A stretch of DNA of 64,000 bases from IMG/VR virus record IMGVR_UViG_3300046171_000308. The stretch is one strand, 5' to 3'. The notes beneath the pieces were generated by a model. The model was not told the DNA's origin, made no database searches, and saw nothing but the letters and a program-made list of their open reading frames with translations. Shown piece by piece: positions 1 through 64,000 of the stretch (its first letter is position 1; each line of letters opens with the position of its first letter). The translations under genes were made by a program, and so were the position numbers. Source of the DNA: an uncultured virus (IMG/VR IMGVR_UViG_3300046171_000308). Taxonomy: Duplodnaviria > Heunggongvirae > Uroviricota > Caudoviricetes.

Positions 1-330
1 ATAGGCTCCATAAGCCCTAGCCTCTTGTAAGTCATCTCGTATAATTCGCAATGCATCGAGAAGCTCATCTTCTCGTGCGTACATTTTCTTTAACTCAGCA
101 ACAAATAATGGTGCGTCTGCTATCAAGTTTGCATCAGCATCAGAAAACTCAATGACCTTATCCTCAAGGTCAAAGTCAACTACGCTGAATGCTTTAACAT
201 AAGCAATGTATCTGTCATTAGGGCATTTATCATTTGACACGAAATTGTTGTTTATTCTCCAACCAACTTCATTATCACCTTTGGTATGTCCTTTATATCG
301 AGTCAAGTCAATTCTTTTAGTTTCAGACAT
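1..330 (-). CDS. Small hypothetical protein, 3'-truncated by the window edge (MSETKRIDLTRYKGHT...DANLIADAPLFVAELKKMY...); paralog of 323..523
   Basis: Hand translation: open from ATG at 330 to position 1. N- and C-terminal peptides are identical to the adjacent ORF. Confidence 0.8.
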   Translation of the reverse strand, partial: MSETKRIDLTRYKGHTKGDNEVGWRINNNFVSNDKCPNDRYIAYVKAFSVVDFDLEDKVIEFSDADANLIADAPLFVAELKKMYAREDELLDALRIIRDDLQEARAYGAY

Positions 331-408
331 CTTGTAAGTCATCTCGTATAATTCGCAATGCATCGAGAAGTTCGTCTTCTCGTGCGTACATTTTCTTTAA
401 CTCAGCAA
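23..408. repeat. 79-bp direct repeat (23-101 / 330-408, 2 synonymous mismatches) plus a 29-bp repeat (305-333 / 498-526)
   Basis: Direct comparison of the sequences. Confidence 0.95.
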
Positions 409-523
409 TCATGTTCCTAACCAGAGTTTCGACTTGCTCAAATCGAGCAATCGACCAGTTTAGGTCTTGCATAAGCGCATCTTCTTCAAGATGCTCTAAG
501 TCAATTCTTTTAGTTTCAGACAT
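323..523 (-). CDS. Small hypothetical protein, tandem paralog (MSETKRIDL...AELKKMYAREDELLDALRIIRDDLQ)
   Basis: ORF track 323..556. The start at 523 is inferred from identity with the N-terminus of the neighbouring gene. Confidence 0.75.
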   Translation of the reverse strand: MSETKRIDLEHLEEDALMQDLNWSIARFEQVETLVRNMIAELKKMYAREDELLDALRIIRDDLQDV

Positions 524-764
524 CTTTATCGCCTGTGTAAAACGGGAGCCTGGCATATTTCATAAAGTCCATTGGCTCCTTTGTCATTAGTGAGTGCATT
601 CTATCTGCTATAATACACTCCCAATCATCTATATCGTGCCCGATAACTCCGGACAACTCTAATACGAGAGTTGCGTATAACATTTTCAACTCTGCTTGTA
701 TCATTTCATCGGCCATTATTTCTTCAAAAGATGGCCTTTCGTGGTTTTTTTCTTCATTAACCAT
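516..764 (-). CDS. Hypothetical protein
   Basis: 82-aa ORF in a co-oriented block, AATAAG immediately before the ATG. Confidence 0.7.
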   Translation of the reverse strand: MVNEEKNHERPSFEEIMADEMIQAELKMLYATLVLELSGVIGHDIDDWECIIADRMHSLMTKEPMDFMKYARLPFYTGDKDV

Positions 765-773
765 ACTTATTGC

Positions 774-1820
774 TCACCAATGCAAATCAACTATTGCATT
801 CTCTGATATTTTATAATCAGGGCGATAGATTTTTCCTATATGTGGTAAGCGTTTGTACTTATTTACACGGAGGTTTTCATTTTCCTCCATTAAGGTACAT
901 AGGGAAATATTCCCTGCTCTTGGTACTATTTCTTCTAAATAGTAATTGAATTTCTCTAATGTTGATACATCTATAGAATGCTGTGAATAGGGGCAAATAG
1001 CTATTCGCCCAAAAGCATCTATCGACAGCTGACCATGGCCAGCATCACATTGTGAATCACCCTTTACATACGACATACAATAGTCGATTAAAAAGCCAGG
1101 TGCGTCTCCGGACAGTGCTTCTAATGCACTACTGTAAACATCTTGGCCAGATAAGTAATCTGGGTCATATTGGTTATTAGCACTAGTTATTACATCAACC
1201 GCGAGGCTGTGAATTAGTCCCAATCTCATAACACTCGCAACTCTTAATGGGGGTAAATTAAGTGGCTTAGGCCACAAAGTTGTTGTGTAGTCAAATGTTT
1301 CCATTAGGAAATTTCTCATTTCATAATTAGCCAAAAAACTAACGATAGTATCTTTACTAACGCTAAGATTGCAATTAGTCTCGATATTCATATCTTGTAG
1401 CCTTGTTACACTCTTAGTAACTTTCTTGGCATATCTAGCCCAGTCTTTGCTTGCTCGATATTCGTCTATAGAAATAGCGATAATATCGACGCCATGCTCT
1501 GGGCGTATTTTATCTACAACGTTTAATGTCGTAGTTATATTAATTATCATATTGTACTCCTTTGCTATAGGAGCCAATAGTTGTAACCAGTAGAGAGGGT
1601 CTTTAACACCGGTAACTCCTCTAAGAGGATTAATCGGCATAGATAATTCTTCAAATCCATGTTCTCCAGCTGCTCGTACTATTTCTACCCAATAAGAATC
1701 TGGTAAGCGAAACATTTTGTCTGTGTCGCTTTTATCCTTTAGTAAGTAGCAATCATCTCGACAAACTTTGTCGAAAGAGCAGTCAAAAGTCGGGTGGATA
1801 AAAAGTCTCTTTCTCACCAT
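774..1820 (-). CDS. Radical SAM-like protein with SPASM/twitch-like C-terminus
   Basis: N-terminal Cys cluster CSFDKVCRDDCY, IAISID strand, C-terminal CDAGHGQLSIDAFGRIAICPY. Confidence 0.65.
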   Translation of the reverse strand: MVRKRLFIHPTFDCSFDKVCRDDCYLLKDKSDTDKMFRLPDSYWVEIVRAAGEHGFEELSMPINPLRGVTGVKDPLYWLQLLAPIAKEYNMIINITTTLNVVDKIRPEHGVDIIAISIDEYRASKDWARYAKKVTKSVTRLQDMNIETNCNLSVSKDTIVSFLANYEMRNFLMETFDYTTTLWPKPLNLPPLRVASVMRLGLIHSLAVDVITSANNQYDPDYLSGQDVYSSALEALSGDAPGFLIDYCMSYVKGDSQCDAGHGQLSIDAFGRIAICPYSQHSIDVSTLEKFNYYLEEIVPRAGNISLCTLMEENENLRVNKYKRLPHIGKIYRPDYKISENAIVDLHW

Positions 1821-2026
1821 TTTAGTCCCTCTACTTTTTTCAATTTATTTATTTCAGTCACTTATTGGCGGTGGTTAGCACCATCTTCGCCATTGGAATG
1901 TCCATTCTACACCAAACGCCACTCGGTATTCTTGTAATAAGAATTCCTTTGAGTTATGTTCGTCTGCTGTATCTATGTGTTCCCATTCGTTGTTTTGGTA
2001 TTTAGCCCAAAGATATGGGTTTTTTA

Positions 2027-2428
2027 TCATTCTTCTTCATCCGCCTTCTTTACGGGCATATGAGTGAGCTTGTAAAAGCCCTTTCCTCTTTCCTCCATAT
2101 CATCGACATGGGGGGCAGGGCTTTGGTTTGTAGGTACGCTTAGGTAATGTCCGGTCTCATTGACGCGGGATTCCATTACAAAGCCACCTCTTGGGTCTGC
2201 GACTGATATTCTAGTCGAAACCTCTTCTTCATATTCATCATTTTTTATTATTATTGATGCGCTGTTGTGGTGGTGAGTTCCATAGTCTTCCTTACCCATC
2301 TCAAATAGCTGGGCGGTAATCCATTCCTCATCATCTTCTTCTACTATTGTAGTAGCATATCTTTGACCATTCTTGTCAGTATATATCTGCCAATGGTCAT
2401 CTAATTCAATCCTTATTTCGATTGTCAC
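2027..2428 (-). CDS. Hypothetical protein
   Basis: 133-aa ORF, GTG start embedded in GATAAGTG. Confidence 0.7.
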   Translation of the reverse strand: MTIEIRIELDDHWQIYTDKNGQRYATTIVEEDDEEWITAQLFEMGKEDYGTHHHNSASIIIKNDEYEEEVSTRISVADPRGGFVMESRVNETGHYLSVPTNQSPAPHVDDMEERGKGFYKLTHMPVKKADEEE

Positions 2429-2437
2429 TTATCAGGC

Positions 2438-3031
2438 TTATTTGCCTGCCTTCTTCTTCATAGGAGGAGAAGGGTTATTTGTTAAATGGTGTAAATCGTT
2501 CTCCTTTGGGAGAACCGAATACACAATGTGGTACACATCATAATTTCTCTGTATACGCTTCAAAGCGTCTACAAGGTTACCCAAGTGTACTGTACTGTCG
2601 TCTTCGTCCATCCAGCCAGATTTTTTTATCATCTTGCCGATATATTGGTCCTCAATTTCATTCCAATCAGTTTCATTAACTAAGTGGTAATGAAGCTCTG
2701 AAATACGCAGAGCTAGTTCTGTTTTAACTAAACCAGGGTATTGCTCAAAAAGCTGGTCAATATCTTTTATACTGAACCCCAGAGTTTTTAGTTTGTCTTT
2801 AGGAATATCTGACTTGTAACCACAACGGGTTAGCCATCTGTTTAGATATCCTTCTGCCTGGGCTATTTTCATCCAGTTCTCGTTTTGCGCTAGTTCTTGA
2901 TAGCATCCAATAGTGTGTTTCAGGTTTTGATGTTCCTTACTGTATTGGTCTATCCTAGCTAATATAGCATTTGCTTCAGTTCCACTGGAACCAATCATGC
3001 TTTTATCTGATAGTCTATTTACAACTGTCAT
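2438..3031 (-). CDS. Hypothetical protein
   Basis: ORF track 2438..3046; start moved to the ATG directly after the ATAAG element. Confidence 0.7.
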   Translation of the reverse strand: MTVVNRLSDKSMIGSSGTEANAILARIDQYSKEHQNLKHTIGCYQELAQNENWMKIAQAEGYLNRWLTRCGYKSDIPKDKLKTLGFSIKDIDQLFEQYPGLVKTELALRISELHYHLVNETDWNEIEDQYIGKMIKKSGWMDEDDSTVHLGNLVDALKRIQRNYDVYHIVYSVLPKENDLHHLTNNPSPPMKKKAGK

Positions 3032-3039
3032 ACTTATAC

Positions 3040-4179
3040 TCACCATAGTGAATCTGGAACTTGAAAATCATCTAGCTCTTCGTAGCTAATAATTTTACAA
3101 GGCCGTCCTTTGTGGTGAATTGTTCCGGGCAGTCGAATAATTCTTCTAGGGTCTCTAGTAACTTCATAGTCAACTAGAATTCCTTCTGCCTTTAGTTCTT
3201 CTATGTACTCGGTTTTAATTGTCTTGTGCAATTTCTGCAAGTACACTGAGGGCACTTTATTGCCCTTCATGATATTTTCATATATCTGTTGATGGCGCGG
3301 GCTTGCTTTAGAAATATCCCAGCCATACCATATTACATGAAAACCCTTACCACCGCTAAACACGATAGTTAGGTCTTCAGGAGTAACGTTAAATTTTTTC
3401 ATCAGCCAATGAACTACTCGTTTAGTCATCTGTGCCGAGTCGTCAAATGAGTCCATTTTAAAATCTACATCGAAGTACAACTCTTGTCCTAAGAATGTAT
3501 TATTGTAATGTCTCATAAGTCCTTTTTTCTTGAACTTCTTGTATCCTGATTTAGAGTTAGGGTCTGGCCCTACACTCCTTGGATTCAGGAATTTAGAAGT
3601 CATGTAGAATACTTTTAGCGGCTTCATTTCTCTAAGCCGCCTAAGTAACGCTTTCTTACCTTCTTGAGTATTGCGAAAGTTATCAAAAACTTTCTTCCAT
3701 ACCAACTTACGACTTTTACTATCCCATACTTGGAATCTAAACTGCCGCCATTGTGATTGCGGAGGAAGCCACATGTCATTGAATGTCATGCTATCATACG
3801 CATTGCCAACAATTGTAGTTAGCAATTCATAGCGCTGACGCACCTCCTCTTTGTACTCAGGAGTGTCTTCTAGCGAAGCTGTCATAGCTCGATTAACACT
3901 CTCAATGAGAATCTGCCCAATTGGTTTATCTGGACAATCACAATCATTCTGCCCAGTTCGGTCACAAGCTGGGTGATGGTTTTTTGGAAAATACTGTGTT
4001 AGAAGTCCCATCGCTATTGCCGGATTCCTGAAAAAAGAAGACACCTCGTAACTGTGGTGTTCACATCTTATTTCTCCTGGCGGACAGGTTATTTTGCACC
4101 TATTGCCATCTTTTTTGATAGCGGTGCATTTAGTATTTTTTGTAGTCCACACTAGGTGGTGGTTCCTGACACATGTCAA
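3040..4179 (-). CDS. priS: Archaeo-eukaryotic primase, PriS-like, with N-terminal Cys/His-rich extension
   Basis: AEP motifs ELYFDVD, FSGGKGFHV and DPRRIIRLPGTIH; N-terminal CTAIKKDGNRCK...CEHH. Confidence 0.9.
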   Translation of the reverse strand: MTCVRNHHLVWTTKNTKCTAIKKDGNRCKITCPPGEIRCEHHSYEVSSFFRNPAIAMGLLTQYFPKNHHPACDRTGQNDCDCPDKPIGQILIESVNRAMTASLEDTPEYKEEVRQRYELLTTIVGNAYDSMTFNDMWLPPQSQWRQFRFQVWDSKSRKLVWKKVFDNFRNTQEGKKALLRRLREMKPLKVFYMTSKFLNPRSVGPDPNSKSGYKKFKKKGLMRHYNNTFLGQELYFDVDFKMDSFDDSAQMTKRVVHWLMKKFNVTPEDLTIVFSGGKGFHVIWYGWDISKASPRHQQIYENIMKGNKVPSVYLQKLHKTIKTEYIEELKAEGILVDYEVTRDPRRIIRLPGTIHHKGRPCKIISYEELDDFQVPDSLW

Positions 4180-4364
4180 AAATTATACAAAACTAAAGCG
4201 TATCTAAGTTTTGCGAATCATGCAAAACTGCGAGTAACAAGGCTTTCAGCGTTGCGTATTTTGGCGCTCGTCACATATCGTTTGCGAATCTTAACGCCGC
4301 GAGCAGTTTTGCAGGGGTGTGATTCGCAAAACTCTTCGTATCTGGTTAATTTTGACATGTGTCA
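4167..4364. repeat. Large imperfect inverted repeat upstream of the primase (candidate origin or regulatory cruciform)
   Basis: Outer arms TGACACATGTCAAAA (4167) / TTTTGACATGTGTCA (ending 4364); inner arms 4207-4231 / 4303-4333; TTTGCGAATC three times. Confidence 0.8.
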
Positions 4365-4437
4365 AGCACGGTTGACAAATATTTCATTGGCCGAAGCCTC
4401 ATTACTAGCATAAGCTAGTCAGTTCCACCTTATGTCA

Positions 4438-5787
4438 CTATTCAGTGACTGGTTCTATATCAAAAGACAAAAGCCTACTAATCCGCGTGTTAATACGGGT
4501 TCTTTCAGCTTCACTCGTCCGTTCATCGGGAGTCCATACATTAGCTAGACGCCCAGAAAGTTGAGTCTTAACTTCTTGATATGCCGCCGTAGCTTTAGAC
4601 ACCGTTTCAGCATCTAAGTCTATTGTGGCTTTGCCAAGAGCTTTGACAACCTCCTTTCTTTTTTCGTTGAGTAGTTCTTCATCAATTTCTCCATTTTTTA
4701 GCATTTGTTGCACAAGCTCGTAATACTTTGCCTGTGCCCCTTGCATATTTTCAATATACATTACTTTGATATCGTCAAGCTGAGCTTTAGACGAACCATA
4801 AGTAAGGATTCTCATAGCAGAGCGAGAATGTGAAGGGATAGGAATTTCTTCGTCTCCTTCCACATTAGTGTCCCACCATGCTTCTCCAGCGACCCACATC
4901 GCATCAGTATTAGCTTCATTAGCCATATCAGAAAATTTAGTAACAACTTCCTGCATCCTTTCTAGGTAAGCTAACCTTTCCTTACGAGGGTCGTGAATAA
5001 AGTAATTAGCACCGCTAGAAGCATGGGGTAAAATTCCTCCATAACTTTCTTTCAACACGGTTCTTACTTTCTTTCTTAGTTTATCATCATCTAAGCAGGT
5101 ACATGCCTGCACAAATGCATCTCTAAGGCGTTCTTGCGCCAAGCGCATAAAACGTCCATCTTCAGGTATACTGGAAGCCTTCATCGGTTCTACAATAACT
5201 AAGTTACGTAGTTCGTTAGTATTAGGTTCTATTCCAGTATCCCAGATATATGCTCGGTATTCTTTTGACCAGTTACGGGCAAAAGAGCTGGCGCTGTTTG
5301 ATGATAGTCTAATCCGATAAACAGTACTTTCGTATATCTGCTTTTTAGGTTGACCATCGACAAAGCCTTCTCTAGTTTTTCTCAGAGCATATTCTCTATT
5401 TCTTTCTAGGGGGATTACACTCCATTGTAGTGTGTATCCATATTCCCCGTTTTGTTTTACTCGCATTTTTTCTGGATTATTAGTAAGAGGGTCTTCTGGG
5501 TCGTCCATAACAACCTTCTTACTTTTACTTTGTAATGATTTAACCGCTAGAGAGAAGGCACTGCCTCCTGTTCTAGCATTTGGAACCAAGCTCTTGAATT
5601 TTTGATTGAATTCAACTCTTGTATCTTCTTCGTAATCATCGCGCATTGTCTGCACAAAGTGGTCCATTTTTACACTACCATCGTAAATTGCAAAGCTTAC
5701 TAGAAAGCCTATAGATGGTAAACTCGTGTTTGCGAGTACTACTCCGTCTTCGGAGTTTATTTCGTTATTCAGATTTTCTTCTGACAT
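4438..5787 (-). CDS. Hypothetical protein, possibly DUF3150/DUF6744-like mobile-element protein
   Basis: 449 aa; N-terminal GFLVSFAI and central SSGANYFI segments resemble that family; helical C-terminus. Confidence 0.45.
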   Translation of the reverse strand: MSEENLNNEINSEDGVVLANTSLPSIGFLVSFAIYDGSVKMDHFVQTMRDDYEEDTRVEFNQKFKSLVPNARTGGSAFSLAVKSLQSKSKKVVMDDPEDPLTNNPEKMRVKQNGEYGYTLQWSVIPLERNREYALRKTREGFVDGQPKKQIYESTVYRIRLSSNSASSFARNWSKEYRAYIWDTGIEPNTNELRNLVIVEPMKASSIPEDGRFMRLAQERLRDAFVQACTCLDDDKLRKKVRTVLKESYGGILPHASSGANYFIHDPRKERLAYLERMQEVVTKFSDMANEANTDAMWVAGEAWWDTNVEGDEEIPIPSHSRSAMRILTYGSSKAQLDDIKVMYIENMQGAQAKYYELVQQMLKNGEIDEELLNEKRKEVVKALGKATIDLDAETVSKATAAYQEVKTQLSGRLANVWTPDERTSEAERTRINTRISRLLSFDIEPVTE

Positions 5788-5803
5788 TTCACTCTTATTG
5801 GGC

Positions 5804-7540
5804 TTAACCCAGCCTCCATAAGGCTGAACTTGGTCCCGTGTTAGTTGGCATTGTAGATGTTTTATTACCTACATAATTAGCCCTGACTTCGTCGTATGCT
5901 ACATTTAGTTGTGTTAGCATTTTACGAATAGTAATTATTTCATTACACTCGTCTCCGAATCCTGCAGTGTAATCTTTACGACCTTTATCATGGCCGAGAG
6001 AACACTTTTCTACACGCCTAACTAAGTAGAGGCCAGGAGGTATAGCGAGGTTGACGGTTTCATCCGAACAATGCCCGTAACATCCTACTCCATCTACATA
6101 AGTGTCGTTTGACGTAACTTTGATTCCGGTGTCGATGTTTAGAATTATATCTGGCATACTAGGCATTAGCAAGTCACTAAGTAACTCTGCCCCAACCAGT
6201 TTTTTATCAGGTGCGCCCAAACGACGCAATTCTAAATGTCCAACTTGTAGAGGCTTAACCTCCACATGCGGTTTTTCAATATTATTGAAATCCTCTAAGC
6301 TCATTGGTAGTCTGGGTAATTCGATTAACCATTCTGAATGAGACTTAATATTAGGTAGACAATCACTCATATGAGTACTAAGCGCGTACTCATTTGCTAG
6401 TGAAAAGAAAGATATTCCATTATGTTTTATAGATTCTATCCCTTCGTATTTTCCTTTGTAGGTTCCTTGCGAAGGCCTTTTCTTAGTTCTGTCTGTTACC
6501 TTTTGTTTGTATTTTATTTCCAAGATTGGCTGTGTGGATTCCCTTGACAGGGCAGTCCTGAGTCCAGGTATAAAGTAGTTAAATACTAAACCATGAATCT
6601 TGGGATATAATAGGTGACCACCTTGACCACCGTTCCCATTGTTTGTAGGTCGGTTGTCATAAGAAGGTCGTTCCCAGGAAACGTACAAGTAGAACTTATG
6701 TAAATCAGAGTTAGTACTGCCGATATTAAGTGAAATATCAAAGTCACTAACCGCTGCTTTCTCGTAAATCAATTTTGTTCTTCTTGAGTTCCCATAATGT
6801 GAGGCAATTTTACTTGGTGCCCACCAAGATACAGTAGATTGAGGCATGATATCTCCCACAATTCTGTGGTCTATACCGGTTCTCGCTCCTAACTGCAAAT
6901 CGTATGTACGATTTTTACCAACTACAAATGAGTCTGGTTCGTTATGAACGTGGTTGACTATTTGCTTATGCAACTCCATATTTAGGTTTTCTAGTTGTTC
7001 GCTAGTCACTTCAATAGGGTATAATGCTGGTCTCATGTCCGGATTCCATCCACCTTGGTCTGGATTAAACGGACGTTCTGCCACAAACCTTTGTAGTATT
7101 GATTTAACTTCAGGTATGTGGTCTGTATATGCAGTATTTTTAATATCCGCCATAACTATTCGGCTGAAAGTTTGATAATTTCTGCCACTAAGGTTATAGC
7201 TATTATTTTCATAAATTAGTAACTGCCTTTGATACTTTACTGTGTACGTTCCCTCAGAAATATTTACTTCTGGAGTACAGTACTCTAATGTATCTTTTTC
7301 GCTACCCAAATGCAAAATTGTCATTGGGCGTCCCGAACTATAATAGGCTTCAGAAGACACTCTTCGTGGTAATCCACTACAAAGCAGTAGACCTTCTATA
7401 TCACCTCTATCGGGTTCATTATTTTCTCCTTTTATCACTGTGTTTGAATCGTTCGTAACAAATCTACTAAATTGTAAACTTGTCCTACTGGCATCTAAAA
7501 ACAGTGAAGGATATTTCAAAAACATTTCAATTTTATCCAT
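5804..7540 (-). CDS. Hypothetical protein
   Basis: Long ORF (track 5804..7570); start placed at the ATG after TATAAGT. Confidence 0.8.
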   Translation of the reverse strand: MDKIEMFLKYPSLFLDASRTSLQFSRFVTNDSNTVIKGENNEPDRGDIEGLLLCSGLPRRVSSEAYYSSGRPMTILHLGSEKDTLEYCTPEVNISEGTYTVKYQRQLLIYENNSYNLSGRNYQTFSRIVMADIKNTAYTDHIPEVKSILQRFVAERPFNPDQGGWNPDMRPALYPIEVTSEQLENLNMELHKQIVNHVHNEPDSFVVGKNRTYDLQLGARTGIDHRIVGDIMPQSTVSWWAPSKIASHYGNSRRTKLIYEKAAVSDFDISLNIGSTNSDLHKFYLYVSWERPSYDNRPTNNGNGGQGGHLLYPKIHGLVFNYFIPGLRTALSRESTQPILEIKYKQKVTDRTKKRPSQGTYKGKYEGIESIKHNGISFFSLANEYALSTHMSDCLPNIKSHSEWLIELPRLPMSLEDFNNIEKPHVEVKPLQVGHLELRRLGAPDKKLVGAELLSDLLMPSMPDIILNIDTGIKVTSNDTYVDGVGCYGHCSDETVNLAIPPGLYLVRRVEKCSLGHDKGRKDYTAGFGDECNEIITIRKMLTQLNVAYDEVRANYVGNKTSTMPTNTGPSSALWRLG

Positions 7541-7590
7541 ACTTATAGCCACCAAGACCCTGAACTTCAAGGTTTGGTGACGTGACTAAG

Positions 7591-7989
7591 TTAGCCGAAC
7601 AAACTTCGTACAATATCAAAGTCGCCTTCTTCGGCTGCTGTAGATGTAGAGCTTTCGGGGTTGTCTTCTATTTCGACCTTTTCCTCGAAGTATCTTAGCG
7701 CTGCTACATTATTGTCTCCCGGCCAAATTTGTAACTTTGGCAGGATTTTAGCGCTCAATTTTTGTTCTTCAGCGCTCATTTTTTCACTATCTAGGTAATT
7801 ACTACCTATAGTATTTTTTGCTAGCTCATGTCGCTGTTTTGCGTGAGCTAATAATTTTTCTAGTGCTGAAATAGTGAAAGCGTCAATTTTCGCTTCCAAC
7901 ACAGCTACTTTCTCACCAGTAGAACGAACCGTTTTGTTACGCGGCCATAATTTGGTGATATGATTAGTTTTTCTATCTATAACTACCAT
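7591..7989 (-). CDS. Hypothetical protein with acidic tail
   Basis: ORF track 7591..8007; CAATAAGAATG start. Confidence 0.7.
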   Translation of the reverse strand: MVVIDRKTNHITKLWPRNKTVRSTGEKVAVLEAKIDAFTISALEKLLAHAKQRHELAKNTIGSNYLDSEKMSAEEQKLSAKILPKLQIWPGDNNVAALRYFEEKVEIEDNPESSTSTAAEEGDFDIVRSLFG

Positions 7990-7999
7990 TCTTATTGGC

Positions 8000-8224
8000 T
8001 TAGCCAAGCGCAGGAAATTCTGTATCGTCTAAAAGACCATACTCTTCCTGATACCGCTTTAGCTCTTCTGCCATTTTTAGTACATGTTCCTTGCGTTGCT
8101 TATCTAATTCTTCACGTGCTTTCTCGGCATCTTGAATTCTTAGCAGCTGCGCTGACAAGTAGATGTTTAGGTCAAGAGCTTCCTCTAGACCCATTTCAGT
8201 CCATGAGTCAATTTCTGTCCCCAT
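8000..8224 (-). CDS. Small coiled-coil protein
   Basis: 74-aa co-oriented ORF. Confidence 0.6.
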   Translation of the reverse strand: MGTEIDSWTEMGLEEALDLNIYLSAQLLRIQDAEKAREELDKQRKEHVLKMAEELKRYQEEYGLLDDTEFPALG

Positions 8225-8320
8225 GTTCTAGTGTCATCCTGTACTCTGAGTCCATGTCCATAGGCTTTCTTGCCCTTCTTCATGCGCTCTTTTATTAGTT
8301 TTATAATTCTCTTATTATCA

Positions 8321-8845
8321 TCAGACATAGCCACTCACCAACGTATGTGTGCATAAGCCGGTTAATAGGCTAACTGCACGTGTTAAGTCGTTAGTAGCCG
8401 ATGAACCAGTAATTCTGTAGTCATCAAGCCACCATTGTGGGTAAATAGCAAAATGCCTGAAGTAGTGTCCGAAGTTTAACGGTTTAAGGTCATAACGTTC
8501 GATTACTTCAGGGCATAAATAGACAATAATATCTACAAGACCCAAGTCTCTAGTTTTATCGTCTTTTTCTGATTGTATATTTAGTGTTACATACATAGGA
8601 ACCTCTTGGTTTTTATTAGAATACACTCGCTCGATAACTTTCAAACGTAGTGTTTTTCTAACAAAAGGATGAACTTTAGTAATTTCATCCCCATCTTTGG
8701 GTCCATTCAAAGCAAAATCCATGGGAGAAAAGAAAACTCTTTCTCCAGTTTTGCTAAACTCGCCTCGTATGTAAGGGAGTTCGTTTTGATAAACAATAGA
8801 AGGCGATATAATCTCGCCTCCATCTCGTTCAATTAAGCGACTCAT
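8321..8845 (-). CDS. Hypothetical protein
   Basis: 174-aa ORF, ATGA overlap with the upstream gene. Confidence 0.75.
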   Translation of the reverse strand: MSRLIERDGGEIISPSIVYQNELPYIRGEFSKTGERVFFSPMDFALNGPKDGDEITKVHPFVRKTLRLKVIERVYSNKNQEVPMYVTLNIQSEKDDKTRDLGLVDIIVYLCPEVIERYDLKPLNFGHYFRHFAIYPQWWLDDYRITGSSATNDLTRAVSLLTGLCTHTLVSGYV

Positions 8846-9261
8846 TGGTGAGCCACCGTTGGTATTTCGGCACTTATGTCATAATAGTCCAAAGTTACCG
8901 TTCCATTTTGTTTCCATTGGTTGTATCTATACAGAGAGTCATCTATCGCCCGTTGCAAATCGTATATTACTTTGCGCTTAGCGTAATTAAATCTAGATGC
9001 CCTTGAACATACCATGTCAAATTCTTCTTTGTATTGCCAAAAAGGGCTTTTTGTAGTTTCACCCATTCGCGCACAAAGCGCATTAAATCTTTGGTCAAAC
9101 AATTCTGGCATCTCTTTAATAAGACGCTCTTTAATCATATGTGGTGTATTTATTCCAATAGATAATATTGGTTTAATGATATCTCGAGCCCGGGGAGGAA
9201 TGTCCTCCCACAGGTCATGGTGATATCTCCAACCTATTCTTGTGTTGTTCTTCAACTTCAT
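8842..9261 (-). CDS. Hypothetical protein
   Basis: 139-aa ORF preceded by TAATAAG. Confidence 0.75.
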   Translation of the reverse strand: MKLKNNTRIGWRYHHDLWEDIPPRARDIIKPILSIGINTPHMIKERLIKEMPELFDQRFNALCARMGETTKSPFWQYKEEFDMVCSRASRFNYAKRKVIYDLQRAIDDSLYRYNQWKQNGTVTLDYYDISAEIPTVAHQ

Positions 9262-9276
9262 TTTTACTCTTATTAC

Positions 9277-10581
9277 TCAGCTTAGAATTTTTCTAGCGAG
9301 TATTTCATCTTGGTCTGTAATCTCGTCAGCATATTGACAAAAAACAGTCCACCATTGTAGTATTTCTCCTCTTTTTGGCACTTTAGGTCTTGAAACCTTA
9401 GCCTCTTGAGTAGTTAGAAATACATTATACCATTTATTTAAGAATTGGTCTTCATCGTCGTCATACGGAGAGTATTCAAACGTAAGGTTAAAATTGCTGA
9501 AATAAGGAGGCTCTGTTTCTTGTCTAGTAGTTCTAGACCCAGAGTCTGGTAGTTCACTGTTCGGCCCAATAAGTGCATGGCTAAACGTGACATAATTGTA
9601 GCGTATGTGCCCCCAACTGTAGTAAATACAAACATATTGGCGACCTAAATCATCTACTCCTACTCCAGCTCTGTCAGCATCTTTGTATCGGTTAACAACC
9701 GCTTCACCCCATGGTCTATAGGGCAAAGTTCCGCTGACGCGCTCTTGGATAGAGGAATCTATCCAAACACTTGCAGAACAATTTCGTCCTTCTTTGGAGA
9801 TATTTCCATCTTCATGGAGACCCAAAGTATAGAACTTGTTAGTTTCTGGGGTATAAGCCCAATAAAGGGCACCTCCAGAGTCTTTTGCTCTGCCTGCTTT
9901 GTTAAGCATTTTCTTAAAATCATTCCAAGGCATAGTGGCCTCGAAAACTGGTTTAATTCTATTAGCAGAGTCTATACCGAAAAACGGTATAGTTGTGGTC
10001 TCATTGTACCTATCCTGCCACCCATGAACATGGGAATTTTTACTCCACTGGTATTGAATTTCTATTCCTCCAGTGGCTCTTCTTCTGAAGCCTAAACTAC
10101 TGTGATTTCCACGGTTGTTATAGCCCCATTGTCTTCTTCGCATAGCCATGACTCCATACTTTTCATGCATTTCGTCATCATCTGTCGAACTAAGTAGCAA
10201 GCCCATATCTCCTAAAGATAATGTAGCATGCCTATTGTTTGCAGGAGGGCGATAGTCTCCAGGGCTAAAACTAATTTGACTATTTATGATATGTCGACTA
10301 TTGGTCCTGTAAATAGGCGAGTCGAATACTATTTCTGCGGTTCCTTTATCGCGGAGGTTGTTGAAGGTAATTATTGTACCTTCAGGTCCGGATTCTACGC
10401 ATAAGTCATATTCTTCATTAATATGACTATCATAATTAGGCCCTGTCTGTCGACTAGGCTCAGTAATAGTTAGTCCTGCTAATAGCGCTATCTGAGAAAA
10501 AGTAACAGGAAGTCGCTCAAAATCAATATAAATCGGGCAACATCCTATCTCCTGAGCAACCTCTGTAAATTTGTTACTCAT
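9277..10581 (-). CDS. Hypothetical protein
   Basis: 434-aa ORF. Confidence 0.8.
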   Translation of the reverse strand: MSNKFTEVAQEIGCCPIYIDFERLPVTFSQIALLAGLTITEPSRQTGPNYDSHINEEYDLCVESGPEGTIITFNNLRDKGTAEIVFDSPIYRTNSRHIINSQISFSPGDYRPPANNRHATLSLGDMGLLLSSTDDDEMHEKYGVMAMRRRQWGYNNRGNHSSLGFRRRATGGIEIQYQWSKNSHVHGWQDRYNETTTIPFFGIDSANRIKPVFEATMPWNDFKKMLNKAGRAKDSGGALYWAYTPETNKFYTLGLHEDGNISKEGRNCSASVWIDSSIQERVSGTLPYRPWGEAVVNRYKDADRAGVGVDDLGRQYVCIYYSWGHIRYNYVTFSHALIGPNSELPDSGSRTTRQETEPPYFSNFNLTFEYSPYDDDEDQFLNKWYNVFLTTQEAKVSRPKVPKRGEILQWWTVFCQYADEITDQDEILARKILS

Positions 10582-10766
10582 TTCTTTTTCCTCCTTGCAT
10601 TAGCTCTCTCTTGCTTGTGCTTCTTAGCCATTTCGGCTAGTTCTTTTGGTTGAACTCCGTTAATCATGTTAACGAGAGTTTCCAATGTGTCTGCTATTCT
10701 TTTGGTCTCTTTGACTAAGTCTTCAGAGGCCAATAGCAATTTCTCTTGCAATTCTTCAAGTTTCAC
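10578..10766 (-). CDS. Small basic coiled-coil protein
   Basis: 62-aa ORF, GATAAGTG start. Confidence 0.6.
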   Translation of the reverse strand: MKLEELQEKLLLASEDLVKETKRIADTLETLVNMINGVQPKELAEMAKKHKQERANARRKKK

Positions 10767-10776
10767 TTATCGAGCC

Positions 10777-11124
10777 TTAGCTCGTTTTTTTGTTAATTTC
10801 ATAGCCGCTATCCTTCAAGAAATCCCATACCTGTCGATATGTTCTTCCTACTTTGTTGGCTATCCAGGACACTTGGTGTCCATTTTTGTTATGTATAATT
10901 ACCGCTTGTCCTTCCGGAGTGTCTAGCATTATTCTTCGACGATTCTTTCGTCTCTTTTTCGGAGCTTCAGTAATTACTGGCTCCTCTTTGACTTCAGTGA
11001 TTTCTTTCACTGGTTCTATTTGCTTCTGCTCAATCGCAGGAGCATTTATTGAGGGTAACATACCGAAAATCTCTTGGAAATCGGTAACTTCCCCTTCTAT
11101 GGTTATTTCAATTTTAACTACCAT
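10777..11124 (-). CDS. HTH DNA-binding protein
   Basis: C-terminal HTH-like GHQVSWIANKVGRTYRQVWDFLK. Confidence 0.65.
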   Translation of the reverse strand: MVVKIEITIEGEVTDFQEIFGMLPSINAPAIEQKQIEPVKEITEVKEEPVITEAPKKRRKNRRRIMLDTPEGQAVIIHNKNGHQVSWIANKVGRTYRQVWDFLKDSGYEINKKTS

Positions 11125-11139
11125 GTTGTTCTTATTGGC

Positions 11140-11478
11140 TTACACCATTTCAGAGCTAGTGCAGATATAACATCCTGCAGGTAGCTCTTCGTGGTATAAT
11201 CCAGGTGCCTCATTTTTTGTTCCATAAAGTGGGTGTTCCTTAGAATTAATCGACTGATTATTCAGTGTTGTCCATTTTATTCTCTCCGCCCCTGCACGGG
11301 AAGGAGACCAAATAAGGTCTAGTGAGTATGTATCTTCTCCTAAGCCGGTAGTACAGGTCATAGAATCAAATCTAGTACCTTGTACGTCTTCTATAGAAAG
11401 TGTAACTACACAGCCCTCTTCTGGTATGTCCATATCTAAATGGTTACCTTTGAAGAAGACTTCAGCGTATTCACTCAA
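11140..11478 (-). CDS. Hypothetical protein
   Basis: 112-aa co-oriented ORF. Confidence 0.65.
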   Translation of the reverse strand: MSEYAEVFFKGNHLDMDIPEEGCVVTLSIEDVQGTRFDSMTCTTGLGEDTYSLDLIWSPSRAGAERIKWTTLNNQSINSKEHPLYGTKNEAPGLYHEELPAGCYICTSSEMV

Positions 11479-12853
11479 TTCTATTCAGCTCTGGTAAGTT
11501 CCCTGCTTTTGTGACGTTGTGTACCATAAGTAAACAATCGTCTTCATAGGGATTGCATGTAAATAATCCAGGGCTCTGGGTATCATACATGTTGAAATAC
11601 ATTTTGACACATGTCAAATACTCTGGGCTGAGTAGAAGTCGCGTTTTGGCTAGTTCTGAAGGGGGTATACCCTCCTCTACTAGGTGTGCTTCTATCAGCT
11701 TAGATGCGAGTATAAACTGTGATTGGTCAGCGAGTTTTAATCGTAGATTCTTCGGAAGCCACTGATTAAATTTCTGTGCTGCACCAAACGTAGGCTTTCT
11801 TTCAGTTACTGTTTCGATTGCTGTTGGCAAATCTTCTAGTGAAACTGGTCGTGCATCGCGCACGTCAACCTTGTTAGTTTTCTTAGCTTTACTCTTTTTC
11901 TTTTCTTTTTTCCTTTTCAGGCGCTTGCTGTAATTTACAGCGTCTTGGGATTTATCTTTCTTTTTAGATTTAGATATAACCCTTTTAGGGTTTAGAGCAG
12001 CTATGTATTCGTCTAGCGAGATACTCTTTGCTCTAGCACTAGCGTAGTGTAAATGGATAGGGTTGTCCAAAATCCTCTTGATTTCTGGGCCTTTCCATTT
12101 CTTATTTTTGATTCGCTGTGTGCTTGTTTTCTTTTTCGTAGCTTTCTTTGCAACTTCGTGGTATGAAGTTCTAACTACGTCTGCCATCCATTGAGCTATG
12201 ATTTGCTGCTCTTTCTCGTCAGGGTAAATAAGTCCGTTAACATCTGTTCTCCATCCAAATGGAGTATTGAGTTTGCTATATTTACGCCTTAGTTTAGTAA
12301 GAGTAGCCGTTTCGACAATATTTTTGTTCATAGACTTTGTATCGTCGTCCCAAGCTTTGGTTGGCTTTGGTTTTGGTTTTGGTTTAGCCTTCTCTGGCTT
12401 AGCCGGGCGTGTAAATTTATTCAGGTTTGAATGGAATGGTTGTTCTATCGTTCTCAATACTTGATTACGACTCCATAGTCCTCCTTTCTTACCTCTTATG
12501 CCCTTCTTGTTTAATTTATCAGCAATTTTTGCTGGTTTTGTACCAGCATCTGCTAATCGTTTCATCTTTGCAATTACATCTTGCTCTTCCCAATTAGGTA
12601 CAAATAATCCGTCTTTTTCGTTCCATCCATATAAGGCACTAGTCCATACTTGCATGTTCTTCTTTTTCTCGGTCATTGCTTCCTTGGTTTTCTTTGCAAG
12701 CTTTGCATGATGTTCTTGAACAGTTTCTCGTTCCTGTTCTTTATTAGTAACTTGTGTTACTGCTTGACCCTCAATAAGGTGTCCAAACAGAGTCTTAACG
12801 ACTTCTTTGAACTCTTCTGGGGTTTCTGCTTCAATCTTTACTTCAATTGTCAC
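11471..12853 (-). CDS. Basic protein with two serine-recombinase 'Recombinase' DNA-binding domains and no catalytic domain
   Basis: Two units: LYGW..LFVPNWEEQDVI...IADKLNKKGI..KGGLWSRNQVLRTI and PFGW..LIYPDEKEQQII...KWKGPEIKRILDNPIH. Confidence 0.7.
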   Translation of the reverse strand: MTIEVKIEAETPEEFKEVVKTLFGHLIEGQAVTQVTNKEQERETVQEHHAKLAKKTKEAMTEKKKNMQVWTSALYGWNEKDGLFVPNWEEQDVIAKMKRLADAGTKPAKIADKLNKKGIRGKKGGLWSRNQVLRTIEQPFHSNLNKFTRPAKPEKAKPKPKPKPTKAWDDDTKSMNKNIVETATLTKLRRKYSKLNTPFGWRTDVNGLIYPDEKEQQIIAQWMADVVRTSYHEVAKKATKKKTSTQRIKNKKWKGPEIKRILDNPIHLHYASARAKSISLDEYIAALNPKRVISKSKKKDKSQDAVNYSKRLKRKKEKKKSKAKKTNKVDVRDARPVSLEDLPTAIETVTERKPTFGAAQKFNQWLPKNLRLKLADQSQFILASKLIEAHLVEEGIPPSELAKTRLLLSPEYLTCVKMYFNMYDTQSPGLFTCNPYEDDCLLMVHNVTKAGNLPELNRIE

Positions 12854-12862
12854 TTATCCGCA

Positions 12863-13579
12863 TCACATATATGATGGGTCGAAATATTCTTTCTTTTTCT
12901 TTTCTACCCTATTTTCTAGGCTTCTCATCTTCTCGAGGTCTTCCTCGGAATCGACGATAACGCCACCAAGAGTATGCAAAGTTATGATATTAACTTTAAC
13001 AGCAGTTGCTGCTTCTTTAGGATAGCCCGAGCGTTCTAGGAACTCTGCGAAGCTAATTATCGAAGCTTGTACTGTAAAATCAATGAAAGTCTGCATATCT
13101 TTCTTCAAGGTATCTAACTCATGATTGACGGTTGAAAATATATCTTTATGCTTGGTTTCTCGTTGTCGCTGTCTTAGCAGCCTAGCACGATACCAAAAGA
13201 TACATTCTATCATCAATGTTTGTTCTATACGTTCTTCACCAGGTTTAAACTCCCGGTCTTCGAACTTTTGTTTCAATTCTTTGTGGTCTCCATCGACACT
13301 TGTCAATGCTCCCACAACCTTTATCCCTTCTTGAAATAGCTTATCAAAGCCCTCAACAACGGATTTGTCTATCGTGCCTTCTATGTTATTTCTAACTACT
13401 AGGTGCGGGACTCTACTCCCTGCTGGCACTTGATAAAATCGCTTCCTATCTTCACTAGGAATCGACTCATCTGGTTTTATTCCCTCTTTCAAGAGGGATT
13501 CGTAATAACCCAAAATACCTAAACAGTCTTCGTGTTTTAGTATTTCTAGGTCTCGGTCAATTAGTCTCCATACCGACAT
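12863..13579 (-). CDS. Hypothetical protein
   Basis: ORF track 12863..13591; GATAAGATG start. Confidence 0.75.
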   Translation of the reverse strand: MSVWRLIDRDLEILKHEDCLGILGYYESLLKEGIKPDESIPSEDRKRFYQVPAGSRVPHLVVRNNIEGTIDKSVVEGFDKLFQEGIKVVGALTSVDGDHKELKQKFEDREFKPGEERIEQTLMIECIFWYRARLLRQRQRETKHKDIFSTVNHELDTLKKDMQTFIDFTVQASIISFAEFLERSGYPKEAATAVKVNIITLHTLGGVIVDSEEDLEKMRSLENRVEKKKKEYFDPSYM

Positions 13580-13583
13580 CTTA

Positions 13584-13907
13584 TCATGCACTTTCTAAGT
13601 CAACTATAGTATCATATTTTGCTTCTGCCCCAAATCTATGTAAGGCCTTAATTAAAACTGTGATACTTGACTGTGTTATATGCATATCTTGTATACTGGT
13701 TAGCGCTGTTCTTACTATCTTTTCATCTGCTTGCTTATCAGCAGCCGACATTTTCGACAGTAAGCGCTCTCCATTTTTGACAAACAACGGTAAAGAACTG
13801 AGTTCCTTTATTGCTTGTCTTTTAGCTAAACTAACTTCACGTTCCGTAAGCACTAACTTATCGGATAAGAAAGTAGTTGATGTACTTTGCTGTTTTTTGC
13901 TACTCAT
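13584..13907 (-). CDS. Hypothetical protein
   Basis: 107-aa ORF with GGAGAGGAG SD-like element. Confidence 0.7.
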   Translation of the reverse strand: MSSKKQQSTSTTFLSDKLVLTEREVSLAKRQAIKELSSLPLFVKNGERLLSKMSAADKQADEKIVRTALTSIQDMHITQSSITVLIKALHRFGAEAKYDTIVDLESA

Positions 13908-13910
13908 TGA

Positions 13911-14168
13911 TTACTCCTCCTCTCCAAGTGGTATGGATTTGTGGTCAATATGAGTCCATAAAACTGCTACACCGTTTCTAGCTCTTTTTAGTTCTCGAGT
14001 AACTCCGGCTTGAAAGAACCTTTTATCGGTCTTCAACAAGCCTGTTACTACATTTGTATTAGGGACCCATTTAGTAGGCCACTTATCTACAATTTGTGTT
14101 GCTGTTAAGGGCTTATTAGAGCCCAGTAAAATAGCAGCAATACGGTTTCTCTTAGAAACCCCGCCCAT
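13911..14168 (-). CDS. Small winged-helix-like protein
   Basis: PLTATQIVD...PNTNVVTGLLKTDKRF pattern; similar architecture in 29904..30224 and 43924..44220. Confidence 0.5.
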   Translation of the reverse strand: MGGVSKRNRIAAILLGSNKPLTATQIVDKWPTKWVPNTNVVTGLLKTDKRFFQAGVTRELKRARNGVAVLWTHIDHKSIPLGEEE

Positions 14169-14170
14169 AA

Positions 14171-14563
14171 TTAGGCCTCTGGTTTCTTAATTGATTTAGT
14201 GTCAACAGGAGGGTGAATCGGCCTGAGTGTAACTGAATCCTTCATTGGTGCTTCTTCGCACAATGAATTCCATTCTTTCTCTGCATTTTCCGCAGTCCGT
14301 TCTCCTTCAGGAAGGAGCTTACAGATGTGATTTTTAATCTCATCAATACTAGGCTTTTTAGTCCTAATCCTGTCCACATTTATCGAAGCTTCATAATGTC
14401 TACCGGCATAACTAATTTGTATTTTACCGTGTATTTTCAGCTCCTTAGCAGCTTTTAAAATTTTATCTTGCTGCCTCTTTACTCGTCCTTCAACAAGTTT
14501 CAGTTCTTCCTTGGCTTCTGCGAGCCAAGCTAAATCTTCTTTAATTTTGTCTAAAGAGTTCAC
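14171..14563 (-). CDS. Hypothetical protein with N-terminal coiled coil
   Basis: 130-aa ORF, TATAAGTG start. Confidence 0.7.
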   Translation of the reverse strand: MNSLDKIKEDLAWLAEAKEELKLVEGRVKRQQDKILKAAKELKIHGKIQISYAGRHYEASINVDRIRTKKPSIDEIKNHICKLLPEGERTAENAEKEWNSLCEEAPMKDSVTLRPIHPPVDTKSIKKPEA

Positions 14564-14572
14564 TTATAATAT

Positions 14573-14599
14573 AAAAAAATCCAGCAGTAACGCTGGATT
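14573..14599 (-). terminator. Hairpin plus U-tract terminator after the AAA gene
   Basis: Minus strand AATCCAGC-GTTACT-GCTGGATT followed by TTTTT. Confidence 0.7.
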
Positions 14600-14651
14600 C
14601 TGTGCCCATAGGGCTTTACACTTATGGGGAGTTTCCTCCCCGGGTTATGCT

Positions 14652-16544
14652 TCAAGCACGACCTGCTATTCCAACCTCACCGTAGTCGACCTCTTCAGCC
14701 TCCTCATCAGTTTCGGTGTTGGCGGGTAAGAACCCGCGGTTTAGACAGTTGTCGCGTATTAGGTCTAGCTCCTTTTGGGGAGTAGAGTTCATTGAGTTTC
14801 TGTTGATAGCCTCTATAAAATCGTCAAGTCCTGGCTCTGCTTGTCCTTTCGAACGTTCGAACGCAAGTCTGAATGCACCTTTAACTGCATTCTCGATTTG
14901 TCGACCATTAGCGCCGTCAGTATACTTTAGAAGTTTTTCTAACGGATAATCGTCAGGATTCCGGGGAATCTCTTTATCACCATCGAAATACGTAAATCTA
15001 CGAATACAAATCTTGAGAATCTCAAGTTGCTCTTCCGATGTAGGGTATCCAAACATAAATCTTGCACTTGCTCGGTCGATGAACTCTGGTGGGAGTAATT
15101 CGACACGGTTAGCAGTAAATGCATACATAATGTTAGACTCGTTTTCTTGAATGTCTGTCAACAGCTGTGATAGAATAGAGGTTGTAGAACCCCCATCTCT
15201 GTCAGCCGAGACGTTCTGTACTAGCTTTTCGACCTCGTCAATCCAGATGATTCCATCCATGGACGCTGCTAGGTCTGTAGCTGTCTTAAGCATCTTTGGC
15301 CCTTCACCGACATACTTCTTTCGAAGGTCGGTCGCACCTAGTCTAATCAAAGGTCTAGAAGTGCGATTGGCCAATACTTTTGTCCCGAGGGATTTACCGG
15401 TACCTGGTGGTCCGGCAAAAATAACCATACGGCTACCGGTTAAACCATAACCTATAGCTTCGGGAGTAGAACTTGCAACTTCTATATCCATAAATTCCTG
15501 GAATCGTTGCAGTCCACCAATTTGTTCATTGGGTTTGGGTGTTATCAAGGTAAGTCCATAATCTTTGATTTGACTTGCCTTTTCTTGTAGTATAACTTCA
15601 GGGATTATTTTACTGTGTTCTGAGACACAGATTAGTAGAGCCGCTTCACCTCTAGCACGTGTCATACCTGCTACGGCACTGGCACATCTTTCGAGTTCTT
15701 GCGGCGAAATTCCTACTATTGGATTCCCTTTGTCATCTTGGTTCATTTTCATCTGCTTAACTTCGACGTAATCTTTGATTATATTACGCCAATAAGTCTT
15801 GTTAGGTCTTTTCCAGTCTAGGGAAAAGGAGACTTCTTTTAAACAATCAGGAGTATCTGTAAAATCTCCTGGAACCAGCAGAATAATTGCAATACCATTA
15901 ACATATATGTTACGGCAGTGCTCAGTATGTTCGCGGATAAATTCGTTAAAGGTCGTGAAATTCAATAGATTTTCAGCACCTCTTACGACATAAATACGTC
16001 CGCGTCCTTGTTTTGCAGAGTCAAAGTCATAAATCGACTTCATCAAAGTTTGGGTAATTGCTTCTGCATTCATTTTAACTCCAAACTTTACTCTCTTAGT
16101 TGCCCCTAATACTTTGTGAGAAGATTTTGGTATATCTTCCAAAAATTCTTCATTACAGTCTACGGGGTCTCCATAGGGCATGACTTTTACTGCGTCATTA
16201 GCCCAATCATAGTCACCATTGCCTTCAACAGGAGTGGTAAATGACATAAATGAGGAGCCATCAGGTCTTGCCGTTCTGTCTCCTTTAACCAAACGATATT
16301 CTTGAGGTGCATTAGTAAAACTAGTTACTATGACCTCTGGTCGTTCTTTTTGCCATTTTGGCCCAAAGTTTCGGGCCGCCTCTGTTATAGCTAACTTTAC
16401 TATTTCATTAGTTGTGTCAACTTGTGCTGGTGTTTTTATTAGCATAGTCGGTTCTGTTGCACCGATTAGCGTTGATATTCTAGCGACTCCGTCGGCATTG
16501 CCGTTTGGGTCACTATATGATTTATAATCTATTTTCTTAGACAT
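14652..16544 (-). CDS. Ycf46-like AAA+ ATPase
   Basis: Walker A GPPGTGKS, Walker B IIWIDEVEK, sensor FTANRVELLPPEF; degenerate N-terminal AAA domain; linked to DUF1257/DUF2997-like genes. Confidence 0.85.
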   Translation of the reverse strand: MSKKIDYKSYSDPNGNADGVARISTLIGATEPTMLIKTPAQVDTTNEIVKLAITEAARNFGPKWQKERPEVIVTSFTNAPQEYRLVKGDRTARPDGSSFMSFTTPVEGNGDYDWANDAVKVMPYGDPVDCNEEFLEDIPKSSHKVLGATKRVKFGVKMNAEAITQTLMKSIYDFDSAKQGRGRIYVVRGAENLLNFTTFNEFIREHTEHCRNIYVNGIAIILLVPGDFTDTPDCLKEVSFSLDWKRPNKTYWRNIIKDYVEVKQMKMNQDDKGNPIVGISPQELERCASAVAGMTRARGEAALLICVSEHSKIIPEVILQEKASQIKDYGLTLITPKPNEQIGGLQRFQEFMDIEVASSTPEAIGYGLTGSRMVIFAGPPGTGKSLGTKVLANRTSRPLIRLGATDLRKKYVGEGPKMLKTATDLAASMDGIIWIDEVEKLVQNVSADRDGGSTTSILSQLLTDIQENESNIMYAFTANRVELLPPEFIDRASARFMFGYPTSEEQLEILKICIRRFTYFDGDKEIPRNPDDYPLEKLLKYTDGANGRQIENAVKGAFRLAFERSKGQAEPGLDDFIEAINRNSMNSTPQKELDLIRDNCLNRGFLPANTETDEEAEEVDYGEVGIAGRA

Positions 16545-16559
16545 ATTTATCACTTGTTC

Positions 16560-17960
16560 TAATTTTTACACTGGTGGAATCGGCAGCATTGGGCGACATG
16601 CGGCTTTCCGGACAGGAAAAGCGTATATCGACCCACCATGCGTGACACGTGCGGTTATACTCATAATAGTCTATCTGAGCCGGGCAGCCTGTGCAGGCCT
16701 CTCGAAGGGGTATGATGGTCCGCCAACTGGGCGGATATGGTATCCATACGACTTCGGTCTGGTTCAAAATTATGAGAGCCATCTCAATTGTGGTAACCTG
16801 GTGTGGTTTCCGGAGGAGATGTTACTCGTGTTTATGATACTACTAAAGTTGCAAACTTTATGCAACATTAATTTAGTATTAATCAGACTTCTCGTCTGGC
16901 TCCATAAACATCACAGATGATGTACATGACTTGTGTCATTATAGTAATCCCTACAAATAATAGCTAAATTCTAGTCCCGGAGTAGTCTCCGGAAATATTC
17001 TTCTCGAGTCGTGAGAAAAAACAGTGGAATCTTCAGTTGGAGTAGGTTGACTAGTTAGTTGATTAATGTGTAACTTTAATTTAAGTTACTAGTTAAGTAT
17101 ACTTTAGAAAAACTTTATCCGTTAAAGATTGTTTTTAATTTAAACATCAACCATCTTAAGTGGTTAAGGTCTCTATTTTAGTAGGAATATGATTGGAGTT
17201 CAACTCCTTTAGTTCCACTGCGCAATGCATTGCAACTTTAGTCGTTGTCGACGTGACACTTTTCAGTGACGATGTCAGTTTGTTCTCCATGGTACAAATT
17301 CTGTGTCCAACGAGTTATTAGTTTTGCCTAATAACACGTGTCTTTCCGTGATATCAATTAATTTTGGTCCAGTTCAGGTCCCTGAAGACTGCTAAGAATG
17401 GATGGTTCATCCGAAGCATTCGCAATCTTTTGTGGGATTCACACTCACTAGTGTGCGTCCTGATGACCCATTCACGTAGTTACCCTAATGTGACATGTGT
17501 CAAATTAGGATATTTGTTGTTTAGTACGATGCCTCACCCAGGGATAAGCTTCAACTCGGCTACCTTCTGAGTAGTAAATCAGTAGGTGCTGAATCTAGTC
17601 TCATCTCTAAACGATGTACTGCGAGCCTTTCTGGTCTCTTTTCGCAATATTACTTGCAAGTAGTCCAAGCTATACGTAGCTTGAAACATCTAAGTCTAGA
17701 GCTCTGCAGCTAAGGCAGTTCTTTTTCCAGGGTCCCTAGGAAGAGCGCTTAACGCGTCCTCCAGCACCTGGTAAGGGTTACCTTCTATGTTTACTTCATA
17801 TGTTTCAGGCTTGCGCCTGAAGACATGTGTGCGTATCGTGATGTTTGGTCGTATTAATCGTAATGTGTCGTATTAATTTTCAATCACATGTTACAGGCGC
17901 AAGCCTGAAACATATTTCCTTTTCATTGGGGTTTTACTCCCTCAAGGGTATATTTACCGT
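16560..17960 (-). ncRNA. Putative large structured non-coding RNA (about 1.4 kb)
   Basis: No credible ORF; more than 20 short stem-loops and long-range helices (CAGTGGAA 17022 / TTCCACTG 17213). Strand inferred from operon orientation. Confidence 0.6.
17798..17915. repeat. 22-bp perfect inverted repeat enclosing two GTCGTATTAAT direct repeats
   Basis: ATATGTTTCAGGCTTGCGCCTG 17798-17819 / CAGGCGCAAGCCTGAAACATAT 17894-17915. Confidence 0.95.
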
Positions 17961-17973
17961 TCCTTATAGGTAA

Positions 17974-18192
17974 TTAATCACCTAGCTCTTGTGTATAAGC
18001 CTGTTTAGGCTCTGCTTGAGCTACGTTATAGTTACCATGTCTGACCGTTTCGATAGTTTCAAACTGAAAATTGCTCGGAAGGTTGTCTAGAATCTTGTTA
18101 ATAGCTTCTTGACAAGTTTTGCCCTTAAATCCTGCAACAGCTTCTACTTCAAACGTGCCGTCTTCTCCGATAATAATTTTTATGGTACCCAT
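17974..18192 (-). CDS. DUF2997-family protein
   Basis: IKIIIGEDGTFEVEAVAGFKGKTCQEA matches the family pattern; context with DUF1257 and Ycf46. Confidence 0.75.
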   Translation of the reverse strand: MGTIKIIIGEDGTFEVEAVAGFKGKTCQEAINKILDNLPSNFQFETIETVRHGNYNVAQAEPKQAYTQELGD

Positions 18193-18729
18193 TTAGAATC
18201 CTCCTAAAGAGCCACCAAGCTTATTCTTATCTTTCTTTTCATTCAGGCCGAGTGAACCAGTTTGTAGTGTCACTTCAAATTGGCCTGTTTTGTTATCTTT
18301 AGATACTCTCTTAATACCCATACTTGCCATACCTCGGGCAATAGCAGCTTTTTCCAAAGCTTTTGCCGTAACCATAGCATTTAGGTTCTTTTCGAAGGTA
18401 TTTCGGTCTGAACGTCCTTCAAAAGTATCTTTGAGTTGTTGATTTCCTCTAACAACATAGCTGTCCCATGCAAGTTGAACTTGGCCGCCTTCGTCTACAT
18501 AGACTCCGACATCCGAGTTGGACCCGTGGAACCGTATTTTAATATCAGCAAACCGAGAGTCCGCTGAGATATGGTCTTGGCTTTGTAGCCTGAGACCTTT
18601 ACTTCCTTTTTCTTTTATTGTGACGTTGCCAGCTTCGCCTACCAGTTCGGTAACAGCTTCGCCAAGCAAGTCAAATTGGTCTTCATCAATAGTAAGACCT
18701 TTAATTGCCATCTTTTGTGTTGTTGACAT
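18193..18729 (-). CDS. DUF1257 (Ycf35-like) family protein
   Basis: DVGVYVDEGGQVQLAWDSY motif; gene context. Confidence 0.7.
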   Translation of the reverse strand: MSTTQKMAIKGLTIDEDQFDLLGEAVTELVGEAGNVTIKEKGSKGLRLQSQDHISADSRFADIKIRFHGSNSDVGVYVDEGGQVQLAWDSYVVRGNQQLKDTFEGRSDRNTFEKNLNAMVTAKALEKAAIARGMASMGIKRVSKDNKTGQFEVTLQTGSLGLNEKKDKNKLGGSLGGF

Positions 18730-18748
18730 ATTTTTCTAATACACTAAT

Positions 18749-18995
18749 GTGGCACTCTGCATCTCAGAGCCCAAAGGGTTGTGAAACCCTCTACGTCCCG
18801 GAACGACTTTCGTCGCAATCAATCTAGGTCAAGATTAAGTAAACTTTGGAGGTCTACTTCGTCTTCGCCCAGAAAAGCTGTCCAGGGGTTGTGTACGCCC
18901 TCTTTTCTATGACCTTGATGTCTTCTCTTTAATGCAGGTGGGACGCAACGTGCCACTTATATCAAGGTCATAGAACCTGCTTCTTAAAAAGAGAA
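18749..18995 (-). promoter_or_regulatory. Structured 5' leader with competing or pseudoknotted helices
   Basis: GTGGCAC/GTGCCAC (18749/18950) crosses a 15-bp helix (18905-18919/18961-18975); CGAC-GAAA-GTCG GNRA loop on the minus strand. Confidence 0.55.
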
Positions 18996-19005
18996 TATAT
19001 ATCAC

Positions 19006-19040
19006 AAAAAAAAGAGACACATGTCTGGACATGTGTCTCT
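19006..19040 (-). terminator. Hairpin plus U8 terminator
   Basis: 13-bp perfect stem AGAGACACATGTC/GACATGTGTCTCT followed by a T8 tract on the minus strand. Confidence 0.75.
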
Positions 19041-19323
19041 ATTTCTTACTTATGTAACAGTGCCGGGAGGCACTATTACGGTAGGGCCAATCTTCTGTCA
19101 TAAATGACTTTCTGATTGTTCAAGTAACCAAAATTAATAATTGCGCCCAACTATAAATTCCTTAATGGTTACTTTCATCCTATGTTTCTATCTACTATCC
19201 AGCTTTGCGTAAAGCCGTATATGATAATAGTTTTCACACTAATAAATAGGCTGGGCGAACCATGCCTTTTTGTTACTGGACTACTGTTATTAAATTGAGT
19301 TAGGTCGTAGTCACCTCCCGTCC

Positions 19324-19356
19324 TCATATTGTAGCGCCGAGCTAAGTAGTATTACT
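19324..19356 (-). promoter_or_regulatory. Bipartite motif copy 1 (AGTARTACTAC-N8-GCGCTACAATATGA), putative promoter
   Basis: Four copies with an identical 14-mer, an 11-mer with one variable base, and a fixed 8-nt variable spacer. Confidence 0.75.
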
Positions 19357-19864
19357 TAGTCAGCTTCCACTTATTACTAGTATTTACAACAAAATTTAGC
19401 TGTGAAGCTAATTTCTGCTATATTCACAGTACATAGATATTATGGATTTGCAGTCCTTAATTTCTATGGTAATAATCTCCATCTCTTTCGGCGTTAACCG
19501 AAGGAGCCTACGAGAAATAACCTGGAGTTCAGTCTGGCTAGACCGTGGTTATTTCAAGTCCTTTAACATACTCAATTTTGCTTCGGAAAGCTCTATCGAA
19601 TATCTCAAAAATTCATTAGTTGCGTGGGTTGAGAACCCAGTACACTAATGCCCTGTTCTTTCGCTTTTGCGTCGGGATTTGCAAAGCGGCATTATTAGGA
19701 GTAACTCAGACGGGTGGCAGTTTACCGCCACGGTTCCGAGCTGTTCTGCTCCTATTTACTTATCACTTATCTAGCTAGAGACTAATACACTAATCACTTA
19801 GCGTTACTCTTAGCCATACACATAAAGTGCGGGGGCATATCGAGTGTTATGCTTACTCCCTGGC

Positions 19865-19897
19865 TCATATTGTAGCGCCTTTGGGAGTAGTATTACT
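19865..19897 (-). promoter_or_regulatory. Bipartite motif copy 2
   Basis: TCATATTGTAGCGC 19865-19878 and GTAGTATTACT 19887-19897. Confidence 0.75.
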
Positions 19898-20021
19898 TAT
19901 ACACTTATCACTCCCATAGTGGGAATGTTGTTTTACTCATTTTTTTGAGTATTATAATTTGTCTCCAGGAGCGAGTTTTTCTGCATGTTCGTCCTGTTCT
20001 TTAGTTAATTCTTTCAATGAT

Positions 20022-20210
20022 TTAGCCATTTTTAACAGGCCTTTGTCGTTTTATTTGGGTTTCTAGAGTTTCAATATACTCTCGTAGAGCTAGGATTTGT
20101 TCGTTCTTTTCTTGAAGCCAAGTTTCTAATTTTCTAACTTGTGCTTCTAAATCCCATATCTCTCGTTTCTCAGGTGATGGTCTCCCTTGTGGAGGTCCCC
20201 ATCCACCCAT
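20022..20210 (-). CDS. Small coiled-coil protein
   Basis: 62-aa ORF, TAATG coupling with the upstream gene. Confidence 0.65.
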   Translation of the reverse strand: MGGWGPPQGRPSPEKREIWDLEAQVRKLETWLQEKNEQILALREYIETLETQIKRQRPVKNG

Positions 20211-20497
20211 TATTCATCATCTCCGAATCGCATTATCATATCTTTAGTTGCTTGACTAGCTTGTTCCATTGCTGGTATCATGCTAAATCGTGCAAAAATA
20301 TGACCGCATTTTAATCTCGGTCCGATTATTTTTTGTCCATCAGGCAGATACGCTTCGACGATTATGTCGGTGTGTCGTATGCCTTCTGTAACTACTGTTA
20401 CTTCTGTACCGATATCTTCTTGGGTCCAAATTTTTTCTTCTTCATTGTTCTTCATAATTTTACCTCCTACCGTAGTAGGATACTTATTGTTATTCAT
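20210..20497 (-). CDS. Hypothetical protein
   Basis: 95-aa ORF. Confidence 0.65.
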   Translation of the reverse strand: MNNNKYPTTVGGKIMKNNEEEKIWTQEDIGTEVTVVTEGIRHTDIIVEAYLPDGQKIIGPRLKCGHIFARFSMIPAMEQASQATKDMIMRFGDDE

Positions 20498-21144
20498 CGC
20501 TTATTTCTAGCTTTTCGGTTCTTTAGTCCCAAGTTTTCAGGACCCCAATTGAATTCTTGGGGCACTTCAACTATAATACTAGTTCTTGTAACCTTTTCAC
20601 CAGCTTTGTGCTGTTCATAACGTTTTAGCATGGTCTTTTTACGCATGGTTCCTATACTCTTTGTATTTCTAGGGGTTGCGTGTCCATTTGCTAAATGTTC
20701 ATCTAATTTAATTTGAACAAGGCCTTCAGGCCCATTTAGCCAAGAAAACAGGTCAGTGCCCGTTTCTTCTTTAGCTATTTCCATAGTCATTAATAGATGA
20801 TTTTGTCTTATATTTGTTGTCCTTAGAAAGTTATGGAAACCATAGCCTCTATTCAACATAATTAATTGCACCAGTTCTTCGTGCGAGTACTTCTGCATCA
20901 GAAATGCAGTATGTATACTCAAACATTCATCATCACAAGTCTTTCGTCTATTACTTGTTTTGAATTTAGTATTGCATACTATACATTCTCGCTCTACTTC
21001 TGGTCTGTGTTCAACCCACCATTCTTCTCGGCAGGCTTGTTTACAAAATCTGTTGCCATTTTGTATTGCAACATATTTTTTATGACACATGTCACATGAG
21101 TGTAATTGCCCAATTAAGGGGCTGGATTTGCTTCCTTTTCTCAT
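20494..21144 (-). CDS. Zinc-finger protein
   Basis: Two CxxC...CxxxC units (CDMC..CKQAC; CIVC..CDDEC). Confidence 0.7.
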   Translation of the reverse strand: MRKGSKSSPLIGQLHSCDMCHKKYVAIQNGNRFCKQACREEWWVEHRPEVERECIVCNTKFKTSNRRKTCDDECLSIHTAFLMQKYSHEELVQLIMLNRGYGFHNFLRTTNIRQNHLLMTMEIAKEETGTDLFSWLNGPEGLVQIKLDEHLANGHATPRNTKSIGTMRKKTMLKRYEQHKAGEKVTRTSIIVEVPQEFNWGPENLGLKNRKARNKR

Positions 21145-21379
21145 GCTTGTGGCCTCGCATCATAATCTAAATTAATTGAGGGTTCTAGATTTTCAATGTA
21201 AATGTACTCTTCAGTCGCTATTACAAATTTGATTTTCTTATCCATTTTTCTATCACCTCAATTCTTCTTTCTAGTGCTCTGTTCTTAGACACTAGTCTTT
21301 TAACTTGTCGTCGAAGCTCATTGGCCTCTATTTCAAGTTGTCTTTGTGTTGTAAATGTCTTTACTCTGTTCACTTATTA

Positions 21380-22000
21380 CTACCATTTAACCGGGTAACA
21401 ACCCAGCTCATATTTGGCAGTATCTATAGAATGTTGACCAACGACGATAATGTGGTGTTTATCGCCAATAAAGTGGAGCATGGGGGTAAACCCGTTACTC
21501 GGTTGCTCATGTTCTTCTCTCAAAGTGATAGATTTCACTTCAAACACTTGGTCATTCTGATACATGAGAGCCCTTCTTAGTCTGGAGCGCGAAACCGCTA
21601 CTCCTAAAATTTCAACATGGTCTGCATTGAAGTGCTTTCTATCGCCTGAATAGGCGAAAAATTCTCCTTCTCGGTGACCAATCATTTTCATTTGCTCTCT
21701 AAGTTTTATAGCGGTTAAACCGCCCTTTCTTGTTATTTTACATTTATCTTCATTTAAATCATTCATACGAAGTTCTAACTCAAACTTGAAACATTTGGTA
21801 TCAACTTTGGCTGCGAAAATCGTAGAAAAGACAAATGTGTGGGGCATAGCCCACTCATCAGTGTGAATGACATCAGTACATTCACATGGTTGACATAGTT
21901 CAGGGAGCCTCTCTCTTACTAACCTATTAGTGGTTGTAAGTGTAGGGCACCTTTTCTGAACAAATTTTTTACGTAGTTTTTCAAAAATTTCGTCGCTCAT
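21380..22000 (-). CDS. Hypothetical protein
   Basis: 206-aa ORF with ATAAGTGTATTAG leader. Confidence 0.75.
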   Translation of the reverse strand: MSDEIFEKLRKKFVQKRCPTLTTTNRLVRERLPELCQPCECTDVIHTDEWAMPHTFVFSTIFAAKVDTKCFKFELELRMNDLNEDKCKITRKGGLTAIKLREQMKMIGHREGEFFAYSGDRKHFNADHVEILGVAVSRSRLRRALMYQNDQVFEVKSITLREEHEQPSNGFTPMLHFIGDKHHIIVVGQHSIDTAKYELGCYPVKW

Positions 22001-22022
22001 TTTTCTCTAATACACTTATTGG

Positions 22023-22517
22023 TTATTCACCGCCCCATATATCAACAGAAGGATAATAGGTTTTATCGACAGAGTCAAACACCATAGAAACGTATTTCCA
22101 AGTTTCCGGTTTTTTGAATGTCTCAAATCGCTTGTTATTATTTCCCTTGTGTCCATGGAAGGCATATAACCATGCTAAAAGTAAACCAGTTGCACCTGAA
22201 GTATACAGGTAAAAAGTTACTTTAGCGTTTGGTTGGCCAAAGTTTGCATGTATTCTGGCCTTAATAAATTTCAGAAAGTTAAAGACATGCTCGTAGTGAG
22301 CTTCCCAGTTTTGGGGTTCTATTACTTTCTTAGAGAATAGTGCAAACTTAATGGCGTTTCCATCTTCGTCTCTATACTTATGTCTATCATAAGATAATCC
22401 GATTTTGATTACGTAAGTTTCATCTTCTCTTTTTTCTAAATTTTCTAGTATGTAAGGCACAATGTGCCTATGAGTCCACTCTTCATCTGAGAGTGGGTCT
22501 AGTTCTTCTAGCGTCAT
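22023..22517 (-). CDS. Hypothetical protein
   Basis: 164-aa ORF. Confidence 0.75.
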   Translation of the reverse strand: MTLEELDPLSDEEWTHRHIVPYILENLEKREDETYVIKIGLSYDRHKYRDEDGNAIKFALFSKKVIEPQNWEAHYEHVFNFLKFIKARIHANFGQPNAKVTFYLYTSGATGLLLAWLYAFHGHKGNNNKRFETFKKPETWKYVSMVFDSVDKTYYPSVDIWGGE

Positions 22518-22750
22518 GATAACACCCCAAAGGCGTTAACGACGTTTTCAATATCTTCATCTACTGGGTTAATTACTTCTTTTGCGTTAATTCTTTCTTG
22601 CATAGCAATCACTATTTGTTGTGAATCGAGATGCAATTTCTCTGTTAAATTTAACATAAAGTCTACCAATAGATTTTCTATTTCTTCGACATGTGGCGTT
22701 TTAGTTGGTTTCCCTCTAACCCGCTGCCATAGTTTGTGTAGTCTGCTCAT
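22514..22750 (-). CDS. Hypothetical protein
   Basis: 78-aa ORF with ATGA overlaps on both sides. Confidence 0.65.
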   Translation of the reverse strand: MSRLHKLWQRVRGKPTKTPHVEEIENLLVDFMLNLTEKLHLDSQQIVIAMQERINAKEVINPVDEDIENVVNAFGVLS

Positions 22751-23154
22751 GCAGGTACCTCTATAGCATCTGTCTTGGTTTTGTCAAACTCCGCCATTTC
22801 GGCTTTGTTTGCTTCTGCCAGTATTTCTAGCGAACTCATTACATTGAAGGTAAAAGACGCAGCTTTGCCTGTGGCACAGCGTGTCAATAGGCCAGCACGG
22901 TTACTAGAAAGCCGCTGAATAATATTCTTCGTTCCTTCTGCTGTTCGTGCTGGTTTTCCCTTTACATGTGTTATGTTCACCGTTATTTGCGAGTAGTTTA
23001 TTTCGCTACTCTTGTTGTGCATAGCTAGTGCTAGACCCCAGGCAGTTTCATTAAACAGTTCTGGTTTTTTGCGGTATTGTACCGGTAGTCTATCTTTTAT
23101 TTCTTTTACTAGCCACAATTTCAATGGGTTCAAAATCATCTTCATTTCTTCCAT
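22747..23154 (-). CDS. Hypothetical protein (possible winged helix)
   Basis: 135-aa ORF. Confidence 0.65.
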   Translation of the reverse strand: MEEMKMILNPLKLWLVKEIKDRLPVQYRKKPELFNETAWGLALAMHNKSSEINYSQITVNITHVKGKPARTAEGTKNIIQRLSSNRAGLLTRCATGKAASFTFNVMSSLEILAEANKAEMAEFDKTKTDAIEVPA

Positions 23155-23198
23155 TTTTGTCTTATTACTGCTCTAGGCAGTATTGGTTGGTATGTTGC

Positions 23199-24356
23199 TT
23201 AAAATAAGTTTAGCTTACTCAGTAAGTCTTTTATTTCGTCTACTTCAGCAGGTTCTTCTTGAATATCAGGTTCAATGATTTCCTCTACTTCTTCAACGGG
23301 TTCTTCAACTTCTGGCTTGTCACTAACTTCGTAAGTCCACAAACCTTCATCATAAATGCAGCGCAAAGCAGGTTGTAAGTCCCGGGCGATTCCCCAGGCC
23401 CACTTCTCGTTTGCGCGTTTTATCTCATTTAGTTCTTTTAAGTCTTTTAGCGAAGCATATTCAGCTCCGTGTTCAACATCCCATAATTCTTGCATTTCTT
23501 GGTATAAATAGGAATTAGTGCTAAATATACTTGAATGTCTATCTGTTAGGTTAATCAGGTTCTCTCCAACAAAGTTTTGCTGAAGTGTACCGATTTGTCC
23601 TTTAAGGTAAGGTTTTAGGTTCCCGTCTAGGCGCTTGTCAGCACCTCTTATTGCTCGGGTCCTAAATAAGGTAGTAATGTTTTCCTCGGTGACTAAATCT
23701 TCACCAAAGCTACCTTTGTCCATTTCTAGCTGTATATCCTCAAACTTGAGCCGTCCTTTGTCCAGGAAGATTTTGGCAACAGTGCACAAAGTCTTCTGGT
23801 CGTCGTATAAACTCTTTAGAGTAGCTAGTGTTTCATCGCTAAGATTGTAACTTAGCGCGGTTTTTAGGTCAGGCGTAATAAACTCGGCTCTTGATAATTT
23901 CATAGCCGCAATTTTATTGTTTATACCTGGTCCTGTTTTCCAATGCGCGTCACCGAACACTGCATTATTACATGCAGTAGCCCAAAAGGCGCGCAATATT
24001 ATTGCTTGTCTAGACTTGTAATAAGTCTTGACAGATTTTTTGCTAAAACCGACTGAAAACTTCTTGATTTGTGAATGGCTAGGGAAAAATTGTCGCATAA
24101 CGCGCTTAATTTCTTTAGCCGTCCGGCCTTCATTTTTTAGAATGCCTCGGACAAAACTAGCAAAGGTGCTGTTTGGTCCACAAACCTTGGTAATCGAAGA
24201 TGGTAGGCTCAAGTGTAGGTGGCCAAATCCATCAACGCGTCCGTTGGTTTTCATCATTGTTTTCTCAGGTATAGCTTCTCGCCAACCTGCGTCTGTAGCT
24301 GGTATTAAAACCATAGTCGCAAGCAGGCTTGTCAAAATAATTGTTAGTTCAATCAT
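23199..24356 (-). CDS. Hypothetical protein with signal-peptide-like N-terminus and acidic tail
   Basis: MIELTIILTSLLATMVLIPATDA. Confidence 0.75.
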   Translation of the reverse strand: MIELTIILTSLLATMVLIPATDAGWREAIPEKTMMKTNGRVDGFGHLHLSLPSSITKVCGPNSTFASFVRGILKNEGRTAKEIKRVMRQFFPSHSQIKKFSVGFSKKSVKTYYKSRQAIILRAFWATACNNAVFGDAHWKTGPGINNKIAAMKLSRAEFITPDLKTALSYNLSDETLATLKSLYDDQKTLCTVAKIFLDKGRLKFEDIQLEMDKGSFGEDLVTEENITTLFRTRAIRGADKRLDGNLKPYLKGQIGTLQQNFVGENLINLTDRHSSIFSTNSYLYQEMQELWDVEHGAEYASLKDLKELNEIKRANEKWAWGIARDLQPALRCIYDEGLWTYEVSDKPEVEEPVEEVEEIIEPDIQEEPAEVDEIKDLLSKLNLF

Positions 24357-24362
24357 AGTTCT

Positions 24363-24703
24363 CTAATCACACTTATGAGTCCCGAGAGGCAGAGCCTCAA
24401 GGGAAACGAATTGTTGGTTTTATTCATAGGCAATGGTATAAGCAATACGTAGTATTTCTTCTATTGCCTTTTCAGCTTCAGGGCCAAACATTCTAGGGCC
24501 AGTCCCGGCGTCCCAGCATAAATCGTCGAAGAAAGTCAGATATTGATTTTCCTCTTCTTTTTCGTCTATAAAATATTCAAACAATTCTCTCAATTTTATC
24601 TTCGTATCATCTAACATTTTTATGCTTTATAGATACTTGACTAATCACACTTATGAGTCCCGAGAGGCAGTGCCTCAAGGGAAACGAATTGTTGGTTTTA
24701 TTC
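24363..24703. repeat. 63-bp intergenic direct repeat (24363-24425 / 24641-24703) containing a hairpin and the ATAAGTGTGATTAG leader
   Basis: One mismatch, in the hairpin loop. Confidence 0.95.
24420..24617 (-). CDS. Small protein, paralog of 24698..24961
   Basis: Shared KLRELFE N-terminus and similar C-terminal helix. Confidence 0.7.
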   Translation of the reverse strand: MLDDTKIKLRELFEYFIDEKEEENQYLTFFDDLCWDAGTGPRMFGPEAEKAIEEILRIAYTIAYE

Positions 24704-24961
24704 TTGGGTAAACTCGAAAGCGAGATGTAGTATATCTGCTACCAGACATAGGACTGGCTCATTAATTTCGCAGTGTTCTCTCATTCCTCCATTATCGCAA
24801 GCTTTGCCCCACCAGTCGATGATTGCCGATTCAAGGCAAAGTTCGTGGTCTAAAATGGTTTCACCATTCTTCTCGGTTATTAACGGCTCCCATTTCCATT
24901 GCTTTTGTTTAATGTTCTCAAACAATTCTCTCAATTTATCCTTTAATGTTTTTTCATCCAT
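24698..24961 (-). CDS. Small protein, paralog of 24420..24617
   Basis: KDKLRELFEN...ADILHLAFEFTQE. Confidence 0.7.
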   Translation of the reverse strand: MDEKTLKDKLRELFENIKQKQWKWEPLITEKNGETILDHELCLESAIIDWWGKACDNGGMREHCEINEPVLCLVADILHLAFEFTQE

Positions 24962-25011
24962 ATAGACTTCTACATTAAAGACTAATCACACTTATTAGAG
25001 TCTTTACAGAC

Positions 25012-25404
25012 TCAAAGGTCACGAAGGGACTTGATTCGGGCTTCTCTAATTTTGCGAGCCGCCTCTTGTTCAAGTTCCCATTTTTCCTTCTTTGCTCTTT
25101 GCTCGATTTCTCTGAGCTTGGCTTCTTTTTCTCTTTCGAGAACCCACTCTTTGCCTAGAACCTCAATCATTAGGGCTCGATGGCAAGGAATAGTATCAAA
25201 AGGAGCTATAGCGTACTTGCGCCACCCAGCAGACCGCATAAAAGCGGCATTTCGGTAAGGGCGGGACGCGTGAGTCTCTATCTCCTTTATTGTATTATAC
25301 AGTTCAAGCAATTGCTCGTCTGTTAGTTCTGTTTCGTCTCTTACTTGACGAAAATAATTTAACCCTGTTAGGGTTTCTAATTCTGGTTTATTTGGTTCGT
25401 TCAT
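25012..25404 (-). CDS. Hypothetical protein
   Basis: 130-aa ORF, GAGGTGA SD upstream. Confidence 0.7.
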   Translation of the reverse strand: MNEPNKPELETLTGLNYFRQVRDETELTDEQLLELYNTIKEIETHASRPYRNAAFMRSAGWRKYAIAPFDTIPCHRALMIEVLGKEWVLEREKEAKLREIEQRAKKEKWELEQEAARKIREARIKSLRDL

Positions 25405-25640
25405 ATTGTTTCACCTCGACGCTCGGCATCAAGCCTGGCTTTTACTTTTTCGTATTCAGCCATAGCCGCTTTGCGTTTTTTGCCAATTTCTTCGTGCAAG
25501 TCAATGAGTTTTAACCACTCACTGTATACCTTGGCGTATTCAGGGTATGAAGGGCAGTCCATCCTTGGCTTTAGGTGTGGCTCTAAGGTCTTATCAATAT
25601 AATCTGTCCTATTTCTATAGTTTTTATCCATTTTTTTCAC
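25401..25640 (-). CDS. Hypothetical protein
   Basis: 79-aa ORF. Confidence 0.65.
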   Translation of the reverse strand: MKKMDKNYRNRTDYIDKTLEPHLKPRMDCPSYPEYAKVYSEWLKLIDLHEEIGKKRKAAMAEYEKVKARLDAERRGETI

Positions 25641-25657
25641 CGTTACCCTGTAGGTAA

Positions 25658-25740
25658 CTAATCACACTTATAGAGCCCCCAGTGTAGGCCGAAACCTTCC
25701 TGGGGGCAGTTATAGTCACTCGGACTATATTAGTTCATAT
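25658..25740 (-). promoter_or_regulatory. Two-hairpin intergenic element, second copy at 29360-29439
   Basis: Shared AGGCCGAAACCTTCC core; compensatory T-A to C-G change in the second stem. Confidence 0.75.
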
Positions 25741-25764
25741 TACGCTATCCAGTTTTTACTCTGT

Positions 25765-27672
25765 TCAATCGAATTTAGGAGTTTTGGACCTCTTAGAGCC
25801 CCTTTTCCTGTTTCTTTTGGTAGTTTTTGGTTCGTCGTTACTTCGGACAAGAGCCAAAAGCTCTGTCTTGTTCATGCTAGAATAGCCGGTTAGGGCTAGT
25901 TCTTTGCATCTTTCACGTAGTTCCTTGACAGTAGTAGTGTCCGGCCATAGAGGTCCGTTGTCGACAATATCAATATTGCCGAGACCTCCAATGGCGTCTT
26001 CAATGGTATTTGAATCAACTTTAGTGGTTTTGTACTTCTCGACGTCATATTCATCAGCCGAGTGTACTGCATCCTTTAGTTCTGCTAGCTTTTCAGCTTG
26101 CTTAACATCAGTTCGATTCTTCTTGTTGTTTTTGTTGGATTTCTTGCGAGGTGCCTTCTTCAGTCGGTTGACATCCTTCACCTTGGAGAGTGGTTTAGAC
26201 TCTAGGTTGGTAATGTCCTTTCCTTTAGATTTCTGCATCGCAGCCATAATGTAAAGTCCGGCAAGTCTAGCTTTGAGCCCATTATGCCCATTAAGCATAA
26301 TATTCATCCATGTGTATAGATGGGCCCCATTTTTCTTAAACTTGTCATCATTAGTAAATAACGGGGAGTGAACTCCTCGCATTTTGCAATAACTCAGGAC
26401 ATCTCCGCTGTAATGGTTATATCCTTCTTTCTTTACATTCCAAAATGGTGTATTTCTAACACCATTTGTAGGTCCAAAATAGCATCTCAGACCATTCCAG
26501 TCTGAGCGCGATTTCAACTTTGATTCACCATTTCTGTTTATTGTGACCATTTTTTCTAGCATTGATGTGCAATGCCAGACAAGATATTCCTGACTGTTCT
26601 TAGTCATGACAATCTTAAATCGTCTTAGTTTCTGGGCAAGTATTTCAGTCTTAGCTTGACTGACTTTCATTTTTGTCCAAGATACTTTGTCAAGTAGTGT
26701 TGTACTTTTATCAGCATTTAATTCATACTGAGTCTTTAAGTCCTTTTCTACCGTTTTCGTGGCAGACTCATCGCCTGCCGTGTACTTCATCATATCAACG
26801 ATTTGTACACCGAAATAATCAGATTTAATGGGCATATTCCTTTCATTAAACTTGTTGTCGACCAGTTCTTCTGACCAGACTCTAAAGTCTTCGTGGAATT
26901 TTTCCCATCTATCATCTATAAAATTCGAATTGTACTCTTCATAATTACATGTATTCTTTACTTGAAGTGTGGCTATCTTCTCAGCAGCCTTAACGAATCC
27001 CATTTGTATTAAACCAGGGATATGTTTTTCTTCAGTAAGATGTAACTTGTAAGGTCCTAGGTCGAGTTCATCGCGTAGGTCCTTTAGTAGAGTAAATAAT
27101 TTGTCGTGATTGAAGGAAATGTGCAACATTGAATGGTTCAAGTGCTTTTTATTTTCCTTCAATACTTCTGGATAACTTAAGATAGCATGTAACAGGTAAT
27201 CAAGTCTCATTGCTTGGTCGTTAATCCTGTTATCTAGCTTATCATATTGTTCCTTTAGTTCTTTTTGCAAAACATCAAGGAAATTCCCTTGTTCTTCATG
27301 AGCGCAGAGTTTTACAACTCGGTTCATAAAGGCTTTAGGGGTTTCAATACCCAGTTCTTCAGTAGCCCATTTTTGGGTATACTTCTGGTTTTTACCAGCT
27401 TGTTTATTTTGCCCAGGAGCAATTTTAATTTTTGCTCGTCTAGGCTTTCGCTGGCGTTTGTTATCTTTTGACACCATGAGTACTCCTCCAGCTAGTGTCC
27501 AGAATGGGTTCTCGAAAATCAGATTTCCAAGGTTTATTTCTGGTACGCTGCTGTCAGCATCTAGGTGTTCATTATTTTTTGCTTCATTAGCTTCTGCTTC
27601 TGCTGTATGTATGGCGCTTAGAGCACCAAATACAAGCATTAGCATAACTATTATTCTTGCTATTAATTTCAT
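25765..27672 (-). CDS. Large basic protein with signal-peptide-like N-terminus and C-terminal SAP/Rho_N-like helix-extension-helix
   Basis: MKLIARIIVMLMLVFGALSAIHTAEA; TVKELRERCKELALTGYSSMNKTELLALV. Confidence 0.75.
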   Translation of the reverse strand: MKLIARIIVMLMLVFGALSAIHTAEAEANEAKNNEHLDADSSVPEINLGNLIFENPFWTLAGGVLMVSKDNKRQRKPRRAKIKIAPGQNKQAGKNQKYTQKWATEELGIETPKAFMNRVVKLCAHEEQGNFLDVLQKELKEQYDKLDNRINDQAMRLDYLLHAILSYPEVLKENKKHLNHSMLHISFNHDKLFTLLKDLRDELDLGPYKLHLTEEKHIPGLIQMGFVKAAEKIATLQVKNTCNYEEYNSNFIDDRWEKFHEDFRVWSEELVDNKFNERNMPIKSDYFGVQIVDMMKYTAGDESATKTVEKDLKTQYELNADKSTTLLDKVSWTKMKVSQAKTEILAQKLRRFKIVMTKNSQEYLVWHCTSMLEKMVTINRNGESKLKSRSDWNGLRCYFGPTNGVRNTPFWNVKKEGYNHYSGDVLSYCKMRGVHSPLFTNDDKFKKNGAHLYTWMNIMLNGHNGLKARLAGLYIMAAMQKSKGKDITNLESKPLSKVKDVNRLKKAPRKKSNKNNKKNRTDVKQAEKLAELKDAVHSADEYDVEKYKTTKVDSNTIEDAIGGLGNIDIVDNGPLWPDTTTVKELRERCKELALTGYSSMNKTELLALVRSNDEPKTTKRNRKRGSKRSKTPKFD

Positions 27673-27690
27673 ATTAATCTAATCACACTT

Positions 27691-27731
27691 AAAATAAAAA
27701 AAACCGGGATAGTTTTAACGCTATCCCGGTT
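27691..27731 (-). terminator. Hairpin plus U-tract terminator
   Basis: 11-bp stem AACCGGGATAG/CTATCCCGGTT followed by a T-rich tract on the minus strand. Confidence 0.8.
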
Positions 27732-28465
27732 AATTGATATAAAAACCCGCCAACTTCCGCGCACCACTGAGCCCCCGGCTTTATCCGGTGGGGCTCACTA
27801 ATGTGGGCGTATATCCTCGAGCTCTTGCGAGCTTCGTAGCTGGAGTTCTGTTCCCCTCTAAAAGAGGGTTGATAAATTACTGTGCGACCTTACCCACTAA
27901 CTTCATCAGCTAGCAGGTTCGCCGGGCTTAAGCCCTATTTTGGTCTCATGATTTTATATCAGGACTCACGAAGAGTCCCTGGCGAGTGTGGTAAATTGTG
28001 TGTGTGCGTAATGCACTTAATTTTTCAGTTGGAGGCACTTCTAGCATAAGCTAGCATACCATACAGGTTGTCCAACAACCTTCCAATCAGTTTTCATCAC
28101 TCACTTATCTCGGTTTGGGGGTATGACTTTTGGTCACCTCGACTTTGCAGTCAGATTCTCCCCATGCCGAGGTTGTGCTTACCGCACTGATAGGCTCCCA
28201 ATCCACGAATGGCAGAGGGAGCTTGAGTCTCTTAATCTAGTATTGTTGCCTAAATTTATATCTTCCAGTACTAGATAGATAAGAGGTGTACGTCGTCGTT
28301 TATTGGTGGGTGCTTTCTTACTCGTAACATCTGTAGGCATACATATAATGTTACGCGCCTCTCCGGCGTATGTAGCTTAACTACATCTCACCTGCCTTTA
28401 TATTTTATTACCGTACTAATTGAAGGGAGGCTTTGCATTGTTTACTTTGTCTCCTGCTCTCTCCT
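27691..28465 (-). ncRNA. Putative structured ncRNA (about 770 nt)
   Basis: ORF-free; runs from motif copy 3 to the terminator; many GC-rich stems and a multibranch domain at 28109-28171. Confidence 0.6.
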
Positions 28466-28498
28466 TCATATTGTAGCGCCGCCCAAAGTAGTACTACT
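28466..28498 (-). promoter_or_regulatory. Bipartite motif copy 3
   Basis: TCATATTGTAGCGC 28466-28479 and GTAGTACTACT 28488-28498. Confidence 0.75.
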
Positions 28499-28618
28499 TG
28501 AGCAGCTGTGCTTACCGCACTTATCCCCGCCCTAGGGAAGTTGGTACAGGGCTTGAGTCCATATCTGATGGGGTCTCCGTCGCTCGATGGCGGTACCTTT
28601 TAGAGTTAACATAAGCAA

Positions 28619-28885
28619 TTAAAGTTCACGCTTCGGTTCGATGTCCCAATTGATAGCAATGAGTCCATTGTGGCTCTCTGCTGTCCAATCATCGTCAACA
28701 TTGTCGTAATTACCCACTGCCCCGCATCCTTTGCACGGGGTTTCATTGCGTATTGTGTGCTTACCTGGAATAAATCCAGTCATTTGCACAGCACCGCAGA
28801 TATGGGTCGCTTTTCCTTCATCGTCTTCCTTTAATGTCTCAAAACAAATAATTTTCATTCTGTTTACCTCTCTAATTTGAACCAA
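28619..28885 (-). CDS. Small Cys-containing protein
   Basis: 88-aa ORF with HICG and PCKGCG. Confidence 0.6.
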   Translation of the reverse strand: MVQIREVNRMKIICFETLKEDDEGKATHICGAVQMTGFIPGKHTIRNETPCKGCGAVGNYDNVDDDWTAESHNGLIAINWDIEPKREL

Positions 28886-28967
28886 GCCTCCCTACCCCCG
28901 AAAGAGTAGGAATCAGGCAATAACCCTCGGGTTATAGTTCTAAATATGCAAGCAGTCCGCTTTCTGG

Positions 28968-29354
28968 TTATTGTTTCTCGACTTCGCAGCCAAGAATTTC
29001 GGCAATTTCCTCAATAGCCTGCCAAACATCCTTTAAGTTTGCTTGGTTTTGGCTAATGATGGCTTGTAATACTTCCCGTAAATATAGGAAGTTATCGTCG
29101 TTAATTGCATCGTTGTTTTGAATTAATAAATCAAGCTTTTCAAGTCGTTTTTCTGACTCGCTTCTAATCTTGTTCATTCTCTTCAATGTATCATTTTCCA
29201 GGCAGATGACATTTCTGTCAATCTTTGCTTGCTTTGCTTTCATAATTTTCATGCGCAATTCATAGTACATATGACAAAATACTAGTATGGCTATTGCAGC
29301 CGGTCCTAATTCAGTCAGTCCTTGAAGCGCTATTTCTAAAATTGTGTTTAACAT
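28968..29354 (-). CDS. Membrane-anchored coiled-coil protein
   Basis: N-terminal hydrophobic helix followed by a coiled coil. Confidence 0.7.
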   Translation of the reverse strand: MLNTILEIALQGLTELGPAAIAILVFCHMYYELRMKIMKAKQAKIDRNVICLENDTLKRMNKIRSESEKRLEKLDLLIQNNDAINDDNFLYLREVLQAIISQNQANLKDVWQAIEEIAEILGCEVEKQ

Positions 29355-29459
29355 AATATCTAATCACACTAAAAAGCCCCCCGGAAGGCCGAAACCTTCC
29401 AAGGGGCAGTTATAGCCCGCAGGCTATATTAGTTCATAATTAATTGCTTATCGACTATT

Positions 29460-29795
29460 TCAAAAGTTTTTTCCGCTTCCTAGAAACTGCTTCTTAGGTA
29501 AGCTAACTTCTTCAGTTCTACCTAGCATATCTTCAATCGTTTTTCTGATATCAGATGCATCGGTTATCTTTGTCTCACAAACAAAGTCAGTCCCCAAGCC
29601 GTTAATAACTCTGATATACATAATCGAGTCATTATCGTTCCACTTGGTAAAAACTGTATTTTCAACAGTTTCTGACATTTGTACAGATACTTTTCCATGT
29701 GACTGGTCTCTGTTTTTTGTAATTGGTTTGTTCAATAGTTCTTGCAATTTTTTTCGGGACCCGCTTCTAAAATACGGGTATTCTGCTCTTGGCAT
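29460..29795 (-). CDS. Hypothetical protein
   Basis: 111-aa ORF, first gene downstream of motif copy 4. Confidence 0.7.
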   Translation of the reverse strand: MPRAEYPYFRSGSRKKLQELLNKPITKNRDQSHGKVSVQMSETVENTVFTKWNDNDSIMYIRVINGLGTDFVCETKITDASDIRKTIEDMLGRTEEVSLPKKQFLGSGKNF

Positions 29796-29867
29796 TCTTT
29801 ATCCTCCTAATGATGGCGGGGGCATGTTTCTGATAAGAAACGTGATGGGGTAATGACGCCCCCGCCT

Positions 29868-29900
29868 TCATATTGTAGCGCTTCTGAAGGTAGTACTACT
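29868..29900 (-). promoter_or_regulatory. Bipartite motif copy 4, heading the long leftward gene block
   Basis: TCATATTGTAGCGC 29868-29881 and GTAGTACTACT 29890-29900; followed by a GGCGGGGGC/GCCCCCGCC hairpin. Confidence 0.75.
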
Positions 29901-29903
29901 AAA

Positions 29904-30224
29904 TCACGCTGATATAGCTTCTTTTTGCTCTACAACAACCCAGCCCTCTGCTGGATTAGGCAAAATAGACTTCTGACCCAAAGACCAGTAGGAAACAGTC
30001 TCGTTTGAGCCTACTTTGCGCTCAGTATATTGCCAAATAAACTGTGGGCGCTTTCTAAGTAGATTAATTAGCCTAGCAGAGCTAATACCGTTCTTATCTT
30101 GTGAGTTATACCAGTTTTTAATCTGATGAAAGGACAAAGCATCTACTTCTCGCTCTTCAGCATATACTTTGAAACACTTTTCGATATTACTTACGATTCT
30201 CTTGAATTTAGCCATTTTTTTCAC
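29904..30224 (-). CDS. Small winged-helix-like protein
   Basis: LSFHQIKNWYN...GISSARLINLLRKRPQF. Confidence 0.55.
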   Translation of the reverse strand: MKKMAKFKRIVSNIEKCFKVYAEEREVDALSFHQIKNWYNSQDKNGISSARLINLLRKRPQFIWQYTERKVGSNETVSYWSLGQKSILPNPAEGWVVVEQKEAISA

Positions 30225-30493
30225 TCTTTATTTACCAGGGTATGTTGATATTCGTTAAGAATACGGGCTAAAGTTTCCCATGTAGACTCATTATTGAGTT
30301 TAAATTCCCGTAATCGTTGAATATCATACTTACGGACACGAATTGCACTCATAGATTCTGCAGTGCCCATGCTACGTGCACCTTCATCGTGCATATAAGT
30401 ATTATGACAACATACATAGTCATAATACCAACACTTAGGTTTAAGGTCAGAGCGAAGCCATCGTATAATCATGGCAGAGAAGCAAACCTTCAC
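30221..30493 (-). CDS. Small RHH/antitoxin-like DNA-binding protein (true start probably internal, MGTAES)
   Basis: SAIRVRKYDIQRLREFK..ESTWETLARIL pattern. Confidence 0.5.
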   Translation of the reverse strand: MKVCFSAMIIRWLRSDLKPKCWYYDYVCCHNTYMHDEGARSMGTAESMSAIRVRKYDIQRLREFKLNNESTWETLARILNEYQHTLVNKE

Positions 30494-30935
30494 CTATTAT
30501 TTGACTATTGATGTAGAAGCAATGAACGAAGATTCAGCAATGAAAAAACTAGAAGGGTGGGTAGAACCTACTCTAGCTCTTAAGAAAAACTCAGACCTAG
30601 AGCTGACTTCAGTTGAGTACGATGAACCAGAAGAAGACGAAGAGACCCCAGAAGCAGAGGCAAAACCATCCATTGTTCAAAGTGCAATGAAGAAAAAGGC
30701 ACGACCAGAACTAAAAATACCACCAAAGGATGATTTTGACTATGATAATATTCCAGACTGGGACGAGCTAGGCGAAGAAGAAGAACCCGCTAAGAAAGCT
30801 GAGGTCATAGACTTGAGCGAAGAAGATGATTTGGATTCTTTGTTATCATCTCTAGATGACGACGAAGAAGAGGAAGCAGAAGACTCAGATGATGACGATG
30901 ATGACTGGGACTGGGATGAAGATGGAGAATGGTGA
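30471..30935 (+). CDS. Highly acidic protein
   Basis: D/E-rich C-terminus; TATA-like TTTAAG about 25-30 nt upstream. Confidence 0.8.
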   Translation: MAEKQTFTYYLTIDVEAMNEDSAMKKLEGWVEPTLALKKNSDLELTSVEYDEPEEDEETPEAEAKPSIVQSAMKKKARPELKIPPKDDFDYDNIPDWDELGEEEEPAKKAEVIDLSEEDDLDSLLSSLDDDEEEEAEDSDDDDDDWDWDEDGEW

Positions 30936-31200
30936 TGTACCAGCTCCCTTTGCTACTGTTGCAATAATAAAAGACCATCATCTACAAGACTTAAACTTCC
31001 GCTTTGGCTTAGTTATGTTTGGTAGTATACTTATATGGATTTACTTAATGGTGGCATTTCTAATAAACGAACTAGTCCCCAGTGACCTCATATTTTTTGT
31101 CGGTGGCTTTTTCTTAATGTACCGAGCAGGTAAAATAAGCGATAAAATTTACGAAATAGAACAGTACATTGATGGTGAGGAAGTACTTGCCCTAGACTGA
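30856..31200 (+). CDS. Membrane protein (2 TM)
   Basis: Two hydrophobic helices; true start probably near 30915. Confidence 0.7.
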   Translation: MTTKKRKQKTQMMTMMTGTGMKMENGDVPAPFATVAIIKDHHLQDLNFRFGLVMFGSILIWIYLMVAFLINELVPSDLIFFVGGFFLMYRAGKISDKIYEIEQYIDGEEVLALD

Positions 31201-31463
31201 TGCACTACCTAATGCCACTTCATGAAATCCTTTCCAAAGCGGATGAGGACACGATAATGAATGCATTATCAATTACCAAAGAAGAGCTTCCCAATTTAAT
31301 CTACGAGGACGCAGCTTTGCAGCATTTAAGAATTCAGGGAACAGAAACCCCGGTTAATTCAGTCGTAAAGATTACAATTGTTCGTAGTAAATATGACGAC
31401 ACTGATTCTGATGACCCCGCTGATAGGACACGTGTCAGATATAGGGTAATTAAGAGGGTTTGA
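31200..31463 (+). CDS. rpoH: RNA polymerase subunit Rpo5/RpoH (Rpb5 C-terminal domain)
   Basis: HYLMPLHEILS...ITKEELPNL..ED...VVKITIVRS...RYRVI matches the HxLVPxHEIL..LPxI...DP..IIKIxRxS..YYRxV pattern. Confidence 0.8.
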   Translation: MHYLMPLHEILSKADEDTIMNALSITKEELPNLIYEDAALQHLRIQGTETPVNSVVKITIVRSKYDDTDSDDPADRTRVRYRVIKRV

Positions 31464-31464
31464 T

Positions 31465-31902
31465 ATGGAGTACGAAGTTTGGACAGACGGAAGCTGCATA
31501 AAAGAAGACTCGAGAGATAGCAAAGGCGAATGTGGCTCTGGATATGTTATTGTAGACAAAGATACTGGTAATATTCTACACCTACACGGTGAGTACATAG
31601 GCGTAACCACTAATAATATGGCAGAGTTTGTAGCCGTTGAATTAGCATTAGAAGACCTAGTAGCTCGAAACCTAGGGCCTTCAGTACATATCAAAATAGT
31701 GAGCGATTCTAAAATGGTAGTAGAAGGTTTATCCGATAACTATAACATAAGAGAACCGGGTCTCAAAAGTATAATTAAGAGAATAAGAGTATTAGAGGAT
31801 AAACTCAAAGGAGTGCACCAATACCAATGGGTAAAGGCCCATGTAGGGACAGAGCTGAATGAAATAGCCGATTATTTAGCATACACAGCAGCGAGAGGAT
31901 GA
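31465..31902 (+). CDS. rnhA: Ribonuclease HI
   Basis: VWTDGS, TNNMAE, IVSDS, WVKAHVG..LNEIAD. Confidence 0.95.
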   Translation: MEYEVWTDGSCIKEDSRDSKGECGSGYVIVDKDTGNILHLHGEYIGVTTNNMAEFVAVELALEDLVARNLGPSVHIKIVSDSKMVVEGLSDNYNIREPGLKSIIKRIRVLEDKLKGVHQYQWVKAHVGTELNEIADYLAYTAARG

Positions 31903-31903
31903 T

Positions 31904-34900
31904 ATGGTTATTCAAGAGCCAACGACAATACCCCTAGTAAAGGGTTTTTCTTGGTTTTTCACAGAAGAAGAGCTGATTGTAGAAGGAAACAAAACCTTCG
32001 TGCAGTTTGACATAGACGGAGCTCAATGGTTACCAGCAAATCCAGGCGAAGCTTATAGATGGTATTTGTACTCACCTAATGCTGCTAGTATTAGAGCTAA
32101 AAGTGGCTTGTTACACATAGTTCAAGTCGCTAACATTTCTTATGCAGACACCGCTAGGGCTTTAGACGGAGAGCCAGAGCCAGCTGATTGGCTTTATACA
32201 GAAATGCTTGACATTTCTGAACGACTCGACTTAGAGCCAGAATATACTGGGTATGTTGTAGAAGGGCCTATCTCTGCTAAATTTTCAGTTTACCCAAGAC
32301 ATACTATTCACCCAAGCACCAAACAAGTTGGAGCAATCTACAGCAATATGATGAGCCGAGAAGAAATTGAAATGCTAAGTGGCGACAGGGTTATCCGCCA
32401 TGCCGATGTTTTAGAATCACAGCGACAAACTACAACTCAGTTGCCGGGCAAACCAAAACCTATTTTTGGCGGGGTTTCTGACTTAAGATTAGGTGCTACT
32501 ACCCCCGATGAAAACTGTATGACATGTGGTCTTCCAGCAGACCTAAAAGGCGAAAAAGAATACTCTTGCCCAGGACACTTCGGCAGAATTAACTTAGTTA
32601 CTCCTGTGCCTAATTATCTTTATCTTACAGGAGATATAGATAACTCTCCGTTAATTAAAACACTAAAGTATGTATGCCTAAACTGTAGCAAAGTTGTCTT
32701 GCCAGATGAATACTTGAACCCGTTAATTGAGCAGGCGAAAGAAGTAATGTATGAAAACGGGATGACAAGCCCGGATGGGTACAAGATAATTATGACTGCG
32801 CTAAATGATGCCTATAATGCATACTATGTAGAGCGAAAAAGAGACTTAGGCCCCTATCAGCTTACACAAGGAGGTCCAGTAGCAACTCCTTTGACTACTA
32901 AAGTAAATCACTGCCCGCACTGTAATGAATACTCTCCGATTCTTCAATTCAAGATGACCTTTGGTATGGGCCGCCGTGCAGAGTTTTTCCCCATGCAAGG
33001 AAAAAGACCACGTGACCAGTTCCCTAGGAGTCGACCGTATGCTTACGATGTAGTACATGCCGCACTCAGCGAAGTTCCAAACGACCATGCACTTGCTATG
33101 GCCTTTAATACTGAAATTGATACTTTAACCGACCAACCTCGTTCTCATCCTCGTTATTTCTTTTGGGAGGTATTCCCTATAGCACCTAATAGTATTAGGC
33201 CGCCTCAAGAGTCTCCTACCGGTGCATTGGAAACCAATGACTTAACTCAACTTTACGTAAATGTAGTAAAAGCAAATCAAGCACTAATGGACTTAGGGAC
33301 AGACTCACAAAAATTCAGACGAAGTGAATCTATCTTGTTTAAAGCCTGTACTCAAGCACTTAGTACACAAACCGCCTTCGGAACTCCGTCGGTAGCATTG
33401 CGTTTCGGGGGTAGCGGAACTACTACAGATGCGCTCAAAGGTGTGTATGATAGAATTAAACCCCCAGGTCAAGCTAAAAACCACATAAGAAGAATAAATC
33501 AATCTAAAGTAAGTGAACACACTATCTACTCAGTAATCACTCCTAACCCAGATTTACGTTTAGACGAAGTCGGCATTCCTCGCGGTGCATGTATTAGATT
33601 AACCGTAGCAGAGCAAGTAACGGCAGAGAATATTGAACGACTAAGAGATGCTGTCATTACTGGATATCCATATGAAAGAAGAGGTGCAGGCGGCCTAACC
33701 AAAGCTGATGAAAACCGATATTTTGGCGGAGCTAAATTTATTCAACAGGCAGGTAACAAGGCAAGGATTTCCTTAGAAGACGAACCGAACTCTCGTTATA
33801 ATCCTTTTAGAGTAGAGTATATCAAATCTCAATATCTAATGGAAAAGTATCAAGGCGATTCTAGTAAAATGATTAGACAAAAGGACCCAGAAGCTCTCAA
33901 TGTTTGGTATCAAGAGATTCTAAGAGGTATACGCGCTAGTTACCGCGGAGTTGAAGATAGGACAAATATGTATACTGCTATAGAAGAGGCAAAAAGAGAT
34001 TTCAAGTATGAATATGCCAAAGATAAGCGAAGAGGATTAGCTGCCGCATTAAAAATAGGTGACACAGTTCACCGAGGACTAAGAAGTGGGGATATGATTA
34101 TTTTTACTAGGGCACCAGCACTTCATCGTCAGAATGTTATGGCTGGTAAAGTACGACCTTTAGACCAAAAAGCAATTTCTTTCAATCCTACTATCTGCGT
34201 TCCTTTCAACGCTGACTATGATGGCGACACCATGAGATGTTTCGTACCACAATCACCAGAAGCTATCCAAGAATGTAAAGACATACTAGATGTAAATAAG
34301 CAAATTATGCACTCTAGGTATGGTAGACCTACTATTGCTTCTGACCAAGATGAAACATCAGGCGCTTACTTGCTTACCTTCCCTAACAAGTCTAAATTAA
34401 CCTACAAAGGAAAGGACGAAGACGGTAATGACATTACTATTACTTACAATGCTTATCAAAAGCTAGACAAAGACGAAAGAAAGAAGTTCAAAGGACCGCA
34501 TGGTACATTCGATGGAAGAATAGGCTACGACAAAAACGGTCACGTTTACTTTACCAAACAAGCCCTAATCGAAATGTTAGGTCTAGTTTATACAAGAGAT
34601 GACGAAGGTAATGTCAAGTATCTAACAGAATTACCAGAGCCTGATTTCAAAAAGTATTACACTGGTAAATCAGTAGTATCTATGTTTATCCCCGAAGGAA
34701 TCAACTGTGATTGGAAAGACTCAACTGGTGAAGAAGTGTCTATCCGCAATGGTCAACTACTCCGTGGAACATTAGACGCAAAGGGTGTAAAGAACGGCTC
34801 CATGGTTCTAGGTGCCGCCTTTATCTACCACTTTAACTATGAGTTAGGTATTAGAAAGCTAGCAGAATTTATTGACCACATTAACCGTCTATTTTTTGCT

Positions 34901-36937
34901 GCTCATCTGTATGTTGGTTACACAATAGGCATCGAAGATATTTCATTGTCTACTCCAGAGTTCTTAGAAAAGAAAACACAGCTATACAACGAAGCAAGTG
35001 AAAAGATAGAAGTCATTACAAAAGCATTTTTCAACAAAACTCTTGATGAGCTACCCGAAGAATACTTCGATGAGTTTTCCCGCCACTGGCTAACCTATGA
35101 CCCATACGGTTGGATGGAGTTTACTATCTCCAAAGTTACCGAAGACTTTGATGATGAGATAATCAAACTAACTAAAGAGCTCCAAGGCACAGCTAACCAA
35201 ATGAACATAGCCGTGGTTTCCGGTGCACGAGCTAAGAACCTAAACATACAGCAAATGTCCGGAGCTTATGGACAAGTGCGTGTAGGAGGAACAAGATTGC
35301 TCAGCGGGGCTAAGGTAGGCAGACTATTGTCTCATTACAAAGAAGGAGACTACTCTGGAGAAGCGTTTGCTTTCACTCCAGATTCTTACGCAGACGGGTT
35401 CCGCCCTGAGCATTATTTCTTAGCAAGCATTGCTGGTAGACGTTCAAATATGGAGTCTTCTATGGGGGCAATTCAAGATTCAGGATACTTAGAACATCGT
35501 CTGAAAAGAGCTTGTGAAAATTTAATGATAGACGAAAGAGGGTATCTAGTTAACCTGCGGTTAGGTAAAATTCTGTCTTTCCAAACTGGCGAAGATGGGC
35601 TTCAACCATTCCATGCGCGAGGGCCAGACAACAAAAATGGATATTCACTTTCACTTCAACCGCTATTCCTGGGACATGTCTGTAAGCACAATAAAACGCT
35701 ATTTGATAAATGTGACACATGTCAAGTACGTACACCTTACCGAAAAACGAGCAAACTTTCCCAGATACCGGCAAATATGAGAAATTCAATTTTATCCAAA
35801 CTAGAAGTGAGAGAAATAGAAGACCCGACAGCTCTGTTTAGTCGCGCACATGAGTATTACCAAGAAAGTAAAGCGCGACCAGGAGAAATGATTGGCGCGA
35901 CAGGAGCAGCTAACGTAGGAGAGCCAGTTACACAAGCAGGACTTAGAGCATTCCACGGAGGAGGTAAAGGAACTACCCCAACCATTGATAGAATTGTTCA
36001 GATATTAGACCTATCACAGTCTGAGATAGCTCAGCCTTCTACTAGATTTTACTTGTTACCAGAATACAACAACGAACAGGACGCCCAGCATCTTGCTAAT
36101 TTCTGCTCTACTCTTTACATGTCGGACATAACAAAACTAATCAAATACCAACCACAAGAAAGAGGGATAGATGTAATGCTTGATTATGATGTTATAGAAA
36201 CTTTTGAAATCGACCCAGAGTTTATTCTAAAACTTCTTTCGTTCAAGGGCAAAAAGGAGAAACCGAAATTTGATGTAACAGAGATAGAAGGTGGCTTAAG
36301 GATAAGAACGACCGATGTACCTGAATATATTGATATTGACTCTTACTTACTCGTCTTGCGAGAGTTTGTTGAGAAATATCAGATTCATGGCTTGATTAAT
36401 GGCGGGAGAGCATTTACTGATTTTAGCCCGCACCCAATGGGAGGGGAAGCTCGGTGGCAGGTTGTGGTTAACGGACCAGAGACTCCGTCCCCTGGACGAG
36501 CAAACCCAATGATGGAAAATGCTGCGGAGCTGATGGGACAATATTATGACGAAAGCCTAACCACTTCTAACGACCCGTTTTGGGCAGCTCATGAATATGG
36601 CTTAGAGGCAGCTTTAGCTTGTGTCAAGGAGATATTTAACAACCAGATGAATAGCGACAGTGGGCTAGGAGAACTTGATATTAGGTACATTGACGCACTC
36701 ATAGACAACATGGGTAGCACCGGCTATCTAGCTGGCCTAGCCAAGTCTGGACACATGGTTTCCAAGTCTACCTCTCTAATAGGTGGCATTGGTGGCGAAG
36801 ACCCTGGACTTTCTCTACGAGCTCACCCAATAATGGGAACAGTAGACCGGTTAGAGGGCATGGTAGAAGCAATAACCGCTGGTAAGGATTTAGTGATAGG
36901 CAAGGCCTATATCGAAAAGAAACTATCTAAAGAGTAA
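31904..36937 (+). CDS. rpo1: DNA-directed RNA polymerase largest subunit, fused A'+A'' (Rpo1/Rpb1-like), divergent
   Basis: CMTC..CPGHFGRINL zinc site, RAPALHR, catalytic NADYDGD, SGYLEHRL bridge helix, GEPVTQAGLRAFHGGG trigger loop. Confidence 0.95.
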   Translation: MVIQEPTTIPLVKGFSWFFTEEELIVEGNKTFVQFDIDGAQWLPANPGEAYRWYLYSPNAASIRAKSGLLHIVQVANISYADTARALDGEPEPADWLYTEMLDISERLDLEPEYTGYVVEGPISAKFSVYPRHTIHPSTKQVGAIYSNMMSREEIEMLSGDRVIRHADVLESQRQTTTQLPGKPKPIFGGVSDLRLGATTPDENCMTCGLPADLKGEKEYSCPGHFGRINLVTPVPNYLYLTGDIDNSPLIKTLKYVCLNCSKVVLPDEYLNPLIEQAKEVMYENGMTSPDGYKIIMTALNDAYNAYYVERKRDLGPYQLTQGGPVATPLTTKVNHCPHCNEYSPILQFKMTFGMGRRAEFFPMQGKRPRDQFPRSRPYAYDVVHAALSEVPNDHALAMAFNTEIDTLTDQPRSHPRYFFWEVFPIAPNSIRPPQESPTGALETNDLTQLYVNVVKANQALMDLGTDSQKFRRSESILFKACTQALSTQTAFGTPSVALRFGGSGTTTDALKGVYDRIKPPGQAKNHIRRINQSKVSEHTIYSVITPNPDLRLDEVGIPRGACIRLTVAEQVTAENIERLRDAVITGYPYERRGAGGLTKADENRYFGGAKFIQQAGNKARISLEDEPNSRYNPFRVEYIKSQYLMEKYQGDSSKMIRQKDPEALNVWYQEILRGIRASYRGVEDRTNMYTAIEEAKRDFKYEYAKDKRRGLAAALKIGDTVHRGLRSGDMIIFTRAPALHRQNVMAGKVRPLDQKAISFNPTICVPFNADYDGDTMRCFVPQSPEAIQECKDILDVNKQIMHSRYGRPTIASDQDETSGAYLLTFPNKSKLTYKGKDEDGNDITITYNAYQKLDKDERKKFKGPHGTFDGRIGYDKNGHVYFTKQALIEMLGLVYTRDDEGNVKYLTELPEPDFKKYYTGKSVVSMFIPEGINCDWKDSTGEEVSIRNGQLLRGTLDAKGVKNGSMVLGAAFIYHFNYELGIRKLAEFIDHINRLFFAAHLYVGYTIGIEDISLSTPEFLEKKTQLYNEASEKIEVITKAFFNKTLDELPEEYFDEFSRHWLTYDPYGWMEFTISKVTEDFDDEIIKLTKELQGTANQMNIAVVSGARAKNLNIQQMSGAYGQVRVGGTRLLSGAKVGRLLSHYKEGDYSGEAFAFTPDSYADGFRPEHYFLASIAGRRSNMESSMGAIQDSGYLEHRLKRACENLMIDERGYLVNLRLGKILSFQTGEDGLQPFHARGPDNKNGYSLSLQPLFLGHVCKHNKTLFDKCDTCQVRTPYRKTSKLSQIPANMRNSILSKLEVREIEDPTALFSRAHEYYQESKARPGEMIGATGAANVGEPVTQAGLRAFHGGGKGTTPTIDRIVQILDLSQSEIAQPSTRFYLLPEYNNEQDAQHLANFCSTLYMSDITKLIKYQPQERGIDVMLDYDVIETFEIDPEFILKLLSFKGKKEKPKFDVTEIEGGLRIRTTDVPEYIDIDSYLLVLREFVEKYQIHGLINGGRAFTDFSPHPMGGEARWQVVVNGPETPSPGRANPMMENAAELMGQYYDESLTTSNDPFWAAHEYGLEAALACVKEIFNNQMNSDSGLGELDIRYIDALIDNMGSTGYLAGLAKSGHMVSKSTSLIGGIGGEDPGLSLRAHPIMGTVDRLEGMVEAITAGKDLVIGKAYIEKKLSKE

Positions 36938-39648
36938 CGCTTCTTCTCATATAGAGCATCTATATCCCAACCCATACCATAGTAAATGTTCTCAACTTTT
37001 TTGATAACGTGCTTTTCTGCCAAAAGAGCATAGTCAAGAGTATAGTCAGCAATTTGCTCTAACTCATAAAAGCCGACCCACCCATCTTTAGGCAACGCAG
37101 TTGGTCCATCGCAAACATGAGTCCAACTAAATGAGTCACCTTTGTCAAGCTTCATGAATCCTTTAGATTCGTCAGCAAGAACATCATTGTGGAACAGGGC
37201 GGCAGTCGCAGACCAATACTTCTTAGCGTAACATGCATCATCATCATCTCTTTGCTCTCCCGTTTTAGGTTCAGGACATTCGCCACAATCACACTCTTTT
37301 TCATAAGCCCAATGCCAATCCATATGATGAGGTAACCATTTGTTCAGTTTAGCGTTAGCTATTAACTGTGAATCTTCAACGGCTCCATTGCGAACTTCAC
37401 TAACTAGTGCATTTATGCTATCTTGAATTTCTTGTGGTGATTCACCATTGAAAATACGCCCAAGTGTCTGCAACTGAATATTACGCCCGATAGGTGCAGT
37501 ATTTGTCTGCTTAGCTTCCATACCTGACATTTTTCTTGAAACTTCGGGCCAACCGTCTTCAGAGAAGTCAAGATTGAGGAATCCCTTCTTGTCATCCCAA
37601 GCCTTTCTACCAGCATATCTGTTCTTCTTTGCAATGAAGTATTTATCCATGATAGCTTCTAACTCGACTACTACTTTATCAGTGCGGAGGTCAGCCTGAA
37701 CATGGTCAGTCAGAATCTTAGCAAGAGCAATAGATTCTTCGTATACTTTCTCTTGAGTCCATTCTTTTGGCATAGTAACGAAGATAGAGTCAGTATGCCC
37801 AAATACTACTTTGAATCCGGCTTCCTCAGCTTTTGCTTTGATAGATAGAAGAGCATTACGACCACCCATAGTAATGGTCTTAGCAATATCTGGGTCATAC
37901 CAGGAAAATTTAGGGAAGGCCATAATTCCATAGAAAGACGCCCTCATTCGCTTTACTGAAAGTTGCATAGCATTCCACTTACGAGCAGAAACTTTGTCAT
38001 TAGCAGCTTCTGCCTCTTTCAGCTTTGCTTTGTATTCATCTCTTTGCTCATCAAGACGAAGAACCATCTTAGGTAAAACTCCAACAGGATTCTTACGGAA
38101 ACGAACACCTTTGTGACCAATCATATCATCATCTAAGTGAGGCATTCCTGGTCGAACCTTAGAAGAGTGACATGTGTTATATGCACACATAATAGAAGGA
38201 TATAGACCAGCGAAATCAAGAATAACTGTCCAGTCATGGAGCCCGACTGAATCTAATTCAACGGGGTCAAGAACGATAGCACCTTCAAGGTCATCATCAT
38301 CATTAGCAAATTCGTGCTCGTACGGATATGTTCTTTGCTTCCAATCCGCTTCTTCATTAAACATAACTTTTGCAAGCCCAGTAGCATAGAAAGTCGAACG
38401 TAGTTGACAACCAATTAGCTGCTGAACAGTCTTATACGAACCAATTACATTCCAAGCATCGTCAATCTGCACAAGCAATTCAACATCCCGGATGTTATAG
38501 TTACGGAACTCCTCCCAGCCGATATGATAATCCTTTGAATAGAAATCAGGAGACTCTAACTTGCCGTCGCGTAGTCCAAGAAATTGAGCAACACGACCTA
38601 AACGAGAAGAAACTAATTCATTATTAGTAGAGTCCTTGTATAGTCGCTTAAACGCTACCATCATATCCAAATGGTCAACTCCTCGTAGCGGTTGTTGCTG
38701 CCACAGATATTCACGACCACCCTTATGGAATGGCTCATCCATGATACCGTAAGGAGACATAGCACCGCCACCATGAACCTCACGAGGCATAAGACCATTC
38801 TCAAAGTGAGTGCCATTCATACAATGAGGAACCCGTAGAGACTCCATACGATGGTAAAGCACAGACATATCGTAGCCAGCGCTGTTCCAGCCAGTTATTA
38901 CATCAAAATCAGATTTGTACAACCACTCAGCAAAAGAAGTAAGCATGGCTTTCTCAGTCTTATGCTTCTTCTCAATGATACTTCTCTCACCGTCTTGAGA
39001 GCTGGTAACTTCTTCTTCCCAGGTAGGATGACAAGCAAAGACAAAGTAAGTATCTAGCCAATTATCGTAAGCAACAATAGAGTTAACCATCTGCTGGTCG
39101 TGCCATATCTCTTTGTTCCAGTCTACTAGCCACTCTGCCTTCAATGGGTCATCTCTATGAAACTGTACGGCTTCAATATCGAAGTAGCACTTGTGAAGAT
39201 TAAACTCTTCGTTACCAACTTGATGCCTAATGGCACAAATATCCTCTTGCGCTAGGTCAGCACCGTATACCGGAGTGTAGTCTTTGAGGAACTTACGCAG
39301 GTCAGAGCGAGAGTTGAAAGTAACACGAGCGAGCTGTCTTCCTTCGATTGTTTTACCCTTCTTTGGTTCGACTTTTAGTATACCAGCACGTTCTACTCTC
39401 CAGTCTTGAGTTAGAAAATCTAAACCATCAGGCACTCTTTGAGGAGTAGTACACTTGACTCTTTTTTGTCCGTCCCAAGTGTATCTTTCAGACAAGTTGT
39501 TAAGGTCGACAAAAGCTTCTGCTGGCACATCATAAAAGTCGACTTTACGATTACCGTCTCCATCTCTTGACCTCACAGCCACTCTTCTTCCATCTAACAT
39601 TCTTCCTTGCCATCCTGGCATCTGCTCACATATTGCTATATTTGTCAC
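36907..39648 (-). CDS. polB: Family B DNA polymerase
   Basis: Exo motifs YFDIE and GWNSAGYD; polymerase motifs DFAGLYPS, KRMRASFYG, FGHTDS, KNRYAG; C-terminal PIP-like YSLDSFF. Confidence 0.95.
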   Translation of the reverse strand: MTNIAICEQMPGWQGRMLDGRRVAVRSRDGDGNRKVDFYDVPAEAFVDLNNLSERYTWDGQKRVKCTTPQRVPDGLDFLTQDWRVERAGILKVEPKKGKTIEGRQLARVTFNSRSDLRKFLKDYTPVYGADLAQEDICAIRHQVGNEEFNLHKCYFDIEAVQFHRDDPLKAEWLVDWNKEIWHDQQMVNSIVAYDNWLDTYFVFACHPTWEEEVTSSQDGERSIIEKKHKTEKAMLTSFAEWLYKSDFDVITGWNSAGYDMSVLYHRMESLRVPHCMNGTHFENGLMPREVHGGGAMSPYGIMDEPFHKGGREYLWQQQPLRGVDHLDMMVAFKRLYKDSTNNELVSSRLGRVAQFLGLRDGKLESPDFYSKDYHIGWEEFRNYNIRDVELLVQIDDAWNVIGSYKTVQQLIGCQLRSTFYATGLAKVMFNEEADWKQRTYPYEHEFANDDDDLEGAIVLDPVELDSVGLHDWTVILDFAGLYPSIMCAYNTCHSSKVRPGMPHLDDDMIGHKGVRFRKNPVGVLPKMVLRLDEQRDEYKAKLKEAEAANDKVSARKWNAMQLSVKRMRASFYGIMAFPKFSWYDPDIAKTITMGGRNALLSIKAKAEEAGFKVVFGHTDSIFVTMPKEWTQEKVYEESIALAKILTDHVQADLRTDKVVVELEAIMDKYFIAKKNRYAGRKAWDDKKGFLNLDFSEDGWPEVSRKMSGMEAKQTNTAPIGRNIQLQTLGRIFNGESPQEIQDSINALVSEVRNGAVEDSQLIANAKLNKWLPHHMDWHWAYEKECDCGECPEPKTGEQRDDDDACYAKKYWSATAALFHNDVLADESKGFMKLDKGDSFSWTHVCDGPTALPKDGWVGFYELEQIADYTLDYALLAEKHVIKKVENIYYGMGWDIDALYEKKRYSLDSFFSI

Positions 39649-40682
39649 TTAAACACCTTCCTTACTGTATATGTATTACCTTCTTTTTCTATAACCCCTA
39701 TAAGGATAAGAATATCAGAGGGGAAATTCCATCGACGATACTTTTCCCCTTGATTGGTACGGTCTATATTCATTGTGTCCCACAAATCAGAGACCTCAAA
39801 TGAGCTACCTATTACTGTAGCTGGCAAGATATGACGAACAATACCCTGCCAAAGAGACCTTACATTTTTATCAGGAACCTCGCGCTGAGTAACTGTTTGC
39901 TTACCTGTTGTCTTAGATATTTCAATCCGGTTGTAAACATGAACATCATATTTTACCCCCAGTTTGTAGTAGAGGGGGAGTACATGCTCGACTGTATGAT
40001 GGTCACTATTTTTAACAAGGCGGTAACCCACTGTTCCATCATCAAGTATCTCGGCTGAATCTTCTATTTTTTCGTTTGGTGTCCTATGATATTTCATTCT
40101 AAGAGGATATTCGTCAATATTTTCAGTATTTTCAGTATTTTCAGTATTTTCATCTGCGCCTAAAGTATCTACATTTTCTTTTTGCGACGTGTCATCTACA
40201 TCTGCCTCTATTCCTGCTTCTTTGAGTATAGAGACTAACTTCTTAGTTAGCTCTGCAGTATCGCAATCAGATACACAACCGTAGCCACCCGATTCTTCAT
40301 GGATATAGAAGTGGTTTTCGTCAGAGTCTTTGCCAACATTTGCGCATAAGGGACACATTGCCTGTAGCCAGGGGCCGCTTTTCGGTCTTAGATTAGTAAG
40401 TAAATTTGGATTTTGTAAGATAGTAGAACCGATACTAGGTCCGTCAGTGTCTTTTGACTTCTTTAATTTCTTAGTTGGCTCGCCTGTGCTAGGAGCTCTT
40501 TCCGGAATAGTACCATCATTAGCCCAAGAAATTACATCTTCCAGAACTTTTTGTTCTCTTTTAGTCTGGAAAACGACATTACCATCTTCAACATTGAAGC
40601 AATGAAGATGATACTCTGGCTCGTTTATGCCACTAGACATTACAAGATATTCTTCCCAGGAAACTTTCCAGCAAGCGCTCAT
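39645..40682 (-). CDS. Hypothetical protein with primase-type Zn-ribbon
   Basis: CPLC...HF...CVSDC; ENT triplet repeat encoded by a 9-bp tandem repeat near 40120-40150. Confidence 0.7.
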   Translation of the reverse strand: MSACWKVSWEEYLVMSSGINEPEYHLHCFNVEDGNVVFQTKREQKVLEDVISWANDGTIPERAPSTGEPTKKLKKSKDTDGPSIGSTILQNPNLLTNLRPKSGPWLQAMCPLCANVGKDSDENHFYIHEESGGYGCVSDCDTAELTKKLVSILKEAGIEADVDDTSQKENVDTLGADENTENTENTENIDEYPLRMKYHRTPNEKIEDSAEILDDGTVGYRLVKNSDHHTVEHVLPLYYKLGVKYDVHVYNRIEISKTTGKQTVTQREVPDKNVRSLWQGIVRHILPATVIGSSFEVSDLWDTMNIDRTNQGEKYRRWNFPSDILILIGVIEKEGNTYTVRKVFK

Positions 40683-40715
40683 AACTCTAATGGTGAGCCA
40701 AACGGGTTATGAACC

Positions 40716-41138
40716 TTACTCATCAATTTCTTCAGGTTCAGGCACTGTATCGCCGTTTTTCTTAGCAAAGGCTGGAACTAATTTAGCAGATGTTCCAAGA
40801 ACAGTATCACCTACGCCAAGCACCGCACCGGCAACTCCAGCTGCTACTTTAGCTGGTGCCGATTTTTCATCAGCACCTTCGTCACGAAGAGCTAGAGGAA
40901 CTCCGGTATTAGTAATATGATGAATTAGCATCCATGCTTGAGCATCAGTTAAGTCGTCACTGCACTCTTGACGAATCAAAGCCTTTGCATATTTCAAAAA
41001 ATGCTGGTAGCCATTTTCTGCAAAAAATTTGTCAGCAGCAGATACCCATGATTCTTCAAGAACAACAACATCACTTACTAGTTTGCGTAGCGTTCCAACT
41101 TCTTTACCGTTATATGTATAGCGTATTTCTTTAGCCAT
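40716..41138 (-). CDS. Hypothetical protein
   Basis: 140-aa ORF, TATA-like TTTATC about 25 nt upstream. Confidence 0.75.
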   Translation of the reverse strand: MAKEIRYTYNGKEVGTLRKLVSDVVVLEESWVSAADKFFAENGYQHFLKYAKALIRQECSDDLTDAQAWMLIHHITNTGVPLALRDEGADEKSAPAKVAAGVAGAVLGVGDTVLGTSAKLVPAFAKKNGDTVPEPEEIDE

Positions 41139-41169
41139 ATTTTTACCACGTTAAGTAATGAAGATAAAG

Positions 41170-41484
41170 CTATTGGGTGGAAATATCGTCCAGGCGGGCG
41201 TTAAACTTAGTTTCTGAAAGCTCCGCAAGCCGTTTTTGTTCAGCTACTTTATCCCTAACCATGCTGCATATACATTGGCGGCAGACTCTGACATCATATA
41301 TAGCGAATCCTTCATCATTAATTATTCTGAAGTCATCGCCGCATATCTGACATATTTTTCTTGGAGCAAAATCCGAAGGATAGTAATTGTGCATATTTGG
41401 GTCGTTAGTAGGTCGGTAATTCCACAAGTGTTGAGGGTGGTAATCCCTTGAATTTCTATATTGCTTATTGCTTAAATTACTCAT
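41170..41484 (-). CDS. Small zinc-finger protein
   Basis: CQIC...CRQC; GAGGTGA SD. Confidence 0.7.
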   Translation of the reverse strand: MSNLSNKQYRNSRDYHPQHLWNYRPTNDPNMHNYYPSDFAPRKICQICGDDFRIINDEGFAIYDVRVCRQCICSMVRDKVAEQKRLAELSETKFNARLDDISTQ

Positions 41485-41693
41485 CTAGTCACCTCTTTTT
41501 GTTGCAGCCAATCAATCTTTTCATAACATCTCTTCAACTCAGCAATTAGGGTAGGTAGTTTGGCGATAGTTTCTGCTTCTTCTAAGGAAAAGTTGTCTCT
41601 TCCTGTCTTAATCGCATAACCGCCATCGGGTCGTTGTTTAACTTCCCATTCTCCTATTCCTTGAAATTGAGTCAAGTTAATTCTGTTACTCAT
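41481..41693 (-). CDS. Small protein related to the 1..523 family
   Basis: RINLTQF.G...AETIAKLPTLIAELKRCY; GAGGTGA SD. Confidence 0.7.
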   Translation of the reverse strand: MSNRINLTQFQGIGEWEVKQRPDGGYAIKTGRDNFSLEEAETIAKLPTLIAELKRCYEKIDWLQQKEVTR

Positions 41694-41702
41694 CTAGTCA
41701 CC

Positions 41703-42077
41703 TCAAAAAATCATTTTCTCTACATACTCATCTTTAGCGTCGTGTAGTATCCAGCTTTTCTGCAGAGATGGAGAATATTTGTCCGCCTTCTTTTCTAAGA
41801 AGTCTTCTTTACTTTCTGACCATAATACTTCTATTATCGGCAAAACGTGTGTTGGTGCTACTATGTCTGGGCGCACTCCAGTATTCAGTCTTACTTCCGT
41901 AGCAAATGGAATACCATATTCCAGCAGCGTACAGCAAATCTCGCAGACTCTGATATTATGCTCGCGGGTGTTAGCCGAGGATAATCGAATGGCTCCCCAA
42001 AGTGGTTTGTGCATCTTGTCCCCATGTTCTCTCCACCAATCATTTATCTTTTGTTGAGTCTTTGCATCTAGCTTCAT
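41703..42077 (-). CDS. PD-(D/E)XK-like nuclease-fold protein
   Basis: FATEVRL...RPDIVA...IIEV. Confidence 0.55.
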   Translation of the reverse strand: MKLDAKTQQKINDWWREHGDKMHKPLWGAIRLSSANTREHNIRVCEICCTLLEYGIPFATEVRLNTGVRPDIVAPTHVLPIIEVLWSESKEDFLEKKADKYSPSLQKSWILHDAKDEYVEKMIF

Positions 42078-42116
42078 TACTAACCCTCAAACTTTTTCAC
42101 TTTTCACCCTCTGAGT

Positions 42117-42785
42117 CTAGGGGTGAAGGGTAAAATCTCCAGTTTTTTCGTATTTGTCAATAAAATCAATGATTTGAGCGCAGTGGGACACTATTTGGTT
42201 AATATTATTCTCAATATACTCATCATCGTAGGCGTCGAAGTAGTTTTTCGGTTTATCATTTAACCCAGCAAACAGACGACCAACAAACTCTGCTCCATAG
42301 TCATCCATCTTGTGAACCATTGCACCATATTCAAATTCTCCGTTCCCTATAATATCAATTAAAATTTGACCTATTGGATATTGCCAATTTTCTATGTCAT
42401 CATCATCAGCGCCTCGTAATAAGTGCCTAGTTTTTTTACGAAGTATAGGATATAGTTTTAGCCTTAATTCATTTTCTCCATCTTCTATTTCGTTGAGAAT
42501 ATGAGATACTGTATGGGCACAAAACTCAGAGACAAACGCTTCATGGAGTGCTCGTGTATGCACTGAGAAGTTAGGGTCAAATATCATTAAAAATGCTTCT
42601 CCAGCTGCTATACAGCGTTGCTTAAGGCTGGCCAGTTCTACAATATCATGGATATATTCTGTATTGTGTTCATAGCTTTCATAGTCATCAAATACTTGCT
42701 TTATCAAACACGAAGCCCCCGGCCAGATTACTCGTTTAGACTCCACATCAATATCTTCTCCGAGCCCGCCTTCAAATGTCCACAT
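42117..42785 (-). CDS. Hypothetical acidic protein
   Basis: 222-aa ORF. Confidence 0.75.
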   Translation of the reverse strand: MWTFEGGLGEDIDVESKRVIWPGASCLIKQVFDDYESYEHNTEYIHDIVELASLKQRCIAAGEAFLMIFDPNFSVHTRALHEAFVSEFCAHTVSHILNEIEDGENELRLKLYPILRKKTRHLLRGADDDDIENWQYPIGQILIDIIGNGEFEYGAMVHKMDDYGAEFVGRLFAGLNDKPKNYFDAYDDEYIENNINQIVSHCAQIIDFIDKYEKTGDFTLHP

Positions 42786-42809
42786 AGTAATCCTACCTAT
42801 TTTATCAAC

Positions 42810-43733
42810 TTAAGAGTTGTCTCCATCTAGCTCTGGATTTTCTTTCATTTCTTGTAAGAAATATTTACCACAGTATTCATCTTCATCGTTTACTCCTTTC
42901 CAGGGAATAGCGAAAGTCATTATTCTTCTAATACCCATAGGGGTCCAATTTTTTGCTCTTCTAGTTCGCCATCCATCTTCATTAGCCCACTTAGATAATT
43001 GTCGGTATGAACTTCCTGGTCGCTGAAGTATGCGGTCATAGAGAGCAAGAATAAATCGCATCTCTGCAGGATTGTAAAGTAGCTTTCCATAATTTTCTGG
43101 GTCTTCTCTTTGGGTAAGAACACGTAGACCGTAAGGCGGAGACCCTGCCCATATACCCTTTTCTTCTAATGCTTTCATCCCTCGTCTAGTCTTTGATTTC
43201 AAGTCATTACGATAGTATTCAGCAAAAGCTGCCCCCATAGTAAGCATCATTCTTCCAGCTGGTGTAGACAAATCCATACCTCCAAAATTAAGATAGTGGA
43301 AGTAGATACCTTCTGCCTTTCTCTGTCTAATTTCTGATAGTAGCATTTCTGTGTCACGAGAATGTCTGTCTGAATGCTCAAACAAAATATTAGGGATTCC
43401 ATTCTCTCTACAATAATCTAAACAAGCAAGATAGATTGGGTGTTTATGAAATACCGAACCTGACACATCTTCTACACACCAAGCTTTGCCTCCATGAGCA
43501 AACATGGTTCGCAAATCCGTATCTTCGATGTCAGGGTACCTTTCCCAAAAGGTACCTTTTCGTTCTCCATCCTTTCCTAGCGCTGGCGGGGTGATTAGGT
43601 CATATTCTGAGTAAAGTCCAGCTTCCAGAGCATAATCAAGCGCCACCAGCTGAGATTCTAGCCCCTTTTCCTGCTTAAGTGTACTTGTACGCCCTATAAT
43701 GACGATTTGCTCCCTATAATCATGGGATTCCAT
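42810..43733 (-). CDS. Serine recombinase (resolvase domain plus Recombinase domain)
   Basis: GRTSTLKQ...LESQ, EDVSG, DRHSRD, TPAGRMMLTMGAAFAE, GSPPYG. Confidence 0.9.
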   Translation of the reverse strand: MESHDYREQIVIIGRTSTLKQEKGLESQLVALDYALEAGLYSEYDLITPPALGKDGERKGTFWERYPDIEDTDLRTMFAHGGKAWCVEDVSGSVFHKHPIYLACLDYCRENGIPNILFEHSDRHSRDTEMLLSEIRQRKAEGIYFHYLNFGGMDLSTPAGRMMLTMGAAFAEYYRNDLKSKTRRGMKALEEKGIWAGSPPYGLRVLTQREDPENYGKLLYNPAEMRFILALYDRILQRPGSSYRQLSKWANEDGWRTRRAKNWTPMGIRRIMTFAIPWKGVNDEDEYCGKYFLQEMKENPELDGDNS

Positions 43734-43923
43734 AGTATATTGGTACCTTCAGGATGGGTATAAGTGTATCGTCGAGGCCCCCCGATATGGGAAACACCGA
43801 TGATACACCTATGATATTGGTAGTAAACCTCTAAGGTTAGAGCAAACCCTGCTATGGTTGGTTATCAAAACCTACCCTTTTAGAAAGGAACCTTAATAAC
43901 CCGCTTGCGACCCAGATTGTATT

Positions 43924-44220
43924 ATGAGCAGTGACGAAAGAAAACTAACTGGTTCTGAGCGTAAAGCAAAAATGCTTTTGCCTTGGATTAATCAAGTTGT
44001 CGAGGTTGGAGAAGAAGTCACGGCTAAACAAGTAATTGAAAGGCTATGTTCTGCTAGCTCCCCAGTAAGGAGAATCGGCCAGCCTCAAACCAAAGGTGTC
44101 TATCGCAATCTCAAGTATGTACCTAATAGTGGTAGCATGAGCCGTATACTAGATAGATATGACCATTATAAATTAGTTTCAACATTAGGTAAAGTAAAGA
44201 TATGGAGGAGAGTCGAATGA
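43924..44220 (+). CDS. Small winged-helix-like protein
   Basis: 98-aa ORF; TTAATAA TATA-like box about 25 nt upstream. Confidence 0.65.
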   Translation: MSSDERKLTGSERKAKMLLPWINQVVEVGEEVTAKQVIERLCSASSPVRRIGQPQTKGVYRNLKYVPNSGSMSRILDRYDHYKLVSTLGKVKIWRRVE

Positions 44221-44474
44221 ACAAAAAAGAGATATTAGAAAGACTAGAAGGCGAGATAGAAAGGATAGCCAAATTAAAAAATGCTGCTTTTAATGTACGT
44301 CAGTTTGATGATGTTTGGCTCTTAAGTCAGAGGATGGACGGGTTATTTTATGCTAGACATTTAATCTCCGGCAACCTCGATGTCCTTGAATGCTACGAGA
44401 CTGGAAGGAATAATTCCCACGGGGCCAGGCTTAGTAGAGAAACTCAAAAGCTCATTACGGAGGCTTCACAATGA
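44202..44474 (+). CDS. Hypothetical protein
   Basis: 90-aa ORF. Confidence 0.65.
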   Translation: MEESRMNKKEILERLEGEIERIAKLKNAAFNVRQFDDVWLLSQRMDGLFYARHLISGNLDVLECYETGRNNSHGARLSRETQKLITEASQ

Positions 44475-44803
44475 ATATAGTCCTTCTTTGTTGTGTCCTT
44501 ATTCTCTTATTTCTTTTTGGTCTTTTAGCTGGAGCCATAGACTATGAATTACAAAATAGTGTCATATTAGGACGTGAAGAAGAATGAATGAAAACGATTC
44601 AATAGGTCAGATAGCCATTGACGCAATAACAATCATACAACATCTAGGGCAACATGAATTGGCTGAAATTCTAATGAATAGATATGAGAAGGTGAGCAAA
44701 TGAAATGCAAAACTCCTATGCGCTGTAGACCAGAATTCGAGGGCAAAGCATACTGTAAAAGATGCGCCCAGGAACATAAAGAAACAAAAGGAAGTGAACA
44801 AGA

Positions 44804-46522
44804 ATGAAAAGAGAAACTATACCAGCACCAGTGAATAATAGCATTAGAACGTTTATATCGGGACAAAAATTCAGCATACCAGAATATCAGAGACGATACG
44901 ATTGGTCATCTGAACAAATAACAGAAATGTGGGATGACTTAGTTAAGTATATTCTAATAGTGAAAAACCAAGACCCAATATTAGGTGTTCATTACTTTGG
45001 TAATAGTATCATTTATGAGAACGATAAGGGAGTAAAAGAGTTAGTCGATGGTCAGCAGAGAACCCTAACATTTGCTGCCTTGATTGCTGCATTCAGAGAT
45101 TTCTTTACTAAGGCAGAGATTGACGATGATGGAGAAGCAAAGCGATTATTGTGGAAAACATTTCCTGGAGAAACTTACATTTATTCAACCAATACACCGG
45201 ATAATACAGCCCTCCAAGAGCTACTCAATCCAGCAGTAGATAATAAGCCGGAAAAAGCTATTGTAGCGAGTTTATCAAGGCTTCACAAAGCATATAAGAG
45301 ATTTTATGCTAAAATTTCAGAGGCTTATCAGGAAGAGCTAGAGTATCATAGAGGGGATGAAATTAAAGCCAAAACAGCAGCTCTGCAGTGGTACTTTGAC
45401 ATTATTGACCACAGCATTGTTTCGTCCGTTACTAGCAATAGTCGAAGTGGTGCATTTATTATGTTCAAGACTCTCAACAACAGAGGGCTAAATCTTTCAG
45501 CTTCGGATGTAGTTAAGATAGAGCTACTAGACTTCCTAAAACAGTGTAACCTAAGCGAAAAGGTATTCACAGATTTATGGGCGCAGATAGACGTTGATTG
45601 TAAGGAATCAGGACAGAATATTGGATATATGTTGGGTGATTACTACAAAGCAAGGACTGGAAATATGATAAGCTCTGCCGGATTAATCAAGCATTGGGAA
45701 GAGTTACTTAATCCACTAGCAAAAACACAGAAAGTAGGAAGCAAACTTGCCAAGGAATTGGCTCTTTTCAGCGCAGAATGGTCTGCTTGGTTTTTCAAAA
45801 GAGACGATGACCAAGAGCATAATGACTTAGTTGGAATGAGAGTATCTAATCAATACGCACCACTTCTTGCCGCTTACAAAGCAAAAAGCGGTAATTCAGT
45901 TACTAAGGGTCTACGCACTAAGGTTAGAAAGTGCATTGAGTATGTTCACATCCATGCAAAGTTAGCGGGGTTAGAAGATGCTAACACTCTAAAGAAGACT
46001 TATGTTCAATGGGCTGCGTGGATGTATCGAGACAATAACCCACAAGATGCTGTAAATCTGATTATTGATAATGCTGCTAAATTTAAGGTTCCTAATGTAA
46101 CTACATTCAAAACTAATCTTAAGCATAATGATTCTCTTACAACAGAACAAGCAAGATTCTTACTACGAACAATAGAGGTTTTGAAAGAGTCAGGCAAGAA
46201 GCCTAGCGAGATGACACATGTCGAACACATTGTACCTAAAGCGTGGAGAAAGGGAGACTGGGACCATATCAAATGGAATGAGCACGAAAACAAACTAAAC
46301 AATTTAGGCAATTTGACTTTGCTGGAAGAGAAAACTAACATGTCTATAGGAAACGGCAGCTGGGCAATCAAAGAACCAGAATACAGAAAGTCTACTATAA
46401 AAATCAACAAAGAAATTGTAGCTAAGAATCACCAAGCCTGGAACGATTCTACAATTGCGAAGAGATGTGACGAGCTTGCTGGGGTTCTGTATGAGAAGTT
46501 ACTGCTACCAAATAAAGGGTGA
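44804..46522 (+). CDS. GmrSD-like type IV restriction endonuclease (DUF262 plus DUF1524/HNH)
   Basis: IPEYQRRYDW, LVDGQQRT, FKTLNNRGLNL, HVEHIVP, LGNLTLL..N. Confidence 0.9.
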   Translation: MKRETIPAPVNNSIRTFISGQKFSIPEYQRRYDWSSEQITEMWDDLVKYILIVKNQDPILGVHYFGNSIIYENDKGVKELVDGQQRTLTFAALIAAFRDFFTKAEIDDDGEAKRLLWKTFPGETYIYSTNTPDNTALQELLNPAVDNKPEKAIVASLSRLHKAYKRFYAKISEAYQEELEYHRGDEIKAKTAALQWYFDIIDHSIVSSVTSNSRSGAFIMFKTLNNRGLNLSASDVVKIELLDFLKQCNLSEKVFTDLWAQIDVDCKESGQNIGYMLGDYYKARTGNMISSAGLIKHWEELLNPLAKTQKVGSKLAKELALFSAEWSAWFFKRDDDQEHNDLVGMRVSNQYAPLLAAYKAKSGNSVTKGLRTKVRKCIEYVHIHAKLAGLEDANTLKKTYVQWAAWMYRDNNPQDAVNLIIDNAAKFKVPNVTTFKTNLKHNDSLTTEQARFLLRTIEVLKESGKKPSEMTHVEHIVPKAWRKGDWDHIKWNEHENKLNNLGNLTLLEEKTNMSIGNGSWAIKEPEYRKSTIKINKEIVAKNHQAWNDSTIAKRCDELAGVLYEKLLLPNKG

Positions 46523-46872
46523 ATAAAATGGCGTGTAAACACTGTGAACAAGGATATTGTATTGATATGCCATGTCCATATTGTACTAATGGAGAGGATG
46601 AATAATGACAGCTAAGAAGCCAAAAGTTTCTTGCCCTCATTGTCATAATCATGTAGTGCCAGCAGCAATTAATACCTGCCCTAGTTGTCATGAGTTTCTA
46701 AATGTACACCCATCGGAGGCTTGAATTTGAGAGATTCTAAAGGCACTACTTTATGCAAAGCTAGATGCTTGTGGTGCAAGAAGGTTGTCAAGGGGAGTAT
46801 ACATTTTGAAAACTCTCTATTAGTAAAGATAAAGACCGTCTGTAAAACCTGTGGTATTCAGGAGATGGCACT

Positions 46873-47322
46873 ATGAGTAATTACCCTGCCGGAATGAATT
46901 GGGAAGCTTACGACGAATATCAAGACCCTATGTTAGAGTGCGGGCATTATGCAAGTGACTCTTGCGATTGTTGGTGCCCGGAGCTTTTTGCAAACCGTGG
47001 CCACATAGTTGGAGAGTGTAATTCTGATAACTGTAAACTCTATAGATGCAAAGACTGCGATGAACCAGTAGATGAAATTAACACACTATGCAAAGAGTGT
47101 ATTGCTGAGAGAGGGTGCCAATGCGTCGACGGAAACCGTAGAGTATGGATTCACTGTTTAATAGGTGTTTCGCATCCAGCACCTGCCATCTTTTCGGTTC
47201 AGAAAAAATATTTGTACACTCACTGGACATTTACTCCGACTAATGTAAGTATAGAAAAACGCCGAACTACTTACGTTGAAAAAGTAACTTGTTCAGTTTG
47301 TTTTTTGGAGGTAGATGTATGA
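46873..47322 (+). CDS. Cys-rich protein
   Basis: MSNYPAGM start, many CxxC motifs. Confidence 0.7.
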   Translation: MSNYPAGMNWEAYDEYQDPMLECGHYASDSCDCWCPELFANRGHIVGECNSDNCKLYRCKDCDEPVDEINTLCKECIAERGCQCVDGNRRVWIHCLIGVSHPAPAIFSVQKKYLYTHWTFTPTNVSIEKRRTTYVEKVTCSVCFLEVDV

Positions 47323-47437
47323 TAGATTTGATTGTAGGTATCGGCGTTTGTTTTTTGTTATATCTTCTAGGACATTTGTTATATCCTAATAATTTTACAC
47401 CCCATGAAACAAGAGGCATTTTAGGAGAGGAAGAGTA

Positions 47438-47650
47438 ATGATAGAATTAGAATTTTGCAATTTAGCATTGAGCTTATACATACTATGGGCAGTATCAAAG
47501 ATATACATAAGAACCAATATGATTGGGCAGCTCAGCGCAGTAACCTTGACTCAAGTATCTAAGGCACAGGCCACAGACTACCCAGATATACCGACAGAAG
47601 AAGAAGTATTAGAGAGAATCAAAAGCTGGGAATCCTGGGATACGGAGTGA
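47438..47650 (+). CDS. Small membrane protein
   Basis: N-terminal hydrophobic segment. Confidence 0.6.
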   Translation: MIELEFCNLALSLYILWAVSKIYIRTNMIGQLSAVTLTQVSKAQATDYPDIPTEEEVLERIKSWESWDTE

Positions 47651-47654
47651 TTCT

Positions 47655-47942
47655 ATGGGCGACTCTCGATGGTTAATGGAAATGCGACAAAGAAGATATG
47701 TTGCTACTAAAAGGGCTATAGAGAAATTAAACGGCAAGCCTTTCACTGCGAGAGACCTTCTACCTAAAGTAAACCGAGAGTTATGGTCTAACGATAGATG
47801 GTGGATGAATGTTCCAGCAGTTGTCGGCGCTCTAAAGCGATTGAAAAAAGAAAACTATATTGAAAAATGTAATGAAGAATGGAAAGAGGGTAGAAATAAA
47901 CTATACTCTAGCTCTGTCTATCGCCAAGTTGATTCTGGTTGA
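47655..47942 (+). CDS. Small winged-helix-like protein
   Basis: PFTARDLL...VVGALKRLKKENYIEK. Confidence 0.6.
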   Translation: MGDSRWLMEMRQRRYVATKRAIEKLNGKPFTARDLLPKVNRELWSNDRWWMNVPAVVGALKRLKKENYIEKCNEEWKEGRNKLYSSSVYRQVDSG

Positions 47943-48357
47943 CTGGCTAAAATCAGCTTGTGGAGGTTTCTTTTTATTTATTTTAGGTAAAAAACGTTAT
48001 ACTGCATTATAAATTCATATGAATAATTATCATTTACGTTGAACGCCTCCAGAGGCTGCTGGCGTAAATTGTGATTTTGTGTAAATGAGCTCAAAATTAT
48101 TATTGCCTAAACGCTGTACGTAATTACTTACTAACTGTACTAATTCGCATATGGGTGGTATCGCAACCACCCACACTCCGACAGAGAATTATAATTTCAT
48201 CATTATAACACGTGTCATAATAATAATTTACAAGGTTCTCCGGTGTGTCGAAGTTTGAACTCGGCTACCCAATCTTTTTTGTCAAATTTAATGAAATATA
48301 ATTTAATCGGAAAATCCCCGGAATCTTGATAAGCCGTTTGCTATACCCTCGGGTTCC

Positions 48358-48489
48358 ATGCAGACGAAATTGACGAATTATCACGCGAAGTATACACAGA
48401 CTACCCTGAACGCTTTCATGCCAGAGCTACCGCCGCCAAAAGTATCAGTTGTAGAAGGTCTAGCGCAACAAATGAAGCGTACACAGTAA
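48358..48489 (+). CDS. 43-aa micro-protein with two PIP-box-like motifs
   Basis: Hand translation MQTKLTNYHAKYTQTTLNAFMPELPPPKVSVVEGLAQQMKRTQ; TTGATAA about 25 nt upstream. Confidence 0.5.
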   Translation: MQTKLTNYHAKYTQTTLNAFMPELPPPKVSVVEGLAQQMKRTQ

Positions 48490-48526
48490 GAGCTAGGTTA
48501 ATAGTCACTATGAACCTAGTAGCATC

Positions 48527-48736
48527 ATGGCGAAAACCCCGTCTATAAGCTCCTTACGCTCAAAAGAGTGGACTTTATCTGCGAAGATAAAGACGCTTTC
48601 TGAGAGTTATACCAGGCGTAAACGGCACTTAGTTACGGAGAAGGAACGCCTAGAAGCACTACGTGATGAAATAATGCAGTTAAGAGTAGAGCATCAAGAA
48701 TTAAGAGAAGAAATAAAAGAACTAGAGGGATATTAA
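48527..48736 (+). CDS. Small coiled-coil protein
   Basis: 69-aa ORF, TTAATA about 25 nt upstream. Confidence 0.65.
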   Translation: MAKTPSISSLRSKEWTLSAKIKTLSESYTRRKRHLVTEKERLEALRDEIMQLRVEHQELREEIKELEGY

Positions 48737-48908
48737 TGGCAATAAAAAAATTTGAAAAAGAACAGTTAGACTGGTGGTGCAATCATTACCGCATTTGCTT
48801 AAGAGACTTAGCTAAAAGAACGAGACAATACCTAAACGGAAATTTAGACAGAGGGGTCTTACTCGCGTTTTTAGACGGTATGGATTCAAGTGCCGGAGAT
48901 GAGTACTA

Positions 48909-49307
48909 ATGTCAACAGATATGTGGGCCGTTTTGATTGCGGTTATTTTTATTCACATGATAGCGTTTCTAATCATTGGCTTTCAAGTAATTAACTTATT
49001 AGAAGAAATAGCGTTCCCATCAGATGACCCTATCATGACTTCTACATTAGACGGTTTTACTGATATGGACGGCTTTACTGATATAGATGAAGAAGTTCCA
49101 AACATTGACCCCAATCACGGCTATGACCTTGACTATATAGAAGAAGCTGAGAAAGAGATTGCGGAAGATGAAAAGACTTCCTTTGTTACCGTAAATCAAC
49201 TTAGACGTATGAAGAAGAACGAATTGATTGGTCTTTGTGGTTCAATGGGGCTTGATACTGACGGTACCAAGAACGATTTAGTTGATAGAATCTCTAAAAA
49301 TCAATAA
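48909..49307 (+). CDS. Membrane-anchored SAP-domain protein
   Basis: N-terminal TM; C-terminal MKKNELIGLC..MGLDTDGTKNDLVDRI. Confidence 0.75.
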   Translation: MSTDMWAVLIAVIFIHMIAFLIIGFQVINLLEEIAFPSDDPIMTSTLDGFTDMDGFTDIDEEVPNIDPNHGYDLDYIEEAEKEIAEDEKTSFVTVNQLRRMKKNELIGLCGSMGLDTDGTKNDLVDRISKNQ

Positions 49308-49507
49308 AAAGGGTACCTTTATAGTCTGCCTGAACCTGGCAGACATGAGAATCATGAATAAAAAACTGCTACATATTGTTAAAGACGGTGTTATAACTAG
49401 TACCATTTCTTTTAGCACTAAAAAAGAATTAGCTGCATTTGCGAAAGAAATAAAAGGTCTATCTAACCTAGGTTATACTTTAGCCGTTAGCCAAACAGGT
49501 GAAATTA

Positions 49508-50440
49508 ATGGCTGAAGGCTTAGAAGTAGCAAATGGTAGACGCTGGGAAAATAATCATATTAGCCCATCCAAACTTGACTTATGGTCGAAATGTAGTGCA
49601 GCGTTTTGGTTTAGATATGTAATGCGCATCAGGAAGCCCGGCAAGGTTTGGCTACCACAAGGAACTGCAGTTCACGCTGGTGTAGAACATCTCCTAAATG
49701 ACCTGTCTGCGGGAATCCAGCGTGATAAGGAATACTATGAGCTTATGGCAGAAGTTGCTTGGGATGAGCAGGTAGATAGAAGCCACGGAGTAGTGTACGA
49801 TAAGAAAGGTAATCCAATGAATTCAATTCAAATCGAAGGAGCAGTAGAAGAAGCAAAATACTGGTTCAACGGATTCTATGACTCTTTACAGAACGGTGGT
49901 ACTATTGACGGCTTCGACCCTCGCACAGTTACAGAGACAGAGGTAGATGCCATCCGTAAAGTCGATTGGGGGCCAGCAGGAGGGCCTGAAACCTATATCA
50001 GAGGTTACATAGACTGGGTAGTAGATACAAGTGGACCGATTGCTAAACTAGCAGACCTAAAAACTAGTAATCCTAATCGTCGTTGGGGCTGGTCGGATAA
50101 GAAAGCAGATGCACAACTACAAGCAACTGCTTACGGTTACTTGTCTGGAAAACCTGCCGACTTTGATTATATCATTATCCCTAAAGAAGAGATATTTACT
50201 GCATCGGGAGTGCGTAAAAGTAATCCTACTCCGGTAAAACCTTATCGAGCTACTACGCGACGCACAGAGATTCATTATGAAGCATTTCTAAGCCGTCTTC
50301 GAGCCTTTGTCAGAGATACGGATTTGCATAATGATTACGCTGACTTTAAGCCATGGCCGAATCAAAAGCCAACTAACTATGGCTGGTGCGATAACTTGTG
50401 TGACTATAAAGAAGAATGCCAATCACACTTCGGGGGTTAA
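49508..50440 (+). CDS. PD-(D/E)XK (RecB/Cas4-like) exonuclease
   Basis: ISPSKL...C, GTAVH, IRGYIDWV, ADLKT, QATAY, C-terminal CDNLCDYKEEC. Confidence 0.9.
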   Translation: MAEGLEVANGRRWENNHISPSKLDLWSKCSAAFWFRYVMRIRKPGKVWLPQGTAVHAGVEHLLNDLSAGIQRDKEYYELMAEVAWDEQVDRSHGVVYDKKGNPMNSIQIEGAVEEAKYWFNGFYDSLQNGGTIDGFDPRTVTETEVDAIRKVDWGPAGGPETYIRGYIDWVVDTSGPIAKLADLKTSNPNRRWGWSDKKADAQLQATAYGYLSGKPADFDYIIIPKEEIFTASGVRKSNPTPVKPYRATTRRTEIHYEAFLSRLRAFVRDTDLHNDYADFKPWPNQKPTNYGWCDNLCDYKEECQSHFGG

Positions 50441-50443
50441 ATT

Positions 50444-50683
50444 GTGATTTGGGACCCGTACTTTGGCTGGGATATTTATAGAATTAGGTCTATTTTCTTT
50501 TGGACGGTTACACTATGCCTTCTCACTTCTTTCGTTGCGTCAACTGAAGGGTTAGGATGGGCTTATCCTTATGAGAGCTTATACTCATGGGCACAGAGCC
50601 ATGTAGAGGCTGTGCTGATTGGATTTATTATGGTATTAACCAGTGGGTTTTACTATTGGAAAATACAAAGTGGTGATATATGA
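50444..50683 (+). CDS. Small membrane protein
   Basis: Two hydrophobic helices. Confidence 0.65.
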   Translation: MIWDPYFGWDIYRIRSIFFWTVTLCLLTSFVASTEGLGWAYPYESLYSWAQSHVEAVLIGFIMVLTSGFYYWKIQSGDI

Positions 50684-51285
50684 TGAAGGCAGTATTTTTG
50701 TGGAAAGAGAATGAAATACCTGGAGATATAAAAGAGATACTTCCAATATGTATAGAGAAAGCAAGAAGTATTGGTTGGAACGAAGAGTTGAAATTATTTT
50801 CGGAAGGATATGGACCAGGGAAATCCTGGGATGACCTGATAACTTTAGCTAGTTCTGGCAATCTGACAGGTGTCATATTGCATGATATACGCAAATGGCA
50901 CGGAAAGGGTCAGCTTCTGAAGGATAATCTAGCTTTATTCCAGAGAATGAAGATTCCCGTAGCTGTTGCTTTACTCGACTATGAAACTGTAAGCTTAGAT
51001 GTACTACAAGTAATAGCTGATTCTTCTAAGTATTATTCGCGCTTGCGCTCCCAGTCTATTAGAGTAGGGATGAAACAAAAGAAAGGAGGAAGGCCACCTT
51101 TTGGTATGACTTATGATGAAAATAGAAACTTGGTTCATAATCAAGATTGGCCTATTGTGCAACAAGTGTTTACCATGCACAAAAATGATTTACCTATCTC
51201 ACTAATAGCACAAAGAGTAAACCTAAAGCCAGCTAAGGTGAGAAATATAATCAAGACTCATGCAGAAAGGTTCAACCAAAGTTGA
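50680..51285 (+). CDS. Degenerate resolvase-like protein with C-terminal HTH
   Basis: SIRVGMK..GGRPPFG and an HTH; no RxS catalytic motif. Confidence 0.6.
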   Translation: MMKAVFLWKENEIPGDIKEILPICIEKARSIGWNEELKLFSEGYGPGKSWDDLITLASSGNLTGVILHDIRKWHGKGQLLKDNLALFQRMKIPVAVALLDYETVSLDVLQVIADSSKYYSRLRSQSIRVGMKQKKGGRPPFGMTYDENRNLVHNQDWPIVQQVFTMHKNDLPISLIAQRVNLKPAKVRNIIKTHAERFNQS

Positions 51286-52120
51286 AGAACAGGCCATCGG
51301 CCCCTCTGCGGTCGGCTCTAATTGCGCGACGCCTACGAGTAGTACGAGATAGTGCATATAGCAGACCCATTCCTAATGCGGCAGCAGTAAGGTGAGAGAT
51401 TGTTGGTCCAACTATTCCCCTAGCTTCTTTAACAAACGAAGCATCTCCGCCGACCTTTAGTTCTCCTGTAAGAGATTGATATTCTTTCAAAACGTTCTTT
51501 AGTTCGTCATTAAGAACTGTTCCATCGCTACGCAGACGATTAACCTCTGCTTCATAATTAGTAACCATTGCTTTGGTAGTAGCAACATCACTTTCTATTA
51601 TGGCTATTCTACTTGGTTCATGCATTCTAAGTGCCTCCATGTACTCGTAATTAAGCAGCAAGCCTTCTTTGTATCTTAGTGCTGCTTGCGCATCATACAG
51701 CAAGGTTTCTAATGAGCGTATTTGAGTGTTTAGAACCCCTATAGCATTGATTATTTTTTCTCCCTCACCTTGTTTTGCTCCTAATCGGTTTAGTTTTTGG
51801 CTTGTAGTGTCGTCGTAACCAACACTCCATTCAACAGGAGCAATCATCATAGTTGATTCTTGAAATGGTTGGCTGTTGCGACCATATTTTTTGATATAGT
51901 TTTCTTTATACTTCTCAATCCTTTTCGCCATCGGTACTTCTATTTCTGATTGTACCGTCTCAGCCCACATCACTTCATCTCTTGGGCTAGGAGCTTTCTT
52001 ATCATAGCCAGGTTGCCATTCCCATGGGTCGTTACTCATCGACTCTATAACAGAATCAACAGGATAAATAGGAACGTCACCATTTTGGTATTTGCTCATT
52101 ATTGTGTTATGATTGCTCAT
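51272..52120 (-). CDS. Coiled-coil protein with C-terminal TM and basic tail
   Basis: LTAAALGMGLLYALSRTTRRRR. Confidence 0.75.
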   Translation of the reverse strand: MSNHNTIMSKYQNGDVPIYPVDSVIESMSNDPWEWQPGYDKKAPSPRDEVMWAETVQSEIEVPMAKRIEKYKENYIKKYGRNSQPFQESTMMIAPVEWSVGYDDTTSQKLNRLGAKQGEGEKIINAIGVLNTQIRSLETLLYDAQAALRYKEGLLLNYEYMEALRMHEPSRIAIIESDVATTKAMVTNYEAEVNRLRSDGTVLNDELKNVLKEYQSLTGELKVGGDASFVKEARGIVGPTISHLTAAALGMGLLYALSRTTRRRRAIRADRRGADGLFFNFG

Positions 52121-52121
52121 A

Positions 52122-52700
52122 TTATCGTCCTCCCATCAATTTCTTATATGCATAAGAGATACCAGCGACTGTGTAGCACCCTATAGCTGCATTGACGTAC
52201 GTGCGGTCGCTCAGACCAAAGGGGTCAACGATGCGATTACGCGCTTGTGTTTTTTGAATAAAGTTGTTTTTAGCCCCTCGTGCACCTAGTAAGCCGCTTC
52301 CGACCATAGTGGCGACACCGCGCAATGTAGTACCAAAACTATTGTACTTTCCATTGACAACCACATTAACAATAACGCTTCCGATTCCATACGCTATTTT
52401 ACCGGCTTCTATCCTCCAACTATAGTCATCACCTCCGTTTGCAAGTGTGCCTAGCTTGTATGCTCCGTTTGTCCCAGCGAATGGAGCAAGAATATGGGCA
52501 TTTAACCAAACTGCATTCTTAGCATATGGCGCAGCTATTTCTATCACTTCCCCAGCTGTGTCTCGAATACCATTTACTTGGCTAGCGACTTTCATAGCAG
52601 TACCCAACATTTCTTCATCTCCGCCTATTGGTATTTCTCCGTCAAACTCATCTGCTCTCCATCTGTGAATGACCTTTACCTCTTTAGCATTTCTTCGCAT
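52122..52700 (-). CDS. Putative membrane protein
   Basis: Gly/Ala-rich hydrophobic segments. Confidence 0.7.
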   Translation of the reverse strand: MRRNAKEVKVIHRWRADEFDGEIPIGGDEEMLGTAMKVASQVNGIRDTAGEVIEIAAPYAKNAVWLNAHILAPFAGTNGAYKLGTLANGGDDYSWRIEAGKIAYGIGSVIVNVVVNGKYNSFGTTLRGVATMVGSGLLGARGAKNNFIQKTQARNRIVDPFGLSDRTYVNAAIGCYTVAGISYAYKKLMGGR

Positions 52701-52702
52701 AC

Positions 52703-52951
52703 CTATCCCACAAGGTTCTGAGCTCTATACAACACAACTGCACCAATTAGCCCAGCACCTACTTGCAATGCAAACTTAGGGGCTTTGAAAATTGATTCTA
52801 TCTCAAAAAGTGCCTTTTCAAGACCCGGAGCTCCCAAACCGTAATAAAGTAATGTAGCTCCAGCAGCGAATGCTAAACCAGCGTCTGGCTTAATTACGAC
52901 ACCGCTTAGGTTCGGATTTTTCATGGCAGTCGGTATATTCTTGTTCAGCAT
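52703..52951 (-). CDS. Small membrane protein
   Basis: Two hydrophobic helices. Confidence 0.7.
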   Translation of the reverse strand: MLNKNIPTAMKNPNLSGVVIKPDAGLAFAAGATLLYYGLGAPGLEKALFEIESIFKAPKFALQVGAGLIGAVVLYRAQNLVG

Positions 52952-52990
52952 TGTGTCACCCCAGGTAGTCTCTCGTCTTAGTAGTTTTCA

Positions 52991-55900
52991 TTATTCAGGT
53001 AATCCCTTGTATCTAGTTGTTCCTCTAACCCCTTTGATTAGTTGATAGCCTACAAACGCAGAAGTTGTAGCAGCAATGAAGAGAGATACGCCAGTAGATA
53101 GGTTTGCGCTCCCTCCTCTAACAAAGCGATTTATGGTAGTATCAACAGCAGCACTTTCCATTGATAAATTACCTGATGGTCTATTACCGTAGACTCTGCC
53201 ACTGATGCCGTTAGTCCTAACAGGTATACGAAGGAAAGAACGAGAGTAATTCTTATCGAACATAAAATGAGGTTGTATAACGCACGTGTCAAACAATGTT
53301 TTGTAGAAGACGTCTCCATAGTTGTTTTGTAGTTTTCCTGTGAGACTAGCAGTTAGGCCCTTCTCTGGGATTTCTGGAAAGCCTCCTATAGAATTCATAA
53401 ATGGATTGACAACACTGCCTCGTGACCCTTGCCACTTTACATTAAACTCTGGAACATCAAACACCGGCATTTCAGTCATCCCATCTAAAACCTTCAAGTT
53501 GGATAATACTTGATGGATGTTGCTTATATCTTGCAAGTCGTTCATAGGTGTAGTGTATACGGTAATAGGTGTTGAAGAAGCAAGCACAGAGTCTACTATT
53601 ATGTCTACTCGCTGCTTTAATTTATAATCCATACACCAAGACGGATAACTTCGATTAGAAGAGGAAGTGTCAGTATACAAATGATAAGAATTGAAGTAAT
53701 TTAATGCACCGAGAATAGCCATATAGTCGTAAAACTCATCGTTGAAAGTATCAATGTTCCTGTAAGGCATTATGTAAGAAATCTCGGGCGCATTTTCTGG
53801 TGGTTTTTTGAATACTAAACTTAGATAAGCGTCTTCTATAATACTCTTCGGGCTTGTTAAGAACAAGCTCTCTGTTCGATTAAATAAAAATTTGTAAAGA
53901 GGTTCTAGCTTATTTAGTAAATCAGTAGTCCTAAACCCAGAGTCGTCTCTATACTCTGGCCAATGTTGCTCTAGGGTTTGCTGGTTACCATATATACCAT
54001 TGCGACTTCCTACCTGTCTGAATTCATACCACCCAGAGTTTGATATGCTGTTTACTTTGTTTAGTAACTCTACTATCTGCGCTGGGACTGTTTTGGTCCA
54101 TTCAATTATTTTGTCGGTTCCACTTTGTGGGAATGCTATGACTTTTAATTGACTGGCGTGTAAAGTATTCTTAGCGTTGAATACCTGCCTGTCACTGTTT
54201 TTTACATAGAGTGGGTGTCCAACACTATTAATTCCCGCGGCATAATGTAAATGAGAAATATTAGGAGAGAAACTATTTACTCCAAAATACTTTTTATTCT
54301 CTAAAGAATCTACAACAAGAAATTCTCCCATTTTAGTACTAGCTGTCAAAGAATTAGGATAGCCTGCTATTTTCAGTCCAGCTGCTGCTATTCTAGCGTC
54401 GTCCTGCACATCAAGTCCGTGCTGCCATGCACTTTCTGCAACATAAACATAGTTGTACATACTCTTTTGCGTATTGTTAAACCACTGCTTGACGCTTTCA
54501 TCTTCCATTACTTTAGCTTCGTAAGAATCTTGTATGCTACGAGGGAGTGCTTCGTTAGCACCAGGAGTATAGATAGGAACATCTGGTAAGTAAGAAGCAA
54601 TAATAGAAAGGCTGCTATCCCTATCGCCTTCTATCCTTGCTATTGTTACTCTATTCTCTGCTGATGTTGGAACTCCTCCGGTTTTCAAGTCTGCTTTGTA
54701 AAGATAAACAACATGACTAGTTCCTCCATTCAACGCAATTGGTACTATTCTATGAGATAAATTATGTACCCAGTACGCTTTTGGCGTTACCCCGCGCAAA
54801 GCCTGAGCGTAGAAGAGTATAATCTGAGAGACGTCAACGAAGTTAGAAGGACTAACTGTGTTACTACCTCTTAATGGTGGTATTTGTATATGCAAAATTC
54901 CAGGGTTAATAGTTATACCTAGCTTTGACTTAACTGCTAAATATATTGCTGCTTGAAGCCTCCAATTACTGTTTGTCAGTTTGAGTAGCTCCCAAATACT
55001 TTCATTATGATATGTGACGTAAGTTAAGTCGTCTCCTTCCAGGTCCAATAATTCGCTCGAGAGCCTAGCTACTGCACCTTCTGCCATCCTTTTTTCTTCG
55101 GTTTTGAATTGCCACTGATTATATTTAGCCCAAAAGACATTAGTATTAATCGCAGGCAGACTTGCCATAACTCCCATTGGCTTCATTGGTAATTCTATGT
55201 TACGCGGGATGTCGTCTCCTACTTGAAGGTCGTAATCTAATGCCCTTAGTCTAGACAGTAAATAGCTATTGGCGTTATTAAGTATGTTCATAGTATGACC
55301 TGATGTAATCACCGGGCGGGTGCTGGCAGGCGGGTCGTGAGAAAACATCGACGGTCGTTCTAGGGAGTTAATGTCACGCTGCAGTGCTATTACTCTAGCT
55401 TGCATATCAGCTATTTCTTGCTGCTTGGCTGCTCGTATTGATGGAGTTATTCCATCTAGAGCGTCGAATATAGATTCGAAAGCGGCATCATCACCGGATT
55501 CTGGTACTAGCCCCAAAACATTTTGTTTCCAGTTTCCTCCATCTATGTCTTGCTTATACATATCGTAAAGAGCACACATGATAAAGAAGGTATATTCATT
55601 AACATTGTTTTGCCCATTTAGAGTTTTATTGATATCGGGTAAAACAGTAGCAGGATAGTTAAGTTGGTACCAGATTTTAATTGAATTATGAAATGCAGTA
55701 AAAACGTCTCCCGTTGGTGGGTCACCACTTAACAAAGCGCGTCCAGCTAACATACATAGCTGCTTAGCATAAGAGCTAGCCTCGTCTCTACGCTGTTTTG
55801 TTCTTTTAGCACTAGTAAGTATATTGTTAAGGTGATATTCGTTAATAGCCAACTGACGCATACCATACCCATGACTATTGGTTTCGAAGTCTGCTGTTAT

Positions 55901-56191
55901 CTTAATAACAGATACCGGGATATCTAGAGTAAAATCATTAAAGAGTCCTTCTAAATAATTTTCGCCATAAGCTTTACTAAACCAACCTCTTAAGTCGTGG
56001 TCTTCTGGTCGTACTTTATCTTGTACGTCAAATCCAGGGTCTTCGTTGCCACCGCTTAGGTAATACAAGGTAAGTGCATACGAGCTATTAGCAAGAGCTA
56101 GTTGTTCATCTTGCAGATTCTTTAACGCAGTAATCTCTGTAAGAGTCTGCGACTTCCTTATTGGAAATACCAAATCTGCTTCGGTCTTCAA
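52991..56191 (-). CDS. Large hypothetical protein with C-terminal TM (possible virion protein)
   Basis: 1066-aa ORF; C-terminal GVSLFIAATTSAFVGYQLI. Confidence 0.8.
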   Translation of the reverse strand: MKTEADLVFPIRKSQTLTEITALKNLQDEQLALANSSYALTLYYLSGGNEDPGFDVQDKVRPEDHDLRGWFSKAYGENYLEGLFNDFTLDIPVSVIKITADFETNSHGYGMRQLAINEYHLNNILTSAKRTKQRRDEASSYAKQLCMLAGRALLSGDPPTGDVFTAFHNSIKIWYQLNYPATVLPDINKTLNGQNNVNEYTFFIMCALYDMYKQDIDGGNWKQNVLGLVPESGDDAAFESIFDALDGITPSIRAAKQQEIADMQARVIALQRDINSLERPSMFSHDPPASTRPVITSGHTMNILNNANSYLLSRLRALDYDLQVGDDIPRNIELPMKPMGVMASLPAINTNVFWAKYNQWQFKTEEKRMAEGAVARLSSELLDLEGDDLTYVTYHNESIWELLKLTNSNWRLQAAIYLAVKSKLGITINPGILHIQIPPLRGSNTVSPSNFVDVSQIILFYAQALRGVTPKAYWVHNLSHRIVPIALNGGTSHVVYLYKADLKTGGVPTSAENRVTIARIEGDRDSSLSIIASYLPDVPIYTPGANEALPRSIQDSYEAKVMEDESVKQWFNNTQKSMYNYVYVAESAWQHGLDVQDDARIAAAGLKIAGYPNSLTASTKMGEFLVVDSLENKKYFGVNSFSPNISHLHYAAGINSVGHPLYVKNSDRQVFNAKNTLHASQLKVIAFPQSGTDKIIEWTKTVPAQIVELLNKVNSISNSGWYEFRQVGSRNGIYGNQQTLEQHWPEYRDDSGFRTTDLLNKLEPLYKFLFNRTESLFLTSPKSIIEDAYLSLVFKKPPENAPEISYIMPYRNIDTFNDEFYDYMAILGALNYFNSYHLYTDTSSSNRSYPSWCMDYKLKQRVDIIVDSVLASSTPITVYTTPMNDLQDISNIHQVLSNLKVLDGMTEMPVFDVPEFNVKWQGSRGSVVNPFMNSIGGFPEIPEKGLTASLTGKLQNNYGDVFYKTLFDTCVIQPHFMFDKNYSRSFLRIPVRTNGISGRVYGNRPSGNLSMESAAVDTTINRFVRGGSANLSTGVSLFIAATTSAFVGYQLIKGVRGTTRYKGLPE

Positions 56192-56201
56192 TTAACCACC
56201 C

Positions 56202-56945
56202 TCAAAATTGTTGAGGATAGCCTTGCGTGGGTTGTTGTCCCATCATTGGTTGCTGCCCCATTTGTTGTTGCTGTACTGGGGGTAAGCCTAAGCTCCCTCT
56301 AATTAATGAAGAACCAAAGCCTGCTATTGTGCTACCGATTCCTCTTTGGGGCATTTGTTGATGCATCATTTGTTGTTGGTACATTTGTTGTTGCATCATC
56401 TGCTGTTGCTGATTTTGCATCATCATTTGTTGTTGGTTATGTCCGTTCATCAACTGAATTGCTTGCATATCGTTTTGCTGAACTTCCATTTGCAGTTGTT
56501 GCGGTGGAATGACTTTAGCTAGTTGAGCATCAATAGTATCGCTTGTTATCGAGTTAAATTTAGTGTAGTCTTCATGTTCTTTATTGACTTTCACATTAGG
56601 AATCATGTCAGTATTAAACATGGCAAATATTTCTTTCCTAACTACCAAAGCAATTGTATTGATTAACTCTGGTATAAAGTTAGGATAGTGCAAAAAGAAT
56701 AATGAAACTTGATTAGGGTGAGCTGCCATCAATTGATACAGCAATTTCACTTGGTCTTCATTTTGCATTCCTTGGCCACCAGTCATTTGGTCAACCATAT
56801 TCATTCCCATGGCTGTTAAGCCAGATTCATTCGCTGCATTAGCGAATAGTTGTTTTTGTGCCTCTGTTGGTCCAGAACCAATCCCCGTTGGTGTAAGCGA
56901 CCCGGCATTATTACCATTATTAAATAGTCCCATACAGTAGCGCAA
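56202..56945 (-). CDS. Gln/Met-rich protein
   Basis: QQQMMMQNQQQ low-complexity C-terminus. Confidence 0.8.
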   Translation of the reverse strand: MRYCMGLFNNGNNAGSLTPTGIGSGPTEAQKQLFANAANESGLTAMGMNMVDQMTGGQGMQNEDQVKLLYQLMAAHPNQVSLFFLHYPNFIPELINTIALVVRKEIFAMFNTDMIPNVKVNKEHEDYTKFNSITSDTIDAQLAKVIPPQQLQMEVQQNDMQAIQLMNGHNQQQMMMQNQQQQMMQQQMYQQQMMHQQMPQRGIGSTIAGFGSSLIRGSLGLPPVQQQQMGQQPMMGQQPTQGYPQQF

Positions 56946-56974
56946 GGGCTATCTACACTTCAATGTTTCAGTCA

Positions 56975-57733
56975 TTAAGCGGATTGTTCTTCTTCTTCCT
57001 GGGCGGCCTTTTCTATCATTTGATAGTATTTATCTACACTCATATTACTCCCTAAAGTAGTATTTTGAGGCATAGAGTTAGCCAGTAATCTATTGTCAAA
57101 TACAATCATCGTAATATCGTTTTCCCCCGTAATAGGATTCTTGTAATGTATAATAGGCAAACCATCTCTTTGTGCTTCAATAAAGGCAGGAGTCCACTTT
57201 ACAATAAGAGGCGACTCTTCTTTCTTGGGGCCTTTCTTAATAGGTACAAATTTGACTCCCTTTTTGCGCATAGCTTTGAAGAATCCTCTCTCGTCTTCTT
57301 GGGCTTCTTGCTCCATCCATTCTTGAAGCAAATGGTAAAGTTGCATAGCCTGTGGACAATAAGTTCCATTCAACTGTCGCCCCTTACCTTCTGTAACTCC
57401 ACTCCATGGGCGGAATGGTCTTGGCTGCATGGTGGCTGGGTCTCTAAAATATTGATTGAACAAGTCTCCGTAATCCATATTTCTGCAGTCTACGCCAGTT
57501 ACTACGCATCTGAAAGGTGCATTAGCATATTTGTAACCAAAGAACCCTGTAAACCGTTTAACGGGCTTTAGCGTTTGTTGCGCTTTCTTGATATTCTGTC
57601 TTCTAGCCTTTACTGGGTCTGCGTGGGTACTAAAAGTAAATTCAATTACCGGCATTACTGCGTCCCAATCAACCCCACGATTCTGTGGCAACTGTCCCAT
57701 TAGTTCTGTCATTCTTTTGTCTCTTTCTGTCAT
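56975..57733 (-). CDS. Hypothetical protein in the GTPase cluster
   Basis: 252-aa ORF translationally coupled to the GTPase gene. Confidence 0.8.
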   Translation of the reverse strand: MTERDKRMTELMGQLPQNRGVDWDAVMPVIEFTFSTHADPVKARRQNIKKAQQTLKPVKRFTGFFGYKYANAPFRCVVTGVDCRNMDYGDLFNQYFRDPATMQPRPFRPWSGVTEGKGRQLNGTYCPQAMQLYHLLQEWMEQEAQEDERGFFKAMRKKGVKFVPIKKGPKKEESPLIVKWTPAFIEAQRDGLPIIHYKNPITGENDITMIVFDNRLLANSMPQNTTLGSNMSVDKYYQMIEKAAQEEEEQSA

Positions 57734-58467
57734 AAGTCATTAAACCCCCTCATTAAAGCATCTTCGACATTCCAGCCCACTGTAGCAGATATTGCATCTA
57801 CCCTCACTGGTATGTGCAGCTTTTGGAGTTGATATAAGCTTTCTTTGAATGGCTCAAATATAGCGTGTTCTGAAATTAGGCCTCGCTCCCACTGAGAGTA
57901 GCCATCCTCATCTAGCCACCTGTCAGCTTTATTAGCTAGGATAAGAATTCTTTTTGGCCGCCATTTACGAGCCCTAAATCTTGCTAGTATTCCGATACCT
58001 TTTGGTTTTCTGCCATTGACCAAGTAATCTGCTATGTAGCCAACTGCAACTTGGTTATCAGTGTTATTTCTATCTTCTAAATGTCTATGGTCTATTATAA
58101 CTACCAAGGTTTGAATCCGGCGCTTATACATATCTTGAATCCACATAGGCATGTATTGAGTATGGCCTCCTATGTCTCTAGAAACTAATGTCTTAGATAG
58201 CCCTTCTGACCTTACACGTTTGGTGGTCGACACCGGAAGATGATAGTGTTTTGAGAGCCACTTCTTTTTGTGATGTGTACGATGACGCTCATCTAGTGGC
58301 TCCACATATCCTTCTGTCATTAGTTGTTGGTCTAAGGTTGTTTTACCAGCCTCGGTAGCACCGTAGATTCCTACATTGTGTGTTACAAACTTTCCAGCCC
58401 AATCAACTACTTTCCAGAAACCGTGTGCTACTACGATAACACCTGCGCTCACTGGGTCAACCAACAT
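57730..58467 (-). CDS. Small GTPase (Arf/Ras superfamily-like)
   Basis: G1 GATEAGKT, G3 DIGG, G4 NKAD, G5 SAT; N-terminal hydrophobic/amphipathic segment. Confidence 0.85.
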   Translation of the reverse strand: MLVDPVSAGVIVVAHGFWKVVDWAGKFVTHNVGIYGATEAGKTTLDQQLMTEGYVEPLDERHRTHHKKKWLSKHYHLPVSTTKRVRSEGLSKTLVSRDIGGHTQYMPMWIQDMYKRRIQTLVVIIDHRHLEDRNNTDNQVAVGYIADYLVNGRKPKGIGILARFRARKWRPKRILILANKADRWLDEDGYSQWERGLISEHAIFEPFKESLYQLQKLHIPVRVDAISATVGWNVEDALMRGFNDL

Positions 58468-58468
58468 T

Positions 58469-58768
58469 TCACCCCAATATCCATGCTAGTAGATTAGGTG
58501 AGTCAGTTAGTTTGTATACTGCATAATCTAATCCAAACGCAGTTACCCCGGTTACAGCTGATGCTAATACTCCATACATTAAGGCTTTAATCTTAAAGAT
58601 TCTATACTGCCATGTATTCCCTATTGCTATACTTTTCATCAATGACTCTTGTTGGTCATCATACTCATCTCTGAAAATTACTCCCATTCTATCACCTATG
58701 TTGCCAGCACAAATCGCCGCCTTTGACCCGCCTAGTACACGCCTTACCTTCAAGGGTTGTGGCTCCAC
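58469..58768 (-). CDS. Small membrane protein
   Basis: C-terminal TM helix. Confidence 0.65.
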   Translation of the reverse strand: MEPQPLKVRRVLGGSKAAICAGNIGDRMGVIFRDEYDDQQESLMKSIAIGNTWQYRIFKIKALMYGVLASAVTGVTAFGLDYAVYKLTDSPNLLAWILG

Positions 58769-58771
58769 ACC

Positions 58772-59551
58772 TCACTGAAGGTTCTCTGCGGCTTGTTCCA
58801 AGTTTGCTGCCTCTTGGGCTACTACCTGGTCTTGTGTACCCTGTGGTGATAGATTCAATACTGTCGAGTCTTGTGAGGATTTCGGTAAGGATTGGTCCAA
58901 GGTTAGTTTCGGACCAACTGGTATTCCCATAATCCTGTGACGGTCTATCCCCAACGATTCCGCTGTGACCTGTGGTGAATTTGCTTGTTGGGGTTGTTGC
59001 TGTAAATTCTGAATATATTGTAGTTGCGCCATTAGTTGTTGAATCTCTCCTAAGTTTCCCGCTAGCACCTCGGATTCCTGCGGGGTGATAACATTGTCTT
59101 CCATAGCAGCTCCTAAGTTTCGTTGGTAAATTCCCATTTGTTGACCAAGAACCGCCTCTAACTGAGCTTTCTCTTGTTCAAACTTAAGATGAGCCATACG
59201 CTGACGGTTTTTATTTCTCATGCGCTTTAGTTGACGACGATGGTCACTAGAATCTTCAAAGACAGCCCGGTAAATAAAGTAAAAGGCCGCCTGTACTGAA
59301 AAACCTGCGAAGCCGTAAAAGATAGCTGACTCATAAGCGGTGTTGAAGTGACTCCAACTCCAATTAACATAAAGCATAATACAGAATGCTAGTAAGACCG
59401 ATTGGAACAACATAGTTCCTAATAATCTCAACTCTGATTCTTTTTGCTTTTCTCTATATTCTTGCATTTCTTCTGTCATATCCTTACTACCGTCTCCAAA
59501 CATCATTGTTTCAAGTAGTGGATTTGTTCCTATTGGTATTCCGCTTTGCAT
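58772..59551 (-). CDS. Membrane protein (2 TM) with Gln-rich coiled coil
   Basis: Two TM helices followed by a coiled coil. Confidence 0.8.
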   Translation of the reverse strand: MQSGIPIGTNPLLETMMFGDGSKDMTEEMQEYREKQKESELRLLGTMLFQSVLLAFCIMLYVNWSWSHFNTAYESAIFYGFAGFSVQAAFYFIYRAVFEDSSDHRRQLKRMRNKNRQRMAHLKFEQEKAQLEAVLGQQMGIYQRNLGAAMEDNVITPQESEVLAGNLGEIQQLMAQLQYIQNLQQQPQQANSPQVTAESLGIDRHRIMGIPVGPKLTLDQSLPKSSQDSTVLNLSPQGTQDQVVAQEAANLEQAAENLQ

Positions 59552-59555
59552 TATA

Positions 59556-61100
59556 TCACATCATATCTTCTATTTCTGGTTCTTTAGCACTAATTATATC
59601 ATCAATACGCAATACCATAACAGCTGTTTCTGTGGCTGATTCCATGGCTTGCTTTACTACCTTCTCGGGTTCGATGACCCCTTGGGCTAGCATATCGACT
59701 ACTTCTCCTGTGTATACGTTCAAACCATATACACTTTGATTCTTCCCCTTACTGTGCGCCTTTCTAAGGTCCATTAGAGTATCTATTGGAGAAAGCCCAG
59801 CATTTTCGGCTAATGTACGAGGTACTACTTCTAAAGCTTCTGCGAAATGAGAAACTGCTAATGACTCTCGTCCACCAACGGAATCTGCATAAGTTCGTAG
59901 ATGTTGTGCCATTTCTACTTGTGGCGCTCCACCACCAGGAACAATACTTCCTTCATTCTTTGCTACCCAGACAACACCCATGGCGTCATCCATTGCTCTA
60001 CGTATTTCATTTGCAACTTCTTCAGTAGGAGCGCAAATAACTAGTGAGGCCGCTTCATTGTTTGGTGTGTCGTGTAAAAGCATGAATGGAGGTTGTCCTT
60101 CTTGGATTATTTCCTCTAGTGAACCAGCAGTACCAAGGTCTTCGACTTCCAAGTCCTCATAACCAGAAACAATAAGCCCATTAGTAGCTTGTGCAATAGC
60201 TTCTAAGTTTGAAGCAGCGCAGCGTCTCGCAGCTATTACGTCATTACGAGCTAAATATTCTGCTACCCACGGGTCGATGTTTTTAGTCACTAAAACAACA
60301 TTAGTTCCTAACTCAATGAGGTGGTCTGCCATATTTTTAAGTGCTTCTTTGCGTCCTTTCTGGTACTCCATTGATTCACTGTAAGAAGCAAGATTAAGAT
60401 TTACACCTTGACCAAGACTATCTAATTCTAATGCGCCATCAATAATTGCTATTTTGACATGTGTCATTTCTGTAGGCATAGAAGAATGAATCTTTTGTCT
60501 ACCAACAACAATTCCATTCGGCGAAAAGGATTCACTAATTGGTGCACCAGTACGAGTCATAATATGGACAGCTTCTGGTCGTGAAGCTTCTATAACTTCT
60601 AAACATAGTCGTGCCAGGTGTTCTCTTTCCCCTTCTGCACTTTTGCCGGTCATAGCAGTTTTAGCTATTGAGAGTAACATTTCTTCATCTGGGTCTAGGG
60701 TCATTTTATCTAAACACTCTTTTCCCTTCTCTGCGGCCTTTCTGTAGCCTTCTATGATACTAGTAGGATGAACACCACTATCGAGTAATAACTGTGCTTT
60801 CTTCAGTAGCTCTGCGGTTAGAATAATAGCCGTTGTTGTACCATCGTAACATTGTTCTTCTTGTGTTCTCGCTACTTCTACTATTTTCTTAGCAATAGGA
60901 GAGACCCAATTTACATTACGAAGTATAGTAGCACCGTCATTGGTAATTGTAACCCGACCACCAGCATCGGTCAGCATTTTATCTAGCCCTTTAGGTCCTA
61001 ATGTACTACGTACAGTATTAGCAACCACTTGAGCGTGGTCTATGTTCATAGATAGGGCAGTTTGGCTAGTTTGCTGGCTTGCGTCAGTTACTGTCATCAA
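59556..61100 (-). CDS. ths: Group II chaperonin (thermosome subunit)
   Basis: STLGPKGLDKML, ITNDGATIL, DGTTT, VPGGGAP, VLRIDDII. Confidence 0.95.
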   Translation of the reverse strand: MMTVTDASQQTSQTALSMNIDHAQVVANTVRSTLGPKGLDKMLTDAGGRVTITNDGATILRNVNWVSPIAKKIVEVARTQEEQCYDGTTTAIILTAELLKKAQLLLDSGVHPTSIIEGYRKAAEKGKECLDKMTLDPDEEMLLSIAKTAMTGKSAEGEREHLARLCLEVIEASRPEAVHIMTRTGAPISESFSPNGIVVGRQKIHSSMPTEMTHVKIAIIDGALELDSLGQGVNLNLASYSESMEYQKGRKEALKNMADHLIELGTNVVLVTKNIDPWVAEYLARNDVIAARRCAASNLEAIAQATNGLIVSGYEDLEVEDLGTAGSLEEIIQEGQPPFMLLHDTPNNEAASLVICAPTEEVANEIRRAMDDAMGVVWVAKNEGSIVPGGGAPQVEMAQHLRTYADSVGGRESLAVSHFAEALEVVPRTLAENAGLSPIDTLMDLRKAHSKGKNQSVYGLNVYTGEVVDMLAQGVIEPEKVVKQAMESATETAVMVLRIDDIISAKEPEIEDMM

Positions 61101-61160
61101 CCCTATTGAACTTGGGAGTGACGATAAAGGAAACGGCTCTGGAGCGTTTAAAACTTAATT

Positions 61161-61667
61161 TCACACCGCTATCCAGTACATAGTACAATCAGCAGTATGG
61201 CAGTCAAAATAAAGTTCTGAACCTCTGGTTATCTCAAGGGTAATACTTGCTCCGGCTGCAAGTGGGAAACCTCGGCAATTTAGTGCAGTAGCATGAGCAA
61301 GGGTGTTTACGTCTCCAACATATACTGTTTGAGCATTACTAGAATCAGCAAGCAAGGTAATTGAGCGCTTCCATTCTAATGCAGCGAAACCGGTAGTTGT
61401 GTCACCTAGTGCAGCATTAGCTGCCAAATGTACTGCCGCATCAAGACTGATTGCTTGAGCGTTTGATGAATCTACCTTAAACGCATGGAAACCAACATTT
61501 TGAGACCCGGTTTGACCAAATCGGCCAGCAGGAAGTGAAAAGGTTGGTACCCCAGTATCAAATACATTCAAGCTCCCTACTCTTGAACCAGGGGAAACTT
61601 GAGTTCCAATTACTATATCTCCTTGTTGCTCGGATGAAGGACCAACAATAGTAGATTTGTCTGCCAT
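61161..61667 (-). CDS. Beta-rich hypothetical protein (possible virion component)
   Basis: SITLLAD.SN..TVYVG...GFPLAAGASITLEI pattern. Confidence 0.6.
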   Translation of the reverse strand: MADKSTIVGPSSEQQGDIVIGTQVSPGSRVGSLNVFDTGVPTFSLPAGRFGQTGSQNVGFHAFKVDSSNAQAISLDAAVHLAANAALGDTTTGFAALEWKRSITLLADSSNAQTVYVGDVNTLAHATALNCRGFPLAAGASITLEITRGSELYFDCHTADCTMYWIAV

Positions 61668-61741
61668 GCTTATCGCAGGAAGTTCGTGCTAATATGTCTT
61701 GCCATGTTTATTAGTCTCCTTTATGGTCGTGATGAAGTACA

Positions 61742-62212
61742 GTGTTAATCATGCGAATAGTTGAGCGTCCAGACATTAAAGGCGGCTTTGTTCCTTGTGT
61801 TGAATGTGGAGCTGGAACTAGAAGCCACCGGCTAGAAAGCCCAAGATACGAAGAATATGAAGAAGTCTGGGAAGATGAACTTGAAGAATATCAAGGTCGT
61901 AAAAAACAAGGGGAAGACGAGGATGGGGAAGAAGAGGAATTAGTTACTATTCGATACCGCCTGGTTGACGCTCAAGTTTGTATGTGTCATGGGTGCTGGG
62001 TACCAAAGCGTACCAAAGCTATAAATTTCTTAAATAAGCATAAAGCTGAGTGGTTAGTTGATACTACCTCTTATCTTAGAAGGATTAGAAAATTCTTACA
62101 GTCTTGGTCTTACTATAATTTTGACACGGAAATAAGTCAAGAAATTAGAGAGAGTATAGAAGATATTAAGAGCGCACTTGCGCTAACTATGGGACTGGGT
62201 GAAGAAGAATGA
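61742..62212 (+). CDS. Zn-binding hypothetical protein
   Basis: CVEC ... CHGC. Confidence 0.65.
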   Translation: MLIMRIVERPDIKGGFVPCVECGAGTRSHRLESPRYEEYEEVWEDELEEYQGRKKQGEDEDGEEEELVTIRYRLVDAQVCMCHGCWVPKRTKAINFLNKHKAEWLVDTTSYLRRIRKFLQSWSYYNFDTEISQEIRESIEDIKSALALTMGLGEEE

Positions 62213-62448
62213 CAGACGAACAAGCAATGGCAATTATAGATGAATGTAGAGCACGACTAACCGAAGTTGGAGTAGAAGATGTATTGATAGCAGTTGGTAC
62301 TGGTAATGGTACAGCGTTTAGCTTCAAGGGTGCTAGTAAATCCCTCGCTTATTTATCTATGGCGGCATGGATGGAGATAATGCTAAATTCAATGGCTAAT
62401 GACCCAATAGATGTCGGGTTTGGATTCAAACTGGAGGGAAATGAGTAA
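62209..62448 (+). CDS. Hypothetical protein
   Basis: 79-aa coupled ORF. Confidence 0.65.
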   Translation: MTDEQAMAIIDECRARLTEVGVEDVLIAVGTGNGTAFSFKGASKSLAYLSMAAWMEIMLNSMANDPIDVGFGFKLEGNE

Positions 62449-63062
62449 TGGCACAAGATGAAAGAATCAAAGGTAAAGAATGGGATTTGAATAAGCGCTG
62501 TCCTGTATGTGAAGATATCAAAGCAGGTAAAATTACAGATGACGGAGAACAGGTAATGATTCCTGGAACAGACAAACCATTCTTCTGTCCTAAATGTGGC
62601 CACATGGAAATCCGCTTCTTTTGGCGAGCTGGTGCTGTTGAATCTGGAAGAACCTCTACAACTGGTCAAACTCAGATATGGGCTCATCAAGGTACAGTAG
62701 AATGTATGTCATGTGACTGGAAGAAAACCGCTGGTTCGGTTCCATGTCTAGGTCGTCCGTGGGATGAAATCATGGGAGACGGTTTAGACCGCCCGGAACA
62801 TCGCTCTAAAGAGCAACACCATGCGATTGGTTGGTCGAATGAGCATGCAGTTGGACTTAGAAAGGGGCAAGAAAAATATGACCCTAAAGCAAAACTTCGC
62901 GCCAAAACATATAAGGCCAAGAGGAAGATACGTAGTAACAAGACGGAGGAAGGCATAGCCAAGTCGGACCCAAGTATGATTACGTGGAAACCCAATAAAG
63001 ATGAACGCAAGATGCCCAGATTCCGCAAAAGAACAAATAAAAAATCTAATGGAGATGATTAA
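62448..63062 (+). CDS. Zn-ribbon protein with basic tail
   Basis: CPVC, CPKC, CMSC. Confidence 0.75.
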   Translation: MAQDERIKGKEWDLNKRCPVCEDIKAGKITDDGEQVMIPGTDKPFFCPKCGHMEIRFFWRAGAVESGRTSTTGQTQIWAHQGTVECMSCDWKKTAGSVPCLGRPWDEIMGDGLDRPEHRSKEQHHAIGWSNEHAVGLRKGQEKYDPKAKLRAKTYKAKRKIRSNKTEEGIAKSDPSMITWKPNKDERKMPRFRKRTNKKSNGDD

Positions 63063-63279
63063 GAATGGCTAAGGAAATGAATGAAACAACAGTAAGCATG
63101 GAAATTGTATATGATGGCGTAAAGACCGTCTTGACCCGCGTTATCGCTAACGTAGGTCTTGAAGATGGTGTCGCAGCTATGAAGAAACAATGTGACTTGC
63201 TCAATATTTCTTCTGGCGGACTAGCAAAGCCTGAGTGAAGTTAATTCACTTAGTTTTACGTTAACTATTAGCGTAAGCT

Positions 63280-63711
63280 TTAGTCTTGAATAAGAAGGTA
63301 ACCAAGAGCGCCTGTTGTTATTACACCAATAGCTGCACCTAGAAGACCATTTCTTTTAGCGATAGTCTGATAACTTAAATTACGCTTGTTACCAATAAAA
63401 AATTCTTGACTCCAAGCTGAAAACATACCGCCTATGGCAAACGTACCTGCAAGTAATACTGTATTACTTAATCCAATACCAGTTAGCCCTAGAGCTTCTT
63501 GGCCAGTTAGGTCACCTAGCCCGTAGAAACCATTTGGTAAGTCTTCAGGAGCTGTATAAGGAGCGTTAGTTTTACTACGAGGTGCTGCTACTGTGCCACC
63601 TTTCTTTAGAACTAGATTGTTTAGTTCTGTAAATTCATAATGACTCATTCCTTGTACCCCATGTTGAGGACAATGTGGATTTACTCTAACTCCTGCGCAG
63701 TGACAACTCAT
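63280..63711 (-). CDS. Membrane protein (2 C-terminal TM)
   Basis: Hydrophobic helices after GFYGLG. Confidence 0.7.
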   Translation of the reverse strand: MSCHCAGVRVNPHCPQHGVQGMSHYEFTELNNLVLKKGGTVAAPRSKTNAPYTAPEDLPNGFYGLGDLTGQEALGLTGIGLSNTVLLAGTFAIGGMFSAWSQEFFIGNKRNLSYQTIAKRNGLLGAAIGVITTGALGYLLIQD

Positions 63712-63938
63712 ACATATACCTCCATGTCATCTTCTTCTTCTTCTTGCTCTAACACCATACCTGGAACATCGAAATGTCTAGTAGTTGGTAGCCCTGCTAA
63801 TTCAGGAGTTTCTATTTTTTGCGGAGCTTCAGTTAAGCCCCCTAAACTAAATGAATTAACTGAGACTCTTCTTCGTACAGATGGAGGTCCATTTAGGATG
63901 CTTCCACGCTTGAACTTACCTGTACCGAACATCTCCAT
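63708..63938 (-). CDS. Hypothetical protein (may extend beyond the window)
   Basis: 76-aa ORF, ATGA overlap. Confidence 0.55.
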   Translation of the reverse strand: MEMFGTGKFKRGSILNGPPSVRRRVSVNSFSLGGLTEAPQKIETPELAGLPTTRHFDVPGMVLEQEEEEDDMEVYV

Positions 63939-64000
63939 CTTTTCTCCTGGTATACTGTGCTTGTCCCATGTAGAGCCAGTAGGAGCTTTTGTGTTACCTC

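Follow-up and report, generated by a model that had tools for sequence, protein, structure and literature searches.

The large bacterial and phage RNAs GOLLD, ROOL and OLE are conserved from end to end, in sequence as well as in structure. Orphan riboswitch candidates and structured 5' leader motifs were reportedly gathered through comparative genomics in the Weinberg 2010 collection. Control regions of small replicons include the polyomavirus NCCR, the RNA I/RNA II system of ColE1 and iteron regions, and archaeal origins carry inverted ORB elements around an AT-rich stretch. The locus described here, an ORF-free gap of about 1.4 kb within a 64,000-nucleotide stretch of DNA from an uncultured virus (the window), bears comparison with each of these. 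Like GOLLD, ROOL and OLE it is a kilobase-scale, hairpin-rich locus without ORFs in a mobile element, but only its ends are conserved, it has no model match and its host is archaeal. The leader RNA at its 3' end shares with the orphan riboswitch candidates a length of 67-95 nt, covarying helices, invariant loops and a fixed site upstream of one gene family, and like them it was found only by comparing metagenomic relatives; unlike them it belongs to an archaeal mobile element, lies at one end of a conserved non-coding locus that is much longer, and matches no Rfam model. As in the control regions of small replicons, conserved sites lie within fast-varying non-coding DNA with palindromes and direct repeats, and near-identical genomes vary there, although the gap is much longer and has neither an adjoining initiator gene nor a common AT-rich unwinding element. 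Archaeal origins resemble it in having a unique inverted repeat that flanks a spacer with short repeats, whereas the arms in the gap are not conserved, the spacer (41-77 nt) is not especially AT-rich and no Orc1/Cdc6 gene is adjacent.

The window looks like an element of magrovirus group D, from Marine Group II archaea, a group suspected of being plasmid-like (PMC10160649). The gap (16554-17973) lies between a DUF2997-family gene and an AAA ATPase gene, both on the minus strand. Its ORF-free status, already claimed in the original prediction, is borne out: each of the six frames holds 27-36 stop codons of all three kinds, so that no stop reassignment opens a frame, and the longest ORFs, one of 81 aa on the minus strand that overlaps the start of AAA and one of 92 aa on the plus strand, are without Pfam or PHROG match. 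The 81-aa ORF, which lies over the leader, was rejected as a gene on the basis of partial tblastn matches in 6 loci only, alignment indels that are not multiples of three and the presence of compensatory pairs. A gap without a long ORF, 1421-2519 nt in length, separates the same two genes in all 18 relative loci studied, a count that excludes L114, the twin of L112, and this supports a non-coding feature that is conserved and functional. Of the longest gap ORFs in these relatives, ten were compared with Pfam and gave no match. The description of the remaining genome as wall-to-wall coding holds roughly, but the window contains four other stretches of at least 300 nt without ORFs of at least 70 aa, including one of 1.47 kb nearby (18740-20209). 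This stretch falls in a second ORF-free region of the same module (18730..20209, minus strand), upstream of a 178-aa gene, with stops in all frames. The counterpart of this region is ORF-poor in relatives, and in main-clade relatives it ends with another conserved structured motif. A search of the phage collection with the gap DNA returned no match.

The genes around the gap had been named as a DUF1257-DUF2997-Ycf46 AAA operon. The middle name stands, since the 72-aa product of 17974..18192 (minus strand) matches PF11211 at 26.8 bits (cutoff 24.1), and copies in relatives score above (L087, 25.8 bits) or below (L112, 21.6 bits) this cutoff; the protein has no phage match. In contrast, the 178-aa protein of 18193..18729 (minus strand), the supposed DUF1257 member, is of unknown family and, together with 5 relatives, shows no DUF1257 match even at E≤1. 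Its structural model (pLDDT 80) has no PDB match at E≤0.001 and a best VIA-align Z of 5-6, within the common range, and the weak RnlA, uL6 and KA1-like structure matches (Z 6.1 or less, likewise within the common range) were set aside. The ATPase (14652..16553, minus strand; 633 aa from GTG 16553) matches only the generic AAA family (PF00004, E 7.6e-23). Its true start is probably ATG 16544, because the relative P0001 begins at MSKKI. Nineteen relatives share 47-87% identity with it, and full-length relatives measure 626-664 aa. Over its N-terminal 360 aa the protein has a degenerate AAA+-like domain, for which the predicted model (pLDDT 79) gives RFC, RuvBL and Sir3 AAA+ matches at E 2e-7 with a TM of about 0.3, and the C-terminal part is a classical AAA domain. 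Among phages and in IMG/VR the protein has distant AAA-domain matches only, and in PADLOC only generic AAA similarity to IetA and TRIP13.

At the 3' end of the gap, about 120 nt combine an AT-rich box, an invariant GTGTCA and a probably pseudoknotted fold of 67 nt with strong covariation. Judged by sequence comparison, this fold is a new leader RNA motif without Rfam match. Its core (16572..16638, minus strand) aligns into a helix P1 (16633-16638 with 16572-16577), a hairpin P3 (16618-16622 with 16603-16607) and a hairpin P4 (16598-16601 with 16586-16589), with a possible pseudoknot P2 between 16627-16632 and the P4 loop (16591-16597). Across the alignment 87% of cells are paired, compared with 39-48% when the partners are slid, and both sides have changed at 12 pairs in 52 cells, against 14.4±4.4 cells in shuffles (0/500 reaching this number). 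On the model-fitted alignment 92% of cells are paired, with 61 doubly changed cells in 11 pairs. G.U pairs occur in the orientation of the gene. P2 is nearly invariant, and covariation therefore barely tests it. As is usual for a cis-regulatory leader, the motif keeps a fixed position and orientation: the covariance model finds one match of 47-127 bits in each of 35 sources, on the same strand as the AAA gene and ending 0-30 nt before its start, with no second copy in the window. Two sources without a leader match lack the upstream DNA. The leader pattern has no exact match in GTDB genome representatives or in IMG/VR. Between the fold and the start codon lies a linker (16545..16571, minus strand), where relatives carry TTGTATTAGG(A). 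Upstream of P1, the segment 16643..16660 (minus strand) contains the invariant GTGTCA (16643-16648) and, about 22 nt upstream of P1, a TATA-like AT-rich box reading GTATAA (16655-16660). GTGTCA and CAT are invariant in 29/29 aligned sequences and the AT-rich 8-mer occurs at a fixed position, which suggests a putative archaeal promoter with an operator half-site.

The 5' end of the gap (about 180-240 nt) is made up of two small hairpins, an invariant CAATGAAAAG and a long inverted repeat. The hairpins belong to a conserved segment directly after the DUF2997 stop (17919..17965, minus strand), in which the alignment places hairpin A (17962-17965 with 17944-17947), hairpin B (17937-17941 with 17928-17931) and CAATGAAAAG (17919-17928). 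In hairpin B 3 pairs are changed on both sides (7 cells), and 95% of cells are paired compared with 35-72% when slid; the elements of the 5' end show compensatory changes and G.U pairs on the strand of the genes. The inverted repeat (17798..17915, to which no strand is assigned) has arms at 17798-17819 and 17894-17915 that form 22 perfect base pairs around a 74-nt spacer, and this spacer holds the direct repeat TTAATACGAC twice (17867-17876 and 17848-17857). In each of the 7 sources scanned (17-64 kb) no other inverted repeat is as long, and all 19 sequences have it, their stems measuring 20-52 bp and their loop repeats being conserved. The stems of different relatives are unrelated in sequence and contain 9 G.U in about 730 pairs, and the spacers, 41-77 nt across relatives, are not especially AT-rich. 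Repeat units and arm sequences shift together between clades (AATGAC in one, ATACGAC in another). A possible pairing of the 5' loop with the 3' motif was also considered and discarded, since the two are complementary only in the common core TGACAC/GTGTCA, without covariation.

Between these ends lies an A-rich, hairpin-rich interior (16672..17797, minus strand), which is hypervariable. It ranges from 1.0 to 2.1 kb and is almost unalignable between relatives with near-identical flanks. Short colinear conserved islands occur within it. Blastn finds only the ends of the gap conserved. The window and its close relative L081 are 85% identical in the interior compared with 100% in the AAA gene. More generally, the gap upstream of the 3' motif matches at 60-87% in 18/21 pairs in which the first kb of the AAA gene is 96-100% identical, the three exceptions being the near-identical trio L094/L095/L096. 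Four close pairs have a diverged interior that lies between ends of 218-238 nt and 113-119 nt with an identity of 95-100%. The substitution spectrum is not adenine-specific. The window and L081 are also mosaic elsewhere, for example in a patch of 75-77% identity at 14187-14486, within genes. No excess of pair-preserving substitutions over random was found in 16 tests of the interior (p 0.07-0.96), which used predicted minimum-energy pairs and alignments that are poor in the most variable patches.

The interior is A-rich on the gene strand in 19/19 sequences. Its short perfect hairpins (stem of at least 6, loop of 3-10) number 15 compared with 2.7±2.0 in dinucleotide shuffles, 0/200 of which reach 15, and enrichment was seen in 11/11 interiors. 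The count of 15 corresponds to 13.3 per kb, where the median 1-kb tile of the window has 4, with two coding tiles equally or more dense (18 in 1-1000 and 14 in 14001-15000). The perfect hairpins are strand-symmetric, and those with one G.U show a somewhat stronger enrichment on the sense strand (99, with 28 expected) than on the antisense strand (94, with 38 expected). Out of 12 hairpins in the window interior, 5 are identical in L081, and 6/7 changed ones keep a stem of at least 5 bp in the aligned segment, where we estimate that roughly a third of such segments would do so by chance. K-mer enrichment of the interior relative to the AAA gene reflected mostly coding bias. The interior also carries the palindrome TGACA-NN-TGTCA, one copy of which lies at 17491..17502 (no strand assigned), inside the CCTAAT...ATTAGG hairpin listed in the original prediction. 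With one mismatch allowed, its 11-mer occurs in the interior of 20/20 sequences. Exact palindromes number 25 in about 35 kb of gap compared with 4 in the rest of the same 17 loci, that is 0.71 per kb against 0.02 per kb elsewhere (about 30-fold), and are found in 15/17 loci. The window has eight palindrome sites, seven of them reading TGACACATGTCA on one strand. Since a 2-nt spacer cannot form an RNA hairpin, these palindromes, together with the near-perfect Watson-Crick inverted repeat, point to candidate sites that act at the level of DNA.

The original prediction interpreted the gap as a large, multidomain RNA, listing seven hairpins and an 8-bp pairing of 17022 with 17213 as a long-range closing helix. 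All of these are found in the sequence. However, the long-range helix is within chance, as about 15 such 8-bp pairs are expected in 1.4 kb by our arithmetic; in L081 6/8 of its pairs hold, one of them through a double change. Whether the gap folds better than shuffles varies with the measure: the excess of short hairpins is clear and the third of the gap holding the 22-bp inverted repeat, which was not on that list, has a folding z of -7.4, but the two thirds without this big hairpin (-2.8 and -4.0) match AAA coding controls (-3.2 and -3.6). Except for that one third, the gap is not special by free energy. Our own sliding z-score scan gave negative z everywhere and was non-discriminating, and the pairwise alignment-fold z (window and L081, mononucleotide column shuffle) ranged from +0.7 to -5.3 and was judged uninformative. 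What survives of the multidomain RNA is a conserved locus with helices that covary among homologs at both ends, in the leader and in hairpin B; the interior, which is unalignable, without covariation and with z values like those of coding DNA, does not fit it.

The reading that we prefer, tentatively and as a possibility that falls short of being probable, sees the gap not as one conserved giant RNA fold but as a control locus in three parts, conserved and non-coding, in a plasmid-like element of magrovirus group D. The last ~120 nt would provide the AAA gene with its own promoter-like AT-rich box and GTGTCA, followed by a putative transcription start and the 67-nt leader RNA, with helices P1, P3 and P4 and, probably, a pseudoknot that pairs GGG(U)CGAU with AUCGCCC in the loop of P4. 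The leader would then act in cis, as a riboswitch-like or protein-binding element whose invariant loops may control AAA expression by binding a ligand or a protein. The inverted repeat around direct TGAC-type repeats, CAATGAAAAG, the two hairpins, the palindromes and the promoter half-site would be DNA sites serving a candidate dimeric DNA-binding protein encoded by the element. The interior, without a conserved fold, would be a fast-turnover, palindrome-rich spacer that is probably transcribed with the operon. Speaking against this preferred reading, the one-strand layout of the operon makes read-through of the whole gap likely, and the contigs from RNA libraries, the A-rich strand bias and the hairpin enrichment fit a long RNA with a hairpin-array interior.

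Such a long RNA, a weakened form of the giant RNA originally predicted, would be a single sense-strand molecule of 1.4-2.5 kb, either a discrete non-coding RNA or an inter-cistronic transcript, with structured ends and interior hairpins selected for their presence and not their sequence. We consider it rather unlikely. Covarying helices with sense-strand G.U pairs at both ends, the hairpins enriched in all 11 interiors, the A-rich bias of all 19 sequences and the stems retained in L081 are consistent with it, as are contigs from two RNA-labelled libraries that lie on 17347-17963, the 5' 600 nt of the gap. These contigs are few per run, show neither strand nor ends and may come from DNA. The contigs of two oligo-dT runs fall on the AAA and p130 genes but not on the gap, no contig covers 16554-16680, and 16574-17275 is without contig cover in all four runs, absences that are uninformative given so few contigs per run. 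The same hypothesis is weakened by the lack of pair-preserving excess, by alignment-fold and single-sequence z values that match coding DNA, by the strand symmetry of the perfect hairpins and the palindromes too tightly spaced for RNA, by the share of retained stems expected by chance, and by the AT-rich box and invariant half-site upstream of P1, which suggest a separate start for the AAA leader. A bolder version, which we hold to be unlikely, takes the whole 1.4-2.5 kb as one discrete RNA with a 5' domain containing the long perfect hairpin, a 3' pseudoknot and a hypervariable interior hairpin array kept diverse by selection. This RNA would be a specificity determinant (for copy control, incompatibility or as an anti-defence decoy), and the small proteins encoded next to it, together with the tandem AAA ATPase, would handle it. 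A second RNA of the kind would lie upstream of the 178-aa gene.

The locus could alternatively control replication or maintenance, the inverted repeat with its iteron-like repeats being an origin or partition site and the interior determining incompatibility or immunity, with selection maintaining its diversity and recombination exchanging it via the conserved ends. The occurrence of a single long inverted repeat in each source of 17-64 kb, its spacer holding direct repeats, the joint change of repeat units and arms between clades, the conserved ends around a diverged interior in 4/4 close pairs with both flanks, the mosaicism of the window and L081 elsewhere, and the plasmid-like character suspected for group D (PMC10160649) are all in keeping with this proposal. 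However, the 19 gaps share no common AT-rich unwinding region, no skew switch occurs at the site, the neighbouring gene encodes a classical AAA protein and no adjoining Orc1/Cdc6-type or Rep initiator is found, and the PolB and primase genes lie 13-20 kb away. We hold the proposal to be distinctly unlikely. It is more doubtful still that the interior has no function, being spacer or decayed DNA with a downstream element of DUF2997 on one side and the promoter and leader of the AAA gene on the other, and has diverged through lack of constraint and recombination. An interior without conservation or covariation would be expected in that case, and mosaic patches of low identity occur in genes too, as at 14187-14486. 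Nevertheless, 1.4-2.5 kb has been kept in all 18 relatives of a dense genome, hairpins are enriched several-fold in 11/11 interiors and palindromes about 30-fold, short colinear islands are conserved, and a divergence of 13-40% adjoins genes with a divergence of 0-4%. Finally, that the gap belongs to a known class (group I/II intron, GOLLD/ROOL/OLE, CRISPR array, DGR target or a gene hidden in another code) is hardly credible, nothing beyond its size and hairpins favouring this. Rfam 15 gave 0 matches at gathering score in the 64-kb window and in the loci of 10 relatives (140,618 bases). At relaxed E-values the named classes are absent as well, and only microRNA-precursor, lncRNA and sRNA models appear, far below gathering scores, with the weak microRNA-precursor matches falling on the long hairpin. 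The original prediction had seen no group I/II intron, RNase P or SRP hallmarks, and the absence of Rfam matches in the window agrees with this. An intron was rejected, as both flanking ORFs are complete genes, DUF2997 with a stop and AAA with a start of its own. No direct or tandem repeat array of the CRISPR kind is present: no direct-repeat family lies within the gap, families touching it pair one copy with a copy outside, and tandem arrays are limited to three, of two to three copies (scores 37-40). A hidden gene or DGR target is at odds with the three kinds of stop in each frame and with substitutions that are not adenine-specific.

No mention of this locus was found in print. The terms 'non-coding', 'noncoding' and 'intergenic' have 0 occurrences in the main texts of PMC5434244 and PMC11706807, as have 'non-coding' and 'noncoding' in that of PMC10160649. 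Among the elements of Marine Group II archaea, the group D 'magroviruses' are abundant and enigmatic, with the question of virus or plasmid unsettled, and the locus provides a conserved, single-copy non-coding landmark for them. To the structured RNA motifs of archaea it adds one new motif at least, and probably two. To our knowledge, few cis-regulatory RNAs are known in these organisms. The locus also suggests a candidate regulatory system, with a candidate DNA-binding site spread over the genome. Its hairpin-rich interior, which differs strongly between genomes with identical flanking genes, presents an evolutionary puzzle that can be tested for diversifying selection or for a mutational process that generates palindromes.

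Among the genes of the window are those for a thermosome subunit (thermosome_alpha of NCBIfam, 509 bits where the cutoff is 450), for archaeal RNA polymerase subunits A' and A'' fused in one 1677-aa protein, for a family B DNA polymerase (PolB) and a PriS-like primase, and for a GmrSD nuclease and two serine recombinases; no capsid gene was found among the 20 large ORFs scanned. This gene set matches 'group D' of the magrovirus-like elements found in Marine Group II archaea; these, according to PMC5434244 and PMC10160649, carry a thermosome, a resolvase, DNAP and RNA polymerase A, are without capsid genes, and are of undetermined, possibly plasmid-like nature. Genes around the gap lie on the minus strand. 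The DUF2997 gene of the originally proposed DUF1257-DUF2997-Ycf46 module was confirmed and DUF1257 was not; the proposed Ycf46 ATPase is indeed an AAA protein, but a generic one. This protein (14652-16553, minus) is a tandem of a degenerate AAA+-like domain and a classical AAA domain, the former being how its N-terminal 360 residues model, with matches of the predicted structure of residues 1-360 to RFC5, RuvBL and Sir3 (E about 2e-7, TM about 0.3). Its true start is probably ATG 16544 rather than GTG 16553.

The gap between the DUF2997 and AAA genes (16554-17973) is ORF-free as described, with 27-36 stops per frame, of all three kinds, in all six frames; only two ORFs exceed 60 aa (81 and 92 aa), neither with a family match. 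The hairpins listed in the original prediction are present, but folding energy does not set the gap apart: z-scores against shuffles are -7.4, -2.8 and -4.0 for its thirds, compared with -3.2 and -3.6 for two AAA coding controls, and the third at -7.4 owes its value to the inverted repeat at 17798-17915, whose arms pair perfectly over 22 bp. Short perfect hairpins (stem of at least 6, loop 3-10) are enriched: the interior (16672-17797) has 15 against 2.7±2.0 in shuffles. Their density there is 13.3 per kb, where the median tile of the window has 4; counts of 14 and 18 are reached in two coding tiles. Further stretches without ORFs of at least 70 aa occur at 27683-28618, 47943-48908 and 24367-24697, the first two with short-hairpin densities of 7.5 and 8.3 per kb (window median 4).

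Relatives of the AAA protein (n = 19) share 47-87% identity, and a metagenome scan with its N-terminal alignment yielded 36 loci. The distance between DUF2997 and AAA is 1421-2519 nt in all 18 loci examined with both genes (leaving out L114, the twin of locus L112), where the longest stop-to-stop frame is 163 codons; no Pfam match was found in ten of the relatives' gap frames. By blastn, the window gap is conserved with the others only in its first 60-180 nt and last ~100 nt. Our firm conclusion is that the locus is non-coding yet conserved, with structure and covariation at both ends and a hypervariable, palindrome-rich interior. Genome maps in supplements may show the gaps, and in the main texts searched no description of these non-coding regions was found: 'non-coding' and 'noncoding' are absent from the main texts of PMC5434244, PMC11706807 and PMC10160649, and 'intergenic' from the first two.

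The 3' end holds a 67-nt motif (16572-16638, minus). Its alignment, covering 29 of 35 available upstream ends after removal of the near-duplicates L081, L088, L095, L096, L114 and L115, runs from an AT-rich 8-mer through an invariant GTGTCA..CAT to helices P1, P3 and P4, and a GGG(U)CGAU is complementary to the P4 loop AUCGCCC. Pairing is kept in 87% of cells, against 39-48% with partners slid, and double changes affect 52 cells in 12 pairs, where shuffles give 14.4±4.4 cells (0/500); when fitted by a covariance model, the alignment is 92% paired, with 61 doubly changed cells in 11 pairs. This model finds one copy per source in 35 sources (47-127 bits), always abutting the AAA start, with best other matches at 17-18 bits; the sources lacking a match, L084 and L116, both begin inside the AAA gene. 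G.U pairs are frequent in the orientation of that gene, and indels are not multiples of three. No Rfam family matches the leader, the window or 10 relatives' loci, which makes a known class a very remote prospect. Nor does the motif pattern occur in IMG/VR or in GTDB genome representatives. The motif is firmly regarded as new, a putative leader RNA of the AAA gene. The AT-rich box begins ~22 nt before P1 and, by archaeal promoter geometry, fits a putative TATA box with transcription predicted to start at the foot of P1.

At the 5' end, the DUF2997 stop is followed in 19/19 sequences by hairpin A, hairpin B, the invariant CAATGAAAAG and a single long inverted repeat. Hairpin A is invariant, and hairpin B has 7 doubly changed cells in 3 pairs (14 of 19 sequences). 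The inverted-repeat stems (20-52 bp) show no sequence relationship from one relative to another, and their outer part pairs perfectly over at least 20 bp in 18/19 (up to 46 bp); their loops (41-77 nt) contain direct repeats, AATGAC(A/C) in most and TTAATACGAC in the window. In each of seven sources scanned, the whole 64-kb window included, this is the longest inverted repeat. It may form a perfect RNA hairpin, but its symmetry and the near absence of wobble pairs (only 9 G.U among ~730 pairs) favour arms that evolve in concert or a site acting at the DNA level.

Upstream of the 3' motif the gap matches at 60-87% between loci picked by AAA identity (~60% being the floor of the alignment scoring), compared with 96-100% over the first kb of AAA; the near-identical trio L094/L095/L096 is the exception. 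The four pairs that include both flanks are 95-100% identical over the first 218-238 and last 113-119 nt, with only short colinear islands between. Even the near-identical strain L081, whose AAA gene is 100% identical to that of the window over 1.9 kb, has a gap only 85% identical, in which identical and replaced patches alternate and no adenine-specific substitution spectrum was seen. Among the properties that the interiors do share, the sense strand is A-rich in 19/19 sequences. Short hairpins are enriched in 11/11 interiors tested (z 4.2-9.6). They reach 7-14 per kb there and 2.6-6.3 per kb in the AAA genes, that of L112 (11.6 per kb) being the exception. In 16 interiors, perfect 7-bp hairpins number 93 against 14 expected, and one-G.U hairpins 99 against 28 on the sense and 94 against 38 on the antisense strand. 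The hexamer palindromes ATCGAT, CTGCAG and ACTAGT are more frequent, by a factor of 10-30, in gap interiors than in AAA genes of the same loci (L082-L112).

Only one sequence motif, TGACA-NN-TGTCA, is shared by all interiors; an 11-mer of it occurs, with one mismatch allowed, in 20/20 sequences. Exact sites in 17 loci number 25 in gaps (0.71 per kb) against 4 elsewhere (0.02 per kb). With a centre of 2 nt it cannot be an RNA hairpin, and it looks like a candidate site for a dimeric DNA-binding protein. The window has eight (4167, 4353, 11605, 17491, 21083, 35713, 50864 and 60455), seven of which read TGACACATGTCA on one strand (~0.01 expected by our own arithmetic); allowing two mismatches gives 30 matches on both strands against 4.9±2.3 expected. 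The region upstream of the PriS-like primase gene has one site on either side, in inverted arms 4162-4181 and 4350-4369. The half-site is found again in the putative AAA promoter region and in the loop of the inverted repeat. The window palindromes are likely bound by a DNA-binding regulator that belongs to the element.

A second gap (18730-20209), directly upstream of a 178-aa gene and ORF-poor in relatives too (~1.6-2.2 kb), repeats the plan of the first. Its end in 10 main-clade relatives is a conserved ~110-nt motif upstream of that gene, with closing helix GGUGGUUCU...AGAACC; of the 23 pairs predicted in this motif, 5 show double changes. The clade of the window has a different conserved sequence in its place. 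Strong hairpins lie at 19006-19047, an almost loop-less palindrome holding GACACATGTC twice, and 18905-18975 (200-nt z-scores about -7 to -9). A ~57-nt repeat family (CTCCC..CTCATATTGTAGCGCC..AGTAGTATTACTTA) in non-coding stretches at 19315-19371, 19856-19912, 28457-28507 and 29850-29906 possibly represents promoters or other regulatory sites. Across 9387-23721, L081 is mostly 97-100% identical to the window, with mosaic low-identity patches at 14187-14486 (75-77%, within a 130-aa gene), 21389-21937 (36-48%), 23137-23571 (42-73%) and both gaps. Recombination between diverged lineages seems frequent.

Twelve sequencing runs contained small shares of the region, and four were compared as assembled contigs. 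Those of the metatranscriptome X8 lie on 17479-17628 and 17674-17963, on two parts of the second gap, on the 178-aa gene and on the 5' part of AAA; those of X2, whose RNA label is a guess, cover 17347-17488, 17526-17837 and part of AAA. Assembled contigs tell neither strand, ends nor DNA carry-over; they hint weakly at transcription of the module, the 5' 600 nt of the gap included. A single long RNA whose terminal domains are conserved, close to the large multidomain RNA originally proposed, would span both covarying ends, and we consider it rather doubtful; covariation in the interior did not materialise, pair-keeping substitutions at predicted local pairs being no commoner than random at the same sites (four close pairs, both directions and strands; 16 tests, p 0.07-0.96).

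An origin or incompatibility control region is unlikely in our estimation, and a functionless spacer is less probable still. Our tentative preference, held at somewhat below even confidence, is for a composite control locus, in which a leader RNA of the AAA gene and DNA-level sites would be combined with a fast-evolving transcribed spacer.

Follow-up and report, generated by a model that had tools for sequence, protein, structure and literature searches.

A candidate large structured noncoding RNA gene, probably of a new family, in a mobile element attributed to Marine Group II archaea

Results

We analyzed a 64,000-nt stretch of DNA from an uncultured virus (the window) and identified on its minus strand a promoter-like cassette (M1) followed by ~770 nt with no ORF longer than 55 aa, two T-tracts that are putative terminators, and then the next gene (Table 1). 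We estimate at roughly 60% the probability that this region is a functional, independently transcribed ncRNA gene, and the large ncRNA family that it represents is probably real and new. The flanking signals and genes are all on the minus strand, in line with the strand given to the unit. A preliminary description of this DNA had proposed an ORF-free, hairpin-rich unit running from the third copy of a motif (here placed at 28457-28513) to a hairpin and T-run (here at 27696-27731). We confirmed this unit, and all the stems named in that description were present when their coordinates were checked. The proposed length of ~770 nt, on the other hand, was correct for the window but is specific to it, owing to an insertion of 229 nt.

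Table 1. Features of the RNA unit, its flanks and the RNA-library contigs, by position in the window
Feature	Position	Strand	Remarks
Two further ORF-free units	about 19856 to 19400; 19315 to 19005		each after an M1 copy
635-aa ORF	25765-27672	minus	signal-peptide-like N-terminus; weak Rho_N/SAP-like match; downstream of RNA unit
M2 motif TAAGTGTGATTAG	27679-27691	minus	3' edge of conserved cassette; 6 nt before ATG of next gene
Second terminator (putative)	27696-27731	minus	11-bp hairpin then T8; from terminator scan
First T-tract	27736-27749 (TTTTT at 27741-27745)	minus	after closing stem of 3' domain; putative terminator
346-nt core	27750-28095	minus	part covered by RNA-library contigs
Long 3' hairpin, stem TGAGCCCC..GGGGCTCA	27768-27797	minus	carries compensatory change 2
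GCAA-loop hairpin, one bulged A	27818-27836	minus	carries compensatory change 1
CCCUCU/AGAGGG stem	27854-27868	minus	from sequence
CCUGCUAGC.. hairpin	27893-27917	minus	within 346-nt core
UCGCC..GGCGA domain	27919-27985	minus	two hairpins inside; from sequence
CA-rich linker	27986-28005	minus	within 346-nt core
GUGC-AUUAC-GCAC hairpin	28004-28016	minus	within 346-nt core
Three-way junction	28029-28086	minus	within 346-nt core
TAAGTGAGTGATG, variant of intergenic M2 motif	28095-28107	minus	exactly at ends of two RNA-library contigs
Conserved 5' domain	28109-28188	minus	identical in window, L003 and L006; folded in all predictions
CUCGG..CCGAG multibranch	28109-28172	minus	part of conserved 5' domain
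GUGC-GGUAA-GCAC hairpin	28175-28187	minus	part of conserved 5' domain
229-nt insertion	28189-28417	minus	window only; 53-aa ORF 28179-28340 within
Variable 5' leader of transcript	28419-28466	minus	93-98% identity to L003 and L006
Promoter-like cassette M1	28457-28513	minus	57-nt family with 4 copies in window, all minus
Module X, recurrent, ~90 nt, intergenic	28514-28604	minus	downstream of 88-aa ORF
X19 contig	27749-28092		depth 70; sole other X19 contig depth 10
X18 contig	27750-28096		depth 9; adapter letters abutting 27750
X16 contig	27778-28134		
X15 contig	27797-28046		

With translation table 11, the longest ORFs in the unit were one of 53 aa on the minus strand (28179-28340) and one of 55 aa on the plus strand (27882-28049), and the genes flanking the unit were intact under the same table. 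Recoding of stops (TAG=Q, TGA=W, TAA=Q) gave just frames of 85-121 aa with 1-5 read-throughs each, none of which spanned the unit. The 53-aa ORF had no homologue among 1.84 billion representatives, a 33-aa frame (27946-28047) was broken in a related locus (L003) by a 1-nt indel, and an ATG frame read from the leader sequences was 17 codons long in the window and 8 codons long in L003. By ORF tables, recoded stops, locus alignment and homologue search, a conserved reading frame was absent from the RNA unit. The GC content of the unit exceeds the window mean. Within the window only the promoter motif and an 18-nt repeat recurred as paralogues, complementary matches that could mark antisense targets all had E >= 0.6, and the GGTAA loop motif was not enriched on the minus strand (70 observed versus 81 expected).

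A Pfam scan of the 68 ORFs in the window identified PolB, Cpn60_TCP1, Resolvase and Rpb1 domains 1-5. The window genes also include an archaeal-type RNA polymerase A, Rpb5, primase, thermosome and resolvases, and the solved structures closest to the window proteins were archaeal thermosomes and archaeal RNAP A'/Rpo1N. According to Philosof et al. 2017 (PMC5434244), the group D magrovirus has PolB, a thermosome subunit, a resolvase and an RNA polymerase subunit A of archaeal affinity, while capsid, portal and terminase genes are not recognisable in group D elements. The gene content of the window agreed with this published description, with which it was compared in place of a reference sequence. 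No capsid, portal or terminase gene was found among 68 ORFs searched by Pfam and 23 by PHROGs, a search that covered 64 kb of a 130-kb contig. Judged by its genes, the window is not a bacteriophage, and its gene set matches that of the Marine Group II elements termed group D magroviruses. The source is most likely a mobile element of ~130 kb that belongs to uncultured Marine Group II archaea and has its own archaeal-type RNA polymerase subunits. A search with Rpb1 returned ~26 protein clusters, whose identity was 47-71% and whose contigs reached 136 kb, and ARAGORN detected no tRNA or tmRNA gene across the whole window. Gene orientation flips at about 30.4 kb, ~2 kb from the RNA unit, and RNase H, primase and PolB are encoded nearby in the element.

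M1 consists of a 12-bp perfect palindrome, AGTAGTACTACT (28487-28498), an 8-nt spacer and the block GCGC-TACAATAT-GA (TACAATAT at 28468-28475), and its invariant blocks are evident in an alignment with the L003 and L006 copies. Three of the four M1 copies head stretches that have no ORF of at least 80 aa on either strand. M1 is a putative promoter, with a candidate transcription start near 28465. It is not of the sigma-70 type, as M1 was absent from the 15 sigma-70-like sites that were found (15.7 expected by chance) and has a TACAAT-like block with no -35 match. Since the host appears to be archaeal, bacterial promoter and terminator logic serves here only as an analogy. Upstream of M1, module X ends with GACTCAAGC, a hairpin and then AGTGCGGTAAGCACA; its identity was 94% in L003 (2886-2970) and 92% in L008 (2026-2114), where the context differs. 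A 15-mer reported to occur twice was indeed found at 28174-28188 and 28507-28521, but GACTCAAGC, said to follow each copy, was located 30-33 nt from each rather than adjoining it. The second copy of the 15-mer had been placed inside the unit; it sits upstream of the promoter-like motif and, with its GACTCAAGC, belongs to module X rather than to the transcript.

At the other end of the unit, a scan for hairpins followed by T-runs found 18 sites in the region versus 5.3 expected, and the strong hairpin/U-tract described earlier was recovered at 27702-27731 as 11 pairs plus T8. The 68-nt segment 27673-27740, which contains this terminator and M2, was 100% identical over the aligned 62-68 nt of L003, L006 and L007, and 95% identical in L008. 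The sequence AGTGTGATTAG occurred six times at 24363-29370, always on the minus strand, and the pattern AGTGYGRTWAG gave 8 matches in all versus 0.21 expected. Terminator and M2 cassettes of ~80 nt recurred across the window and all loci with 82-91% identity.

Using the 635-aa ORF as an anchor to find homologous loci, we found the same RNA region in four metagenome contigs (L003, L006, L007 and L008). Identity of the 448-nt core to the window was 98.9% in L003, 98.4% in L006 and 96.0% (177 nt) in L008, while the nucleotide identity of the 635-aa gene was 92.0%, 78.3% and 83.3%, respectively, and 76-92% over the relatives. Downstream of the cassette lies the 635-aa ORF in three sequences (window, L003, L007), and in L006 and L008 the next gene is an unrelated ORF of 106 aa; in these two loci, four other ORFs follow the cassette in place of the 635-aa gene, and identity to the window ends at the M2 motif. 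The near-identity of the core over diverged elements could reflect recent recombination instead of purifying selection. The leader of L003 had a 1-nt deletion and an altered 3' half. The 229-nt insertion was absent from L003 and L006 in the alignment, had no copy in any locus retrieved, and had the 10-nt sequence AGTRCGGTAA as a direct repeat on either side (28408-28417 and 28179-28188). Since 229 of the ~770 nt are an insertion seen only in the window, the conserved unit is ~500-540 nt. BLASTN detected no relative in phage and plasmid collections, in IMG/VR neither the 635-aa protein nor PolB nor Rpb1 had a relative, and the GTDB genome contigs yielded no relative. An 18-mer of the core matched one viral contig and one Poribacteria MAG; these are chance matches, as BLASTN showed nothing further in common.

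Fold z-scores were -7.7 for the 773-nt unit of the window, -6.7 for the uninterrupted form in L006 and -4.9 for the 346-nt core on the minus strand (-3.6 on the plus strand). The fold z-score alone does not set the region apart, because two of three equal-length coding controls from the neighbourhood were similarly low (-4.8, -5.4 and -0.1), and a sliding z-scan over 14-31 kb with 20 shuffles per window was dropped as a discriminator since it was negative nearly throughout. We then compared base pairs among four sequences. All cells of the 113 predicted pairs were paired (100%); 111 pairs were invariant and 2 were changed on both sides, of which one counts as a pair when folded on the window-only MFE. 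Double-sided changes numbered 0 in all six slid controls, and the shuffle control equalled the observed covariation score in 16 of 500 trials. The first compensatory change (27833 A>G with 27820 T>C) is A-U in the window and L003 and G-C in L006 and L008, and is present too in the X16 and X19 RNA contigs. The second (27794 G>A with 27771 C>T) lies in the long 3' hairpin, where 27790 C>U keeps a G.U pair on the minus strand only and a T>C at 27797 breaks the closing pair; the 27790 and 27794 variants were also seen in RNA contigs. Both double changes are common to L006 and L008 and may represent a single lineage. Of the 7 differences between the window and L006, 4 form the two compensatory pairs and 1 retains a G.U pair; when 7 substitutions were placed at random, at least one compensatory pair arose with P=0.012 and at least two with P=3e-5. 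In L003, the G.U pair of a local hairpin becomes G-C through a T>C at 27900, and the remaining changes are in a loop. Although covariation is thin, this concentration of substitutions in compensatory pairs suggests selection on RNA structure.

Six of 20 runs containing the stretch were RNA libraries, and all four RNA runs examined by contig gave contigs over the core (Table 1). The X18 and X19 contigs, which are from different studies, agreed within 4 nt at both ends; with the depth of 70 in X19 and the adapter at one end in X18, they hint at a stable 346-nt species. The idea that the transcript is processed into smaller RNAs gained some ground from these ends (~28092-28096 and 27749-27750), though weakly. 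A second X15 contig (28409-28665) passes directly across M1. The X16 contig had 6 differences in 357 nt, while its neighbouring-gene contigs showed 21 over 183 nt and 25 over 231 nt. These data are assembled contigs and as such are no proof of strand, ends or level; carry-over of DNA into RNA libraries is possible, and the missing contig cover at 28135-28408 and over the downstream gene carries no evidential weight. Taken with the lack of a conserved ORF, the high conservation and the two compensatory changes, the occurrence of the region in RNA libraries supports the earlier reading of a structured ncRNA.

Rfam 15 (4227 models) gave no match at the gathering threshold over the whole window. 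The preliminary description had called for a comparison with ROOL, GOLLD and ribozymes, and none of these families matched, nor did RNase P, SRP, C/D and H/ACA sRNAs or group I/II introns. At E up to 10, the window had two sub-threshold matches in the terminator area (22.7 bits versus a cutoff of 120.3, and 16.2 versus 60), as did the uninterrupted form in L006 (21.5 versus 51, and 14 versus 39). Motifs suggestive of a hammerhead (CUGAUGA..GAAA), a C/D-box or K-turn (GUGAUGA..CUGA) or RNase P (GGUAA loops, ACAGAA), and the idea that the two contig ends have a bulge-helix-bulge or RNase III-type origin, were each rejected, as they were without Rfam support and their hand-paired geometry was unfit.

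Discussion

The large RNAs GOLLD and ROOL are ornate RNAs of phages, prophages and plasmids and are represented in Rfam. Our RNA resembles them in its several hundred nucleotides with many hairpins and no ORF, its location on a mobile element, its own putative promoter and terminator, an expression that is strong in those RNAs and is seen here as contigs only, and a function that is not known. It differs from them in having no sequence or structure match to the Rfam models, an archaeal rather than bacterial context and no tRNA genes nearby. The archaeal RNase P and SRP RNAs are near the 346-nt core in size (292-306 nt and 305-315 nt, respectively, for Marine Group II; PMC5069720) and share its strong conservation and multi-helix build, but neither model gave a match at E up to 10. 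The same paper (Hou et al. 2016) describes Tan1, an abundant 229-nt chromosomal ncRNA of Marine Group II with GGGAAAC-type repeats. Tan1 is likewise a structured ncRNA of the same host group, seen in marine metatranscriptomes and without a known function; being chromosomal, 229 nt long and built of repeats, with no shared motifs by eye, it was judged unrelated. Open-access papers, though not a dedicated check, yielded no report on ncRNAs of magroviruses or Poseidoniales elements.

We propose that transcription would start just past M1, run leftwards and stop at the T-tract 27741-27745 or at 27696-27703, to give a transcript of ~725-770 nt in the window and ~500-540 nt in relatives without the insertion. 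The leader is variable and tolerates insertion, whereas the 448-nt body is nearly invariant, and the precursor may be cut back or cleaved, leaving a protein-bound, nuclease-resistant core. The unit appears to behave as a cassette that spreads when recombination takes place at M1 and M2, the conserved motifs between genes, because its 3' edge is at M2 in L006 and L008 and its neighbours differ between element lineages. Independence from the 635-aa gene follows from L006 and L008, in which the cassette precedes other ORFs. The promoter-early stem-loops of T4-type phages are reportedly mobile regulatory cassettes, a view ascribed to Arbiol et al. 2010; there, too, variable units lie between short, highly conserved promoter and stem-loop sequences that seem to promote modular exchange among related genomes, but the shuffled unit here is a 0.5-kb structured RNA gene of an archaeal element, and M1 and M2 are unrelated to the T4 sequences.

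The least certain step is function. The RNA might act in trans in the life cycle of the element, as a stable scaffold or decoy (an RNP or a self-assembling particle), on the model of the large ornate RNAs that phages and prophages carry and not as an antisense regulator. Taken by itself, the scaffold or decoy mechanism is less likely than not. Structured RNAs longer than ~300 nt without a known function are rare, and the large RNAs that have been solved are ribozymes, ribonucleoprotein scaffolds or self-assembling cages. At somewhat less than even odds, the RNA may found a new class of large, near-invariant RNAs from RNA-polymerase-bearing Marine Group II elements. It would then be one of at least three ncRNA genes sharing a palindrome-containing promoter cassette, would form a defined particle (an RNP or self-assembled) or be catalytic, and would be needed for replication or host take-over. 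If true, this would be the first such RNA from an archaeal virus or plasmid, as we know of no structured RNA of this kind from either. [quoted passage not shown] The RNA gene offers a concrete handle on these elements and a marker to find them in sequence data, and its product is a candidate component of their replication or of host take-over. Being short, it can be synthesised in vitro, and no cultured host is needed for its study.

The strongest alternative, although unlikely, is that we are dealing with a regulatory cassette, selfish or neutral, that spreads among co-infecting elements by homologous recombination at M1 and M2, with its near-identity due to recent spread and its transcript a functionless by-product. 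The exact stop of identity to L006 and L008 at M2 next to differing neighbour genes would fit, as would the recurrence of module X elsewhere in L008, the repeated ~80-nt terminator and M2 units, and the 10-nt repeat of one such motif that borders the insertion. Against mere spread stand the concentration of the scarce substitutions in compensatory pairs, ~500 nt of elaborate structure far beyond the needs of a promoter and terminator, and a defined part at depth 70 in one RNA library.

It is considerably harder to sustain that the RNA is a cis-acting leader, in which alternative structures of an attenuator or antiterminator govern passage of the two T-tracts. The RNA region is directly upstream of a gene in 5 of 5 sequences, and in the folding model ACCUGCUAGCU could pair locally or with the sequence preceding the first T-tract, which resembles a terminator/antiterminator switch. 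However, the gene so placed is not the same one throughout, each downstream gene has its own M2 motif, and two further M1-headed units are ORF-free. The X18 and X19 contigs also end at 27749-27750 and leave the gene uncovered, which as contig evidence is weak.

It is highly improbable that the region is conserved because it serves as a replication origin or similar DNA-level element, or because it yields a primer RNA as ColE1 RNA II does: the region is ORF-free, highly conserved and close to both the gene-orientation switch and the RNase H, primase and PolB genes, but it lacks iterons or repeated boxes except for the one 15-mer pair, has no AT-rich unwinding stretch and a GC content above the window mean, is closed by terminators, and has compensatory changes and G.U pairs that point to structure at the RNA level. 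We give just as little credence to a functional product that is a plus-strand RNA, whether antisense or opposite in sense, or that consists of small proteins, one or several. ORFs of 33-55 aa are present on both strands, but none is conserved, one being broken by the indel in L003 and the 53-aa insertion frame being without homologues. If the X18 library was of the dUTP type, a chemistry not established for this run, its adapter letters at 27750 would be compatible with a 5' end on the plus strand. Against a plus-strand RNA, the fold of the core was poorer on that strand, the 27790 C>U change retains pairing on the minus strand only, and about ten G.U pairs of the minus strand become A.C mismatches on the plus strand.

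Organization of an ORF-free unit upstream of the 635-aa gene

The minus-strand unit lying between an 88-aa ORF and a 635-aa ORF (25765-27672, minus) had been put forward in the preliminary description as a structured non-coding RNA. Its lack of an ORF was confirmed, since the longest frames under table 11 reached 53 aa on the minus strand and 55 aa on the plus strand, and so were its hairpins and hairpin/U-tract; all the stems listed were present in the sequence. When one stop codon at a time was read as sense, only frames of 85-121 aa containing 1-5 read-throughs were obtained, none of which spanned the unit. Since the neighbouring genes read intact with table 11, there is no indication of recoding. 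The ncRNA interpretation was supported in substance, while the size, the host context and the placement of the upstream 15-mer had to be corrected: the conserved unit measures about 500-540 nt rather than ~770 nt, a 229-nt insertion being absent from two related loci (L003 and L006), and the upstream 15-mer is not part of the unit.

Features of the RNA unit, in 5' to 3' order along the minus strand
Feature	Position	Strand	Remark
88-aa ORF	ends 28619	minus	upstream gene
Module X	28514-28604	minus	90 nt, after the 88-aa ORF
M1, promoter-like cassette	28457-28513	minus	57 nt, after module X
ORF-free stretch		minus	between M1 and the first T-run
Leader	28419-28466	minus	5' part
Insertion	28189-28417	minus	229 nt
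Body	28188-27741	minus	448 nt
Core	27750-28095	minus	346 nt
First T5 run	27741-27745	minus	
11-bp hairpin + T8	27696-27731	minus	also recovered by terminator scan
M2 motif TAAGTGTGATTAG	27679-27691	minus	
ATG of the 635-aa ORF	27672	minus	6 nt past M2

Conservation of the RNA body

Alignment of relatives of the 635-aa protein (7 relatives, 67-85% identity) led to the retrieval of eight marine metagenome loci. Sequence upstream of the gene was present in four of them, and the RNA region was found in all four: L003 contains it whole, L006 has everything from the -50 region of M1 onwards, and L008 and L007 have the last 241 nt and the last 80 nt, respectively. The body was 98.9% identical between L003 and the window while the adjacent 635-aa gene was 92.0% identical at the nucleotide level; for L006 the values were 98.4% and 78.3%. 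Likewise, L008 showed 96.0% over 177 nt of the RNA region versus 83.3% in the gene, and the 80-nt piece of L007 98.75% versus 75.6%. Within one RNA-library sample (X16), the RNA contig had 6 differences in 357 nt, as against 21 over 183 nt and 25 over 231 nt in gene contigs. The RNA body is extremely conserved relative to the flanking genes, and the unit has no conserved ORF; conservation is lower in module X (94%) and in the leader (93%) than in the body. No relatives were found in the phage and plasmid collections, in IMG/VR or in the GTDB genomes.

Structure and covariation

The uninterrupted form folded at -191 kcal/mol (z = -6.7) and the window form with the insertion had a z of -7.7; for the core, the minus strand scored z = -4.9 and the plus strand -3.6. 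The fold z was not specific to the RNA unit, as equal-length coding controls gave -5.4 (23400-23930, minus), -4.8 (26000-26530, minus) and -0.1 (PolB gene), and a sliding scan was negative across 14-31 kb. An unusually high degree of structure seems to characterize the mRNAs from this gene block.

The substitution pattern is better structural evidence than the fold z. RNAalifold with four sequences predicted 113 pairs in 16 helices, 111 of them invariant. The two others showed compensatory changes in the predicted structure: in a GCAA-loop hairpin, 27833/27820 went from A-U to G-C, and in the long 3' hairpin 27794/27771 went from G-C to A-U. Double-changed pairs numbered 0 in slid controls, and a shuffle control with four sequences attained the score in 16 of 500 trials. 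The two double changes accounted for four of the seven differences between the window and L006; one more keeps a G.U pair, one breaks a closing pair and one is an odd site of the window only. With seven substitutions placed at random, at least one compensatory pair had P = 0.012 and at least two had P = 3e-5. A bulged A permits two registers, so that on the structure predicted from the window alone just one of the two double changes is scored. The changes in L003 were a loop replacement and one G.U to G-C. The numerous G.U pairs of the model favour the minus strand, on which the RNA most likely lies.

Presence in RNA libraries

The stretch was present in 20 of the 24 listed runs, 6 of them RNA libraries (15 studies in all). 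All four RNA runs compared with 26400-29500 had contigs over the core: 27749-28092 in X19 (depth 70; the sole other X19 contig had depth 10), 27750-28096 in X18 (depth 9), 27778-28134 in X16 (depth 5.1) and 27797-28046 in X15 (depth 2.2). The 21 loose letters abutting 27750 in X18 we take to be Illumina adapter. RNA libraries contain the unit, and a 346-nt piece of it recurs among them. Although X18 and X19 belong to different studies, their contigs agree at both ends within 4 nt, which points weakly to a defined 346-nt species. Contigs convey neither strand, ends nor level. A second X15 contig (28409-28665) runs across M1, and DNA carry-over is a possible source of the RNA-library contigs. 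The 5' end of the common contig coincides with an M2 variant, TAAGTGAGTGATG (28095-28107), and M2-type sequences could mark RNA 5' ends, as starts or cleavage sites. We infer a precursor that is processed to the core and an RNA that acts in trans.

A probable archaeal context

A Pfam scan of 68 ORFs of the window identified a 1677-aa RNA polymerase A (Rpb1 domains 1-5, A' and A'' fused in a single chain), an Rpb5_C (Rpb5/RpoH-like) protein, a family-B DNA polymerase (PolB), a weakly matching archaeo-eukaryotic primase, RNase H, two serine recombinases and a group II chaperonin (thermosome subunit). The polymerases, the Rpb5-like protein and the thermosome subunit are encoded among 31200-36937 (+), 36907-39648 (-) and 59556-61100 (-). 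Archaeal thermosomes were the best solved relatives of the chaperonin (E about 1e-119), and archaeal RNAP A'/Rpo1N the best relatives of the RNA polymerase. The Rpb1 protein has about 26 relatives (47-71% identity) on contigs of up to 136 kb, one deposited as 'bacterium'. Other genes of note, at 20494-21144 (-), 44804-46522 (+), 11471-12853 (-) and 42810-43733 (-), are an ORF that resembles HNH endonucleases by PHROGs, a restriction enzyme of the GmrSD type, which the Pfam scan also identified, and the two recombinase genes; the recombinase at 42810-43733 has a Resolvase domain and that at 11471-12853 the Pfam Recombinase domain only. Near-identical direct repeats occur at the left end of the window, in or beside short ORFs (23-101/330-408, 79 nt, 97%; 305-333/498-526, 29 nt, 100%), and a 9-nt unit, TCAGTATTT, has four tandem copies at 40114-40149 inside a 345-aa ORF.

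Group D contigs, as described from Tara Oceans by Philosof et al. (2017, PMC5434244), encode a DNAP, a thermosome, a resolvase and an RNA polymerase A with archaeal affinity, are without a morphogenetic block and are of unexplained nature; Xu et al. (2023, PMC10160649) describe cellular-fraction enrichment and suggest that they may be plasmid-like. Matched against this published description, the gene content of the window appears to fit group D, and the context of the RNA unit is most plausibly archaeal. A bacterial promoter/terminator reading of the unit would consequently be an analogy only.

M1 occurs in four copies in the window, all on the minus strand. In an alignment that included the L003 and L006 copies, its invariant parts were AGTAGTACTACT, a perfect 12-bp palindrome, and GCGCTACAATATGA, separated from it by an 8-nt spacer. 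A promoter had been proposed here; M1 had no sigma-70-type match. M1 is the likely promoter of the unit. In an archaeal frame its palindrome would sit at the position of a TATA-like element (-30 to -19 relative to the ATG that M1 contains) and TACAATAT would be promoter-proximal; under either reading transcription should start near 28465.

No Rfam family, ribozymes, ROOL and GOLLD included, matched the window at gathering; at E up to 10, the only matches were sub-threshold ones over the terminator, and this was true of the uninterrupted L006 form as well as of the window. No tRNA or tmRNA was found in the window. Tan1, an abundant MG-II ncRNA, was unrelated when compared by eye, and the magrovirus papers searched make no mention of non-coding RNA. 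The nearest analogues are GOLLD and ROOL, large ornate RNAs of phages and prophages, by kind, and the mobile promoter/stem-loop cassettes of T4-type phages for genome architecture.

Mosaic organization and other motif copies

The insertion lies in a GUGC-GGUAA-GCAC hairpin with a 10-nt direct repeat, AGTRCGGTAA, on both flanks. At the 3' end the insertion has GACTCAAGC followed by a hairpin and AUCAGUGCGGUAAG, similar to the 3' end of module X, which in L003 terminates in M2 itself. No further copies were found in the window and the retrieved loci, and its 53-aa frame had no homologues among 1.84 billion representatives. In L006 (620-2500) and L008, identity to the window ends exactly at M2, and the RNA cassette is separated from the 635-aa gene by four other ORFs (106, 55, 94 and 248-249 aa). 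Repeated terminator+M2 cassettes of ~80 nt (82-91% identity) are found both in the window and in the loci. Because of the insertion, the ORF swap at M2 and the recurring module X and terminator+M2 cassettes, the region is a mosaic whose units meet at short conserved motifs, and by these comparisons the RNA unit seems to have cassette-like mobility. In the ~80-nt cassette, which stands after several genes (25657-25745, 29360-29440, L001-L008), M2 follows a GC-rich hairpin whose loop is of the GGCCGAAACC type. In L008 a module X copy is followed by a further insert of ~300 nt (2115-2400), ORF-free and hairpin-rich, that L006 lacks.

Six M2 copies lie at 24363-29370 (minus), with AGTGTGATTAG at 24363, 24641, 24982, 25658, 27679 and 29360; the pattern AGTGYGRTWAG had eight matches in all versus 0.21 expected. 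Each copy checked was preceded by a hairpin and T-run, with a start codon 5-6 nt (three) or 17-20 nt (two) further on. M2 may be a start signal, a processing signal or, because the GUGAU within it would base-pair with the 3' end of archaeal 16S rRNA, a Shine-Dalgarno-type site.

Other ORF-free parts of the window gave no credible Rfam match. The M1 copies at 19856-19912 and 19315-19371 head stretches to ~19400 and ~19005 with no ORF of at least 80 aa, one closing in a hairpin and T8 near 19005-19040, and a further ORF-free kilobase spans 16920-17970. These stretches probably correspond to the 'first' large RNA of the preliminary description.
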